DNA of 64,000 nucleotides. It comes from Kiritimatiellia bacterium. Lineage in GTDB: Bacteria; Verrucomicrobiota; Kiritimatiellia; RFP12; JBMNHG01. The stretch covers positions 310,001 through 374,000 of the forward strand of contig JBMNHG010000011.1 of the NCBI GenBank assembly GCA_050950285.1, given 5' to 3'. The notes under the pieces were generated by a model. That model was given only the letters and a program-made list of their open reading frames with translations. It was not told where the DNA came from and did no database searches. Made by a program: the position numbers and the translations under genes. Of this stretch, positions 1 through 64,000 are shown piece after piece; position 1 is the stretch's first letter; each line of letters starts with the position of its first letter.

Positions 1-1355
1 GCATCCGCCTCGAGATCCACAGCCGCGCCTCCCGCGCGCTCGTGGGCGCGATGAAACGGCAGCTTGACCTCGACCAGGCGGACGTCTATCTCGTGGACGG
101 CCCCGTCGAGCTGCGCAGCCTCATGTCGATCGCCCAGACCGACGGTTTCGAAGACCTGCGCGACGAGCCGTGGGAGCCGGTCCCCTCGCCGGACGTGGAC
201 ATCAAGGAGCCCATGTTCGAGCAGATCGCGAAGGGCGACATCCTGCTCGTACACCCTTATGAATCATTCGACCCCGTCGTGAAGTTCCTCAACGACGCCG
301 CCGACGACCAGCAGGTGCTGGCGATCAAGCAGGTGCTCTACCGCACCGCCCCGCAGAGCGCGATCATCGAGGCGCTCATCCGCGCCGCGCAGGTCGGCAA
401 GCACGTCACCGTGCTCATCGAGCTGAAGGCGCGCTTCGACGAGGCGCGCAACATCACGCAGGCGCGCCGGCTCGAGCTCGCGGGCGCGCACGTCGTCTAC
501 GGCGTTCGCTCGCTCAAGACCCACGCGAAGATCTGCCTCGTCGTCCGGCGCGAGCCGCAGGGCATCGTGCGCTACGTGCATTTCGGCACCGGCAACTACA
601 ACGAGAAAACCGCCACGCTCTACAGCGACGTCGGCCTCTTCACCTGCCGCAACGACTTCGGTGCCGATGCCTCGGACGTCTTCAACGCCATCACCGGCTA
701 CTCCCAGCCGCAATCGCTGCGCCGCCTCGAGGTGGCCCCCTTCTCGATCCGCTCCGCCATCCTGGCCCTCATCGCCAACGAGGTCGAGCGCGCCCGCAAC
801 CGCGAGAAGGCCGAGATCACGATGAAGATGAATTCGCTCAGCGACAAGGGCATCATCGCCGCCCTCTACGACGCCTCCCAGGCCGGCGTGAAGATCCGGC
901 TCAACGTCCGCGGCATCTGCTGCCTCAAGCCGGGCGTCCCCGGCATGAGCGAGAACATCACCGTCGTGAGCATCGTGGACTACTACCTCGAGCACGCCCG
1001 CATCTTCCGCTTCCGCAACGGTGGCCGGAACGACCTCTACATCTCCAGCGCCGACATGATGACGCGCAACCTCGACAAGCGCATCGAGCTCATGATCCCC
1101 GTGCTCGCCCCCGGCCCGCGGAAAAAACTTCTCGCCACCCTCGATGTTTACTTTACCGACGGCGTGAAAGCGCGTACTCTTTGCGCGGACGGCGAGTACC
1201 GCCCTGTCGCCGCGCGCGGCAGGGAGAAACCTGTCAGGGCACAGGAAGAGCTCTACAGGCGGGCCAAAGCCGCCGCCAGCCTCAAGGAACAGACCAAACC
1301 CACGATGCTGGAACCCCACCGGAAACGCAACCCGCAAACGGACGTAAAACTTTGA
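1..1355 (+). CDS. ppk1: Polyphosphate kinase 1, 5' end outside the window
   Basis: Motifs [67 protein letters not shown]. Confidence 0.97.
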
Positions 1356-2572
1356 GCAACGACAACAAGAGACAAAACGGAAAAACGGTGCGCAGCATCG
1401 GCATCCTGACCGCAGGCGGAGACAGCCCGGGCCTCAACGCCGCCATCCGGGCGGTGGCCAAATCGGCCATGCACTACGGCATCCAGGCCGTCGGCTTCCT
1501 CGACGGCTTCCGCGGCCTCGTCGAAAACCGCTACATAGCGCTCGACGACCGCACCGTGAGCGGCATCATCACGCTGGGTGGCACGATTCTCGGCTCCAAC
1601 CGCGACAAGCCGCACAAGATGGACATGGGCGGCACCATCATGGACATGACCGACGTCGCCGTCGCCAACGCAAAAAAGCTCAACCTCGACTGCCTCGTCT
1701 GCCTCGGAGGCAACGGCACGCAGAAGAACGCCTACCGCCTCTCGCAAAAGGGCCTCGACGTCATCACGCTGCCGAAGACGATCGACAACGACGTCGCCCT
1801 CACCGACACCTGCTTCGGCTACGACACCGCCAAGTCCATCGCCACCGAGGCGATCGACCGCCTGCACACCACCGCCAGCAGCCACCACCGCATCATCGCC
1901 GTGGAAATCATGGGCCATTCCGCCGGCTGGCTGGCGCTTGGCGCCGGCATCGCGGGCGGCGCCGACGTCGATCCTGATCCCGGAAATCCCCTACGACATC
2001 CACGCCGTGGCCGACTTCCTCAACACCCGCCGCCATCGCGGCAAGCGCTTCTCCATCGTCGCCGTGGCCGAGGGCGCCGTCGCCATGGGCGAGAAGCCGG
2101 ATGACGACGAAGAGGACGAGGATGAAAACGACGCCAAGGCGCAGAAGAGAACGGCAACGGCAAAAGCAACGGCAACGGCAAAAGCAAGAAGAACGGCAAC
2201 GCCAAGTCCAACGGGGACGCCAGCGGCGGCCTGCCGAAGACGCCGCTCATGGTACGCGAATCCAGGGTCAACCGCATCGTGCGCGAGCTCCAGCAGCTCA
2301 CCGGCATCGAGGCGCGCATGACCCAGCTCGGCCACATCCAGCGCGGCGGCACCCCCACCCCGGCCGACCGACTGCTCTGCAGCCGCCTGGGCGCCATGGC
2401 CGGCCAGCTGATCAACGCCCGCGAGTACAACGTGATGGTGGCCGTGCGCGGCGACGATTGCGTTCCCGTGCCCCTCAAGGATGTCGCCGGCCACGTCCGC
2501 ACCGTGCCGCAAGACCACCCCTGGATCAAGACCGCGCGCCTCCTCGGCACCTGCATGGGCGACGTGCCCTGA
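1352..2572 (+). CDS. pfkA: 6-phosphofructokinase, mixed-substrate group III type; split by two frameshifts (~1970, ~2148), probably sequencing errors
   Basis: [39 protein letters not shown] and LGHIQRGG are spread over three frames. The start overlaps the ppk1 stop (TTG at 1352; GTG at 1388 is an alternative). Confidence 0.92.
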
Positions 2573-2583
2573 GGCTCCGCCAC

Positions 2584-5500
2584 ATGGATTCCCCGCCAGA
2601 ATTCGACCGGATCCAGTTGACCGATCGCGACCTGCTGCTGATCGTCCTTGTCTTTTTGATGGGGCGGACCGACGCCCCTTCGCTGGAGCGCGTCCTCAAC
2701 GTCTGGCCCCGCGAAACCGGCATCATCGACACGGTCCGCGCGACGAAGGCCGACCTGAAAAACCTTGTCGCCGGCCTGAAGCGCTGCGGCATCCTGCGCA
2801 CGGCAGACTCCAGCGACAGCAAGTTGTGCATCCGCCCGCTCTCCATCGCCTCGCAACGCGCGATCTTCGCCCTGCCGCATGCGCAACTCGGCAAAGCGGC
2901 CATCGAAAATGTGCTGCGGAGCGGCTCCGACCCCTACCGCTTCGCCTGCCTCCGCACACCTGCCGGCCGGGACGGTACGCCTTTCTGTCTCGTGCATGAG
3001 GCGCTGCTGGCCGGCGACGTCCAAAAGGCGGACGCTCTAGTGCCCGGCGAGGACCACCACATTTACGAACGCGATGGGTATGCCTTCTATCTCCAGCTCG
3101 CCGAATCCATCTTGCGCGAACCCGACGCCGTCACGCCGGAGGTCGTGTTCTACCTTTTCCAGAATCTGGCCGAAACGGCCCTGGGAAGAGGACTGCCCGC
3201 CGCCCCGCTGACCGCCGTGATCGCCGAGCACGTCGCTCGGCTGAACGGGAGCGCCTTCACGCCGTACAAATTCCTCGCGCTCTGCGCTTGGGCGACCTGG
3301 ACGGCCTCGCGCGATCTGCTGGACCTGCTGTCGGCGAAAGCGGGCAAGGGGTTGTACACCGAGGCGGTGACCGCCTGCAAGGCGTCGCTGGACGGCGACT
3401 GGCCGACCGCCGACAAGCACTTCGCCAGGGCGCTCCGGCTGTTTAACGCCAAGGTTTCGGAGAGTACCGCTGTCGATGTCTGCGGGAACTTCTTTCTGCT
3501 CGCCCTGCTGGCCGCGATCCGCGCATACACCTCCAAGACCCGCGTGAACGTGCTCCTGAACAAATTGAGCTCGGCAGACTTCTACTACCAGTCGTCGTAT
3601 GCCCGTCGCGTCGGCATTTTTCCGAGTTCGCTGGACATGCTGAACAGGATCGTCAATCAAGGGGAACGGCCGCCCCATCAACCGCTCCCGGACGTGCTGT
3701 TTTCGTTGATGGACGGCTTCGTCTGCGCGCTGGAAACGCTTTTCACCGAAGATTGCGCCGTCGACGACTCGATACGCCGAAACTGTGTCGAGCTGCTTGA
3801 AACGGCCCACCGCGCGGGGTATGCGTTCATCGCCGCCTCGCTGGTGCCGTGCGTCCGGCGGCTGCAACCCGATTCGGCCGCCGCCGCCGAAGCCTGCCGG
3901 CTCGTCGAGGCGGCGAAGGCGCCGCCGCCGCTCTGGAGCGAGCCGCATGTGGTCGCGGCCTGGGAACACGCCCTGGCCGAACTCGAACGCCTGGCGCCCG
4001 TGCCCAAGGGCGGCGCGACCGCCGCCGACGCCGCAGCAGGCGCCACGCACCAGATGGTTTGGATCGTGGATTTCAGGGGCGAAGACACCAGCGACCTCGA
4101 ATGTTACAACATCGGATGCCGCCTGCAGAAGCGCCGGAAGAACGGCACGTGGAGCACCGGCACGCGCATCGACCTCAACAAGCTTTGCAAGGGCGAGTAT
4201 GACGCCTATCTGGACGCTGCCGACCAAAAGGCCAAGGCGATCCTCATCCAACACCGGCCGTTCTACGGCTACCAGGGCTATTATCGGGAAGAGTGCCTCT
4301 TCATAACCGCGCTGATCGACCACCCCCGCGTCTTTATCCCGCTAGACCCGGACGGCTACTTTCTGGATCGGCCGGAACTCGTGCCGACGCGGATCGAACG
4401 CGGCGAGCCGGCCATCGACGTGATCGCCGTGCCCGGCAAAGGAACCGTCATCCGGATTCCCTGGATCAACACGCAGCAGTACGACGACCTGTTTATCACC
4501 AGCGAGAGGTCCGGCCTCTACACCGTTTACGAAAAGAGCGCCAAACACCGGCAACTGGCGGAGATCGTCTTGAAATACGGCGATGAAGGAACCCTCAGGA
4601 TCCCCGCAGCCGGCGCCGAAACGCTCAAGCGCCTGGTTCCGGAGCTGTCCAAAATCGTGGCCATCAAAGGCGAATTCGACGCCGAGTCGGTCAGTGCGCG
4701 CACCGTCCAAGGCGGCGTCCACCTCCATCTGCGGGCGCAGTTCGTCGGCGAGGCCATGCACTTCGATCTCAAAAACCAGCCCGCGCCCGACATGCCGTTT
4801 CATGTGACGCCCGGGCACGGCGCGCGCAAGGTGCTCACGCGGCACGAGGGCGAAACCATCGCGATCGTCCGCGACCTCGAGGCCGAGAGGCAGGCGTTCG
4901 ACGCCTTTCTCGGGGCTTGCCCCGGCCTCGCCGCCTGGAACGTTTCCGAAGCGCAATGGGAAGTAGAAACGCTCCCGGACATGCTCGAAATCCTCGGCGA
5001 CGTCCATGCCCTCGGAGACCGCGTCAGCCTCGACTGGCCCGAAGGCGGCGCGCTGAGCGTGCTGCGGCCCGACGCCTCGACGCCCTTCAATCTCCGCGCC
5101 GAGGCGGGCGCCGACTTCTGGCTGGAGATCGGCGGCGATGTCGTGCTGGACAACGGCAAGGTGCTGGCCTTCACCGAACTGCTCGCGAAAATCGACGACC
5201 GCGACGGCGTGTTCGTCCAACTGAGCGACCGGCAGTACCTGCGCCTGACAGAGGCACTGGTGCGCCAGATGGAGCTCCTGGCCCACGCCGGCGAGACGGA
5301 CGAAAAGAGCCTCCGCATCCCGCCCTCCGCCATCGCCTTGCTGGACGGACTCGCCAGCGGCAAGGACGCCTTCGACTTCCCCGCGCTCGTACGCGACCGC
5401 ATCGCCGACTTCCGACGCGTCTTCAAGACCACGCCGCAGGTGCCGCCTTCGCTGACCTGCACGCTGCGCCCCTACCAGCGGGACGGCTTCGTCTGGCTCG

Positions 5501-6813
5501 CCAAACTTACCGCCTGCGGCCTCGGCGCCTGCCTCGCCGACGACATGGGCCTCGGCAAGACCGTCCAGATTCTCGCCTTGCTCACGGCCCGTGCGGCCGA
5601 CGGCCCTTCGATGGTCGTCGCCCCCACCTCCGTCGCCCGCAACTGGGCCGACGAGGCCGCGCGTTTCGCCCCCGCGCTGCATGTCGCGCAACTCGCCGAA
5701 GCCGAAGACCGCAGCCGCCTCGTCGCCGAAGCGGCGCCTTTCGACGTGATCGTCTGCAGCTACGGGCTCCTGACGTTCGAGGCCGACCTGCTGGCCAGCC
5801 GCGAATGGAACGTCGCCGTGCTCGACGAAGCGCAGGCCGTCAAGAACCACCTCGCGAAACGCACCAAAGTCGTCAAGCGCATCCGCAGCCGCGCCCGCGT
5901 GATCGCGACCGGCACGCCGGTCGAAAACAACCTCGCCGAACTCTGGAGCCTCTTCGACTTCCTCAACCCCGGACTGCTGGGCAGCACGCACGGCCAGTTC
6001 GAGCGCCGCTTCTGCAACGCCGACGGCACGGTCGGCCCTCTGCTGAAAAAGATGACCGCGCCGTTCATCCTGCGCCGGCTGAAATCCGCCGTGCTCGACG
6101 ACCTGCCGCCGAAAACCGAAATCACGCTCGCCGTCACGCTCGACGACGACGAGCGCGCGCTCTACGAAAGCTGCCGGCGCGCGGCGCTCGCCGCACTGGA
6201 AGGTGCCGACGGCGAGAACAACCGCATCGCCATTCTCGCGCACCTGACCAAACTGCGCCGCGTTTGCTGTCACCCGTCGCTGGTCATGCCCGGCTGCACC
6301 ATGCCCGGGCAAAAGGTCGAAGCGTTGCTGGAACTGGTTCAAGACCTGCGCGCCAACGGCCACCGCGCACTGGTCTTCAGCCAGTTCGTGGACTTCCTTT
6401 CGATCATCCGCAAGCGCTTCGACGCCGCCGGGATCACCTACCAATACCTCGACGGCTCGACCCCGGCCGCCGAACGCGCCAATGCCGTCTCGCGCTTCCA
6501 GCGCGGCGAGGGCGACCTGTTCCTCATCAGCCTCAAGGCGGGCGGCACGGGCCTGAACCTGACCGCCGCGAACTACGTGGTGCTGCTCGATCCGTGGTGG
6601 AACCCCGCCGTGGAAACCCAGGCCGCCGACCGCGCCCACCGCATCGGCCAGCGCAATCCCGTCACGGTCTACCGCCTGGTCACAAACGATACCGTCGAAG
6701 AGCGCGTCGTCGCCCTGCACGCCCAAAAACTCGCGCTGGCCGAAGCCATCCTCGACGACACCGCCGACACGCGCCTCACCGCCGACGACCTGATCGCGCT
6801 GTTCAAGACCTGA
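2584..6813 (+). CDS. SNF2-family helicase/ATPase with a long N-terminal region (~1409 aa)
   Basis: LRPYQ, LADDMGLGKT, LDEAQAVKN, TGTPVENNL, LVFSQF, SLKAGGTGLNLT, WWNPAVETQAADRAHRIGQ; ATG at 2584. Confidence 0.95.
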   Translation: MDSPPEFDRIQLTDRDLLLIVLVFLMGRTDAPSLERVLNVWPRETGIIDTVRATKADLKNLVAGLKRCGILRTADSSDSKLCIRPLSIASQRAIFALPHAQLGKAAIENVLRSGSDPYRFACLRTPAGRDGTPFCLVHEALLAGDVQKADALVPGEDHHIYERDGYAFYLQLAESILREPDAVTPEVVFYLFQNLAETALGRGLPAAPLTAVIAEHVARLNGSAFTPYKFLALCAWATWTASRDLLDLLSAKAGKGLYTEAVTACKASLDGDWPTADKHFARALRLFNAKVSESTAVDVCGNFFLLALLAAIRAYTSKTRVNVLLNKLSSADFYYQSSYARRVGIFPSSLDMLNRIVNQGERPPHQPLPDVLFSLMDGFVCALETLFTEDCAVDDSIRRNCVELLETAHRAGYAFIAASLVPCVRRLQPDSAAAAEACRLVEAAKAPPPLWSEPHVVAAWEHALAELERLAPVPKGGATAADAAAGATHQMVWIVDFRGEDTSDLECYNIGCRLQKRRKNGTWSTGTRIDLNKLCKGEYDAYLDAADQKAKAILIQHRPFYGYQGYYREECLFITALIDHPRVFIPLDPDGYFLDRPELVPTRIERGEPAIDVIAVPGKGTVIRIPWINTQQYDDLFITSERSGLYTVYEKSAKHRQLAEIVLKYGDEGTLRIPAAGAETLKRLVPELSKIVAIKGEFDAESVSARTVQGGVHLHLRAQFVGEAMHFDLKNQPAPDMPFHVTPGHGARKVLTRHEGETIAIVRDLEAERQAFDAFLGACPGLAAWNVSEAQWEVETLPDMLEILGDVHALGDRVSLDWPEGGALSVLRPDASTPFNLRAEAGADFWLEIGGDVVLDNGKVLAFTELLAKIDDRDGVFVQLSDRQYLRLTEALVRQMELLAHAGETDEKSLRIPPSAIALLDGLASGKDAFDFPALVRDRIADFRRVFKTTPQVPPSLTCTLRPYQRDGFVWLAKLTACGLGACLADDMGLGKTVQILALLTARAADGPSMVVAPTSVARNWADEAARFAPALHVAQLAEAEDRSRLVAEAAPFDVIVCSYGLLTFEADLLASREWNVAVLDEAQAVKNHLAKRTKVVKRIRSRARVIATGTPVENNLAELWSLFDFLNPGLLGSTHGQFERRFCNADGTVGPLLKKMTAPFILRRLKSAVLDDLPPKTEITLAVTLDDDERALYESCRRAALAALEGADGENNRIAILAHLTKLRRVCCHPSLVMPGCTMPGQKVEALLELVQDLRANGHRALVFSQFVDFLSIIRKRFDAAGITYQYLDGSTPAAERANAVSRFQRGEGDLFLISLKAGGTGLNLTAANYVVLLDPWWNPAVETQAADRAHRIGQRNPVTVYRLVTNDTVEERVVALHAQKLALAEAILDDTADTRLTADDLIALFKT

Positions 6814-6921
6814 CAAATGCGCCAAATGTGAAAAGCTTAATGGACCTTGTGAAGGATAATCCAGCGTGCTACACTGCACGTTATAAAACAGAGACGAGAA
6901 GGAGGTTCACGTTCTCTTCTG

Positions 6922-7069
6922 CTAACCCGGCCACAAATAGCGCTGCTCACGGAGATTCAGGCATTGGGAGCTGGAATTTGGAGTTGGGGAAGGGGCATGG
7001 ACATTCCTGTCCGTGTCACGGGTTGGAAAACCCGTGCCCGTTTTGCAGTATGAATTGTGGCCGAGTTAG
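6922..7069. mobile_element. MITE-like element, copy 1 (148 bp)
   Basis: Terminal inverted repeats CTAACCCGGCCACAA / TTGTGGCCGAGTTAG; near-identical to 16311-16460 (inverted) and 19911-20060. Confidence 0.85.
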
Positions 7070-7127
7070 TAACGGCGAGAAGTAAGCGAGCATATCCGGC
7101 GAAAAGGTTCTTCAAAGGTGAAAAAGC

Positions 7128-8269
7128 ATGAGCGCAAAAGCCAAAGTTCTGTTGCTAATCGGTGCCGCAATCCTGATTGCTGGCGTCCTTTTCTTCGCAA
7201 CTCAGAACAAGAAGCCTTCGCCCCCCTCTGAACCACATCAGGAAGCCGTAGTGTCAAACGCGAATTCGGTTCCCCAGGTGTCCCCTCAACACCAGTCCAC
7301 GCACACCAACACCGCTACCGCCCCAACCGCTCTCCAAGACATTACGGAACTCATCAACGGTTCGCCCGACCTTGCATCTGCAAGGCACAACGTCGTACAG
7401 GAAATGAAATCCCGTATTGACAATGGCCAAATCAACATCGCCGACCTGGAAAAAGCCATTGTCGATTCCTCAACTCCCGTTGAAGCTCGCATCATCTTTG
7501 CCGAAGCGATCATTGGCTTGCTTGCCGATCAGGCAAACCGACTGGATGTGCAGTCTCTCTCGGAAGCACTGGCTTCAGTCGAATCTCCGCTTCTCGCAAC
7601 ACGCATGATCGATCTGCTTGGTTTGACGGAAGATCCCGAAGCACTCTCGGCGATTCGAGCCAAGTGCGCAATGGAAGCCGAGAATGTCCGCCTCGCGGGC
7701 GTCAGGGCTGCCAAACGCATCAAAACCACGGCTGCGGCAAAGTTTCTGGTCGCCTGCACGGAAGACCCCAGCTTCTATCGCGTTCGCATCCAGGCTTTGC
7801 ACGGAGTCGCAAGCACCCATCGGTCTCAACCCCCACTGCTATTATCTTAGAAACAGTCCGGCGTGAACGGGAACGGACTGCCGAAGAGACGCCTTCAGGC
7901 CAGAGTCACATTCTCAACAGTCAGCTTATAGCCGTTGCGGCCACCAAGGCCTTGGCGACCAGTGATGACCCACAAGCGTTGGCTTTTCTCGTGGATGAGA
8001 TGCGCCGAACGGAGAATGTAGGAACGATCCGCATGGCTGCTGCTGACGCGCTTGCGGAACAAGGAGAATCCGCTGTTTCGGCTCTTCTCGAGGCTTTAAC
8101 ATATTCCGACGAGGGCGTCCGGCTTCACGCAGCCCTCTCGCTGACCAAGGCGTTTGGGAACCGATACGCAAGCCAGATTGCCGACGCGCGTGATGCATCG
8201 GCCGATCCGTATGTCGTGAAGCGACTCACCGAGCTTTTGGAATCCAGTCAATTGGGAGATAAGCCATGA
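7128..8269 (+). CDS. Membrane-anchored HEAT/PBS-lyase-like repeat protein; frameshift near 7820
   Basis: N-terminal hydrophobic anchor; repeats ENVRLAGVRA, YRVRIQAL, TIRMAAADAL and EGVRLHAALSL across ORFs 7128-7850 and 7664-8269. Confidence 0.75.
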
Positions 8270-11200
8270 GAAAAGCCATACTACCGTTACTGCTCTGCGT
8301 TTGCTTTGCCGGGCAGGTGCCCCTGGCTACCGCAACCGAACCAAGATGTGAAGTCGCGGATCCCATCTATCGGGACGGCGTTGGGTTGGGCTGGGGACTC
8401 TTCATTGCCGAGGCTCTCACCGGCTGGCTCGGAACGATGACTATTGAAGCATGGAAACAAATCTACGTCGAAGACGGAAACGATGCTTGGCATGCCGGCC
8501 TCCTATGGCAGTACAACCAGAAATTCGGCACGGAGACGTTCTGGGTAATTCATTCAATGAACGATGACGTGGACAACCCAGACGGGAAAACCGGAGAAGG
8601 TCCACAGTATGGAACCTTCAACGGGGCTTTTCTCAAAGACGTCTACAAGAATGCACGGCGTCATCCGTCGATTGGCTCCTCGGAATACGCCAGAAAAGAC
8701 ATCATTAACGCGGCTGTAAGCCAAATCACTGAGGAAGTTGACTACCCGTTCAGTTGGTATTACCTGTGGACTGATTTCGTTACAAAGTACAAGTCCCCCG
8801 GCGTGAGTTTCCGATGTGACGGACTCGTTGAGTACGCCTACGAGCAGGCGGGCTTGGACATTGTGCCAAACGACTCGGGTGCGTTTTTGACGCCGTACTA
8901 TCAAGCCCAGGGCGGCCATCTCCTGATTGCCAGTGACGGAAACTGGGGACAAGCGCCAACCGCCTCTTACAGTTACGACACATCCCCTGATGGAAACATT
9001 ACCATCATCTTTAGCGAGAGGATGAGCGGAACATCCATGTCGCCCTACGCCAACAAGTTTGTTCTGAAGGTCGATGGCGTAACCAAATCCTATGCTGCCA
9101 CAGTTCTCGACGCCTACGGTGCGCCGGCAGACCCATCCGAGCCCCGCCAGCTCGTCATCAATCCCGACAGCAACTTTGCCTACGGCGCGCACGTGGAACT
9201 CTTCGCCAACAAGTACGCCATCCGCGACCTCGGTGGCAATCGTTGGAGCCAATCATCGGGCGACACCAGTGTCCGCATCCTGCATTTCTATGTTCAAACG
9301 CCCGCCCCAGTACGTAATTAGCGCCTCGGCGGGTAGCAACGGAGGTGTTTACCCATCGGGGGGGAGTGTTGTTTATTCGGGTGAAACGCGAACCTTCAAT
9401 GCGTCGCCCAATTCCGGGTACGAAGTTGACAAATGGTACTGGAATGGCAGTGCTGTGCAAACTGGCGGAACGAGCTACACAACGCCTGCCATTTATGCTA
9501 ATCACTCGTTGTTTGTGACCTTCAAGCAGCCCACTCCTTCTGATATTAACATCACTTCGCCGGTCGCGGGAATGAAGTATTATCAGAAATCCAAGCTGAC
9601 CGTTGCATGGGAATATTTCGCCGAATTAGGCAAGACGGTCAAGATTGAGCTATATCAGAACAACAGTTTGAGCCGGGTAATTGAAGACTCCGAGTTTCTG
9701 AATAATCCGCTCTACACTTGGTCAATTCCAATGGATGTTGCGATCGGATCTGGCTATCAGATTAAAGTAACGTCAATTGCCAGTGGACTGACGGGAATGA
9801 GCGGTAGTTTTGAGATCGCCCAGGCGCCTGACAATGATACCATAATTGAGATCAGAACGCCCTCTGACCTTCAAAACATCGCCTACAACGGGCAATATAA
9901 GTTGATGAACGACATAAACCTCAATGGATTTGCATTTGTTCCCATTTCTGCATTCAGAGGGACGTTGGATGGTAACGGCTATCGCATAATTAATCTGGAA
10001 ATCAACAGACCGACAGAGGATTTGGTCGCTCTCTTTCGCTATACGACTGAAGACGCCGTGATCAAGAATGTTATAATCGATGGCGGGTGGGTTAGAGGGT
10101 TGAGCAGTGTCGGTGCAATTTGTGGTGAGTTTTTAGGGCTAATGGTCAATTGCCACAGCAGCGCGGATGTCTTGGGAAGCGACACCGAGAGAAGTTATCG
10201 AGTTGGTGGATTAGTGGGTGAAAACTATCGGGGAACTATCAGGAACTCTTCATGCTCAAGCGAAGAAGTTCGCGCATACGGAAGCAACGCTGGAGGGATC
10301 GCGGGGGGAAAACAATTCAATCATTGAGTTCTGCTGGTCAACCGTGAAAGACGTAGTTATATGCGATGATTTCGAGTCGTCAGTTAAGAATGTTGGCGGA
10401 ATCGCAGGCGTAAATTACGGCGCAATTCGCGAGTGTTATTCATACAACACAAGGGTTGACTCTTACGACCGCGATGCTGGTGGGATCGTGGGAAGAAATG
10501 AAGGTGGACAGATTATAAATTGCTACTCTCTAAGCAGAACATGCGGAGAATACCTTGGAGGGCTTGTTGGGTATAACTATGGTGGAACAATCTCCAATTC
10601 CTATGCAACTGGCAGTGTGAACGATTCATGGGGAGGAGGGCTAATCGGAAGGCAAAGCGGCGGTCTTGGAAGCCATTCCTTGTGGGATACGCAGACGACT
10701 GGCAAAACACAGGCTAAATATTCTGGTAGTGGCAACATTGTTGAATGTTACGGCAAGACCACTGCCGAAATGAAACAACGTGCCACTTTCGAGGCGTTGG
10801 GCTGGGACTTCGCCAACGTGTGGGAAATTCAGGAGGGCGTAGCGTATCCCACGCTGCGGGGCGCAAAACCTTCTGTAGGGAAACCAACTGGCTTGGAAGC
10901 AACAAGTGATCGTTCAGACGGAGTACTGCTCTCGTGGAGCACAGTGCCGAATGCCGGACGATACCGTGTGTTCAGAGCGGATGCGGCCGACGGGAATCCG
11001 CAGGACATAAGCGGTTGGATTACCGGGACGTCATACCTCGACTCTACGGCGCTTACGGAAGTTCCGCAATGGTATTGGGTACAAGCTGCACTTACTGCGC
11101 GTGGAGCGGGAGTAGGCGACATGAGTTCAGAGGTCGCAGGATGGCGTATGCGTGGCTCTGTGCCGCCGCCAGAAAATGTTTCCGCAAGCACGGGATTGAC

Positions 11201-12335
11201 ATCGGTCATTATTACATGGGACAGCGTTCCTGAAGCATCTCACTATCGAGTGCTTCGAGCTGATTCTTCGAATGGAATCCCGGTTGAAGTTAGTTCTTGG
11301 ATCGTGGATTCCTCATTTGCGGATTCACCCGCTATAGCGCGTCAGCGCTACTTCTATTGGGTTCAGGCTGCCGCCGATGCCAGCGGAACAAGGGCAAGTG
11401 CCGCTGCGGGTCCGGATGAGGGCTATTTCATCCTTGCAGACAACACCGCCCCTTTGATTGCAGTTTCACACCTGCCAGTTGAGCCTATCGAGTCGCAGCC
11501 TATTTCTATCACCGTTCAAGCGTTGGATAACGACATGCTGGATCGTATTGCCCTTCACTGGCAGTCTGCCGGCATGTCAACACAGACCTGGGCAAACCTC
11601 AACGCCAATCAGTACACAGCGACTCACGGCATCGGCTCCTTCGAAGCTGGCGCGGAAGTCGTGTACTGGGCAGAGGGATGGGATGAAGCAGGAAACCGTG
11701 TTGAGAGCGAGCACAGGAGTATGACAATTTTACCGGAAACCGTGTCCGTTCCATTGATCCCAAGTGGACCATCCATTGTTTACATGGGTGAAAGCAACCC
11801 GTTCTCGGCATCCGGCAGTATCAGCTCCCTTGGAGGGCTGGTCGAGTATCAGATTGACTGGAACGATGGACAGACATCCGGTTGGACAACGGCATCCACG
11901 CTGCATGCATGGCCGCAGGAAGGGTTCCGCTTTGTTCGCGCTCGCTCTCGCAGCCTGTTTCGCCCAGCCAACATGTCAGGTTGGTCAGGCGCGCGTGCAG
12001 TTCACGTTCGCGACTGGAACAAGGACTACGACGGCGACACGTTTACCGACTTGCAGGAAGCTATTGCGGGCACCGATCCGTCACTCCGGGAGTCACGCTT
12101 CCAAATGAGTGGTGCTGGTGCCGCCGCCTCAAACGGTGGCTTCGTCTTGTGCTGGCCGAGTGTGTCAGACAGGTACTACCACATCGCAATATCTGACGAT
12201 CTCGCAACAGGCTTTGGCGGCTATACGGTCAGCAACATTGTCGCCACACCACCGATGAACTGCTACACGATCCGTATCGACCGAGCCTCAGCCTTCTTCC
12301 AACTGGGCGTAACAACCAACAAGCTAGTTCCGTAG
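8266..12335 (+). CDS. Large secreted multidomain protein: permuted NlpC/P60-like N-domain, Ig-like domains, GLUG-like beta-helix, FN3, PVC-type C-terminal domain; frameshifts at ~9300 and ~10305
   Basis: Signal peptide; WHAGL precedes FRCDGLVEYAYEQAG; repeated VGGLVGEN/GGIAGVN; FN3-like LSWSTV..YRVFR; DYDGDTFTDLQEAIAGTDP. The second shift lies in a G-run. Confidence 0.75.
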
Positions 12336-12446
12336 CCCCGAATCGGCCGCCCGACCGCGATTCCGAGGTTTCGGTGACGGCGGAGCTGCGGCATGATGGC
12401 GGGCGCTCGTCCCCGCGAGCCGCCCGCACGGATTGCCACGAAAACT

Positions 12447-13088
12447 TCAGCGATCCAGCCGCTCGCGCGCCACATCCCGTATGGACCGGCCGCCGAGCTC
12501 GAGATCCTCGATCACGCCCAGTCCGCGCCAGACGCGCACTACGAGCACGCCCTCTTGCCTGTCGCTCCCGCCGGCATCGCGATAGGCCTTCTCCGCCTCT
12601 GGCGCCAGCTTTTCTTCCATGTAGAAGCGATCGAAGGGCAGGGCAAGGCGCACATGGTATCGGCCCGTCGGAACGTATGTGCCCGGAGAATACGCTGCCT
12701 GCGCGGTGTCGTTGGTGCCGGCAGGAAGCTGGCGATAGTCCGGCCAGCAGTGTCTGACGCGCGTCCGGATGCAGACGTCCTCCGGCTCGGGATGCGTCGT
12801 CAGGCGATCGATCCTGCTGTAGCCGTCGGTCCCTTCGCCGATGACCGCATAAATGCGCTGTCCGCGCGCATACTCGCGGTCGCAAAGCTGCTGGCTGTCC
12901 GCCTCGGAGAGGTTCAGCGCCACGTAGCGGCCGCGAAAGGCGTCATACGGATCGACGGGCGCCGTGCGGAAGCGGCAGGCTACGCCGTTACGCAACGCGA
13001 CCTCGCGCTGGAGGATCATCCATCCCATGACGCCGAACTGCGCCGCCAGGCCGATGATCGCGATCGGCAGCATCCATCGCCGGTTCAT
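12447..13088 (-). CDS. GDYXXLXY-domain membrane-anchored protein
   Basis: PVDPYDAFRGRYVALN motif, RFYMEE, N-terminal TM helix; overlaps the stop of the DUF2157 gene. Confidence 0.85.
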   Translation of the reverse strand: MNRRWMLPIAIIGLAAQFGVMGWMILQREVALRNGVACRFRTAPVDPYDAFRGRYVALNLSEADSQQLCDREYARGQRIYAVIGEGTDGYSRIDRLTTHPEPEDVCIRTRVRHCWPDYRQLPAGTNDTAQAAYSPGTYVPTGRYHVRLALPFDRFYMEEKLAPEAEKAYRDAGGSDRQEGVLVVRVWRGLGVIEDLELGGRSIRDVARERLDR

Positions 13089-14437
13089 GCCGCGCCCCCC
13101 TTCTGTTTCATGCGGCGCGAAACCACCAGGTTGGTCGCCAGGAACACGCCGCCGCACACGATGAAGACCACGCCCTTGGCGGTGAAGCTGGCCTCGCTGC
13201 TGAAAAACTTGCCGAGGATCACGGCCAGCAGCACCAGCACCCCCAGGTTGATCGAGCCGGGACGGCGTTCGGCCAGGCCTTCGCCCAAGGTGGCCAGGCC
13301 CAGCCCCGCCAGATAAATCGTCATCAGCAATGCCGACCCCAGATCGTGCTCGCCGTAGGCGGCCAGGGCATAGGCGGCGGCCGTCACGAAGGGCGCGACG
13401 CCCCACAGCACCCAGGCCGGCAGAAGCGGCACGCCGCGCCAGTTGCGCCTCGGCACGCGCCGGAAGGCCAGCACCAGCAGGAAGGCGGCCGCGACCGGCA
13501 GTGCGATGGCCAGGCTGAAATCAAAAAAGGTCGCCCAAGGATGATGGAACAGGTTCGTTCTCCAATGGTTCCATCCGATCTCCTGCCACGGCCACCGGAA
13601 GACCAGCAGGTAAAGCACCACGGCCAGACCGCCGCCGCCGATCGTCCGCAACGGATTGCGCCACCATCCGCGTTCCTCGCCGTCGCGCACCTCGCTTCCC
13701 AGCAGCAGCGCGGCGAAGGCCCCGGTGTAGACAATCATCCAGAGCCCCGGCAGGCTCTTCTCCAGCGTGATCCCCAGTGCCGCCGTGCAACAGAGGGCGG
13801 CGGTCCACAGCATCCACGTCGAACGCACTGCCGCATCCGGATCGCGCCGCACGCTGTAGATCAGGGGCGCGACGAGCGCCGCCAGCGGCCAGTACCAGAG
13901 CCCCACGCCACCAGCCAGTTGCGTCATCGAAACCCAGGTCAGCAGGCCGGCGAAGTACCCCGCGACCGGTGCGAGCGCCCGGGTCGCGTAGCACACCGGG
14001 ATCAGCAGCAGGGTCCAGACCAGCGTGAAGGACTCGGCATCGTGTGGCAGGTGGTAGGTCTGTCCGATCAACGCCACGCCCGTGCCGATGGCCAATCCCC
14101 AGAAGAGTCCCAGCGGTTCCAGAAAGGCGCGCGAGCGCCATTCGCGCCAGTAGCCCGTCAGATAGAGCGCGGCGCACACGCCCAACGGCGTAAACGCGAT
14201 GACGGTCCGCGTCGGCCGCCCCAGGTCGCCCCAGTTGGCGGCCAGGAGGGCGATGATGCCCAACCCCACCAAGAGTGCGCCCAGCGAGCCGAAGATCGTC
14301 CGCCCCCAGGGCGTTTCGTTTTCCGCCGCCTGCGCATAGCGTGCCCGCAGCCGCCCCGCAGTCGCGGCGTCTACGATGCCGTCACGCTCCCAGGCGGCAA
14401 CTTCGCGTTTCAACCATTCGATTTCACGGGACGCCAT
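13085..14437 (-). CDS. DUF2157-family multi-pass membrane protein
   Basis: LGALLVGLGIIALLAANW, ALIGQTYHL, many TM helices; the usual pairing with GDYXXLXY. Confidence 0.88.
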   Translation of the reverse strand: MASREIEWLKREVAAWERDGIVDAATAGRLRARYAQAAENETPWGRTIFGSLGALLVGLGIIALLAANWGDLGRPTRTVIAFTPLGVCAALYLTGYWREWRSRAFLEPLGLFWGLAIGTGVALIGQTYHLPHDAESFTLVWTLLLIPVCYATRALAPVAGYFAGLLTWVSMTQLAGGVGLWYWPLAALVAPLIYSVRRDPDAAVRSTWMLWTAALCCTAALGITLEKSLPGLWMIVYTGAFAALLLGSEVRDGEERGWWRNPLRTIGGGGLAVVLYLLVFRWPWQEIGWNHWRTNLFHHPWATFFDFSLAIALPVAAAFLLVLAFRRVPRRNWRGVPLLPAWVLWGVAPFVTAAAYALAAYGEHDLGSALLMTIYLAGLGLATLGEGLAERRPGSINLGVLVLLAVILGKFFSSEASFTAKGVVFIVCGGVFLATNLVVSRRMKQKGGAA

Positions 14438-14534
14438 GAGTCGCTCCTTTATCGGGAACCAGCGTAGAACCTGCACCGCGCGAGGTCAACAGGAATGTTC
14501 CCGTCACGCGTGACGGGGCGCTCGTTATTCGTTC

Positions 14535-14562
14535 TTCACTCTCCGCGCTCTCTTGCTATACT
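14535..14562 (+). promoter_or_regulatory. Sigma70-type promoter (TTCACT-N16-TATACT, extended -10), probably giving a leaderless mRNA
   Basis: TGCTATACT ends 6 nt before ATG 14569; no Shine-Dalgarno sequence. Confidence 0.5.
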
Positions 14563-14568
14563 GGCGGC

Positions 14569-15357
14569 ATGAAAACGGGATGGAATCATCCGTACATGTG
14601 CGAGATGGGCGTGGCCTATGCCTGCGAGATGGCGCAGTTGCGGCTGTGGTTGCAGCGGACGCCCCAGGGTTGGCAAACGGCGTTCCGGCACGAGGCGCAG
14701 GAGGGATTCAGGCCGTTGCAGGCATGCGGCGCGGTACCGTCCGACCTCGAATGGCAGCGTTTTATCACGCCGCCCGACACCGCCGCCGTGCGGTTGGTCC
14801 CGGTGCTGCCGGATCGTTCGGTGGTGAGCCGCCCGGAGGGGCGCATCGAGATCGCGCCGCGCCACAAAGGCCTCTTTCTGGTGACGATCCCCGTGTGGGT
14901 GCGCGTGCAGGCCAAGACGTCGGGCGGTATCGCGCTGGGCGACTATCCGACCGTCCTGCTCTCCAAGACCTGGTTCGGCCATCCGTCGGAGGAAGGCGAG
15001 ATCGGCTTTGCGCTGACCACGCGGGCGCGGCAGGAAATGGCGGCGTTGACCGATGTGGAAGGGCGCGCCATCTGTCCGGTGTTGATCGAAAACCACACCG
15101 ACGAAGCCTTGGTCTTCGCGCAACTGCTGCTGAGCGTGCGCCACATGAGCGTGTACCAAACCACCGATGGCAAGCTGTGGACCAACGAGTGCAACCTGGG
15201 GTATACCGGCAGCGTTTTCCCGGCTTCGGTCACGTTCGGACGCAAGGCGCCCAGACAGGCCAGGGGGGCGAAGCTCCTCTCCGGGCCGCGCGTGGTGCCC
15301 TCGGGCCGCCTCACGGTGCGCGCGATCGCCGGCACCATTTTCAAGCAACCCTTCTGA
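14569..15357 (+). CDS. DUF432-like protein
   Basis: PVLPDRSVVSRP, LSKTWFG..EEGEIGFAL; directly upstream of MscS. Confidence 0.6.
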   Translation: MKTGWNHPYMCEMGVAYACEMAQLRLWLQRTPQGWQTAFRHEAQEGFRPLQACGAVPSDLEWQRFITPPDTAAVRLVPVLPDRSVVSRPEGRIEIAPRHKGLFLVTIPVWVRVQAKTSGGIALGDYPTVLLSKTWFGHPSEEGEIGFALTTRARQEMAALTDVEGRAICPVLIENHTDEALVFAQLLLSVRHMSVYQTTDGKLWTNECNLGYTGSVFPASVTFGRKAPRQARGAKLLSGPRVVPSGRLTVRAIAGTIFKQPF

Positions 15358-15371
15358 CAGGATGGCGACCC

Positions 15372-16193
15372 GTGTCTGTACAACCCTCTAAACTGAGTGC
15401 GACGTTGCGCGAGTATGCGTTGCCCTTCCTGGGCGCCTGCGCCTGGCTGATTCTGGGCTACTGGTTCTCCTCGTTGATGGCGCGCCTGGCCTATGCCGGA
15501 TTTTCCCGCAAACTGGGCGCGGACAAGGCGCGCGCGGTTTCCAAGGGGGTCAAATTCCTTGTGATCGTTCCGTTTGTACTGACGCTGATCCACGGCGCCG
15601 GACTGGACATCACGGCGCTGCTGGGCGCGGCGGGCCTCGCCGGCGTGGCCATCGGCTTCGCCTCGCAGACCGGCCTGTCCAACCTGATCAGCGGCCTGTT
15701 CCTGGTGGTGGAACACCCGTTCAAGATCGGCGACCTGATCGAGGTCGACGGGTCGAGGGGTATCGTCCACAGCATTGAAATGCTCTCCACGTACATCCGC
15801 GCCTACGACAACCGGGTCATCCGCATCCCGAACGAGATGCTGGCCAAATCCAAGCTGATCAACCTGACCCGCTATCCGATCCGGCGCATCGACCTGGATC
15901 TCCGCGTGGCGTGCAGGGAGGATCCGGAGCGCGTGATGACGGTGCTGCGCGAGGTGATCCTCGCGAACCCGGTGTGTTTCAACGATCCGGAGCCGGTGAT
16001 CGCCTTGCGCGGCCTGGATGAGACGTCGTTGGATTTCCTGGTGGGGGTCTGGGCCGACAACCAGGAGTTTTTGGCGACGCGTTCATCGCTGTTGCGGGAC
16101 ATCAAGGAGCGGTTCGACCGCGAGGGGATCGCCTTGCCATACGGGCGTGTCGCGGTGGCGCAGCGTGCGGACGCAGTGCACAAGGATTTGTGA
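15372..16193 (+). CDS. Small-conductance mechanosensitive channel (MscS family)
   Basis: AAGLAGVAIGFASQ..SNLISG, PFKIGDLI, IRIPN, FDREGIALPY. Confidence 0.93.
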   Translation: MSVQPSKLSATLREYALPFLGACAWLILGYWFSSLMARLAYAGFSRKLGADKARAVSKGVKFLVIVPFVLTLIHGAGLDITALLGAAGLAGVAIGFASQTGLSNLISGLFLVVEHPFKIGDLIEVDGSRGIVHSIEMLSTYIRAYDNRVIRIPNEMLAKSKLINLTRYPIRRIDLDLRVACREDPERVMTVLREVILANPVCFNDPEPVIALRGLDETSLDFLVGVWADNQEFLATRSSLLRDIKERFDREGIALPYGRVAVAQRADAVHKDL

Positions 16194-16310
16194 CGGGACG
16201 AGGGCGCTCGCAGCAAACGCGCCGGGAAACGACACGCGCCCCTCCCGCTGCTCCGCAGGTCTGGCGAACGGATTCGCATTGCGACGAAGTGTGGGGACGC
16301 AGTGTTTCTA

Positions 16311-16460
16311 CGATCTCGGCCACAATTCATACTGCAAAACAGGGGCACGGGTTTTCCAACCCGTGACACGGACAGGAATGTCCGCGCCCCTTTCCCAACT
16401 CCAAATTCCAGCTCCCAATGCCCAAATCTCCGTGCGCATCGCTTTTTGTGGCCGGGTTAG
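16311..16460. mobile_element. MITE-like element, copy 2 (inverted, 150 bp), flanked by TA on both sides
   Basis: Reverse complement of copies 1 and 3; TA at 16309-10 and 16461-62. Confidence 0.85.
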
Positions 16461-16566
16461 TACTTCCCCATGCCCCCTTCGCATCCCTGCTCTTCGCTGT
16501 CCGCGCTGTCCGCTATCCTCTTGCGGAGGATGGACAACCGGCGTGAAATTTGCGAGAATAACGCCC

Positions 16567-18000
16567 ATGATGACGTATCCTGCCAGTTCCAAATGGGCTG
16601 TGGCCCTGCTCTTCGCCGCCGCCGCGGTTTCAGGGTGCCGCATGATCCAGTCCGCAGCCGATGCGCCGGGACAGGTTGTCCGCGCCGTCACCCCCGGCGC
16701 ACGGGCCGAAGAAGGCCCCGACCCGGTCGAGATCCAGGCGCTGGTCATGCGCTTCGGCGACGATTTCATCAGCCGCTTGACCACGGGCATCGACACGCTC
16801 CACGTTGACGGCGAGCCCATGCCGACGGCCGAGAGGCTGCGCAGCAAGCTCGCGGTGGGCTCGGCCGTCTGCGCCATTGCCTCGGGCCCCGACATCCAGG
16901 CCAATCTCCTCGACATGACCGCCTTCGTCATGGAAACGCGCATGTCGCTCCAGACGTCGAAACATGTCGAGCGCTTCGGGGCTACGGCACTGCCGTTGGT
17001 GGAGACGTGCAGCAACGCCGAGACCGGCCTCTGGCGGGTCTGCGAGCGGATTCTCAAGCCGGCGCAGCAGGCCGAACTGCGCGAGGCGATCGACGTCTGG
17101 CATCGCCAGAACTCGACGGGCGATTGGCCGCCCGGCGTGCGCACGGTGGGACTGGCGATCGAGATCGTGCAGGCGAGGCGCCAAAGTGGCGACAGCAACG
17201 TCAACCTCCTCGGAGCGCTGATGCTCGACCCGCTGGCGGAGCTCGATCCCACCCGCCGCGAACTCGCCGAGATACGCCTCTTCGCCGAGCGCGCCCTCTT
17301 CGTCGGGCGCCACATGCCCAGCCTCCTGCGCTGGCAGGTCGAACTGCTGGGCCAGACAACGCTGGAACAGCCCGTCGTCCAGACGTGGACCACCAACGTG
17401 GCCTACGTCGCCGAGACCGCCGCGCGCCTCGCCACGACAGCCGAGAAGCTGCCGGCCCAGGTCGCCGCCGAGCGCGAAGCCCTGGTGAAGACCTTGCGCG
17501 ACGAACAGGAAAAGACCCTCACGCCTCTCGTGGACGGCGTGCGGGAGACCCTGCTGGCGGGCTCCGGACTCGCCACGAACACCACCACCCTGCTCGCCAC
17601 CTTCGACGGCGTACTGGAACGGATGGGCGTCGACGGTTCGAAGGACGACGCTGCGCCGGTACCGGAGGCCGCGAAGGAGGAGCGCACGCCCTTCCGTATC
17701 CAGGACTACACCGAGGCGGCCGAACGGCTCGAGGCCTCCGCGCTGCGTCTGACCGAACTGCTCCAGACCTTCGACCAGACCCTCGGCGCCAACAGCCGCG
17801 AAGCATTGGCGGAACAGCTTGACCCTCTTGTCCAGCGCACCCGCGCGGAGACCGAGGCGCTGATCGACCACCTCTTCCGCCGCGCGTTGCAGCTCGTCGG
17901 CGCCCTGCTGGCGGCCGCTCTGGCCTACCGCCTGGTCGCGCGCCGGATATCGCCTGCGCCGCGCGCAGGGCGCCAACAAGAACGCAAGGGCGACCCGTGA
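16567..18000 (+). CDS. Predicted lipoprotein, helical, with a C-terminal TM helix; function unknown
   Basis: Lipobox-like AVSGC after a hydrophobic stretch; C-terminal LQLVGALLAAALAYRL. Confidence 0.7.
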   Translation: MMTYPASSKWAVALLFAAAAVSGCRMIQSAADAPGQVVRAVTPGARAEEGPDPVEIQALVMRFGDDFISRLTTGIDTLHVDGEPMPTAERLRSKLAVGSAVCAIASGPDIQANLLDMTAFVMETRMSLQTSKHVERFGATALPLVETCSNAETGLWRVCERILKPAQQAELREAIDVWHRQNSTGDWPPGVRTVGLAIEIVQARRQSGDSNVNLLGALMLDPLAELDPTRRELAEIRLFAERALFVGRHMPSLLRWQVELLGQTTLEQPVVQTWTTNVAYVAETAARLATTAEKLPAQVAAEREALVKTLRDEQEKTLTPLVDGVRETLLAGSGLATNTTTLLATFDGVLERMGVDGSKDDAAPVPEAAKEERTPFRIQDYTEAAERLEASALRLTELLQTFDQTLGANSREALAEQLDPLVQRTRAETEALIDHLFRRALQLVGALLAAALAYRLVARRISPAPRAGRQQERKGDP

Positions 18001-18118
18001 GTCAAGCCATGCGGCTCGCGGGGGCACCCGCCCAAAACCGCGCCCCTCCACGCGATCCGCGGATGAAACGCGAACCCTGAAACCAACGGGCGTTGAAAAC
18101 CCGGCCGCTCTTTGGGGG

Positions 18119-19513
18119 TTAATCCCTCGCCATCTTCACGATCTTCGGGTCAAACCGGGCGACGATCTCCACGAGGTCGGCTTGCTCGCGCATGACGTTG
18201 TGGATGTCTTTGTAAGCGCCGGGAACCTCGTCGACGCCCGCGCTGAGGACCGTGATGCCGGCCGCGTCGAGCTCCCGCTTCACGGTGGACCAGGCAAAGC
18301 GGTTCTTGGCCTCGTTGCGCGACAGCAACCGCCCCGCGCCGTGGGCCGCGCTGTCCAGCGATGCCGCCTTGCCCTTGCCGCGCACCAGGAAGCCGGGGCT
18401 GGCCATCGACCCGGGGATCATCCCCAGGACGCCAACGCCCGCCGGCGTGGCCCCCTTGCGGTGTACGATCAGGTTGCGCCTGCCGTGGGTCTCTTTCCAC
18501 GCGAAGTTGTGGTGGTTCTCCATCTGGAACAGCACATCACATTTCAACGCCCGCGTGAGTTTGCCGTGGATGATCTCGTGGTTGGCCGCGGCGTACATGC
18601 CCATGAGGTGCATGGCGCGCCAATACTCCCGCCCGGCATCGCTCGTCAACGGGAGCCAGCCAAGGTGCTGCATTGGCTTCGGGAGTTTCTTGTGCAGATC
18701 CCGAGCCACCTTCGAGAAGTGGTTGGCGATGGCCGCACCGGCGCCACGGCTGCCGCTGTGCGACAGAATGGCCAGATAGGTGCCCGCCGGAAGACCGTCG
18801 ATCGCCTCCGGCAGCGTCAGCGTTCCGTAGTCCACGAAGTGGTTGCCCGAACCGCTGGTCCCAAGCTGTCCACGGGCCTTGCTCTTGGTTTGGGCGACCG
18901 CCTTGCAGAAGTCCCAATCCTCGTGCATCACCGGATGGTCGTGCGGCTTGGGAAATTCGCGGCCGGCGCCAAAGAGCGTCTGGGATTCCAGGACCCGGAT
19001 CAGTTCCTCCCGGTGCCGCTCGAGGCTGTCGACCGGCATGTCGGTCACCGTCAGCTTCATCCGGCAGGCGATGTCCACGCCCACGGCATAGGGGATGACC
19101 GCATTGTCCACGGCCAGCACCCCGCCGATCGGGAGGCCGTAACCGACATGCGCGTCCGGCATCAGCGCGCCTTGGACGGACACGGGCAGGCGGCAGGCGT
19201 TCCGCATCTGCTCGATCGCGGCCGGATCGATGTCGCTGCCCCACATGCGCCACGGCGCCTCCGATTCCCGTTTGCCACACGGATCGGGCGCCGGGGATGA
19301 CTCCTCGGCACGCAGCTTCACCATCGCTCTCGCCAGGGTCCCGAAGCGTGGATCGTCGCGAAACGCATCCGGATCCGCGGCCAGGTTTCGCAAATGCTCC
19401 GTGATCTGCCTCTTCTTCAGCCCCGCCTTCGTCGCCGGCCCCACCAGACTCAAGGCCAGTTTCACCAACGGTCCCGACGGAACACCGGTCTTCTGTATAT
19501 CCTTCGCCTTCAC
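18119..19513 (-). CDS. rtcB: RtcB-family RNA ligase
   Basis: PDAHVGYGLPIG, VGVDIAC, GTSGSGNHF, HSGSRG, HHN, HRKGA, HGAGR, DEVPGAYK. Confidence 0.95.
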   Translation of the reverse strand: MKAKDIQKTGVPSGPLVKLALSLVGPATKAGLKKRQITEHLRNLAADPDAFRDDPRFGTLARAMVKLRAEESSPAPDPCGKRESEAPWRMWGSDIDPAAIEQMRNACRLPVSVQGALMPDAHVGYGLPIGGVLAVDNAVIPYAVGVDIACRMKLTVTDMPVDSLERHREELIRVLESQTLFGAGREFPKPHDHPVMHEDWDFCKAVAQTKSKARGQLGTSGSGNHFVDYGTLTLPEAIDGLPAGTYLAILSHSGSRGAGAAIANHFSKVARDLHKKLPKPMQHLGWLPLTSDAGREYWRAMHLMGMYAAANHEIIHGKLTRALKCDVLFQMENHHNFAWKETHGRRNLIVHRKGATPAGVGVLGMIPGSMASPGFLVRGKGKAASLDSAAHGAGRLLSRNEAKNRFAWSTVKRELDAAGITVLSAGVDEVPGAYKDIHNVMREQADLVEIVARFDPKIVKMARD

Positions 19514-19514
19514 A

Positions 19515-19631
19515 TCACCGCAAGCCTAGGACGTCGGCATCTCGTTCGTCGCGTATTCTTTCGACCAACGATTCCAAATCCCCGACGGGCTCACCCTCAT
19601 GCACCAGCAACCCATTCTCTTCGACTTTCAT
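19515..19631 (-). CDS. Small ORF or remnant resembling the C-terminal half of an AbrB/MazE-like antitoxin
   Basis: MKVEENGLLVHEGEPVGDLESLVERIRDERDADVLGLR; stop lies 1 nt before the rtcB GTG. Family resemblance is from recall only. Confidence 0.35.
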   Translation of the reverse strand: MKVEENGLLVHEGEPVGDLESLVERIRDERDADVLGLR

Positions 19632-19753
19632 GGCATGATCCGTACCAAATGGCAGTGCAAATGTCAATTCCATCCGCAGATTTTTCCATGCGCGACATCG
19701 CGAGCGTTGTATGAACCGAAAAGAGCGAGGCGCGTGCAAAACCCCTTGCCCCT

Positions 19754-19776
19754 GGGGACCGCCGTCCCCGGCGGGC
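19754..19776. repeat. REP-like palindrome GGGGAC-CGCC-GTCCCC-GGCGGGC
   Basis: Identical copies at 23961-23983 and 24012-24034; partial copy at ~56795. Confidence 0.7.
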
Positions 19777-19910
19777 TCGGGCTCGGGCTCGGGATCCCGA
19801 TGCTCCGCGAGCCCGGCGAAAAATTTGCGGCGGAAAGCGGCATGCCGCGCGACGCCGCTGTTAGAGCAGGGTGACAAATCCGTGCACTCTCCGCGCATCC
19901 TCTGTCGCTG

Positions 19911-20060
19911 CTAACCCGGCCACAAATAGCGCTGCGCACGGAGATTCGGGCATTGGGAGTTCGAATTTGGAGTTGGGAAAGGGGCACGGACATTCCTGTC
20001 CGTGTCACGGGTTGGAAAACCCGTGCCCCTGTTTTGCAGTATGAATTGTGGCCGAGTTAG
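19911..20060. mobile_element. MITE-like element, copy 3 (150 bp)
   Basis: Same terminal inverted repeats and interior as copy 1; followed by TA. Confidence 0.85.
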
Positions 20061-21699
20061 TAGCGGATCAGGCGGTAGGTCTCCACGATGTCGAGCCCGC
20101 GGGGTATCTCCCCCTTGACCTCGAGGTGCCAGGTAGATCGGGTTGTTCGGATCCTGCACCCCGCCCCATGAGCTCCGGCGGCAGCGTGAGCCGGAACAAG
20201 CCTTCCTGCATCAGCATGGGCTGTTCCTGCTCGTAGACGACGATCCGGTGGAGTTCGCGGCTGGCCGTTGCATCGTCGCCATGTTCCTTGGCGATGCCGC
20301 TTCCCACCAGGGATATGGTCAGCCTCGTCACCCGGTCGGTCTTCCCGCGACCTCGGTACGCGATCATCGTGGGCGCGCCCGGCACCAGCGGACCCGGTGG
20401 CGGGATCAGGATGATCCGCGGGTTGAAGAGGCGGAGCAGCTCGACGAAAAATCCGACGACGCAGCCGGCGCCGATCAGGACGAAGGGCACCAAAAAGAGC
20501 GTCAAGAAGATCGGCCGTCCGCCCTTTTGCCATTCACGGAGACATTGCACGACAAAGACCGAGATGATGCCGTTCCAGAAGAGCGCGAAGGCAAGCACCC
20601 ACAGCGGCCGCCCGGCACGGAACGCCGGGCACAGGGTCCAGGCGGAGGGCGGGGCTAACGGATGGGCGAGCCGCCTGCGCTGACGCAGGATGCCGGAGAT
20701 CAGCACCATAGCCCCGATGACGGTGAAAATCAGCGGCAGCAGGCCGAGGTAGAGGATTGCTCCCATGTCGCGCACGATCACGCTGTCGAAGGGATCGGCG
20801 GGATTGACATAGACAAAGAGCGTGCTTCCCGGCGGATGGGCGGCGACCACCCGCTGCTTGCCCTCGTAGCCGCTGCTCGAACCGGTGTCAAAGTTGTATC
20901 GATCGCCCTGGTAGTCACGCCCGCCGATGCGGTAGCGGTAGGTGATGTCCACACTGTAGGTTGTGTTGTCGTCGCCGCTGTGCGAGCGCACCCGGCTTCG
21001 CTCGACGACCGCCTCGACCGGTGTCCAGTCGCGCGCGGCGCGCTGCCGGAGAAAGGGGCCAGAGGAAGGTCAAATAGGTCACGCCCAGACCGGCCACGAT
21101 GAAAATTGTTCCGAAGAGCGTATGGACGCGGCCATGGTGCCGCGTGACGGCTTGCCGCCGGAAAAGTCGCTTGCCGGCGGTTCCGGTCGGCTGCGGCGCC
21201 AGACAAAGAAGATAAGGCCGTAGCCGGAGAGGACAAACGGCAGCGCCAAGAGGATCGGCACGATCATGCCGCCCACGGAGAGATCGCGCCGGATCAGCGC
21301 CTCGTCCGGCGCTGCGGGATTGACGTAGCAGGTTGTGCTGGTGCCTTGCGGGTACTGGCTGAGCAGCCGCTGCGCGTCGTTGATCTGTTTCTCCCGCAGA
21401 CCGCCCTCGTGGGTGAAGCGGCGGCTGGTGTAGCTGTGCCCGTTGAAGCGGTAGGTGAACACGGTGTCGAAACGATGCCGCTCGCCATCGCGGGTGATGC
21501 CCGATTCGACGATCTCGCAGGGCGTCGCCACCCAGTGGCGCGTGTCCAGTTGCCGCAGGGAGCTGCGGACGGCCAGCACCAGCACCACAAGGCCGACGGT
21601 GCCGAAGATCAGTCCGAAGACGGTCGTGAAGATCCGTCCGCCCGTGCCGGTGCGCGACGTCCGCAGCGTACTTCCCGATCGAAAGAGGCTGTTGTCCAT
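20057..21699 (-). CDS. Membrane protein with two DUF3592 domains; several frameshifts (~21000-21110, ~20130-20170)
   Basis: [23 protein letters not shown] and [37 protein letters not shown]. Confidence 0.78.
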
Positions 21700-21996
21700 G
21701 CTGTGCTCCTGTGGTGGGTAGGGGACGCAACCATTCCACACCCGTTCGACTCCCGGATGGGTGGCGAATACACAACGGTTTACGATAGGCGGGGGACAAA
21801 GTCAAGGCACGGGCTCGCGCACGCCAGGTCACGCCTGTGCCCGGCTCGCGGCAAAGGGTGCGCGATGGGGCAGTCGGGGTGGACAACCCCGTCGAAAGTA
21901 GGGATACTGTCGATGTGCGGCATGAACGGCACAACGATGCGACCCGGGGAAAGCCTCCGGGACAGACAGATCCAACTCCAACCAAGGATGGAACGC

Positions 21997-22503
21997 ATGA
22001 CCCTCTCCGCCATCCAGGCAGACATCACCACGCTCGCGGTTGACGCCATCGTAAACGCCGCCAACAAGACCCTGCTCGGCGGGGGCGGGGTGGATGGCGC
22101 CATCCATCGGGCGGCCGGTCCGCAGCTGCTGGCCGCTTGCGCCCTGCTGGGCGGATGCCGTACGGGCGACGCCAAACTGACCAAGGGATACCGCCTGCCC
22201 GCCCGCTTCGTCATCCATGCCGTCGGCCCCGTCTGGCGCGGCGGCACCCGCGGCGAGCCGGAACTGCTGGCCTCCTGCTACCGGCGCTCGCTGGAGATCG
22301 CCGCCGGGAACCACCTCGGTTCCATCGCCTTCCCGTGCATCGGTACCGGCGTCTACGGCTATCCGGCCGGACAGGCCGCCAAGGTGGCCGTCGAGACCGT
22401 GCGCGAGGCCGGCGCCGCCACCGGAATCCGCGAGGTGATCTTCTGCTGCTTCTCCGCCGCCGACCTCGCCCTCTACCAGCGGCTGCTGGCACAAGAGGGC
22501 TGA
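21997..22503 (+). CDS. Macrodomain O-acetyl-ADP-ribose deacetylase (YmdB-like)
   Basis: [47 protein letters not shown]. Confidence 0.95.
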
Positions 22504-22513
22504 GGCGAGCCCG

Positions 22514-23860
22514 TCAGGGGAAGACGATGCGGTAGAAGCGGCTGGGGCGGGTGGCGGCCCCGGGGTCGGTGAAGTCGAGGGTGCCGTCGGCGGAGAGGGT
22601 GGTGTTGGTGAGGATGGTCCAGTTCCGGGTGGCGAGGTCGTCGCAGGCCTCGATGCGGACGGGGATGCCCTCTGTGCCGGCGAGGCCGAAAGCAAACGCG
22701 CCCGAGGCGGTGGTTTGCGGCGGGACAGCAGTGCTGAAGGCGGCATCCCAGGGCACGACGGGACGCCCGGCGAAGGTGTCGCCCCAGCCGGTGGCGCCGG
22801 GAAGGTAGTAGACCGTGGCGTCGGGTGTGTCGTAGAAGACATCGTTACCGACTGCCGTCGGAGCATTGCCGGTGAAGAGGACGGATGCGAGCAGGGGACA
22901 GTCGGCGAAGGCCCCCTCGCCGATGGAGGTTACACTGCCGGGAATGGTGACGGACGTGAGAAAGGCGCTGTAGCGAAAGGCATCGTCGCCGATGGCGGTG
23001 ACGCCGTCGGGGATGGTGTAGGCGCCATGGAGGCCGTTGGGATAATGAATCAGCGTGGCGAGTGTTTTATTGAAGAGCACGCCGCCGCTGCTGGCGTAGT
23101 TCGGGTTGTCCGCCGCAACGTCAATGCTTGTGAGGGAGGTGCAGGCCGAGAAGGCGGCAAAGTTAAAGGGGGTGATGGACGTGACGCCTTTGTGGATGGC
23201 GACGGCAGTGAGGGAGGCGCAGGAGTAGAACGCTCCGCCGCCAATGGTGGTGATGCTGTCGGGGATGGTGTAGGCGCCGGAGCGTCCGCCGGGACATTGA
23301 AGCAGTGTGGTGCCGTTTATATCGCATAGCACGCCATCGATGTCCACGAATGACGGGTTGCCCGCAGCCACGGTAATATTTGTTAGTGAGAAACAACTGT
23401 AGAAGACCCGCTCGCCGATCGAGATGACGCTGGCGGGGATGGTGATGTCCGCGAGGGACTCGCAGAAGACGAAGGCGCCATCGTGGATGTTGGTAACGCC
23501 GTTTGGAATGGTGACGGCGGCCAGGGAAGAGCAAAGGAGGAAGGCCCCCTCGCCGATGTTCCTCAGGCTGTTGGGCAGGGTGACGGCAGTAAGAGAATCG
23601 CAATGAACGAAGGCATTGAAGGCGATGCCGCGGACGGGATAGCCGCCGAGGGTTTCGGGAATTACCACCGCGCCTGTCATGGCGGGCTTGTCGACCCCCG
23701 TGATGATGGCCTCGCCGTTGCCGACGGAGTATTCGTAGGGCTTCTCGTAGTCGGCGGACAGGGCGAGCGGGAGGAGGAGCACGATGTGCGCGAGCGCGAA
23801 GGCGCGGAGGCGCGCGGAGCGGGACGGGCACGGAAGGGGGGATGCGATGGTGGTGTTCAT
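22514..23860 (-). CDS. BspA-type leucine-rich-repeat (LRR_5) surface protein with a PVC-type C-terminal domain
   Basis: Repeated IP..VT.IG..AF..C..L; C-terminus IEACDDLATRNW...FTDP...RFYRIVFP. Confidence 0.9.
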   Translation of the reverse strand: MNTTIASPLPCPSRSARLRAFALAHIVLLLPLALSADYEKPYEYSVGNGEAIITGVDKPAMTGAVVIPETLGGYPVRGIAFNAFVHCDSLTAVTLPNSLRNIGEGAFLLCSSLAAVTIPNGVTNIHDGAFVFCESLADITIPASVISIGERVFYSCFSLTNITVAAGNPSFVDIDGVLCDINGTTLLQCPGGRSGAYTIPDSITTIGGGAFYSCASLTAVAIHKGVTSITPFNFAAFSACTSLTSIDVAADNPNYASSGGVLFNKTLATLIHYPNGLHGAYTIPDGVTAIGDDAFRYSAFLTSVTIPGSVTSIGEGAFADCPLLASVLFTGNAPTAVGNDVFYDTPDATVYYLPGATGWGDTFAGRPVVPWDAAFSTAVPPQTTASGAFAFGLAGTEGIPVRIEACDDLATRNWTILTNTTLSADGTLDFTDPGAATRPSRFYRIVFP

Positions 23861-23960
23861 GGCTGTCCTTTCGGTGAGTACAAACGCCCTTGGCAGGCAG
23901 CGCAGAGTATACGGTAGAAAGAAGACAGGGCAAAGAGATTCTTTCGCCCCGCGCATTTCC

Positions 23961-24040
23961 GGGGACCGCCGTCCCCGGCGGGCCGGATGTGGCTGGCTGG
24001 GCGCCCTTCCTGGGGACCGCCGTCCCCGGCGGGCCGGATG
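23961..24040. repeat. Tandem pair of REP-like units GGGGACCGCCGTCCCCGGCGGGCCGGATG
   Basis: Two copies 51 bp apart (23961, 24012). Confidence 0.75.
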
Positions 24041-24049
24041 GCCGGGCGT

Positions 24050-24152
24050 GCTGGAGGGACGACCTCCGTGTCGTCCGTCTGGGTTTTGCAAGCGCCACCG
24101 CGCCGCCTCCCGTGAAAATTATTTACAAGCTTTTGAAAGATTCATATTGTAC
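24050..24152 (+). repeat. 103-bp direct repeat, left copy; contains a palindrome and a sigma70-like promoter TTTACA-N17-TATTGT
   Basis: Nearly identical to 56813-56915. Confidence 0.88.
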
Positions 24153-24315
24153 CCTCCGTATAAACGGGTGACTACTGTGGTTCGTTTGACCGCATGTTTT
24201 TATGGTTTTGTTGCGAGGAGCATGGCGGCGCGTTGTGGCCGGTCCAGTGTATCTACTGCACTGGCCGCCCGCGTGAGCCAGCATAACACAGGCAGAATAA
24301 TGGTGGAATTTTATG

Positions 24316-24347
<32 letters not shown>

Positions 24348-24373
24348 CTTGTCCGCCGCCCGGTGAACGGGAA

Positions 24374-24676
24374 TTGCCCGAACTGCGGCAAGTCGTAGGT
24401 AGCAACATCCGTCACTGGCGGGAGTCCGTCAACTGCCCGCTGAAGAGCCTGGCTTATCAGGTTGGCGTTTCCATCTCCGTCTGCAGCCAGTGGGAGAACG
24501 GACGCCGTTTCCCCACGTTCAAGCACCTGATTGCGGTGGCCCGCGTCATCAACTGCAGCGTTTCCTGTCTCTTCTGCCCCCACTTCAAGGCGCAACTGGT
24601 CGCGCGACGGTACGTCTTCAAGTTTGCAGAATGTAAAAAATCAAGGGTTGCGGCAGATGGGCGAATAGGGGTCTAA
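24374..24676 (+). CDS. XRE/Cro-family HTH regulator; true start may lie upstream across the repeat tract
   Basis: VGSNIRHWR...LKSLAYQVGVSISVCSQWENGRRFPTFKHLIAVARVI. Confidence 0.85.
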   Translation: MPELRQVVGSNIRHWRESVNCPLKSLAYQVGVSISVCSQWENGRRFPTFKHLIAVARVINCSVSCLFCPHFKAQLVARRYVFKFAECKKSRVAADGRIGV

Positions 24677-24719
24677 TACGTTCGTTTCTACCTGGGAACT
24701 ATGGAAAGGACCGTAGTGC

Positions 24720-25466
24720 ATGTACCTGACAAAAGCTGGTGGACGTCGCCGTTTGGGACATTCGATCGTGTGGATCGGATGCGTGTTGCTATGTACGGGT
24801 GAACTGGCGATGGCCGGATGGTTCTCCTCCGACAAGCCCCGCGAGGAGGTGCACCGGCGGCTGGACAAGGCGCAGGCGGAACGTTTCGTCTCGCTGGTCC
24901 AGTTGCGCTCGGACATCGCCGAGGAGCTGGTGGTCTTCACGCGGGTCCAAGGGGAGAAGCAGACCGAGATCGCGGGATATGACGAGCGCTTCATCAGGGA
25001 CTACCGCATCAATCCCGACCAGCACTACCGCTACGATCCGTCGAGCAACGCCCTCATCCGAATCGAGGAGGAGGTCGACACGGAGGGCGTCACCAATGTC
25101 GTGGAGCGCTTCGACCGCACCTACAGCCAGGAGCTGGGCGACGCGCTGCTCAAGGACATGGTGGGGAAAACCCTGGCCAGCCAGCAACTGCGCTCGCTGG
25201 CGCTCCTGATCCGCGAGAAGAACCAGGAGCACGCGCTGGTCAACCAGTCGCTGCTGCAGCAGTTCGGCATCGACCCCGCCGCCAAATACCGCTTTGACAG
25301 CGACAAGGGCATCATCTACGTGACGGTCGACAAGAAGGCCGGCAAGGAGCCGAAGAAGCCGGCTCCCTCCTCCTCCTCCGCACCGAAGAAACAGCCCGTT
25401 GCCAAGCCCGCTTCCAAACCCGCTTCCAAGCCCGCCGCCGCGCCGTCGCCCAAACCCGCGAGTTGA
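24720..25466 (+). CDS. Exported hypothetical protein with an internal duplication and a Lys/Pro/Ala tail
   Basis: Signal-peptide-like N-terminus (AMA); YRINPDQHYRYD vs FGIDPAAKYRFD; (KPAS)n tail. Confidence 0.7.
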   Translation: MYLTKAGGRRRLGHSIVWIGCVLLCTGELAMAGWFSSDKPREEVHRRLDKAQAERFVSLVQLRSDIAEELVVFTRVQGEKQTEIAGYDERFIRDYRINPDQHYRYDPSSNALIRIEEEVDTEGVTNVVERFDRTYSQELGDALLKDMVGKTLASQQLRSLALLIREKNQEHALVNQSLLQQFGIDPAAKYRFDSDKGIIYVTVDKKAGKEPKKPAPSSSSAPKKQPVAKPASKPASKPAAAPSPKPAS

Positions 25467-25507
25467 TGGCGCGGTTCTTCGTGTAACGTTTCCATTGCGG
25501 CTGATGA

Positions 25508-26578
25508 GCCTGACTTCATTCACAAATTGAGAGGAAGCGTGTCTCCAGCAGCCTGCGGATGTCCGAGCTTCGCAGGCAGGATATCCAGCCGCAGCCCTCC
25601 TGCTTCCGCAGGCGGTCGATCTGCGTGTTCGTCAGCATGCCGCGGTCACCCACGAAGACGAACCGCGCTATGCCGAAGCCCCCGCGCAGCCGGTCGATCT
25701 GGTCCGGCACCGTCACCGGGTCGGCGGTGTCGCCGGGATACACCCGCACCGCGACCGGCCTGCCGTCGGTATCGGTCATAAGCCCGTAGACGATGCCGGG
25801 CAGCTTGAGGCCGTCGCGGTTGTATCCGCGCTTTGCCAGGGGGCATTGCTTGCCGTAGTAGGAGCTGCTCGATACGTCGTACAGGACTGTCGCCCCCTCG
25901 GCAAGGTGCCGCCCGGCCAGCTTGCGCTCGATGAAGGGCTGGCGGGCCGCGAGCCAGTCCATCGCCGCATACAGGTCGTTCTCGTCCACGTCCTGCACGC
26001 CGAACTCCTGCGCGAGCGTGGAGTCCCCGAACAGGGAGACCGTCTCCAGCTTCGAGCCCGGCTCTATTATGCGCTGGGCTATCATCGCCAGCACGATGTC
26101 GCGCTCCGGGCAGGGCTTGGACGACACCAGATCCCGCATGCCGAGCCGGCTCATTGCCGTGCGGACGGCCCTGACGTGGCCGCATGGCAGGGATCGCTCG
26201 ATCTCGAAAAGGCTGTCGGCCTCCACAAGATGTTCGCCCTTGAGCGCGGCGCGCAGCGCCGCCACCGCCTCGGGCGGCAGCATCGACAGGTTGGCAAGCG
26301 TGCGCTTGACGGTGCGCCCGCCCTCGCGGCAGCTCTCGCGCAGCAGGATTGCGGGCGGGGATTTGCGGTTCGGCACGATGTCAATGTACATGGGCTCAAT
26401 TTAGCAGACCTTTCAGTCTCATGCAAGCGTAAAAATGGTGTTTCGTCAAAAAAGTTATTAACAATTACATGGGCGCAAATGGAACGGATTTTGCTGCCTT
26501 AGGGGTGCCGGAATGCCGCTAAATCAAGAAAATATGGCCGTTTCGGGCATGAAAGAGCCGCTGGAACTTCGGCCTAAG
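25508..26578 (-). mobile_element. Truncated IS1634-family insertion sequence (boundaries approximate)
   Basis: Contains the transposase 5' half; the likely left end is near GGAACTTCGGCCTAAG at ~26563-26578. Confidence 0.7.
25516..26391 (-). pseudogene. IS1634-family DDE transposase, C-terminally truncated (291 aa)
   Basis: MYIDIVPNRKSPPAILLRES.REG..VKRTLANLS, LYDVSSSYY.G, GYNRD, VGDRGM; ends soon after the second catalytic Asp. Confidence 0.88.
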
Positions 26579-26579
26579 G

Positions 26580-29500
26580 ATGAAACGATCCAAACCGCAC
26601 TCCAAATTGCACGTGCTCGCGCTGGCCGTTGTCGGATTGGGCACGACCGTGGCCCTTGCCGCACCCGCCAATCCGGCAGGTACCCCCGCTGTTCCCCCTG
26701 TCGCCTTGAAAGGGGCTGGGGTCGGCCAGGAGCAGCGCGAGGCGGAACGCCGCCTGCGCGAGGCGGAACGCGCACAGGCGGCCAAGGAACGCGCCGAGGC
26801 GGCCAAGCTGGCCGCGGAGAAGCGCGAGCAGGCACGGCGGGAGCGCGCGCAGGCCGCCGCCGAGAAGGCGGTCGCCAAGGCCGAAAAGGAAGTTGCCGCC
26901 GCGAAGGCGGACAAGGCGGCGGCGGACAAGACGGCCGCCGAGGCCAAGGCGCGTTTCGAGTCCGACCAGGCGCTGGCGGCGAAGGCCGCGGAATCGAGCA
27001 AGCAGGCGGACGCCGCATTGGCCGCTGCGACCACCGCCGAGCAGACGGCGAAGCAGACGCTGGCGAAAGCCGAGTCGTCCCCGGCGGACGCCTCGAAGAA
27101 GGCCGCCGTCCAGGAGGCGAAGAAGGCGCTGGCGACGGCCCGGGCCGACCGCGACAAGGCGAAGGCCGATGCCGCCGCCAAGACGTCCGCTTCCAAGAAG
27201 GCGCAGCGCGCGCTCGCCGCCAGCCAGGCCGCCGACGCCAAGGCGCGGCAGTCCGCCGAGGCCTCCGCCCGCGCCCTGGCCCAGGCCGAGGGCAAGCGCG
27301 ACGCCGCCACGCAGACGCTGGCGGGAGCCGCCGAGGCGGCCAAGCTGGCCGCGGAAAAGCGCGAGCAGGCGCAGCGGGAGCGCGAGCAGGCCGAACAGCG
27401 CGCCCAGGAGCGCGCCCGCCAGCTCGAGGCCGAGAAGCGCCGGGCCGCCGCCGAGAAGGCGGCCGCCAAGGCCGAAAAGGAAATTGCCGCCGCGAAGGCG
27501 GACAAGGCGGCGGCGGACAAGACGGCCGCCGATGCGAAGGCGCGTTTCGAGTCCGACCAGGCGCTGGCGACGAAGGCCGCGGAATCGAGCAAGCAGGCGG
27601 ACGCCGCGTTGGCCGCTGCGACCACCGCCGAGCAGACGGCGAAGCAAGCGCTGGCGAAAGCCGAATCGGAGCAAGCCGCGTCGAAAAAATCGTTGAAGGC
27701 CGCGTCGGGCGCGGCGTCGGGCGCGGCGTCCGCGGCGTCCAAGGCGAAGGCCGATCTGGCGAAGGCCGCGGCCGCGTTGGAATCCGCCACGGCGATCGTG
27801 GTGAAGGATCCGAAGAACAAGGCGGCCGCCGATGCCAAGGCCGCCAAGGTCGCCGCCGCCGAGAAGCGCGTCGCGGATGCGAAGGCCGCGGAGACCGCCG
27901 CCGCCGCGAAATGGGAGACGGCTGCGGAATCTGAAAAGGCCGCGGCGACGGCGGACGCCTCGAAGAAGGCCGCCGTCCAGGAAGCGAAGAAGGCGCTGGC
28001 GACGGCCCGGGCTGACCGCGACAAGGCGAAGGCCGATGCCGCCGCCAAGACGTCCGCTTCCAAGAAGGCACAGCGCGCGCTCGCCGCCAGCCAGGCCGCC
28101 GACGCCAAGGCGCGGCAGTCCGCCGAGGCCTCCGCCCGCGCCCTGGCCCAGGCCGAGGGCAAGCGCGACGCCGCGCAGACGCTGGCGGGAGCCGCCGATG
28201 CGGCCCCCAAGGACAAGACGCGCGCGCCGCGCCTGGTGGTTCCCGAGCAACCCCCCGCGCCTCCCGCGGACCCGATACCCGAGGGCGGCGAATGGCTCTA
28301 CGAGGTCCGTTTCAGCACGCCGGCCAATTGCGGCGCCTTCCTCGAGGGCCTGCGCGACAACCTGCCGCAGCTGGCCTCCCCTCCGCCCGCCAAGGGCGCC
28401 CCCGCGCCGGAAGTCTCGTCGCTGGGCGACCTCCTCGCGAAGGGCCGCACCAGCATCGTCGGCGACACCCTGTTCGTGCGCGACGCAAAAGGCCGCACCG
28501 TCAACCAGGCCACCATCCGCGGCACGGTCTCCAACCTGCTCGACCGCACCGTCGGCAGCGGATTCTACATCGCCACGCTGATGGAGGAGCCCGCCACGAT
28601 CACCAATGGCGTGCTGGGCGTCAAGCTGGATCCGGGACGCATCGGCCGTGTGAACATGGCCTTCAAGGAGTCCGCAGCCCAGACCGATGCCGCCGCTCCG
28701 GCCAAGCCGGCCGACGGCCGCTACTTCAGCCGCGAGCAGATCATGCGGCGCTTCGACTCGCTCAAGACCGGCCGACCGTTCGACTACAACCTGCTCTACG
28801 ACGGCGTCTATACCGCCAACGCCCACCCGGACCTCGTGGTCAACGCCGATCTCAGGGTGCGCCCGGAGGTCGAGAACGATCGGCGCTGGCGCTATGTCGA
28901 TATCGATCTCGAGGTCGAGGAGTCCCTGCCGTTCCACGCCGTCCTCGACGTCTCGAACTACGGCACCGAGGCCTCCGACAACTGGGAGGCCGGCCTGACG
29001 CTGCAGCACCTCAACCTCACCAAACACGACGACGTGCTCACGGTCAACGCGCAGTCCGCCTTCGACGGCTCCCTCTACTCCGTGGCCGGCAGCTACTACC
29101 TGCCCCACGACTTCTACAAGGGCGGCGGCCTGACGGCCTACGGCGGCTATTCCGACCTCTCGGTGGACGAAGTCGTCCCGTCGATCGACGTCGAAGGCAC
29201 GGGCTGGTTCGCAGGCCTCCAGTACTCCTCGCTCCTGGTCGACAACGACCGCCACAAGTTCTCGCTGGCGTTCGGCAAGGTGCACCGCTACATCGAGGAC
29301 CAACTGATCGTCGGCGACGTGGACACCGAGCCGCGCGACGTGACGGTGGCCCCCTTCTCGCTCTCCGCCATCTACAGCTCCAAGCCCTCGCGCGACTGGG
29401 GCGGCCGCCTCTACTGCACGCTCGAGCTGCTCTACAACGTCGGCGACTTCCTGGGCTCTTCGGACGAAGAGGAGATCCAGCGGTTGCGGCGCGAGGCCGA

Positions 29501-30044
29501 GGCCGACTACTTCATCGCCCGCCCCTCCGTCGCCTACGTGCAGACCTTCGGCGGCGCCGGCGCCGCCGCCAAGGGCGGCGAAGGCCGCTGGGTGCTCTTC
29601 CTGCGCGCCTCGGGACAGTACGCCGACGGCCCGCTCGTGCCCGCCGAGCAGCTCGGGGTCGGCGGCGCCAATACCGTCCGCGGCTATGTCGAACGCGAAT
29701 TCCTCGGCGACCACGGCGCCTTCGCCAACATCGAGCTGCGCACCCCCATGCTGCTGGGATTCCTCACCCGGCCCTTCGCCTCCCCCGAGCATCGCAAGGC
29801 GCACCTGCGCAACCCGCTCGACCGCCTGCAGCTTGTGGCCTTCTTCGACGCCGGCACCATCAAGATCGAGGACGCCTTGCCGGGAGAGGACGACTCCCAG
29901 TCGCTCTACAGCGCGGGCGTCGGCTTGCGGTTCGCCTTCACCGAGTATGCCCAGTTGAAGTTCGACTGGGGCTTCCCGCTCGAGGAGACGGACGAGTCCT
30001 CCAGCTCCGGACGGGGCCACATCAACCTGCAGTTGCAATTCTAA
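26580..30044 (+). CDS. TpsB (ShlB/FhaC/HecB) outer-membrane transporter with a ~540-aa Ala/Lys/Glu-rich N-terminal extension
   Basis: POTRA-like region, SNYG, EQLGVGGANTVRGY (loop 6 VRGY), FFDAG, GVGLRF, terminal Phe; directly upstream of a TpsA. Confidence 0.92.
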   Translation: MKRSKPHSKLHVLALAVVGLGTTVALAAPANPAGTPAVPPVALKGAGVGQEQREAERRLREAERAQAAKERAEAAKLAAEKREQARRERAQAAAEKAVAKAEKEVAAAKADKAAADKTAAEAKARFESDQALAAKAAESSKQADAALAAATTAEQTAKQTLAKAESSPADASKKAAVQEAKKALATARADRDKAKADAAAKTSASKKAQRALAASQAADAKARQSAEASARALAQAEGKRDAATQTLAGAAEAAKLAAEKREQAQREREQAEQRAQERARQLEAEKRRAAAEKAAAKAEKEIAAAKADKAAADKTAADAKARFESDQALATKAAESSKQADAALAAATTAEQTAKQALAKAESEQAASKKSLKAASGAASGAASAASKAKADLAKAAAALESATAIVVKDPKNKAAADAKAAKVAAAEKRVADAKAAETAAAAKWETAAESEKAAATADASKKAAVQEAKKALATARADRDKAKADAAAKTSASKKAQRALAASQAADAKARQSAEASARALAQAEGKRDAAQTLAGAADAAPKDKTRAPRLVVPEQPPAPPADPIPEGGEWLYEVRFSTPANCGAFLEGLRDNLPQLASPPPAKGAPAPEVSSLGDLLAKGRTSIVGDTLFVRDAKGRTVNQATIRGTVSNLLDRTVGSGFYIATLMEEPATITNGVLGVKLDPGRIGRVNMAFKESAAQTDAAAPAKPADGRYFSREQIMRRFDSLKTGRPFDYNLLYDGVYTANAHPDLVVNADLRVRPEVENDRRWRYVDIDLEVEESLPFHAVLDVSNYGTEASDNWEAGLTLQHLNLTKHDDVLTVNAQSAFDGSLYSVAGSYYLPHDFYKGGGLTAYGGYSDLSVDEVVPSIDVEGTGWFAGLQYSSLLVDNDRHKFSLAFGKVHRYIEDQLIVGDVDTEPRDVTVAPFSLSAIYSSKPSRDWGGRLYCTLELLYNVGDFLGSSDEEEIQRLRREAEADYFIARPSVAYVQTFGGAGAAAKGGEGRWVLFLRASGQYADGPLVPAEQLGVGGANTVRGYVEREFLGDHGAFANIELRTPMLLGFLTRPFASPEHRKAHLRNPLDRLQLVAFFDAGTIKIEDALPGEDDSQSLYSAGVGLRFAFTEYAQLKFDWGFPLEETDESSSSGRGHINLQLQF

Positions 30045-30083
30045 TCGCTCGTTTGCCTTGCCGTATATTGAAGGAGATCCTCC

Positions 30084-33000
30084 ATGAAACAGCACCTTGA
30101 CCGCTATCCACGTCCCAGTCCGTTCAAACGCATCATGGCGGGCATCGCCGCCTGGAGCGTCCTGGTGGGCCAGCTCGCCCCCGTGATGGCGCTGCCCACC
30201 GGAGCCAGCGTCCGCAGCGGCACCGTCTCCTTCGAGGAGTCGGCCGGCAATCTGCGCGTGTTGCAGGAGACCGACCGTGCGATCGTCCACTACTCCTCCT
30301 TCAACATCGGCGCCTCCGAAGCCGTCGAGTTCGTCCAGCCCGGCTCATCGTCCGCCATCCTGAACCGGATCGGCGGCGGCAGCCCCAGCGACATCCTGGG
30401 CTCCCTGTCGGCCAACGGCAAGGTCTACCTGATCAACCCCAACGGCATCATCTTCGGCTCGTCGGCGCGCGTCAACGTCGGCGGGCTGGTCGCCTCGAGC
30501 TTCGATATCTCGGACAGCGACTTCGCCTCCGGCACCATGCGCTTCAAGGGCGGCGGCGGCTCCGTGGTCAACCGCGGCTCGATCTCCGCCGGCAGCTTCG
30601 CCTACCTCGTGGGCGGCACCGTCGACAACAGCGGCTCGATCTCCGCCGGTTCCGTGGTGCTCGCGGCCGGCCAGAACAGCGTGGTCATCGATCGCGCCGC
30701 CGGCGGCGAGATCCGCCTGGTCATTGACGAGGTGGAGTCGGCGGTCGATGCATCCACGGGTGCAGCGGCCGAAGACGCGGCGGCGGAGCCCGATGCCGGC
30801 ACCGCTCCGGCACCCGCCGGCACCACCGACCTGCTGGCCGACCCGACGGTCGTCAACTACGGCGTCATCCAGTCCGGCGAGGCGACGGGCGGCGAGGTCG
30901 CCCTGCAGGCCGCCAACGTCGGACAGTTCGGCACGATTCTGGCCGACGGCCTCGAGGGTGACGGCGGTCGCATCGCGCTCTTCGCCGACAACACCGTCTC
31001 CCTCAGCGCCGACAGCGTCACCACCGCCAACGCCGGTCTGGCGGGCGATGGCGGCTCGATCGAGATTGTCGGTGAGAACTTCCTGCGCCTGGCCACCGGC
31101 GCCCGGATCGAGGCGCGCGGCGGCAGCGAGTCCGGCGACGGCGGTTTTGTTGAAACCAGCGGCAAGCGCGGCTTTGTCATCGGCTCCGCCCCCGACGTCG
31201 GTGCCGACAACGGCAAAGCAGGCACGTGGCTGATCGATCCCTATAATATCGAAATCACAGCGGGGACGGGATACGATGGCATGGATACTACGGGTGATAC
31301 CTGGGTTCCAGACGGCATGCTTACTCCAGCCCAGATCAGCGTCGGCACCATTAAGGAAGGTCTTATTAATGCCGGCTTTGTAAAGATTACGACTACTCCA
31401 GATCCGGACGCTGGAAACGAAGAAGGCAACATAACTTGGCTTTCGGACGCCGACATCACCTGGGACACTGCCGCCAGCTTGGAGTTGAAAGCCCATGGTA
31501 ATATCACGATTGGAGGAACCGTAACTGCGGCGAGCGGATCGCTGACACTGATTGCCGACCTCGAAAACAATAACGTCGGTGATATTACGCTGAACAATTT
31601 GATCAAGGTCGGTACCCTCACCATGAAGGGCAATTCGATCAACCAGACCGGCGGTTCGCTGACGGTTGGTGGTGCCACCGACCTAACAGGCGGGACGATC
31701 ACCCTCGAGCAGGCCAACGTTCTCGGCGCGATCACAGTGAACGATGGCTCGGGCGACGTATCAATTACGGAAGACGACGCCATCAACGTTGCGAAGATCA
31801 CGCGTACGACCGGCAGCGTGACGCTGAATGCGTCTGTTGGCGACATCACTATTGGAGAAATTTCGACGCCAAACAATGTCACATTAACTGCGACGGCAGG
31901 TTCGATCCTTGACGACGCCGACGACGACGTGACCGACGTGACCGGCAACATAGTGACGATGACGGCGGCGAGTGGCGTCGGCGAGGCGGCTGGCAATGGC
32001 TCCCTCGACACGAAGGCCAACAGCCTGGCCGTCTCCGTGAAGGGTGCCGGCCTGATCAACATCTCCGAGGCGGACGATGTTACGCTGGCGGACGTCGACA
32101 CGTTCAACGGCGCGATCACCATCGCGGCCGGCGGCACGATCACGGTCGGGACGGTGACCTCCGGCGAGGGGGATGGCGCGACGCTGGGCGCGGTGACGCT
32201 TACGGCGGGGAACGCCGCCAAGACCGCGAAGATACTGGACGACGCCAACGACGCCGCCGTTGACATCACCGGCTCCGCCGTGACGCTGACGGCGGACGCG
32301 GGCGTCGGCGCGGAAGGCAATTCGCTCGACACGGCCGCGGACAGCCTGGACGTCTCGGTGACTTCGGCGGGCCTGATCAACATCTCCGAGGCCGACGATG
32401 TTACGCTGGCGGACGTCGACACGTTCAACGGCGCGATCACCATCGGGGCCGGCGGCGACATCAGGGTCGGGACGGTGACCTCGGGCAAGGGTGAGGGCGC
32501 CACGCTGGGCGCGGTGACGCTGACGGCGGGGAACGCCGCCAAGACCGCGAAGATACTGGACGACGCCAGCGACGCCGCCGTTGACATCACCGGCTCCGCC
32601 GTGACGCTGACGGCTGACGCGGGCGTCGGCGCGGATGGCGATTCGCTCGACACGAAGCCGCCGGCAGCCTGGACGTCTCGGTGACTTCGGCGGGCCTGGT
32701 CAACATCTCCGAGGCGGACGACGTGACCCTCGCGGACGTCGACACGCTTCGACGGCGCGATCACCATCGCGGCCGGCGGCGACGATCAGGGTCGGGACGG
32801 TGACCTCCGGCGAGGGGGAGGGCGCCACGCTGGGCGCGGTGACGCTGACGGCGCGGAACGCCGCCAAGACCGCGAAGATACTGGACGACGCCGATGCCGA
32901 CGCCGCCGTTGTGGACATCACCGGCTCCGCCGTGACGCTGGCGGCGGACGCGGGCGTCGGCGCGGAAGGCGATTCGCTCGACACGAAGCCGCCGGCAGCC

Positions 33001-36000
33001 TGGACGTCTCGGTGACTTCGGCGGGCCTGGTCAACATCTCCGAGGCGGACGATGTGACGCTGGCGGACGTTGACACCGCCGACGGCTCGATTACCGTGAC
33101 GGCGGGCGGGACGATCACCGCGACGGACGTTGCGAGCCTGACGGACAAGGACGGCAACGACATCACCCTTACGGCCTCCTCGGGGGACATCGTGGTGGGG
33201 ACGGTGACCGCGGGCGCGACGCACGGGGACGTGACCCTGACCTCTACGGCCGGCTCGATCAAGCAGGGCGATGCGACGGCGCAGGTGACAGGCACGGATG
33301 TGAAGCTGACGGCGGGGACGACGATCGGCGCGACGGACGCACGGCTGGGCACGAAGGCCGGGACGATCGAGTTCACGGCCGGCGGCAATGTCTACATCAC
33401 GGAGGCCGACGGTGTGACGGTGGCGGGCAAGACAACGGCCAACAACGGCCTGATCGACATCAAGACAACGGGCGGGACACTGACGGTCGGCGCGGTCGGC
33501 GATCAGACGGGTCTTTCCGCTCACGGTTCCGGCAGCGTGACTCTCGTCGCGCAGGGCGACGACAGCGACGTGGAGGTGAAGCAGAAGGTCTCCTCCGGCA
33601 GCGGCAAGATCTCGGTCACGGCTGCGGATGCGGTTAGCCTGGACGAGGGCCTGACGACGGGCGGCGGCAAAGTCACGGTGACGGCCACCGGTGGAGATGT
33701 GACGAGCAAGGATGCGGGCACGATCAAAACGACGGCCGCCGCCAACAGCGGCACCGCCTCGGGCGCTGTGGATGTGAACGCCGGTGGCGCAGTGAATCTG
33801 GCCGGCGCGATCACCACGGCCGGCGCGGCCAATAATAACGGAGCCGGCAGCGACGGCGGCACGGTGACCGTCACGACGACCGACGGTGCCGTCACGCTTG
33901 CGGCTGTGACGACATCGGGAGGCGCCTCGACGTCTGCCGGAGCCAATGGCGGCAACGCCGGCAACATCACCGTGACCAGCGGCGATGCCGGTGACGACGC
34001 GACGCACGACATATCATTAAGCGGTACATTGACGGCTCTCGGCGGAGCAGCCGGTCCTGGCGGCACGGACGGAACAGATGGCATGGTCGTCCTTAACGCG
34101 GATGGTGCGATCATAGACCAGCAGAACGACAAGGTTGGGCATGATGACGAAGGCTTTGCGAAGCAGACGGCTTCTCCGCCGGACGATGATCGCGTTGTCA
34201 ATATCGCGGCCGGTCAATTGAAGTTGACCGCCAAGGGGGATATTGGTGCCGCAGGCAATCCGCTGGACATCACCGTTGATACACTGGCGGCTCAATCTGC
34301 AAATGGCAGCATCTATCTGTATGAAACCGATGCGCTGACCATCGGCACGGTTGACGGACTTTCCGGCGTGACTGCGGACAACCACGCCAAGGTCGAGACG
34401 ATTGACGGAACGTTGACGGTCGACCAGGCGGTGAAGGCCACGAAGGGCGACGTTCTTCTGGCGGCGAACGACCAGACGCCCGAGGCGGCTCCCTTCTCAG
34501 ATGTGATCCTGAAGGCGGGCGTGACGGCCGGCGGCAACGTGACGGTGCTGGCGCGCGACTCGGTCGAGCAGAAGGTTGTACGAGAGCACGGGCGTGAAGG
34601 TCGACAACGTGGCCTTCGCGGGCGTGAACCGCGTCAGGCTCGACTCCGACACGACGGCGGTCGTCGGCAAGGACGACCTGGGCGGCCTGGCCGCCGGTAA
34701 TCACGCCAAGCTGGAGACGATCGACGGCGATCTGACGGTCGACCAGGCGGTGAAGGCCACGAAGGGCGACGTTCTTCTGGCGGCGAACGACCAGACGCCC
34801 GAGGCGGCTCCCTTCTCAGATGTGATCCTGAAGGCGGGCGTGACGGCCGGCGGCAACGTGACGGTGCTGGCGCGCGACTCGGTCGAGCAGAAGGTCGTTC
34901 TGGATGCCAACGATAAGCTCCAGAGCCAGGGCGACATCACGGCCGGCGGCACGATCGACGTCCAGGCATACGGCGGCTCGATCGTGATGGAGACGCGCAA
35001 GGGCAAGGACGCTTCCGATCAGGCCGCGTGGTTCGACACGGTCTCCCAGACCCAGGGCAAGAACATCCGCTACGAGGCGAAACAGGACGTGAAGCTTGGC
35101 GTGCTGGACGCGCGGACGGCGGCGGACCGGGCATCTGGCAAGCTGGATGAGCAGGCCAACTGGGGCGATGTCGCGGTTGTTGCCGGCGGCAGCATTTCGG
35201 ACGCCCGGACTGATACGGTTGAACACGAGGCCGATGGTTTTGCAAAACAAAACGGCGACAAGCGCACCGTGAATGTGTTTGCGGAAGATGCGGCGTTCAC
35301 CGCCACGGCCGGCTCGGTCGGGCAGGCGGGCAATCCGTTGGACACCGAGGTCGCCACGCTGGCGGCGTCGGCCACGGCGGACGGCGGCAGCATCTACCTG
35401 TACGAGAGCACGGGCGTGAAGGTCGACAACGTGGCCTTCGCGGGCGTGAACCGCGTCAGGCTCGACTCCGACACGACGGCGGTCGTCGGCAAGGACGACC
35501 TGGGCGGCCTGGCCGCCGGTAATCACGCCAAGCTGGAGACGATCGACGGCGATCTGACGGTCGACCAGGCGGTGAAGGCCACGAAGGGCGACGTTCTTCT
35601 GGCGGCGAACGACCAGACGCCCGAGGCGGCTCCCTTCTCAGATGTGATCCTGAAGGCGGGCGTGACGGCCGGCGGCAACGTGACGGTGCTGGCGCGCGAC
35701 TCGGTCGAGCAGAAGGTCGTTCGGGATGCCAACGATAAGCTCCAGAGCCAGGGCGACATCACGGCCGGCGGCACGATCGACGTCCAGGCATACGGCGGCT
35801 CGATCGTGATGGAGACGCGCAAGGGCAAGGACGCTTCCGATCAGGCCGCGTGGTTCGACACGGTCTCCCAGACCCAGGGCAAGAACATCCGCTACGAGGC
35901 GAAACAGGACGTGAAGCTTGGCGTGCTGGACGCGCGGACGGCGGCGGACCGGGCGTCGGGCAAGCTGGATGAGCAGGCCAACTGGGGCGATGTCGCGGTT

Positions 36001-38874
36001 GTTGCCGGCGGCGGCATTTCGGACGCCCGGACTGATACGGTTGAACACGAGGCCGATGGTTTTGCAAAACAAAACGGCGACAAGCGCACCGTGAATGTGT
36101 TTGCGGAAGATGCGGCGTTCACCGCCACGGCCGGCTCGGTCGGGCAGGCGGGCAATCCGTTGGACACCGAGGTCGCCACGCTGGCGGCGTCGGCCACGGC
36201 GGACGGCGGCAGCATCTACCTGTACGAGAGCACGGGCGTGAAGGTCGACAACGTGGCCTTCGCGGGCGTGAACCGCGTCAGGCTCGACTCCGACACGACG
36301 GCGGTCGTCGGCAAGGACGACCTGGGCGGCCTGGCCGCCGGTAATCACGCCAAGCTGGAGACGATCGACGGCGATCTGACGGTCGACCAGGCGGTGAAGG
36401 CCACGAAGGGCGACGTTCTTCTGGCGGCGAACGACCAGACGCCCGAGGCGGCTCCCTTCTCAGATGTGATCCTGAAGGCGGGCGTGACGGCCGGCGGCAA
36501 CGTGACGGTGCTGGCGCGCGACTCGGTCGAGCAGAAGGTCGTTCTGGATGCCAACGATAAGCTCCAGAGCCAGGGCGACATCACGGCCGGCGGCACGATC
36601 GACGTCCAGGCATACGGCGGCTCGATCGTGATGGAGACGCGCAAGGGCAAGGACGCTTCCGATCAGGCCGCGTGGTTCGACACGGTCTCCCAGACCCAGG
36701 GCAAGAACATCCGCTACGAGGCGAAACAGGACGTGAAGCTTGGCGTGCTGGACGCGCGGACGGCGGCGGACCGGGCATCTGGCAAGCTGGATGAGCAGGC
36801 CAACTGGGGCGATGTCGCGGTTGTTGCCGGCGGCAGCATTTCGGACGCCCGGACTGATACGGTTGAACACGAGGCCGATGGTTTTGCAAAACAAAACGGC
36901 GACAAGCGCACCGTGAATGTGTTTGCGGAAGATGCGGCGTTCACCGCCACGGCCGGCTCGGTCGGGCAGGCGGGCAATCCGTTGGACACCGAGGTCGCCA
37001 CGCTGGCGGCGTCGGCCAAGGCGGGCGGCAGCATCTACCTCTACGAGAGCACGGGCGTGAAGGTCGACAACGTGGCCTTCGCGGGCGTGAACCGCGTCAG
37101 GCTCGACTCCGACACGACGGCGGTCGTCGGCAAGGACGACCTGGGCGGCCTGGCCGCCGGTAATCACGCCAAGCTGGAGACGATCGACGGCGATCTTACC
37201 GTCAACAAGCCGGTGAAGGCCACGAAGGGCGACGTGCTGCTGGCGGCCAAGGAAGGCGATCTGACGATCGATGCCGCTGTCGATGCCGGAAGGCACGCGG
37301 GGCTGATCGCCAGCGGAAAGGTTGACGAGAACAAGGCCGTGTCGGCAGGGGAGAGCAAGACGGTTCAGGCCGGCGGGGATGTCGTGATCAACGAGTCCGG
37401 CAATGCGCGGGATCTCTACTACACGACCGGTGGCGACATCACGATCAAGACCCTGATCACGGCCGACAACAGCGTCGCGCTCGACGCCGGTGGCGACATC
37501 ATCCATGGCCAGCTCGCAGAAAAAGATGACATCAAGGCCCAAAACATCCTGCTGCTGGCCGGTGGCGATATCGGCGAAGGCAACCGCGTAGTGACCGATG
37601 CCGACACGCTGGCGGCGCGCGCGGGCGGCAGCATCAGCCTGCTGGAAAAGGGCGATGTCAACATCGCCTCGCCCGGTGTCATGGTGAAGGTTCCCCAGCT
37701 CGACTCGACCACCCGCGATGTCGGCGCCAATGCCAGCGGCATCCAGGCCGGCGGGGAGCTCGATCTGGAGATCGAGGGGAACGCGAATGCCAACACGATT
37801 GCCGCGGGCGGCAATGCCGACGTGAATGTCGGCGGCAGCCTCGATGCGGGCACGATCACCGTCGGCCGCCAGTTCAACCTGGATAGCGGCGACTTCTCCT
37901 TCGACCGCCTGCGGGCCGGTTCGGTCGAGGCGACGACCGGCAACATCCGCATGGGCGATGTGCAGACCGGTTCGGCGCGCTTCGACTCCTCCGGCAACAT
38001 CACCTACGGCAACGGCACCCTGCGCGCCAGCCGCCTGGAGATGACCGCCAGGGGCAGCATCGGCGCCAACAACCGTCCCCTGATGCTGGATGTCGGCACC
38101 ATCGGCAACGCCAGGGCCGGACGCGACCTCTACCTGCGCGAAGTCTCCGGCGACATGAACATCGCCGGCCAGGTGGTGGCCGGGAACCATCTCCAGCTCG
38201 AAGTCCCCGCCGGCAACATCGTGGATGCCGACAACGACGGCCGTGTGCCGATCAATAGCATCGGACCCGGCAATGCCGACGTGGTGGCGCGGACGGCGAA
38301 ACTGGACGCCCGCAAGGTCGGCACTGCTGCCAACCCCCTCGAGGTCTCGATTGCCGGCATGCTGACGCTGGACTCGACGAAAGCGGCTGACAAGAACGAT
38401 CCGGGCTACCTCTGGGTGCACATCAACGGTCGTGTTGGCAAGGGTGCGCTCGACATCGAGTACGGGGAAGGCAGGAACGTTCCGGGCCTGATCATCTACA
38501 ACGGCCAGCTGGTCGGCGGCGATGCCGCCCTGCTGCGCCAGGTGTTCCGTGCAGAGGCCTTCATTGTCGAGACCCCCGAACTCCGCTCGCGCCAGGGCGT
38601 CTTCGGCAACCCCTTCTTCGTGCATACCGATCTGGACGTCGCGGAAGCCACCGCACTGGGCTTGTTCGACTTCCTGATGGCCGGGCGCGCCAGCATCATC
38701 GTTGCCGGCGATGAAGAGACAGCCCGCACGCTGATTGATTGGGACGTTGACCAGCTGCTCATCAGTGCAGCAATTGACCCTCCCGGCCTGCGGCGGTTGT
38801 ATGTTCGGAACTTCTACGAGGAGGCCGCCCAGGAGAAGGCGGCCAAGGAACAGCCTGCGGGAAACAAACCATAA
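30084..38874 (+). CDS. TpsA filamentous-haemagglutinin-like exoprotein (~2900 aa); frameshifts at 32.65-33.0 kb and ~34577
   Basis: TPS domain (FNIGASE, ILNRI, ANGKVYLINPNGIIFG, GGFVETSG, GTWLIDP), then continuous beta-helix repeats across ORFs 30084, 32635, 33012 and 34576. Confidence 0.92.
32045..33075 (+). repeat. ~325-bp tandem repeats (3+ copies) in TpsA
   Basis: Recurring GLINISEADDVTLADVDT...GAVTLTAGNAAKTAKILDDA. Confidence 0.85.
34380..37240 (+). repeat. 822-bp (274-aa) near-perfect tandem repeats in TpsA, three copies plus partial units
   Basis: Identical ORF-track shadows at 34701, 35523 and 36345. Confidence 0.95.
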
Positions 38875-38967
38875 CACCGAGGGACGTTCGTCGTGTCTTG
38901 TTGTAAATCAATTGTGACCAACACCCACCACCAGTCGACCGGTGGTGGATGGAACGAGGTGCGCTTT

Positions 38968-41901
38968 ATGAAACATCTATTCAGGCTTGCATGTGCCGTT
39001 GTGCTGATCCACGGAAGCGTGAGCGCGCAAGTCGCGCCCGGTGCATTTGTGGTGCGCCAACTGGACGATAGCCGCTCGCCGTTGCTGGACATAGCGATCG
39101 ACTCTCCTCTTCGAACGGGCGCGGCGGAAGTGACCTATCTGGAATTGGGGGGCGACGGGAACCCTTTCCCCGGATCATCCGCCCACACGGCCGCAGCAAC
39201 GCCGGGCAGAGATTACCTGCAGGGGCGTGCGGCCTATCCCATGAACGTCCCGTTTTGCCGGGTCATCATGACGTGGTCTGCACCTGTTCGGGACGTCGTG
39301 GGTTTTTGCGGCAAATTGGACAAACGTGGCGGGGTGTATCTCGGTGGCGGACTCGCTTCCTGGTCCAAAGTGGCTGCCGGATCGGTCTCGTTTGGTGTTT
39401 ATGATCCATGCGAGGGAAAACTGCATGTAGTAGCGGATGCCGGTAGCGCGTGGCGCACGCTCCGGCAGTCGTCGGAAGCGTGGATAGAAAGCCATCCCCG
39501 TGGCTTCTTCCGCGCTCTCACGGGAAACTACGACAAGGGTTTCCGGCCTTTGGACGAGGTGTTGCGGAACCTTCGCGATTCGGTGGCCGGAGTCGATCCG
39601 GCAGGGGTTGCGCAGACGCTTGTGATTGTCGTGGGCCGCTTTTCCACCTCCCAGAACCAAAACAATGCGCTGCGTATCGATTCCAACATTGCGCAGACAT
39701 TGCAGGCGGTTGCCGTGTACGACATGGGCTCGACAGTCGAAACGCGCAAGTCGGTGCTTGATGGACTGAGATCGTGGCAGACTTGCGGAACGCTGATCGG
39801 CTGGGAGAAGCTCAACGAGCGTAGCGGCGGCCGCCGGATGCCGTTGGCGAAGTTCTATGAGACGTCTCATGCCCTGCTCGTTGACATGGTCGGCGAGCGG
39901 CGACTCGCGACGGTGAAAACCCAGCGTCCTGACCATGCCGCCACCAGCCCCTTCCGGATAGGGTGGGTTGGCGCACCCGACGTTTGCACGGTGGTGCTGA
40001 GGCGCCAGAAGCCCACCGAGGCGATTGCCCGTCGGATCAAGGAGTTGTGGGGGGCGATCCGCGAACGGCTGGTTGCCCATGATTATTTGCCTACGCTTGC
40101 CATGAAAAAGGAGCTGGAGAGCTTGGATCCGGCGGAAGCCGTGGCGGCAGCCAAGGAGATCATCGCCGCCTGGCAGTCCCAGATCGAGGCGGTCGCCAAG
40201 CGCGGCAGCCTGGATGAGGCGGCAAAGATTCTGGCGGTTTTCCGCAAGTCCGGATTGCCTTCCGAGGCGGATGTCGCGAAGTCTGCCGAAGTGATTTGTG
40301 CTGTATGGGGTGAAAAAATTGCGGACTTGATCTCGGTTGGCAAGCTCCCGGATGCAGCGCAGGTTTTCAAGAGCCTCCGAGAGACGGGGCTGGCATCGGA
40401 AGAGTTGTTGAAAGAGCTTGCTGGAAGTGTCAAGGTTGCATGGTTGGAGACTATCGTTTCCAAGGCATGGGCAGGGGATCTGGGTGGCGCACGGGCCGAA
40501 CTCGAGCGCTTGCGTCAGTCGGATCTGCCGGACGCGGCCGAAATGGATGTCAGTGCCGTGACAATGCTGTGGGCCTTCACCCAAGGGCGTCTGGAGGCAT
40601 ATGATAACGCTGTGGCGCAGGGCGACCAGCAGGCCGCGCTTGCGGTGCGTGCCGCCATGTCCATCGTTCCCCAGGAAATCAGGCAGCTTGGCGGTTCGCG
40701 GGCGGATGATTCCAGAATGGTGGCAATCGTGGCCGCCTGGCTGCGCACGACGTTGGATCATGCGCAAGATCTGTATGCGACAGCGCCTATGATAGACGAC
40801 TGGGAATTGATCAGGAGAGCCCTCCTGCACTGCGAGAAGATTCCTGTTCCTGTGGAATGGCAGCAATTGTGGCGTGTCGCGGTCGAGGGAGATGGCATGG
40901 GGGTGGTTGATGAGGTGCGCGACGGAATCAAGTCGACCGAGGCGATGACCCCGGCCTATCTCTCGTTGCTGCGGGGCGAAACGCTGCGTGCGGGGATGAC
41001 GGTCGCCCGTGATGCCGCGAAAAGCCGTGCGCTTTCGGCCGAGGATTTCGTCGCCGCCATCCAGCGCGGCTTCAAGATGGTGGACAGCAACCAGCGCATC
41101 TTCTACGCGGAGGCATCCAGTACGTTTTTCGAGGAGACGCCGTTGCTTTGGAAGCTCAACGAGGAAGCGCCAGACGGTTTGCCGCCGCTGGATCGCGATT
41201 TCCTGGACCGCGTCACGGAAAAAGAGAGGGCGGTGTTGACGCCGCTCGAAGTCGCCATCACACCCAAGCAGACACGCCAGCTCTGCTGGCTCTGGCTTCC
41301 CTATGGGCCGGATGCCATGGTGGCAATCAAGGTTTGCGGCGAGCTGACCGATCACGAACGCAGCGTCATTCGCAAGGCTTTTGCTGATGGACTCGAAAAG
41401 GAGGATGCGCAACGCGCCGCTGAACTGGGTGGGGCGGGTGTGATGGCGCATGTCGCCATGGCCACCATGGTCCGCAGTCTGGATGTGACCGTCGATCTCA
41501 ACAAGGAGGACAAGCCGGTGGAATCCAGCGCGGATGCGGCCTGGGACTATTTGAAGAGGTTGACCGAGGCGTTGCCGATGGAAGAGGCCTTCGCGCATCT
41601 TCACCGTCTTGGTCGTCCCGAGGGTGCGGCGGATGCGGCCTGGTCGGTACTTGAGGAGACGGATTTGCCGGAGGATAGGCGGCCGACAGAATTCACGGAA
41701 GGTGCACCATCGGATGCCCGTTGCGAAGAGGATCGCATGGTGACCGTGCCGGCCGTGCCCTTCCGCCGCCAGTACCGCTCTGGCGGCACCTGGGTGCAGG
41801 AGTTCTGCGTGCCCTTCCGTGTCAAGCGCGGTTTTCCGGTTGCCACCCTGCGGCTGGCATTGCCGATTCTGGTGGATATCGATGAGGAGGTCGAGCAATG
41901 A
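38968..41901 (+). CDS. Large exported hypothetical protein (~977 aa) with three ~45-aa helical repeats
   Basis: ATG 38968 after GAGG; signal peptide ending VSA; stop overlaps the next ATG. Confidence 0.75.
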   Translation: MKHLFRLACAVVLIHGSVSAQVAPGAFVVRQLDDSRSPLLDIAIDSPLRTGAAEVTYLELGGDGNPFPGSSAHTAAATPGRDYLQGRAAYPMNVPFCRVIMTWSAPVRDVVGFCGKLDKRGGVYLGGGLASWSKVAAGSVSFGVYDPCEGKLHVVADAGSAWRTLRQSSEAWIESHPRGFFRALTGNYDKGFRPLDEVLRNLRDSVAGVDPAGVAQTLVIVVGRFSTSQNQNNALRIDSNIAQTLQAVAVYDMGSTVETRKSVLDGLRSWQTCGTLIGWEKLNERSGGRRMPLAKFYETSHALLVDMVGERRLATVKTQRPDHAATSPFRIGWVGAPDVCTVVLRRQKPTEAIARRIKELWGAIRERLVAHDYLPTLAMKKELESLDPAEAVAAAKEIIAAWQSQIEAVAKRGSLDEAAKILAVFRKSGLPSEADVAKSAEVICAVWGEKIADLISVGKLPDAAQVFKSLRETGLASEELLKELAGSVKVAWLETIVSKAWAGDLGGARAELERLRQSDLPDAAEMDVSAVTMLWAFTQGRLEAYDNAVAQGDQQAALAVRAAMSIVPQEIRQLGGSRADDSRMVAIVAAWLRTTLDHAQDLYATAPMIDDWELIRRALLHCEKIPVPVEWQQLWRVAVEGDGMGVVDEVRDGIKSTEAMTPAYLSLLRGETLRAGMTVARDAAKSRALSAEDFVAAIQRGFKMVDSNQRIFYAEASSTFFEETPLLWKLNEEAPDGLPPLDRDFLDRVTEKERAVLTPLEVAITPKQTRQLCWLWLPYGPDAMVAIKVCGELTDHERSVIRKAFADGLEKEDAQRAAELGGAGVMAHVAMATMVRSLDVTVDLNKEDKPVESSADAAWDYLKRLTEALPMEEAFAHLHRLGRPEGAADAAWSVLEETDLPEDRRPTEFTEGAPSDARCEEDRMVTVPAVPFRRQYRSGGTWVQEFCVPFRVKRGFPVATLRLALPILVDIDEEVEQ

Positions 41902-42545
41902 GCGTTTCAAGAAAAACGTATGGCCACTACGGGGTGCTGCGCCCATTGGCGCTATCTGCGGCGATGGTGCTTGGAATCGCGATCTGCCGGGCTGATGGCG
42001 TGGCGGAGGACATGGCTTCCGGCACCGGGTCTGGAATGGGGGACACAGCCATCTTGCGCGATTGGGAAAAGGACTCCATCGCCAGCATCGAATACAGCGC
42101 CAACAAGCGCGACGGCCAGCGTGTCATGCTTCTGGGCTATGTCGCCGAGACGCAGGCCTCCGACGCTACGATGGGGGACGCGTACATGCTGATGGGATAC
42201 GGCAAAGGCTCTATCCTGGTTCAGTCCTACGGGCGGCGGCCCATGCCGAACGACGACGTGCTGCTGCTGGGCATCGTGCATGTCGATCTCGGTGACCCAT
42301 ACGAGCGGATCTTCGTCAGCGAGATTGGCCGGTTTGACGTGGACCGCGAACAGGTACGCGACTGGGCCAACCACAGCGAGTTGTTTGCCATCGAGAACTG
42401 TTTCCGGACACGGGTTTGCGTCAATGACGCCGGGCAGGTCTTGCCTCCGATCTCGGTGGGCGATTATTTTGAAAGAGGGAAACGCACGACGAAGGCGGAA
42501 CTTGACAAGCACTTGGAAGCTGGCAAAACCGTGGCGCAACCCTGA
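41898..42545 (+). CDS. Exported hypothetical protein, paralogue of the ectodomain of the downstream FHA protein
   Basis: Signal peptide; RVMLLGYV / RPMPNDDVLLLGIVHVD / ENCFRTRVCVNDAGQVLPP align with 42615-44000. Confidence 0.75.
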   Translation: MSVSRKTYGHYGVLRPLALSAAMVLGIAICRADGVAEDMASGTGSGMGDTAILRDWEKDSIASIEYSANKRDGQRVMLLGYVAETQASDATMGDAYMLMGYGKGSILVQSYGRRPMPNDDVLLLGIVHVDLGDPYERIFVSEIGRFDVDREQVRDWANHSELFAIENCFRTRVCVNDAGQVLPPISVGDYFERGKRTTKAELDKHLEAGKTVAQP

Positions 42546-42614
42546 TTTTTCGGCTTCTTCCATACGGAAGCGGATCGTTTCACAGGCAGTTGGAGCAGAC
42601 AGGAGAGAACAGGC

Positions 42615-44000
42615 ATGAACACAACGAGCAGTAAAGCAGGCAGGATGACCGCAAGAACCGCATGGCGTGGCTGGCTGGGCGGCGCGTTGGCGGTGTGGCT
42701 GGGCTGGGTTGGCATGGTGTCGGCCCAAACGGGAGGCGGGGAGGGTGGCCCCTCTATGGTCTTCCGACATTGGAAGCATACCACGGTAGAGGTTCTCAGC
42801 AAATGGAATCCGAACGACGAGCGAAGCGTCAATTGGCGGCAGCAACGCGTGCGTCTGATCGGTTGGGTCAGCAGCACGAAAGCGGGCGGACCCGGCGAGG
42901 AGGACCAGTTCCAGATTTCCGACACCGCCGGATACGTATTCGATGTGCGGGCCGCCAGTTTTCGTCCGATGGTCAACGACTGGATCTACATTCTGGGAAC
43001 CGTGCAAGTCGATATCAAGGGCCGAGCATACTTGCAGGAGTATCAGCGTTTCCAGGTGAAAGGCAAGGATTTGGAGGATTTGCGCGAGTGGATGGATTTC
43101 AACCTTCCGAGCGACAAAACTCCGCTCCGGTATGCCGATGAAAACTGCTTCCGGCGCTTTGTCGTACTCAACAAAGCGGGCGAGCCTATGCCACCGCTAG
43201 GCAAGGGCGAATGGGAGAAGGGCACGGAAACCAGAATTGATGACATAGAGGAGTGGATTTCTACCGGAGAAGCCATCCGCCCGCCGAATGGTCAGACGGG
43301 GCAGACGGGGCAGACGACGGGGCAGCAGGTTGATCCTCCGCCAAATGAAAAAACGTGGCTGGAAGAGAATGGCTTGTGGCTCGTCATCATAGCGGTACTC
43401 CTGATCCTTATCTTTGGCGCAATGATTATTTTTAGGAATGGGGGGGGCAAGGGTGGCGGCAATACCGGCGGTTCCACGACTACGTCTGGTGGTAGGGACA
43501 AAGGTGATGGCGACGGCTCTGGCAAAGGTAGTGGCGAAGAGGAGCAGCCGCCGCAAAAGCCGTTGCGCGATACGGGCTTTGGCGATCCGGACAAGACGAA
43601 TGTGCTCGAGGATGGTTCCTCGCTGCTCTACAAGGATCAGACGCAGGTGTTGTGCGGCTACTCGCTCAAGATCCTCTCCGGCGGCACTTCGGCAGGGCTG
43701 ACGCTCTATTTGGGCAACAGCACGCTTCTGGGGAAGGCGGTGGACGACTACAAGGGCTACTTCATTAAGCTGCACATGGACGACCGCCCGGAACTGGCGC
43801 AGCATTGCAGCCGCCACTATGCCAAGATCACACATCGGGGTGATGCCTTGCCGGCCATTTTCGATGTCGAGGTGGTCAACAGTAGCGGGAACCCCGTGAC
43901 GGTGAATGGCGAGACGATCCGCCGAAAGGGTGCGACGCTTTCCGCGCAGGTCGGCAGCCGCATAAAGCTGATGCCGGACTGGGAGTTTGAGATTGTCTAG
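42615..44000 (+). CDS. Signal peptide + ectodomain + TM helix + cytoplasmic FHA domain
   Basis: TM LWLVIIAVLLILIFGAMIIF; FHA-like LLGK...CSRHYAKI...SGNPVTVNG. Confidence 0.75.
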   Translation: MNTTSSKAGRMTARTAWRGWLGGALAVWLGWVGMVSAQTGGGEGGPSMVFRHWKHTTVEVLSKWNPNDERSVNWRQQRVRLIGWVSSTKAGGPGEEDQFQISDTAGYVFDVRAASFRPMVNDWIYILGTVQVDIKGRAYLQEYQRFQVKGKDLEDLREWMDFNLPSDKTPLRYADENCFRRFVVLNKAGEPMPPLGKGEWEKGTETRIDDIEEWISTGEAIRPPNGQTGQTGQTTGQQVDPPPNEKTWLEENGLWLVIIAVLLILIFGAMIIFRNGGGKGGGNTGGSTTTSGGRDKGDGDGSGKGSGEEEQPPQKPLRDTGFGDPDKTNVLEDGSSLLYKDQTQVLCGYSLKILSGGTSAGLTLYLGNSTLLGKAVDDYKGYFIKLHMDDRPELAQHCSRHYAKITHRGDALPAIFDVEVVNSSGNPVTVNGETIRRKGATLSAQVGSRIKLMPDWEFEIV

Positions 44001-44044
44001 TTCCGGCTCTGCCGCACATGCCAGTGGCAATGGCTGATTGATGT

Positions 44045-44075
44045 GATTGCGGCAGCCGTTGCGGCTGCCGCAATC
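44045..44075. other. Perfect 14-bp stem-loop between the FHA and PP2C genes
   Basis: GATTGCGGCAGCCG-TTG-CGGCTGCCGCAATC. Confidence 0.7.
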
Positions 44076-44092
44076 GGTTTACGGGGGTGCCC

Positions 44093-45277
44093 ATGCGCAA
44101 TATCGGGGAATTCCATCTCTCGTGTCAGATGGATCGTGATGCCAACGAGGACCGGGTCTGGGCCGGGCGGGTGCGTTTGCGGGATGGCACACGTGCCGTG
44201 CTGGCGTGTGTGGCGGATGGCGTGGGGGGCGCGCAACACGGTGCGGAGGTCGCCGAGATCGCCTTGCAGATGTTGCGTAAAGCGCTGCAGGAGGCATGTG
44301 CCGATATCCTCGAGACCGAGGTGGCGGCCAACGAATGGGCACGTGCCCTGGCCGAGTCGCTCCAGTCGGCGGTTGCCGCACAGTATGCGGGCGGCTTCAG
44401 CACCCTGTGCGCGGTGGTGCAGTGCGGACGGCGGCGGCTTGTGCTGAACGTGGGTGACTCGGGTGCCTACTGGGTCTCCAGGGATAGCGCGAGGCGGCTG
44501 ACCGACGAGCATACCGTGGCAAGTTGGATGCTGCAGGGGGGACAGGCCGAGGAGGAGATTCCCCCTAGAATGTTCAAGGCGCTGCACCGCGCAGTGGGCA
44601 AGCAGGCATCCGGCGGGGAGCTCTTCGACATCGCCATAGAGGCCTGCAATGAGAAGCGCGGCTGGGTTGTCGTGGCCAGTGACGGGGTGCTGGACTACAT
44701 CGGCGGCACCGAGTTGCGCGCGGCAGGTGCTGCGGCAACTTCAGCGTCCGGGATGGCGCGGCGCATCATGCGCGAGACGTTGCGTCTTGGGCGCCGGAGC
44801 GGGCGCAATCTCGACAACGCCTCCCTGGCGGTGCTGGCTTTACGACCGCGTGCCGCTACCACTATTAAATGGGTGGCAGCGCTTGCGGTGTTGGCGCTGA
44901 TACCGGTTTTCTGGCTTTTGCCATGGGGAGACGTGAAACCACCTGACGGGAAACCAAATGCTGAGCCCGGTATACCTGCCACTAATGAAACCAGCGATAT
45001 CGTCTGGACGAGAATTCAATTGCCCGAAGGTGTTGACGAGTGGCCACGCAATCCAGTGGCTGTCGCATCCACGAAGTGGGGCGGTCAACAAGAGCTGCCA
45101 CTGAAAGTAAGGCCGGATCAGTCTAATACCGCATGTCTGATAATCATGGGGTCTGGAGAATACAGCAATAAATCCATGCGTGTAGTTTTGAAACTAGACC
45201 CAAGGGAATTGATCTACGAGGGCCGGGTTGGTAATAGTGAATGGAAGAGGGTGTTTCCAAATGATGGCGGATCGTAA
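44093..45277 (+). CDS. PP2C/PPM Ser/Thr phosphatase with a TM helix and a C-terminal ectodomain
   Basis: NED, VADGVGG, NVGDS, LTDEHT, ASDGV, DNAS; TM WVAALAVLALIPVFWLL. Confidence 0.9.
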   Translation: MRNIGEFHLSCQMDRDANEDRVWAGRVRLRDGTRAVLACVADGVGGAQHGAEVAEIALQMLRKALQEACADILETEVAANEWARALAESLQSAVAAQYAGGFSTLCAVVQCGRRRLVLNVGDSGAYWVSRDSARRLTDEHTVASWMLQGGQAEEEIPPRMFKALHRAVGKQASGGELFDIAIEACNEKRGWVVVASDGVLDYIGGTELRAAGAAATSASGMARRIMRETLRLGRRSGRNLDNASLAVLALRPRAATTIKWVAALAVLALIPVFWLLPWGDVKPPDGKPNAEPGIPATNETSDIVWTRIQLPEGVDEWPRNPVAVASTKWGGQQELPLKVRPDQSNTACLIIMGSGEYSNKSMRVVLKLDPRELIYEGRVGNSEWKRVFPNDGGS

Positions 45278-45440
45278 AAAGACGTCGATGGCTCGTCTTC
45301 AACAAAGGGTCTGCCTGCCAAAACGACGGACAAGTAGTCGTTCGGACACATGAAAACATGTTAAGATGCCATTTCCGGGATATAAACGCGCAGGCGGAGT
45401 GAAGGGCAATGACTGTTGGCGTTCAAGATTGCCCTTGCCT

Positions 45441-46823
45441 ATGTCATGCCCTTGCCTTTTTTTACATAGCGTGCTTGTCCTGCTTCTCCTGTTTCTTCCG
45501 AGAAGCGGCGTAGCACAGTCCGGAGCCTTAATCGGGACGGCCTCAAATGACTGGCCTTCTTTTAAAAAAATTGAAATCAAACATAACGATGAAACGAAAT
45601 CACTTGAGGGGGTGGGCAAAAAAATAGAATTCGCAGATGGTCTTTTTGTTAACCTTTATACTGAGAGTAATAATCAAGGCCCTCAGGTTCAGTTGAAATC
45701 CAAGGACAAAAGGGCTTCTATCAACTGCACTTTTACCCTCTATGATTCCAGTAACAAACCATTTAAAAAAGGTTCAATCCAATGGACTGTAGGAGGAAAC
45801 AATTATGACACATCTTTTGAACCTATTGTTGAACCTGATAACTGGGCGAGGATGTTGTGGACGAGCATTGCTGTCGTGTTAGCACTCGTCTTGTTTGTAG
45901 GCATGCTGTTTAGGCGCAAAGATGGTTTGAATACCACAGGGGCTCGGAACAAGCGGAATGCGAAGCTGCGGGTGAAACCGGTGGCCGGATCATGGTCCAC
46001 GGCTGCTCATCTTGCGACCGGAGGTCTGGCGGAAGTCCGCCTCGTGCGCAAGAACCCGTTAGCCCCCCGCTATATCATGAAGATTCTGAAAGCACACTAT
46101 GCCGATGATGCGGCGTTTGTGAAGGCGCTGCATTACGAAACAGATGTCTTGTGCCATCTGGAGGCGACGGGTGTGCGCCGGGTGCCGCGTCTGATCGCGG
46201 CAAGTTGGGATCGTCCGGATGCAGGCGGCGAGCCATGGTACGTGATGACCCGGATGCCGGGGATGACGCTCAAGAATGCCAACCTCTCCTCATTCAGTTT
46301 GCGGGTGCGTCTGCGGCTGATCGCCGCGATAGCGACAACACTGGCGGAATGCCATGCCGCTGAGGTGGCGCACCGCGATCTGAGCCCCGACAACATCATG
46401 GTGCGGTCGGGAGCGGGATGTCGTTTCGTCGGATTGGTGGACTTCGGCAGTGCCTCGTTACAGGGGCGGCGCCACCCGCTCGGGCGCAAGTGGGTTCTGA
46501 AACAGCGCTTTGCCGCGCCGGAACAACTGCAGCAGGGGCTGGATGTGGCGGGGCCGGCGGCAGATGTCTATTCGCTGGGGATTGTGGCCTGCGAGCTTTT
46601 GCTTGGCAGCCATCCCTTCGCTGCGGAGGGCCAGTTGCCCCGACTGGAGGATCATCTGGGCTTTGACCGCGTCCAACTTGCCCAGCGGTTGACGCAGCGA
46701 GGTCTTAAAGCCGAGGTTGCCCAGGCAATCTGCTGTGTCATGCTGGCGGCGGATCCAGCGTCGCGCGGAACGATGCGCTTGTTGCTGACGGTGCTGCGGG
46801 GGGCCTATCCTTTTTTGCGCTGA
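45441..46823 (+). CDS. Hanks-type Ser/Thr kinase with signal peptide, N-terminal ectodomain, TM helix and C-terminal kinase domain
   Basis: TGGLAEV, IMKIL, HRDLSPDNIM, DFG, AAPEQ, DVYSLG; TM MLWTSIAVVLALVLFVGMLF-RRK; start could be 45366. Confidence 0.9.
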   Translation: MSCPCLFLHSVLVLLLLFLPRSGVAQSGALIGTASNDWPSFKKIEIKHNDETKSLEGVGKKIEFADGLFVNLYTESNNQGPQVQLKSKDKRASINCTFTLYDSSNKPFKKGSIQWTVGGNNYDTSFEPIVEPDNWARMLWTSIAVVLALVLFVGMLFRRKDGLNTTGARNKRNAKLRVKPVAGSWSTAAHLATGGLAEVRLVRKNPLAPRYIMKILKAHYADDAAFVKALHYETDVLCHLEATGVRRVPRLIAASWDRPDAGGEPWYVMTRMPGMTLKNANLSSFSLRVRLRLIAAIATTLAECHAAEVAHRDLSPDNIMVRSGAGCRFVGLVDFGSASLQGRRHPLGRKWVLKQRFAAPEQLQQGLDVAGPAADVYSLGIVACELLLGSHPFAAEGQLPRLEDHLGFDRVQLAQRLTQRGLKAEVAQAICCVMLAADPASRGTMRLLLTVLRGAYPFLR

Positions 46824-46872
46824 CATGTGCCACCAACTCTGGACTATGTTTGATACTGACGCGAGGAGTGCT

Positions 46873-47979
46873 ATGAAGAAACGACAAGTCGGATGGCGGG
46901 TGCCCGGAGCGCTGTCATGGAGACGGGGCAGAGAGACGGCTGGTTCGTCGCCGTCATGGCGCTTGTGGGGGCTGCGATTGATGCTGGCCACTGGGCTGGC
47001 GCTGGGGATGGCGATACCGGAGGCCCGTGGCGATAAGGCGGCGTACACGGATTTTGTGCAAGTGTATGTCGTGGGTGATGCGAACCGGGATGGCAGTTGG
47101 AATGCCCGGCCGGTCGCCCGCCGGATCCATGAGGTTTTTTTGCCGCGGGTTGGCGATGATGCCATGGCGATGCAGGCTATCGGAGTTCGTGATTCCGGTG
47201 ACGTTTATTCGCTGAAGGTTGCCGAGGTAGCGGAACGTGGAATTGTCCTGTCGCCCCGGCGGGATTGTGGGTTGGATCTATCGGGTTTGCATGTTGGCGT
47301 TACAAGGTGGCAAAGTTGGTGGACGCGCAGCAGGAAAGCGGTGGAGAAGCTGGAAGCGAGCGCACGTATTGCCAGGTTTTCCGAGCAAGCGCAGTTCTTT
47401 TTACAGCCTCCCTACAGGGAGTTGGTCATCGAGGAGGCGGCGCGCACGCCAGTTGCCCATGCGTATTGGCGTGGCATCCGTAGTGAGTTGGACGCTGGGT
47501 TGCAAGAGGTCGTCAAACTGAGCGAGGCCGAACTGATTGAGCGGCGAGGCGCTCTGACGTATGCCTTGAAACGCTGTCGTGCGCTTGCGAAAGACTGGAA
47601 AGACGATCATGATAAGGATTCCGAAGCGAGTTGGGAGGGAGATACGGTGCGCCACCTCCAGCGGGCGGAAGACGCCCTTAACAAGCTCGAGAGTCGCGGC
47701 GTCTTGCGCATCATCAACAGGAGCGGACGCGATCTGGAGGTGCGGCTGGATACAATCCGGCCTTCTACTTATAGTCTGTCACAGTGGGTTGTTGAAAAGC
47801 GCGGCGCCCCGTTCCGGCTGGTCGCTGGTGGTTCGTATGACCTTGTAGTCAGCGAGGAGCCCCGTTGGCGGCGTTGCTCCTGGCGGCTGCCGGGATCAGA
47901 AATAGAGCGTGGAGGCGACGTTCGCGAAGTTAAGCCAGGCAAACTTGTTGAGTGGCAGATCAAGGGGGCGCGGGAGTGA
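46873..47979 (+). CDS. Exported hypothetical protein
   Basis: GAGGAG RBS; hydrophobic signal ending ARG; stop overlaps the next GTG. Confidence 0.65.
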   Translation: MKKRQVGWRVPGALSWRRGRETAGSSPSWRLWGLRLMLATGLALGMAIPEARGDKAAYTDFVQVYVVGDANRDGSWNARPVARRIHEVFLPRVGDDAMAMQAIGVRDSGDVYSLKVAEVAERGIVLSPRRDCGLDLSGLHVGVTRWQSWWTRSRKAVEKLEASARIARFSEQAQFFLQPPYRELVIEEAARTPVAHAYWRGIRSELDAGLQEVVKLSEAELIERRGALTYALKRCRALAKDWKDDHDKDSEASWEGDTVRHLQRAEDALNKLESRGVLRIINRSGRDLEVRLDTIRPSTYSLSQWVVEKRGAPFRLVAGGSYDLVVSEEPRWRRCSWRLPGSEIERGGDVREVKPGKLVEWQIKGARE

Positions 47980-50604
47980 GTTGCTGCGGCCACCGGATCG
48001 GCATCGTGCATGCGGTGGCGGGATTGTACCTGTGTTCAGCCGCGGCGTTTGGTGCAGAGAACCGGGAAGACTATGTGTACAAGGCAATGGCAACAGGCAA
48101 CGATAACGGTCTTGTGACGGTGTGGATCGACGAGCCGAAGAACACCTCGTTGTGCAAGGAGGGCGACAACGCATACATGTACGGGGTGCCAGAAAAGTAT
48201 AGGGAGTTTAGAGTAAACAACGTTCAGGGTAACAATATAACTTTGGAGTCGGTTGCAAAAGGGTTTTCATTAAATGTGGAAGACGCAGAAGTATGGCTTG
48301 TCACCTGGAGCGATGTCGGCAGGCGCTGGCAGGAAAAACTGCAAAGCAGGAAAGGCAAGGATGTAGAGGAGGTGCTCCGGGAGGTTGCCGCGTTTCGTGA
48401 TCCCAAAGGTGGCAGGTACAAGGAGAATGCCTATCTTCGCACGCGCAGCGAAGTTGATGCCGTTTGGAGCAGTGTGCCACTGAACGATAAGTTAATCGAG
48501 AACTATAAGAAAGCCTTTGACCGCAATCCACCCAGCGGTGACGGGGACGCTGGTGGTTAATAACACGGGAGAAGTGCCGCTCAAGGTGGAGATAGGCGGT
48601 CAAACGGGGGACGTGAAACCGCATCAGAGTGTGGATCTGTCCGTGACCGCGGGTGTGAAGCATTCCGTGAAGTATGAGCCAACGGGTGAAAATGCAGATG
48701 ATTTCAATGCGGGTGAGAAAGAAGTCATGGTGCCTATTGAAGGGAAATTGGCGACGGTCTTACTGGCGGCAACCGTGAAGGGCGATCCTGTGCTGACGGT
48801 TCGGAACACGGGCGCTGTGGCGTTGCAGGTGACGGTGCTTGCGGGTGGTGCCAAGGTCAAGGAAGGGACGTTCGAACTGGCGAAAGGGGCGTCTAGGGAA
48901 GTGACAGTACCGCCCGGCATGGACTTGAAGATTCGTTACGAAGCGCAGGAAGATTCGGCAAGTGACTATGACAAGGGCGAGGCTGTCCAGACGGCTCTGA
49001 AGCGCGGCACCACGGCGACGAAGGATTTAACGGCCACGTTGAAGCCGGAACCTGTGCTGACGGTTCGGAACACGGGCGCTGTGGCGTTGCAGGTGACGGT
49101 GCTTGCGGGTGGTGCCAAGGTCAAGGAAGGGACGTTCGAACTGGCGAAAGGGGCGTCTAGGGAAGTGACAGTACCGCCCGGCATGGACTTGAAGATTCGT
49201 TACGAAGCGCAGGAAGATTCGGCAAGTGACTATGACAAGGGCGAGGCCGTCCAGACGGCTCTGAAGCGCGGCACCACGGCGACGAAGGATTTAACGGCCA
49301 CGTTGAAGCCGGAACCTGTGCTGACGGTTCGGAACACGGGCGCTGTGGCGCTGAAGGTCACGGTGCTGGCGGACGGCGAGGCCGTCGGGAAAGCGTTCGA
49401 ACTGGAGAAAGGGGCGTCCTGGGAAGTGACAGTACCGCCCGGCATGGACTTGAAGATTCGTTACGAAGCGCAGGAAGATTCGGCAAGTGACTATGACAAG
49501 GGCGAGGCCGTCCAGACGGCTCTGAAGCGCGGCACCACGGCGACGAAGGATTTAACGGCCACGTTGAAGCCGGAACCTGTGCTGACGGTTCGGAACACGG
49601 GCGCTGTGGCGTTGCAGGTGACGGTGCTTGCGGGTGGTGCCAAGGTCAAGGAAGGGACGTTCGAACTGGCGAAAGGGGCGTCTAGGGAAGTGACGGTGCC
49701 ACCCCATGTGCCTTTGACGATCCGCTATGAGCCGTTGGACGCCATGATCGATGGCTATGTTGCGGACGAGGCCGTCCAGACGGCTCTGAAGCGCGGCACC
49801 ACGGCGACGAAGGATTTAACGGCCACGTTGAAGCCGGAACCTGTGCTGACGGTTCGGAACACGGGCGCTGTGGCGTTGCAGGTGACGGTGCTTACGGGTG
49901 GTGCCAAGGTCAAGGAAGGGACGTTCGAGCTGGAGAAAGAGGCGTCTAGGGAAGTGACAGTACCGCCCGGCATGGACTTGAAGATTCACTACGAGCCGAT
50001 TGGGAATGAGCGTGACGCCTTTGAGGCGGGGGAGGCGCATGCAGCGGCGTTGGAGCGCGGAACACAAGGCGCGGTTTCGCTGTCGGCGAGCAAATCGCTT
50101 GCCGGACGCTTGCAGGACGTTCGCGACATATTGGAAATCAAATTAATGGGCGATGTGACGTCACCAGAGGAGCCCATTCGTGATGAAGGAGAGGCTTGGG
50201 AGGCACTGGCGGTGTCGAAGAGGTGGTTCGACGATTTCATGAGAATCAAAGATTTGCCTCCGCCGGAGGAAGTTGCGAAAAATGCTCCTTGGAGCATACG
50301 CTTGGCTGGAACGAGCCTTGACCAGCTCGGAACGCAGGCTCACAGGATACGTGCCGCCGGACAGATGGCGAAACTCCCCCCGGTCGACAAGACGCCGGAC
50401 GACCTGAAGGAGTGGCGCAAGTGGGCTGAGGGTTTCTTAAGGGTGCTGGACGGCGGAGAGGCGGAGTTCAGCCGGGAGGCACAGGCGGCCTTTGTACTGG
50501 TTCAGCGTGGATTGCGGGCGCTTGACGACAACAGTCTGGCCGGCGTGGAGACGTTTGGCGAGTTTATACGCGGCAAGGGCGATGATGGCAAGAAGGGCCG
50601 GTAG
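47976..50604 (+). CDS. Exported protein with five tandem ~88-aa beta-sandwich-like repeats; probable frameshift at ~48530 joins ORFs 47952-48560 and 48517-50604
   Basis: Overlapping ORFs with no good start for the second; repeat PVLTVRNTGAVALQVTV...KDLTATLK. Confidence 0.7.
48787..50095 (+). repeat. 264-bp tandem repeat, five copies
   Basis: Unit starts at 48787, 49051, 49315, 49576, 49840. Confidence 0.93.
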
Positions 50605-50655
50605 TCGCTTTTAGAACAGGCATTGAGCAAAGGACCAAGGCAGGGAGCACGTCAA

Positions 50656-52803
50656 ATGAGGCGCATGGATGGATGGACTATTGCGGGAAAACTGGCCTGC
50701 ATCCTAGGGCTAGCCGTCTGTTGTCTCCCGGTGCGGTTGGCGCAGGCGCACACGGGGAGTGATTCATATCACGGCTACCGGACGCTGCAGACGCTTTCAT
50801 ACGATAATGGCCGTGGTGTCCGCGGACATTTGCCGTGTGCGGCGGAACTGTTGATCAGAAGGTGCTTGGAGACGCCGGAGAGGGCCATATACCACTATGG
50901 CTTCATAGAGGACGCTTTGGTCACCAGTGACCGCGCCGTGGAAATCACGCTGCCATCGGTCGAGTTGCAGCGTAACCGCATGACGGAGCGGTTTGTGGGT
51001 GGCGATGCCCTTTTGCGCAACTTCGGAGGCGTGGCCAACATGGCCCTTGGGCGCGTTGAGGGGCGTATTCCCGCCGACGGGCGGCTGCATTGGCGGACAT
51101 TCCGTTTTCCATCGAGTTCCGGGTTTCCCGCGCAGATCGGCTATGGATTGCAGGCCCGGAAGGAGCGGTTGCCTAACGGCACGCCTGTCCTGGCCTTCCT
51201 TGCCGTTTCCCATCCCTTTACGTATGCCTTGCCTGGCGGGGGTGGCTCGTCTGTGCTTGGCGAGCAGCGGGCATTTGCCATCATGACGGTGGATATGGAT
51301 GACGTGCTGATGTATGCCGGGCGCTTCTCCGCCAAGGTCATTGACGGCGCCGATAAGGGTGCCGAGATGGTGGTGGAGCAGGTGGCTGTGAGAGTCGAGG
51401 GTGAAAAGGCGCTTTCCATGGCCGGGTTGGGCGGCTGGTTTGACGACTGGTGGGCGGCGGTGGGCTTTACCAAGGGTGTGGAGCGCGCGCCTTTGGCCGT
51501 CGCATGGCCGTCCTGGGTGCTGCATTCGCTGTCCGTAAGAGGGTTCGCCGAAGTCGTGTGCGGTGCCGCCATGGAGGGACGGCCCAATTTCACGATAACT
51601 GCCACCGTGGGGATGGTGCTGCTGCTGGATTCGGCAGTCAGTGTGACAACGACACTGCTCAAGGAGATGGGAGTCATAGACCGTGCCTGGGCGGGGATTC
51701 CGGCAACGTCCGGTCGCGGCGTCGGACTGGGGCTGGCCTATGGCTTGGAGAAGTTTACCGACGTTCGGGTGGACAATGAGAGATGGGGTGAGTGGGGGAG
51801 TTTGGCGGGGAGCGTCGCATCGCTTTTCATCCCCTCCTCATGGAGCGGGGCGGGGGTCGAGATCGGCAATGGAGGCGTCAAGGTGCTAAGAGACGTCTCA
51901 CTGGCCGGCAAGAACCTAAGAATATCCAGCCAGGGGATCCAGTTGGTAAAGGGCGGCACCAGTTGGCTGGAGCAGGCCAGTACCTATACGAAGGCCAGCA
52001 ATTTGAAGAAAATCCTCTCGGCAACCAAGACAGGTATGAAGGCAGGTGTTATGCTGGCCGAGGAGCCGGTCGTCAGTTATGTCGTTGATCAGGCTTCAGA
52101 CATAGTTGCGCGATTGGGCACACGCGAGGCCCTTGAAAGGTTTCTCGAGGACAACCCACGTCATCCGGAGCGCGAGAAGGTTCGCGAGGCATTGCTTGCG
52201 GCCCGCGGGCGTCCGCTTGCCGCATTGATCAAGGAGGGGTACGTCGAGGCCGAAGGACATGGTATAAACATTAAGCGGGCCACTCTGCGTCTCCGCCGCC
52301 GAGTGCCGCACCACGTCACGGTGATCGTGCCGCGGGGAACCTATCTCGCGTCGCGCTCCGCACCAGTGCAGAACATGATCGTCATTGCCCCAAGCCGGGC
52401 CGAGCTGAGATCCGACGGGTGGTTTGAGGTGCCTTTGTCGGTGGCCTGTGCCAACCGGAACAAGAAGGAACCTTCCACCGAGAGCCGTTTCGATGTGCAT
52501 TCCGGGCCGGAATCGCTGGCTCTTTTCAGGCTTGTGGCGGAGCTGGACGAGATGGGCGCGCCGTTGGAATTGGTGCAAAGGGCGGTGTGGTGTGTTACGG
52601 ACGATCCCGGCCTGGCCGATAGCGGGTTTTTCAAGCACGGCGTTGTGAAGCCGGAATACGCCAACCTGCTGGCCAACATTCTCGTGATCTGTGGCGAATC
52701 GGGGATAGACGTCCGCAAGCGCAAGCTATGGGCGGATCGGGGCCGGTTCATGGATGCTGTCACGAAGGGCGAGCTTCGCCGGCGCCTGAATCGCCTGCCA
52801 TGA
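50656..52803 (+). CDS. Exported hypothetical protein (~715 aa) with a hydrophobic Gly-rich middle and a Cys...QxAVW C-terminal domain
   Basis: Signal peptide ending AQA; VACAN ... VQRAVWCVTD. Confidence 0.7.
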   Translation: MRRMDGWTIAGKLACILGLAVCCLPVRLAQAHTGSDSYHGYRTLQTLSYDNGRGVRGHLPCAAELLIRRCLETPERAIYHYGFIEDALVTSDRAVEITLPSVELQRNRMTERFVGGDALLRNFGGVANMALGRVEGRIPADGRLHWRTFRFPSSSGFPAQIGYGLQARKERLPNGTPVLAFLAVSHPFTYALPGGGGSSVLGEQRAFAIMTVDMDDVLMYAGRFSAKVIDGADKGAEMVVEQVAVRVEGEKALSMAGLGGWFDDWWAAVGFTKGVERAPLAVAWPSWVLHSLSVRGFAEVVCGAAMEGRPNFTITATVGMVLLLDSAVSVTTTLLKEMGVIDRAWAGIPATSGRGVGLGLAYGLEKFTDVRVDNERWGEWGSLAGSVASLFIPSSWSGAGVEIGNGGVKVLRDVSLAGKNLRISSQGIQLVKGGTSWLEQASTYTKASNLKKILSATKTGMKAGVMLAEEPVVSYVVDQASDIVARLGTREALERFLEDNPRHPEREKVREALLAARGRPLAALIKEGYVEAEGHGINIKRATLRLRRRVPHHVTVIVPRGTYLASRSAPVQNMIVIAPSRAELRSDGWFEVPLSVACANRNKKEPSTESRFDVHSGPESLALFRLVAELDEMGAPLELVQRAVWCVTDDPGLADSGFFKHGVVKPEYANLLANILVICGESGIDVRKRKLWADRGRFMDAVTKGELRRRLNRLP

Positions 52804-52859
52804 AGTTTAGGAGCGTGTTTTCTGGCCGTAAGGCACGGCGGGCGTTTGTCAGTCTGGAC

Positions 52860-52975
52860 GAGGCTAGGCGCTGGTTCCGGGAGGCGCAGGATTGGCGCGG
52901 GCCGTACACCGGACTTTTTTTTGTAAGAAAAGGGAGACTGGATGCGTACTAGATGGTAGCAAGGTAGCTCAACAG
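52860..52975 (+). repeat. ~115-bp intergenic direct repeat, copy 1, with ECF-like promoter TGTAAG-N17-CGTACT
   Basis: Closely matches 54323-54437. Confidence 0.85.
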
Positions 52976-53000
52976 GGAGTTCGAAAGAAAGGAAAGAGAA

Positions 53001-53666
53001 ATGAATAGTGTAGCCGAGAAGACGTGTCCGTTCTGCGGCGAGTTGATCAAGGCCGAGGCGATCAAGTGCCGGTTCTGCGGTGAAATGCTCGATCATCCGG
53101 CCGGCGGTCGCTTGGCGGGGGCGGAACATGCGCGGCAGACCCCGCTGGGGCATGCCGTCGGCACCGACACCGAGGTGCTGTTCGAGGGCGGAGTTTCGCG
53201 GGTCGCCTTGATCGGGCCCACCATCGGCCTGGTCTTCTGGCTGGTGGTCGCCTTGATGATCGGCAACATCGGCTCCGACGCCAGTCGCGGCACCGAGTTT
53301 GAGGGGATTCCCGGCCTGGTTGCCCTGCTCGTCGGACTGTCAGCCGTCCTCTATTGGATCTACAAGTGGATTGTTCTTAAGAGCCGGGTTTTCAGGATCA
53401 CCAATGACCGCGTGGAATTCGAGCAGGGGATCCTCTCGAAATCGGTACACAACATGGATATGTGGCGAGTCCAGGACATCGCGTTCAACCAAAGCCTGCT
53501 TCAGCGGCTGCTGGGCCTGGGGCGTGTGCTGATCCTGTCGTCCGACAAGGATACGCCAATCCTGAACATCGGACCAATCCATAACGCGCGGGCTCTTTAC
53601 GAGAGGCTTAAAAAGATCCAGATCGAGGCGGATCGCCGACGTGGCGTGATCCACTTCGAGCAATAG
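53001..53666 (+). CDS. Zinc-ribbon + 2TM + bacterial PH (bPH_2) domain protein
   Basis: CPFCGELIKAEAIKCRFCG; FRITNDRV..QGILSK...VQDI...QSLLQRLLGLG. Confidence 0.85.
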   Translation: MNSVAEKTCPFCGELIKAEAIKCRFCGEMLDHPAGGRLAGAEHARQTPLGHAVGTDTEVLFEGGVSRVALIGPTIGLVFWLVVALMIGNIGSDASRGTEFEGIPGLVALLVGLSAVLYWIYKWIVLKSRVFRITNDRVEFEQGILSKSVHNMDMWRVQDIAFNQSLLQRLLGLGRVLILSSDKDTPILNIGPIHNARALYERLKKIQIEADRRRGVIHFEQ

Positions 53667-53691
53667 CGGCGTTTCTTGAAAGGCAAGAACA

Positions 53692-54324
53692 ATGGACATT
53701 CCACAAGATTGGTTGAATTGGATCATCGGCTTGGGCATTCCGGTCGGTTGCATCCAGTGTTTCTTTGGCTTCCGCATCTTCAAAATCATCCTCGGCCTCA
53801 TGGGCTTTCTGATTGGCGCCTTGCTTGCCGGCGCCTTGGGCTCGATGATTTCCCAAGATGGGATGGTGGTCTTGCTGACGGCGTTGGTGGGCGGTTTGAT
53901 CGGTTCGATGCTGATGGTTGCACTCTATGTCGTCGGGGTTTTTCTGATGGGCGCCTTTCTCGGAGGCACGCTGGGCGTCGTGCTCGCCTCTGTTGCACAA
54001 AGCGACCCCGAGCCTGCCACGCTGCTGATCCTTGCCGTCATTGGAGGGGTGCTTGCCGTGATCTTCCAGAAGTTCATGATCATTGTTTCCACGGGATTTG
54101 GCGGCTCTTGGAACGTCGTTACCGGGATTGCCTACTTCACCATCGGAGACATGGCGACAGACAGCATCGAACAGATGGTCCGATCCGGCGGCAGCCAGAA
54201 TTACGCCATGCTTTTGTGCTGGATCGTCCTGGGGTTGCTCGGGGTGGCCACCCAATACAAGATGTTGCCGACTCCGGAAACATCGGGAGACATGAATAAG
54301 ACGCCGAACGATCGATCAGGATGA
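53692..54324 (+). CDS. DUF4203-like membrane protein
   Basis: QCFFGFRIFK, GFLIG, STGFGG, C-terminal LG...QY; about seven TM helices. Confidence 0.75.
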   Translation: MDIPQDWLNWIIGLGIPVGCIQCFFGFRIFKIILGLMGFLIGALLAGALGSMISQDGMVVLLTALVGGLIGSMLMVALYVVGVFLMGAFLGGTLGVVLASVAQSDPEPATLLILAVIGGVLAVIFQKFMIIVSTGFGGSWNVVTGIAYFTIGDMATDSIEQMVRSGGSQNYAMLLCWIVLGLLGVATQYKMLPTPETSGDMNKTPNDRSG

Positions 54325-54437
54325 GGCGAGGCGCTGGTTCCGGGAGGCGCAGGATTGGCGTGGGCCGCACACCGGACTTTTTTTGTAAGAAAGGGGAGGC
54401 TGGATGCGTACTAGATGGTAGTAAGGTGGCTCAACAG
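54323..54437 (+). repeat. ~115-bp intergenic direct repeat, copy 2
   Basis: Matches 52860-52975. Confidence 0.85.
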
Positions 54438-54624
54438 AAAGAAGCGACATGGCCGGGAATCGAGACGAAGATCTGCCGACGCGGAACAGCCCCCTGGGGC
54501 GGCTGAAGGATCTGGACGACCAGACAGGCTGGCGCGATTTCTCCGCATTACAGGCGACAGCCTGCGGATCATCGCAGCGAGCTCCAGTCGCTGGTATCGT
54601 GGCAGCGTCCGGGAGGCGCCTGGA

Positions 54625-54760
54625 GCTCCGTCAACGACATCCTGGTGGCCGATGTCACCGGGGACGGCATCAAGGAAGTCGTTGTCGCCTCCGGCCCCGG
54701 CGATGCCGATTCACGCGTGGAAGTCTTCACGGTGCGCCTGCCCGTTGCAGTCCGGCGAAA
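54625..54760 (+). pseudogene. FG-GAP/VCBS-like repeat fragment
   Basis: DILVADVTGDGIKEVVVASG in a short broken frame. Confidence 0.4.
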
Positions 54761-54831
54761 GGGCATCGTCGTGTCCGCCTCTTTTCGGGGCAATTCCCGG
54801 AAGCGTCAGGTAATCAAACAGGAGAAGTCGA

Positions 54832-55542
54832 ATGAAAAGGATAGCAGTGGCGATGTTCGCCGCGGGTATGGTTGCTCTGGCCCTTGGCCAGGGGGTCATT
54901 GAGGTTGAAGATGGAAAAATCACCAAGTGCAGGCATTGCGGCAAGGAAATTGAAAATACGGTTCGGAAGCTCAATGTCGCACCAGAGGATACTGGCAAGT
55001 ACCGAGTCGTTTACGACGTGGGCTCTTGCGCCGCGTGTGCAAAATCGGAGACTAAAAGTGGCGTCCGTCATATCTGTCTCAAATGCAAGTCCGAATATAT
55101 GGCGGATGCTCGGGCAGACCGCAGCTCAGGAAGAGTGATCGCGGATAAAACACTATGCGATGATTTCTGCCCGAAATGCGCGGGTGAGTTTGTCGACGAA
55201 ATGGACATTGCGATTTGCGCACGATGTGGCAAAGAAATGAAGTTACAGTGCCGGGGGCCAAGGGGACATATCCATGATTATAAAAATATCGCAGGGAAGG
55301 TCGAATATAAGGAAGACTGCGTGTTGCTCCATTCGGTTGAAGGGGATATCACCATTGAGTACCGCCTCGACTCCCGCGAGCCGCCTAAAACGGCAACCAT
55401 CAGAGGCGGTGACCTCCACTGCCGCTCTTGTGATAATCTGATGAAACGCGAGGCTACAGCCAAGAAGATAGGCGACGCAATTGGGGGCTTCGGCCGTGCG
55501 TTTGGAGAGGGTGTCCTGCAAGGGGTAAAGCGAAATGAATGA
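54832..55542 (+). CDS. Exported Cys-rich protein with six CxxC motifs
   Basis: AGGAG RBS; signal peptide; CRHC, CAAC, CLKC, CPKC, CARC, CRSC. Confidence 0.75.
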   Translation: MKRIAVAMFAAGMVALALGQGVIEVEDGKITKCRHCGKEIENTVRKLNVAPEDTGKYRVVYDVGSCAACAKSETKSGVRHICLKCKSEYMADARADRSSGRVIADKTLCDDFCPKCAGEFVDEMDIAICARCGKEMKLQCRGPRGHIHDYKNIAGKVEYKEDCVLLHSVEGDITIEYRLDSREPPKTATIRGGDLHCRSCDNLMKREATAKKIGDAIGGFGRAFGEGVLQGVKRNE

Positions 55543-55640
55543 TGGACACGCCGGATGACCAGAATTATAGGGCAAGCGCGGAAGCAAGCGACATTGGCCT
55601 GTGCATTGGCGGGCGCCTGGGACTTCAATCTTTTTGAAGT

Positions 55641-55731
55641 GACCCTTCAGGCCACCATGCCGCACTCTCCCGTACCCCGGGGCGGCGCTTCGCTTACCCC
55701 GGGCTATGGTGCGGCCGCCCCTTCAGGGCGC
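55641..55731. repeat. REP-like structured element (CCCTTCAGG...CCCGGGG-CGGCGCTTCGCTTA-CCCCGGG...CCCCTTCAGGG)
   Basis: Inverted CCCGGGG/CCCCGGG stem flanked by two CCCTTCAGG units. Confidence 0.6.
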
Positions 55732-55790
55732 TGACCCGCGATTGCTTAATGCAGGCGGGAGCAGAAATTTCCCGTGCAGGCGAAAATGCC

Positions 55791-55819
55791 TGAAAGAAAG
55801 GGTGTGGTTTTCGCGTACT
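55791..55819 (+). promoter_or_regulatory. Third ECF-like promoter TGAAAG-N17-CGTACT
   Basis: Same spacing and -10 as the two repeat-borne copies, in unrelated flanking sequence. Confidence 0.5.
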
Positions 55820-56061
55820 TGTAGTAGACCGATTTCGAACGGGTCGAAATCGCAGCAACAACAGAACGCGGAACAACTCCGCCAAGGAAAGGCAAGAACC
55901 ATGGAAAAGTGGAAAGAGGACAGGTGCCTGGCGCTGATTGAATGGCGGGCTGCGGCTCGGTCAATGCAGGTCGTCGGCGACCTGTTTTGACCGACGCGGC
56001 CCGGGCATCAGCCCGCGCCGGCGAGGGTTCATGCAACTATCGGCAAGGAAAGGGACGGGGA

Positions 56062-56604
56062 ATGAACGCGACATTGAAAGCGGCTGGCTCTGGTTTTGAG
56101 CATGGCAAGCGTCAGCCGGGACGCTTCAGCCCGGCGTTGAGCGTCGTGGTCGGCGCGGCCTTGCTGGCCGGGCTGTTTCTGTGCGCAGGGTGCGAGAGCG
56201 AATACGATGCCCCCGAGCAGCAGCACTCGCCGGAGACCGAAGAGGATACGCCCGCCGGATCGGCCTACGACAACGAGAGCGTCACGGTGTTCACAGGGCG
56301 CGTGATGAGCGAGGTGGGAGACGGCATTGGCGGCGTCAACGTAACCTGGTCGCCGGTGCAGTACAATAGCGGCGACTCCACACTCAACACCGACACGTCG
56401 GTCAGCGTCTCGTCCGACACCACGGGGCCGGACGGCTTCTTTGCCGTCTCGGTGGGCTGGGATAGCGATTACGGCTACGGCGCCATCGCCGGCCGGATCG
56501 TCATCACCCGCCCGGGCTACCCCGCGCAGGAGACCGGCACCATCGGCCCCACCACCGCCTCCTCCTGCTCCATCGGCGAACTCTATCCCGGCTGGATGCC
56601 GTGA
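56062..56604 (+). CDS. Lipoprotein with a carboxypeptidase-regulatory-like beta-sandwich
   Basis: Lipobox LCAGC; FTGRV...IGGVNV...TTGPDGFF...RPGY. Confidence 0.7.
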   Translation: MNATLKAAGSGFEHGKRQPGRFSPALSVVVGAALLAGLFLCAGCESEYDAPEQQHSPETEEDTPAGSAYDNESVTVFTGRVMSEVGDGIGGVNVTWSPVQYNSGDSTLNTDTSVSVSSDTTGPDGFFAVSVGWDSDYGYGAIAGRIVITRPGYPAQETGTIGPTTASSCSIGELYPGWMP

Positions 56605-56812
56605 AGGAAATGGGAACAGGGGATACGGGGAGGCGGGTAGGCTGAAGGGGCAGCATGGTAGATGCGGCGTCCCCGCCGCGTGATGGGATGGGGCTCAAGC
56701 GAAAGCCGCAGGGCAGGACTGCAAGCCCACAACTGCAAGACCATGCCACGCTTCATCGCTGCGACAAGCGGGACGCTTGCCCCACCTTTCGATTGCCGTC
56801 CCCGGCTGGCTG

Positions 56813-56915
56813 GCTGGAGGGACGACCTCCGTGTCGTCCGTCTGGGTTTTGCGAGCGCCACCGCGCCGCCTCCCATGAAAATTATTTACACGCTTTTGAA
56901 AGATTCATATTGTAC
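56813..56915 (+). repeat. 103-bp direct repeat, right copy
   Basis: Matches 24050-24152 with a few substitutions. Confidence 0.88.
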
Positions 56916-57080
56916 TATCCGTATCATAACTGTCTACTATCCCTATCCCGCCAGCCAGTAGCCAGCGCGACACTCCTGATACTGGCTGGCGGGGTGGGGT
57001 GGGAGGGGGCATTGCCTGCGGGTTGCCCACCTTCGCGAGGCAGGCTTGACAACACTGTTGGACGTGAAAGGAGAGTCGCT

Positions 57081-57554
57081 ATGGCGGCGAAGCAAAACAA
57101 GGCTATCAGCGAGCAATTGGCCGAATGGCGGCGAGAGCAATCGAAACGAAGCGTTGACGAACGAGTCGACGCAGCATTGGTTCACGGAACAAACAAAGAC
57201 ATTCGCCATCGGCTTGGCGTTTGGGGAGTGTTTTTGATTCTTGTTGGCATCGGGACGATCCTAACGTGGTACGACGTCTTGAGGGATCCATTCGTCAAAA
57301 ACTCGGTCATTCCTTGGTTGTTAATGGTATGGGGCGCTTTGACAATTGTTCTGGGTGTTGCGGACTTGAAAAGTTCGAATCCCAAGTTGCTTTTCCCAAC
57401 AGGGATAGCCACACTGATCAACGGCGTTTACTTGGTCGCAGGTCTGAACATGATATGGGGGCCTGTCATGCTTATTGTGGGGGCATTGATGCTGCGTGAC
57501 GCGTTCAAAGCACGGAAGCAGCAATGCGGCCAGCCAGAACAGAAGACGAGATGA
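57081..57554 (+). CDS. Small multi-pass membrane protein
   Basis: GAAAGGAG RBS; about four hydrophobic segments; lower GC than neighbours. Confidence 0.7.
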   Translation: MAAKQNKAISEQLAEWRREQSKRSVDERVDAALVHGTNKDIRHRLGVWGVFLILVGIGTILTWYDVLRDPFVKNSVIPWLLMVWGALTIVLGVADLKSSNPKLLFPTGIATLINGVYLVAGLNMIWGPVMLIVGALMLRDAFKARKQQCGQPEQKTR

Positions 57555-57651
57555 GTCCCAGGCAACCTCCGAGGGTACGCGCGGGCGGCCACCCCCCGGG
57601 GGGCCCGGTTCTCCGGTCTCCTCCGTCAAACACGGGGGGCAGGCTGCCCCC

Positions 57652-59214
57652 CTACATCCCCTCCCGATCCAAGAATCCGGCGTCAAAGCCGGGATGGCGG
57701 GCGGGATCCCAGCCGTAGCGCAGGGGTTCGCCCCGTGCATCCATCCCCCATTCCATCCCATCGTATTCACACGCCAGCACCTCGTTGCCGTTCTCGTCGA
57801 CCAGTCCCCATCGACCGGCGCGCCGGACGGGATGGAGTCCGTTCCATGGACGCCCCGAGGCCTCGAACCGCGCCTTCCATGGCCGGTCGGCATCGGCTTG
57901 GGCCGGGGTGTCGCCGGCAGCGGCACGCAAGGCGCCAGCACCGTCTGTCCATTCGTCGAGTTTGCCCTTCCACCTCTTGTGCACCGCAGGGGTTGCGTCG
58001 AGCAGGTGGACCTGGTCGCCGCGTTGTCCGGCCAATCCTGCCTCCCACGGCATCAGCCGCTCGTACTCGAATGGCACCAGCACCCGCCCCGAGGCCAGAT
58101 CAATGACGCCCCACTTGCCTTGTCGCATCGCGAGTGCATGGGCGTCGGACGCCGGGGCCAGCGAGACCAGGCGTTCATAGCGCGCCGTATCCCGGAATCC
58201 GCCGCGGGCGGGGTCGAGCAGGCCGGCGCGCCCCTCGCTCCACCCCGCCCAGCATCCCGGCGCCAGAGCCTCGATGCGCTCGTAGACGCAAGGCACCTGC
58301 TCCTGTCCGTTCGTGCCCACCAGCCCCCAGCGGCCCGCCGCGGACTGGGCCATCCACCAGTGGCCTGTGGCTGCCGGCGGCGGTTCGAGCGCGGCATAGC
58401 GCGGCGCGACGCAAAGGTGTCCGCCGACCGTCATCAACCCCCAGCGGTTCTCCTGGCGCACGCTGACCACGCCGCCGCATGGGACGCCGAAGTCGTCGAA
58501 ACGCGCCTCCGTAAGCAGTGCACCGTCGCGGTGCAGCAGGCCGCGCTTCCCCTTCAGACGGTAGTTCCAGATGCGCGGCTCGTCGGCAAACCACCAGAGG
58601 TCGTCGAACGCGGGTTTGGCCACCCAGGCGCCGTTCTCGTCGATCAGCCCCCAACGCCCGGACTCGGCGGCCGGCGCGCGTCCGCCGCGGAAGGGGCGCG
58701 CCTCGTCAAACTGCGGAGCGATCTTCACGGTGCCCGTGCGATCCATATAGCCCATGTGGCGCCCCTCGGCGATCAGCAGCAGCGGATCGTCCTGCCGGAG
58801 AAAGGCGCCGGCGCGGCTCGTGCGCCCCAGCAGCCGCCCCTCGCGATTCACGTACCCATAGGCGCCGTCCGCCAGGCCGACCACCGCCAGGCCGCGCTGG
58901 AAGCACGGCAGCGGTTGCTCCGGCAGGAGGTCGGCGAGGTTGCGCATCTCGGTGTCGGCGGGCAACGGGCGGGCCTGCTCGTCGAGAAACCTTCCGGACT
59001 GGGTGCCGCCGTATCGCTCCTGCACCCAGATGCGCCCCTCGCTCCAGCGGCCGGCCGCTTCGTAGCGCGGGGCGGCCAGCAGGCTGCCATCGCCCGCGAC
59101 AAACCCGGCCTTGCCGTCCCGGAACACCGGCCAGGGGTGGTCCGCCGGCGGTGCCGCCCGGCAGGCGCAGGCGAGGGCCAGCCAGAGTCCCGGCAAGGTC
59201 AACCGGTGCGTCAT
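57652..59214 (-). CDS. WG-repeat-containing exported protein
   Basis: Repeated WGLID.NG, MGYMDRTG..KIAPQFD.A.PF..G.A. Confidence 0.88.
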   Translation of the reverse strand: MTHRLTLPGLWLALACACRAAPPADHPWPVFRDGKAGFVAGDGSLLAAPRYEAAGRWSEGRIWVQERYGGTQSGRFLDEQARPLPADTEMRNLADLLPEQPLPCFQRGLAVVGLADGAYGYVNREGRLLGRTSRAGAFLRQDDPLLLIAEGRHMGYMDRTGTVKIAPQFDEARPFRGGRAPAAESGRWGLIDENGAWVAKPAFDDLWWFADEPRIWNYRLKGKRGLLHRDGALLTEARFDDFGVPCGGVVSVRQENRWGLMTVGGHLCVAPRYAALEPPPAATGHWWMAQSAAGRWGLVGTNGQEQVPCVYERIEALAPGCWAGWSEGRAGLLDPARGGFRDTARYERLVSLAPASDAHALAMRQGKWGVIDLASGRVLVPFEYERLMPWEAGLAGQRGDQVHLLDATPAVHKRWKGKLDEWTDGAGALRAAAGDTPAQADADRPWKARFEASGRPWNGLHPVRRAGRWGLVDENGNEVLACEYDGMEWGMDARGEPLRYGWDPARHPGFDAGFLDREGM

Positions 59215-61994
59215 GGCGCGATCCTCAAGCCTTGGAAGATCGCCTGGCGGACAATCTCCTCGATCCGTCGATAGCCGGGCGCCATGTAGTGGAGGCCGTC
59301 GTCGTCGCTGTCGTGGGGCACGTTTTCGATGTCGGCCACAATGAAGCGCGTATGGGGATTGTTGACGGTATGGGCGCGGACCAGGTTGTTGAACGCGCGC
59401 AGCTGCCGGTCGCGCGCGGTCGTGTAGTTGGCGTAGTCGCTTCGGATCCGGGTCAGCGTCATGGCCACGACCAGCGTTCGTCCGCGCCCCGCGCGCAGCG
59501 CCAGGATCTTGTCGAGGCCTATCTTCCAGTCGGCATAGATCTCATTTGCGCTGCGGTTCCGCGACAGGTCGTTGATCCCGATAAAGTAGAGCACGACCAG
59601 CTCGGCCGGCTCCGTGGTGACGGCCTTGACGGGGTAGGGGCGTGTCGGCTCGTCCAGCATGCCGTTGATATGGCCGGGGCGAGAACCGGGGTAGCCGCAG
59701 TGGTCGGGTCCGTGTCCGTTTGCCGGGTGGCCCACCCAGGGGATGGCGGTGGTGAGGTCGCTCCTGAGATAGCCGCGGTAGCCCTGGAAGGCGATGTCGT
59801 TCCAGTTGCCGTACAGCCTGTCCCACTCTTGCGGCGCGGGATAGCTCAACCAGGGGCTGTTCCATCGCGGCGTCTCTTCGGTGCCATCGCGGCGTCGGCG
59901 GAATCCGTAGGTCATCGAGTCGCCGATGGCGGCCACGGCGAGGCCGATCAGCCGCACCCGGTTCTGCACGGCAACCACGTTGCCGGAGGCTCCGCGCAAC
60001 ACATAATCGACCGTGACCGAGGTGCCCGCCGGCCAGGCCCCCTGCACGAGCAGCTCCATGTCCACCGCCGCGTCGGAAGCGCCGGGCAGGGCGATTTCCG
60101 ATCCCGCCGGCGCGGCGAAGCCGCCCATGCCGGGCAACTTGTAGCGGAGCCGCGCAGGCGCGCTGAAGCGGGCATGGCGGGTCAGGCCGGGCATGTTCCC
60201 GATGCCATGGAACCGCAGTTTCGCCGGCGGCACCGTTCCCGCGAAGGCCGCCGTATAGGAGGGCAGCACCAGGACGCCGGGATCCGCCAACTGCGCCCGA
60301 GGCACTTCCGCGACCCCCGCACCGCGACCGGCCGCCCAGGCATCGACACTCGTGGCGAGCGCCGGATCGATGACGGGCGTCGTGCCATCCGGCAGGACGC
60401 GCGACTGGATCCAGATCGTGGCCGTGCGTGACGTATCGAGCGGCGCAATCCCCGGCGGAACGAGGGCGCCGGACACATGGGTGCCGAGCAGGTCCTGCGG
60501 GTCTTCGATCGCCAGCGCCGTGCCGCCGGCGCCCTCGACCCGCGCCTCGTAGTCCGGATCGGCGAAGCCGTTGGCGGCGCGCACACTGCCAAGGTGGCCG
60601 AGGGAGACGCGATAGCGCGCACCGATCACGAGCGATAGCGTCTGCGTCTGCACCACGCCATAGGCGGTGTTCTGGAAGGTGAAGGAGCGCGTGTCGCCGG
60701 AGATGGCCTCGATGTGCATCTCGTAGGCCTCGGTGGCTCCATCCAGTCCGGGGTCGCCCAGTACGAAGTTGACGGGCGCCAGCAGGTTTTGCGAGGCCAC
60801 GCCGCCATCACCGATGGGATTGGCTCCCCTGGCGATCTCGCATGCATCGCTCCATCCGTCGCCGTCGCTGTCGGCCAGGCGCGGCCGGCTGCGGTGGAGA
60901 CGCTCCGCCAGGTTGGGGAGCCCGTCGCCGTCGCCATCGCCTTCCAGGCCATGGATGCCGGTGGCGTCGTAGGCCAGCAGGCGCGCGGCGACCTCGTAGC
61001 CGTCGCCCAGCATGTCGCCGTCGCTGTCCCAGTAGAAGGGGTCGAGCCGTCCGTAGAGAAACTCCGTCATCACATCGAGTCCGTCGCGGTCGACATCGCC
61101 GGGGTTGTCGGGCGTTGCCGGATCGAGCCTGTGTTCGGGGAGGCTGCCCGGACGGTGGGCATAGAAGAACTCGACGCCGTCGGGGATGCCGTCGCCGTCG
61201 CTGTCGGCGTTCGCGGGGGAGACACCATGTAGCGGAACCAGCAGCAGCGCCGCGCCGGGCGCGAGCTTGTCGCTGAAGCACCACCATCCGCGCTTGTCGC
61301 GCTGTGCGCCCAGCGTGCCCGCCGCCACGCCGCCCTGCCCATCCTCCAAATCGCGGTAGCGCCAGATCATCGAGCCGTCGCGGCGCAGCTCCGCCTGGAA
61401 GGAGATCCGCGAGTTGACCGCATTGCTAAGCCGGAGGTTTTCCCAGCCGATGACGAAGCGGTCGTCCGCAGGTGCCCCTGTCCAGACGCGGCCGCCTGCG
61501 GCCGGCTCGAGATAGAGCTGCTGCCAGAAGACGCCCAGAAAGGGGTAGGGGCCGGAAGAGGTCGCGGGCAGCGGGCGAGGCGCGGGAGAAGGCTGGCCTC
61601 TTTCGAACCCCAGCGTGCCGTTGACCCCTACCCAGATGCTGGTCCAGCTCCGGTCGCCCCATGGGAAGGCGAAGGGCAATGCAACCGGCTGCACGTCGTC
61701 ATCCACGCCGCACCAGTTCCACTCCGCGATTCCGCCGGTACCGGGATCGGCGACCCATTCGCGATCGGCGTCGCCGGTCGCGCCCCAGAGCACCAGGCCG
61801 ACGGCCTCCTCGTCGTCGGCGAGTCCATCCCAGTCCGTGTCGGTGCCGTTGAGATAGACCTGCCGCGAGATGTCATCCCAGGAACGCGCCCACGGCGGGC
61901 CGTGGATTTCTTCGGCCGGCAATAGCGCGGGACTCAGCGCCCGGGCGCCCAGCGCAAGGCAGATGCCGGAAAGGAGATGGAAACGCCTCTTCAT
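59211..61994 (-). CDS. Exported protein: nidogen-like domain, DxDGDG Ca-binding repeats, C-terminal SGNH/GDSL hydrolase
   Basis: LPFAFPW...VGVNG.LGF; DSDGDGIPDGVE repeats; IGDSMTYG, IGIND, DDGLH. Confidence 0.8.
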   Translation of the reverse strand: MKRRFHLLSGICLALGARALSPALLPAEEIHGPPWARSWDDISRQVYLNGTDTDWDGLADDEEAVGLVLWGATGDADREWVADPGTGGIAEWNWCGVDDDVQPVALPFAFPWGDRSWTSIWVGVNGTLGFERGQPSPAPRPLPATSSGPYPFLGVFWQQLYLEPAAGGRVWTGAPADDRFVIGWENLRLSNAVNSRISFQAELRRDGSMIWRYRDLEDGQGGVAAGTLGAQRDKRGWWCFSDKLAPGAALLLVPLHGVSPANADSDGDGIPDGVEFFYAHRPGSLPEHRLDPATPDNPGDVDRDGLDVMTEFLYGRLDPFYWDSDGDMLGDGYEVAARLLAYDATGIHGLEGDGDGDGLPNLAERLHRSRPRLADSDGDGWSDACEIARGANPIGDGGVASQNLLAPVNFVLGDPGLDGATEAYEMHIEAISGDTRSFTFQNTAYGVVQTQTLSLVIGARYRVSLGHLGSVRAANGFADPDYEARVEGAGGTALAIEDPQDLLGTHVSGALVPPGIAPLDTSRTATIWIQSRVLPDGTTPVIDPALATSVDAWAAGRGAGVAEVPRAQLADPGVLVLPSYTAAFAGTVPPAKLRFHGIGNMPGLTRHARFSAPARLRYKLPGMGGFAAPAGSEIALPGASDAAVDMELLVQGAWPAGTSVTVDYVLRGASGNVVAVQNRVRLIGLAVAAIGDSMTYGFRRRRDGTEETPRWNSPWLSYPAPQEWDRLYGNWNDIAFQGYRGYLRSDLTTAIPWVGHPANGHGPDHCGYPGSRPGHINGMLDEPTRPYPVKAVTTEPAELVVLYFIGINDLSRNRSANEIYADWKIGLDKILALRAGRGRTLVVAMTLTRIRSDYANYTTARDRQLRAFNNLVRAHTVNNPHTRFIVADIENVPHDSDDDGLHYMAPGYRRIEEIVRQAIFQGLRIAP

Positions 61995-62728
61995 TTGATC
62001 ATCAAGATGCTGTGGCCCGCATGTTCGAGCGAGAGATCCAGCAGTTCGGCGCGCTCCCCGCGCGTTTCGATGCGCACCAGTTCCCATGCGGTGGCGGTGG
62101 CGGCGTCGGACGGCGGCGTGTGCCATCCGGGATCGACGTCGGCCAATTCCGCCGGAGCACGCCAGCCGCCGGCATCCTCCACCTTGGCGTGCAGGAGGTG
62201 GCCGTCGGGATCCATCCGCACGATGATGCGGCAGGGGCCGCCATCGGGCGGCAGCTGCGCCGGCGCCCAGACGGGCGCGTCCATGGCGTTGCCGCGCAGC
62301 CCCCAGCGTCCGCGGTCGAGTCCGACCATCAGGCGGGACTCCACTCCGTCCAGGATGCCGTTGGTCTCGATGTTGTCGGCGCCGAAGGCGGCCCATACGG
62401 CCTGGTCGGGCCAGCCGCGCACCGTCATGACCAGCCGCACGGCGCGATTGTCGCCCGCGCCTGGAGCCTCGAAGTCGCAGCGATGATGCGACAGCACATG
62501 GTGCGCCTGCGTATTGCGCAGGCTTCCACGGGCGATCGCGACGCTGTCGAAGACGCCCGGCAGACGCCACTCCGCGAGTTCGCGCAGCGGCACGTGGACG
62601 TCCTGTGCCGGCCACGGCAGCTGCCAGCTGTCGGCATGCAGCGCGCCGGCCAGCGACAGCACGCCCAGCAGACTGGCCGCGAGCAGCGTGGCGCGGTGCC
62701 GCGGGGGAAGGTTGTCAGTTGACCACAT
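61991..62728 (-). CDS. Exported hypothetical protein
   Basis: Signal peptide ending LHA; ATGA overlap with the next gene. Confidence 0.65.
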   Translation of the reverse strand: MWSTDNLPPRHRATLLAASLLGVLSLAGALHADSWQLPWPAQDVHVPLRELAEWRLPGVFDSVAIARGSLRNTQAHHVLSHHRCDFEAPGAGDNRAVRLVMTVRGWPDQAVWAAFGADNIETNGILDGVESRLMVGLDRGRWGLRGNAMDAPVWAPAQLPPDGGPCRIIVRMDPDGHLLHAKVEDAGGWRAPAELADVDPGWHTPPSDAATATAWELVRIETRGERAELLDLSLEHAGHSILMIK

Positions 62729-62820
62729 CGCGCTTTACGATAGTGGAAAACACATGGATGAGCAAGCGTATCGTAGCCCGTATCGCCGACTGCGGCCGAC
62801 CGCGGGCTTTCCTCCGGGCG

Positions 62821-62850
62821 TTGACAATCGTGGGGGCGCCCTGCTACGTT
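62821..62850 (+). promoter_or_regulatory. Sigma70-like promoter TTGACA-N18-TACGTT with TG extension
   Basis: Consensus -35 upstream of the VIT1 gene. Confidence 0.45.
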
Positions 62851-62997
62851 TCCATGGCGCAATTTTGCACTGGCTTCCCCGGGTGCCGCGACGGGCGCTG
62901 ATGAAGGGAAAGGCCGTCAGGACATCGCCCCGGTGCGGTTGTCCGCGCCGGCAATGCCGTGTGCCGGCCGCAGGCCGAGAAGAGGAGAAGAAACGAC

Positions 62998-63861
62998 ATG
63001 GACGAACGTGTGCGCGCCATCCTCCGGAAGCATCAGCTTTCGGAAATCACGGAACACCACATCTACCTCCAGTTGGCGGCCCGCCAGAAGGATGCCGGCA
63101 ACCGCGCCGTCCTGGAGCGGATCGCGGCCGACGAAAAACGGCACGCCGCGATCTGGCAGCGATATACCGGCGAGGCGATCGCCCCCGACCGGGGCAAGGT
63201 CCGGCGTTACGTCTGGATCTGCCGCCTGTTCGGCCTCGCCTTCGGCACCAAGCTCATGGAGCGCGGCGAGAACCGTGCCCAGCGGGCCTATGGGAAACTC
63301 CCGGCGTCCATTCGCGAGGCGGAGGCGATCCGGCACGACGAGGATGTCCACGAGCAGGCCCTGCTGAACATGATCGACGAGGAGCGGCTGCGGTACATCG
63401 GTTCCATCGTGCTGGGCCTGAACGATGCGCTGGTCGAATTGACCGGCGCGCTGGCCGGCCTGACACTGGCGCTGCGCAGCACGCGGCTGATCGCGATGAC
63501 CGGCAGCATCACCGGAATCGCGGCCGCCCTTTCGATGGCCGCCTCGGAATACCTCTCGACCAAGACCGAGGGCGGGCAAAAGCATCCGGTCAAGGCGGCC
63601 GTCTATACCGGGGTCGCCTACATCCTGACCGTGGCGCTGCTGATCCTGCCCTACCTGCTGCTGTCGAACTATCTGATTGCTCTGGGCTGCACGCTGGCGA
63701 TCGCGCTGGCGATCATCGCCGCGTTCAACTGCTACATTTCCGTGGCCCAGGACCAGCCCTTCGGACGTCGCTTTGCGGAAATGGCGACGCTGAGTCTCAG
63801 CGTGGCCGCCATCAGCTTCCTGGTCGGCTTCCTGCTGCGCGGCCTCGGCGTGGAAAGCTGA
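62998..63861 (+). CDS. VIT1/CCC1-family Fe/Mn transporter with an N-terminal ferritin/rubrerythrin-like domain
   Basis: EITEHHIY..LA, DEKRH, DEDVHE; LGLNDALVELTG, AALSMAASEYLS; GAGGAG RBS. Confidence 0.9.
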   Translation: MDERVRAILRKHQLSEITEHHIYLQLAARQKDAGNRAVLERIAADEKRHAAIWQRYTGEAIAPDRGKVRRYVWICRLFGLAFGTKLMERGENRAQRAYGKLPASIREAEAIRHDEDVHEQALLNMIDEERLRYIGSIVLGLNDALVELTGALAGLTLALRSTRLIAMTGSITGIAAALSMAASEYLSTKTEGGQKHPVKAAVYTGVAYILTVALLILPYLLLSNYLIALGCTLAIALAIIAAFNCYISVAQDQPFGRRFAEMATLSLSVAAISFLVGFLLRGLGVES

Positions 63862-64000
63862 GTGTTGGGTTGGTTGCGCGGACCAGGGAGGGCGGCAGGA
63901 ACCCCGCGTCTTCCCGTCCGTCCTGTTATCCGAGGCGATTCCCTTCACTGGGCGCACCGTCTGGGCTTCTTGCGGTCGAGGCAGACCGGACTTTCCCGAT

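Follow-up and report, generated by a model that had tools for sequence, protein, structure and literature searches.

The 64,000-nucleotide stretch of a Kiritimatiellia genome that was analysed here (the window) contains, on its forward strand, a gene cluster with the order Omp85-like transporter, exoprotein, 1002-residue protein, OB-like protein, OB-helix-FHA protein, PP2C-helix-ectodomain protein, Hanks-type Ser/Thr kinase and exported proteins (Table 1). From the 1002-residue gene onward the intergenic gaps measure -4 to 92 bases, and a scan of the window for promoters and terminators gave matches at chance level. As judged from sequence, the kinase is one part of a predicted operon that is conserved across several families.

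Table 1. Features of the kinase gene and its neighbours (positions in the window; residue numbers counted from M1 of the kinase frame unless the row concerns another protein)
Feature	Position	Strand	Description and basis
Two-partner secretion pair	26580..38874	+	Omp85-like transporter and filamentous-haemagglutinin-like exoprotein (several frames); TIGR01901 E 2.6e-24
1002-aa predicted exported protein	38893..41901	+	Conserved upstream of the FHA gene; homologues in L003, L006, L017, L050
Stand-alone OB-like paralogue	41898..42545	+	Predicted exported; 30% identity, E 1e-22
Membrane FHA protein	42615..44000	+	Predicted signal peptide, OB-like domain, helix, linker with T328 (KTNVL) and T343 (QTQVL), divergent FHA
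PP2C phosphatase	44093..45277	+	Predicted helix, variable C-terminal ectodomain (~44927-45274); Pfam PP2C_2 E 4.7e-9
Sensor-first Hanks kinase ORF	45366..46823	+	485 aa from M1, 460 aa from M26 (45441)
Predicted signal peptide	45441..45515	+	aa 26-50; hydropathy; cleavage after G-V-A judged by eye
Predicted periplasmic ectodomain	45516..45845	+	aa 51-160; seven-strand beta-sandwich, GC 0.39, fast-diverging; AlphaFold
Predicted membrane helix and RRK stop-transfer	45855..45920	+	aa 164-182 and 183-185; hydropathy and charge
Kinase domain	46005..46784	+	Pfam, aa 214-473; ATGG loop, K239, E258, HRD, DFG, APE, D400
Catalytic loop HRDLSPDN	46371..46394	+	aa 336-343; Ser340 at the usual Lys position
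L378-K379 at the usual G-T site	46497..46502	+	K379 a likely substitute for the lost catalytic-loop Lys; covariation
Two predicted exported proteins	46825..50604	+	After the kinase; second with beta-rich repeats, frame change near 48533

The transporter matches the Omp85 family at E 5e-10, below the cut-off. The exoprotein region (30072-38874) lies in several frames and contains exact internal repeats of about 822 bases, and its C-terminal motif region, common to L003, L006, G349 and G417, holds no known toxin domain according to Pfam or NCBIfam. The 1002-residue protein gave no family or structure match, and the guess that it contains a vWA domain was dropped for lack of support. The FHA protein gave no PDB match, and its FHA domain scores under the Pfam cut-off in the window (E 0.086) and above it in the relative from G408. 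In an alignment of five FHA proteins the Ser-Arg pair is present in all five and a Thr at the T343 position in four, the Gly-Arg pair being Gly-Lys in the window and in L004. Motifs of the form T-x-x-L suit FHA ligands. In G417, zinc ribbons replace both the OB-like domain and the Thr motifs of this protein. The DG motifs of the window PP2C are intact, and the PP2C of G349 has no ectodomain. Of the two genes downstream of the kinase, the second is split into two frames (48517-48560) by one extra base near 48533 relative to a continuous gene in L003, which may reflect an assembly error or a real break.

Four families of the class to which the host belongs have the FHA protein, PP2C and kinase genes in this order, and in three of the four the trio follows a two-partner-secretion adhesin. 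The three genes and the two downstream of them are kept in L003 and L004, and L006 keeps all genes as far as the PP2C, where its contig stops. In G349 the transporter, the exoprotein, a homologue of the 1002-residue protein, the FHA protein, PP2C and kinase are accompanied by a second kinase; in G417 (L019:9090-10220) an ATPase-like gene is inserted between FHA protein and PP2C, with the exoprotein in front and the kinase behind; and in G408 the 1002-residue homologue, FHA protein and PP2C are followed by two sensor-first kinases in tandem. The C-terminal region of the adhesin was found upstream in L003, L006, G349 and G417, and no match was obtained in G408 with this exoprotein as query. After the operon, the window contains a gene combining a zinc ribbon with a bacterial PH domain and a TM7S3/TM198-like membrane gene (53001-54324), which are absent from that place in L003.

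The predicted layout of the kinase rests on hydropathy windows and charge counts, with the cleavage motif read by eye. The N-terminal hydrophobic segment (residues 26-44) has a Kyte-Doolittle value of 2.36 and is followed by P-R-S-G-V-A|Q, whereas the membrane helix (residues 164-182) reaches 2.56 and is followed directly by R183-R184-K185. Lys and Arg number one in the 15 residues before this helix and six after it, so that a single helix, with a positive-inside bias behind it, separates the N-terminal ectodomain from the C-terminal kinase. The kinase domain matches Pfam Pkinase at E 2e-22 (80.3 bits against a curated cut-off of 31.7). The order given in the initial annotation, namely signal peptide, ectodomain of about 110 residues, membrane helix, RRK and C-terminal kinase, is borne out by prediction and by Pfam, the signal peptide as an N-terminal hydrophobic segment, and the sensor-first layout is conserved in 11 of the 13 full-length family members. 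Candidate starts are M1 (45366), M26 (45441; database call P0002) and V36 (Atlas call). No clear Shine-Dalgarno match lies upstream of any of the three; the hydrophobic segment is intact from M1 or M26 and mostly retained from V36. The signal-peptide region is 92% identical to that of the L003 allele. An out-of-frame ATG after GAAGG opens a Cys-rich frame of 34 codons over this region (45409-45513), probably by chance. Among the eight above-cut-off kinases of the host genome (G000), a helix lies upstream of the kinase domain in this protein alone, downstream in six and nowhere in one. Two further kinase-like frames in this genome (C6:489025-489777 and C3:772473-773060) have no HRD loop recognisable by pattern search and are possible pseudokinases.

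Protein searches recovered close relatives with 89% (P0003), 74% (P0004) and 52% (P0005) identity, the next match lying already at E 1e-16, and a HMMER search of 1.84 billion representatives added P0122, P0123, P0124, P0144 and the fragment P0148. A genome search with an FHA profile led to G349 and G417, and a wider kinase profile, built with these two included and G408 left out, found G408 too. The layout of N-terminal hydrophobic segment, ectodomain of 80-130 residues, helix and terminal kinase is present in all full-length members except P0124, which has no N-terminal hydrophobic segment, and G349b, which has one hydrophobic segment and no ectodomain. In P0122, P0123 and P0144 the positive-inside bias is missing or runs the other way. 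For comparison, a helix just upstream of the kinase was found in 5 of 377 non-family kinases, several of them multi-pass, and anywhere upstream in 7, this control set being the nearest matches of the family and not a census, with three proteins without a recognisable motif left out. Among kinases of the same class an upstream helix occurs in one of 25 (L027; L046 left out). In a quick maximum-likelihood tree, 13 family rows (taking in the fragment P0148, leaving out P0003, and with G417 on a long branch of 3.83) separate from 31 controls with an SH-aLRT of 96, no bootstrap being run, and an earlier set of nine members separated from 95 others at an SH-aLRT of 99. The second family kinase of G349 (L017:13772-14707), with its single N-terminal hydrophobic segment, carries HRDLC together with GK, and the tandem kinases of G408 (L050:4434-7433) have ectodomains that are 30% identical, one of the two reading DFD instead of DFG.

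The family occurs in at least 4 of the 401 sampled genomes of the class, belonging to four families; this is a lower bound because only four candidates per genome were scored. Narrow profiles at strict thresholds matched only the host's own genome, that is 1 of 401 genomes of the class (A1, 1e-28), 1 of 401 of the phylum (A4, 1e-38) and 1 of 319 of the order (A4, 1e-32). These misses are partly false, as G349, G417 and G408 hold members, and the range is again a lower bound with three to five candidates scored per genome. A single-protein search of 41 relatives matched two, the second being an unrelated kinase, and a contig scan with the window kinase as query gave no match. No longer, fused form of the family was seen among 120 listed long matches, which is weak evidence. 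The listed holders of the locus come mostly from digester and bioreactor metagenomes and include no RNA holder; the near relative L006 belongs to a MAG labelled 'uncultured Lentisphaerales bacterium'.

All 16 PDB matches of the kinase at E<=1e-12 are bacterial PknA, PknB or StkP and none is eukaryotic, the closest solved kinases being Mycobacterium tuberculosis PknA (E 5e-20), PknB and StkP (PDB 4ow8, 1mru and 9ruj for the PknA/PknB/StkP/PrkC receptor group). The PASTA kinase profile NF033483 scores 78 bits against a cut-off of 450, and no PASTA domain is present. The HRDLSPDN loop and the replacement of the usual GT within VLKQRFAAPE, both pointed out initially, can be read at residues 336-343 and within the DFG...APE stretch at 359-386. 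The activation segment contains no Thr, and Ser only at S362 and S364. HRDxS kinases are known from myxobacterial kinome work. The P+1-loop Ser/Thr, which according to the accessible part of PMC6213207 normally contacts the catalytic loop, is absent, and its place is taken by Lys379, paired with Ser340. This pairing extends beyond the family: Lys occupies the Thr site of 'GT' in 26 of 40 non-family domains with Ser/Thr at HRD+2 and in 0 of 450 others, as it did in a smaller first set (10/11 against 0/100), although these sequences are related and the counts hence not independent. Within the family, 12 of 13 members combine Ser, Thr or Cys at HRD+2 with Lys at the Thr site, and G417 keeps both the catalytic Lys and the Thr, the reverse pair. 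Put most simply, the Lys would have shifted from one to the other of two neighbouring positions, HRD+2 and the 'GT' Thr site. Nine of the 13 members have also lost the Gly of 'GT', which the Lys swap leaves unexplained. No description of the swap surfaced in the literature searched.

The explanation favoured here, with a probability of roughly 0.6 for the whole, is that the protein would be an active single-pass receptor Ser/Thr kinase which phosphorylates Thr motifs of the FHA protein and is reset by the PP2C. What has been observed is the layout, the existence of a family, the pairing of the motifs, the order of the genes and the variability of the ectodomains; the remaining steps of the model are inferred. 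Following cleavage of the signal peptide, the variable sensor would be placed in the periplasm and the kinase in the cytoplasm. The ectodomain would bind a ligand in the envelope, the best candidates being one of the exported proteins of the operon itself or the adhesin next to it, and clustering would activate the kinase without phosphorylation of an activation-loop Thr, with K379 taking over the job of the lost catalytic-loop Lys. The T-x-x-L motifs at T328 and T343 of the FHA protein would then be phosphorylated, binding of phosphothreonine by the FHA domain would assemble a membrane complex, and the PP2C would reset the kinase-FHA system. Judged by analogy with the PpkA-PppA-Fha pathway and its periplasmic activator RtkS, what the system controls would probably be the export and adhesion proteins encoded beside it. 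Two of the alternatives weighed below, a non-specific ectodomain and an uncleaved N-terminal anchor, overlap parts of this model.

The ectodomain is much more variable than the kinase domain. AlphaFold, run on four ectodomains, predicts a seven-strand domain (pLDDT 77). With regard to a possible place in the immunoglobulin or fibronectin-III superfamily, Foldseek gave no match at E<=0.001, Atlas matches had TM values of 0.45-0.59, and the beta-sandwich matches are generic, the best structural match (Z 5.9, rmsd 3.2, 79 aligned residues) standing among mixed beta-sandwiches. Pfam has no match in the window ectodomain, and its low GC compares with 0.63 in the kinase domain. Identity to the window protein in ectodomain and kinase, respectively, is 75 and 96% for P0003, 39 and 90% for P0004 and 17 and 51% for P0005. 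Of 11 ectodomains compared, only those of the window, P0003 and P0004 can be aligned with one another, as can the two G408 paralogues, and that of G417 is Cys-rich. The PP2C behaves similarly: relative to L003, the kinase is 95% and the PP2C 96% identical, whereas their ectodomains are 75 and 37% identical. Against L003, the pN/pS ratio comes to about 0.9 over the full ectodomain of the kinase as well as over that of the PP2C, and to 1.1 over the first 69 codons of the kinase ectodomain, compared with 0.38 (on few differences) and 0.14 for the kinase and PP2C catalytic domains; tests on raw counts, uncorrected for site numbers, gave p values of 0.04 (kinase) and 3e-6 (PP2C). This pattern fits relaxed selection as well as diversifying selection.

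It is conceivable, though doubtful, that the ectodomain serves as a periplasmic spacer or dimerisation module under loose constraint, the real input arriving by way of the OB-like FHA protein or of the exported proteins. The pN/pS of 0.9-1.1 in the variable parts would agree with such a role, as would the small number of alignable ectodomains, the Cys-rich form in G417 and the complete lack of one in G349b. Against it, an ectodomain of 80-130 residues has been retained in 11 of 13 members, that of the window is predicted to form a compact sandwich, and the 40 residues nearest the membrane share 97% identity with L003.

The second alternative concerns the N-terminus. If the first hydrophobic segment were an uncleaved anchor, two helices would flank the periplasmic sensor in the manner of classical histidine kinases, and the protein would have the same sidedness and logic without being of type I. 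The segment scores as a 19-residue helix, the n-region from M26 (MSCPC) has no positive charge, a start at M1 adds 25 residues, and the known sensor-first CHASE2 kinases are multi-pass (PMC2176072, accessible part). Such an anchor is nevertheless judged unlikely, as the hydrophobic core is short in most members and leads into small-residue motifs (GVA|Q, AYA|G, AVA|G, SLA|Q and AYG|A). Small-residue motifs of this kind are the pattern of signal peptidase I sites.

The PP2C gives a signal of recombination. Over 44000-44800 the window agrees with L003 at 59 sites and with L006 at 14, and over 45000-45130 the counts are 4 and 38. Segments replaced on public contigs were found at 45029-45353 (X16), 45527-45634 (X18), and 45053-45205 and 45251-45313 (X17), these contigs having been aligned at 80% likeness and coming from related strains or species. 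The variable DNA thus consists of two patches, with the conserved signal-peptide region between them, and not of one cassette. No second copy of the kinase ectodomain or of the PP2C is present in the host genome, so that no silent cassette store was found, and profiles of the kinase and PP2C ectodomains have no similarity to each other (probability 0.3%). A speculative and rather improbable extension is that the operon would be a bacterial self/non-self recognition locus resembling a plant self-incompatibility locus, in which recombination would pass specificity from strain to strain and the cue read, differing between strains, would sit on the neighbouring giant adhesin or exported proteins. 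The corresponding design, offered just as tentatively, would pair a type I receptor kinase with a receptor phosphatase, the two genes having their ectodomain-coding ends turned towards each other and conserved catalytic domains on either side.

A third alternative is that the kinase domain is a pseudokinase or a weak scaffold kinase, given that the catalytic-loop Lys, the GT motif and the activation-loop Thr have all changed (S340 for Lys, L378-K379 for G-T and a Thr-less activation segment), and its pN/pS of 0.38 could be taken to point the same way. This is regarded as very unlikely. The catalytic set is complete (K239, E258, H336-D338, N343, DFG 359-361, APE 384-386 and D400), the Ser/Lys combination is tightly coupled over hundreds of domains and reverses as a pair in G417, and the adjoining PP2C retains its DG motifs. 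The absence of the 'GT' Thr noted initially is therefore real, but it is neither unique nor evidence of inactivity, because it appears to be half of a compensating Lys swap common in many other bacterial kinases. As far as covariation can tell, the motif oddity is no sign of a dead enzyme. The full-length AlphaFold model of the kinase is poor, with a pLDDT of 47.

Lastly, the N-terminal half might extend the frame upstream by chance or stem from a chimeric assembly, the real protein being a soluble kinase that starts after the helix. This can practically be dismissed: the GC step from ectodomain to kinase, the alternative starts L188, V203 and V206 and the lack of a clear ribosome site at M1 and M26 would accommodate it, but the same open layout recurs in 11 of 13 relatives with ectodomains mostly without shared sequence, the downstream starts likewise have no clear ribosome site, and public contigs span the junction. 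Contigs X6 and X9 each span 44600-46400 and show a single difference there, although this DNA may come from one of the two; a diverged allele occupies 45353-46922 on the single contig X18. The fusion of ectodomain and kinase is therefore not an assembly error.

The single-pass receptor model can be placed beside several known systems. Plant receptor-like and animal receptor kinases possess a signal peptide, an ectodomain, one helix, a short juxtamembrane stretch and a terminal kinase. The window kinase has the same layout, and in both cases the ectodomain is much more variable than the kinase. However, its kinase domain is bacterial according to its PDB matches, the trees containing no eukaryotic receptor kinase. 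The initially proposed match with plant and animal receptor kinases hence stands as one of layout. In sequence the kinase domain matched only PknA, PknB and StkP at E<=1e-12, and the likeness is best read as convergence, since this bacterial lineage has retained a eukaryote-style domain order with a kinase of bacterial type and exchanges its ectodomains freely.

PpkA, the kinase of the type VI secretion threonine phosphorylation pathway PpkA-PppA-Fha, is kinase-first. This pathway, with RtkS, likewise combines a membrane kinase, a PP2C and an FHA protein in one locus with periplasmic partners and adjoins a secretion system, as described in the accessible part of PMC6082577. In the window the neighbour is instead a two-partner secretion system, and the FHA protein and usually the PP2C are membrane proteins. 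The sheath family VipB/TssC (PF05943), the one core family searched, has no match in the host genome, which is 99% complete. PknA, PknB, StkP and PrkC, with PstP and FHA partners, share with the window kinase the single helix, PP2C and FHA genes alongside and the closest kinase domains. In these proteins the kinase is N-terminal and the sensor C-terminal, and HRDxK, G-T and an activation-loop Thr are present, whereas the window kinase has the inverted order, no PASTA and the Ser-with-Lys motif pair. The kinase-first arrangement is the norm for bacterial membrane Hanks kinases, as stated in the annotation and likewise in the accessible parts of two reviews (PMC4601284, PMC3708118). Sensor-first kinases, though rare, exist among the CHASE2 Ser/Thr kinases of cyanobacteria, in which an N-terminal extracellular sensor is followed by three helices (PMC2176072, PMC2877116, as far as their available text goes). 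These are also bacterial Hanks kinases with an extracellular sensor ahead of the kinase (PMC2176072), but the window kinase has one helix and a small unconserved ectodomain, whereas the CHASE2 domain is conserved. In the available portion of a PVC kinome survey (PMC11032199), accessory domains are mostly periplasmic in single-pass kinases and WD40/TPR domains lie at C-terminal ends, and the layout of the window kinase is not mentioned; the available portion of PMC3482391 mentions neither PP2C nor a protein kinase.

Neither the sensor-first layout nor the triad of kinase, PP2C and FHA protein is unique. Their combination, together with the swapped ectodomains and the adhesin link, appears to be undescribed: no description of the family or operon was found in the literature searched, most subscription papers being outside its scope. 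Taken together, the locus suggests a putative envelope-signalling system with a fast-changing sensor. With its kinase, phosphatase and FHA reader, it offers a compact and complete set of parts for testing how a kinase of sensor-first layout may be switched on without an activation-loop Thr, and for the large group of bacterial HRDxS kinases the Ser/Lys swap makes a prediction that can be tested directly. If true, the link to two-partner secretion would extend control by Thr phosphorylation beyond type VI secretion.

Just upstream of the transporter gene, on the reverse strand, lies a frame that by eye is transposase-like (25516-26400). The kinase region found no match in the same-genus genome G001, as would be expected of a mobile or patchy island.
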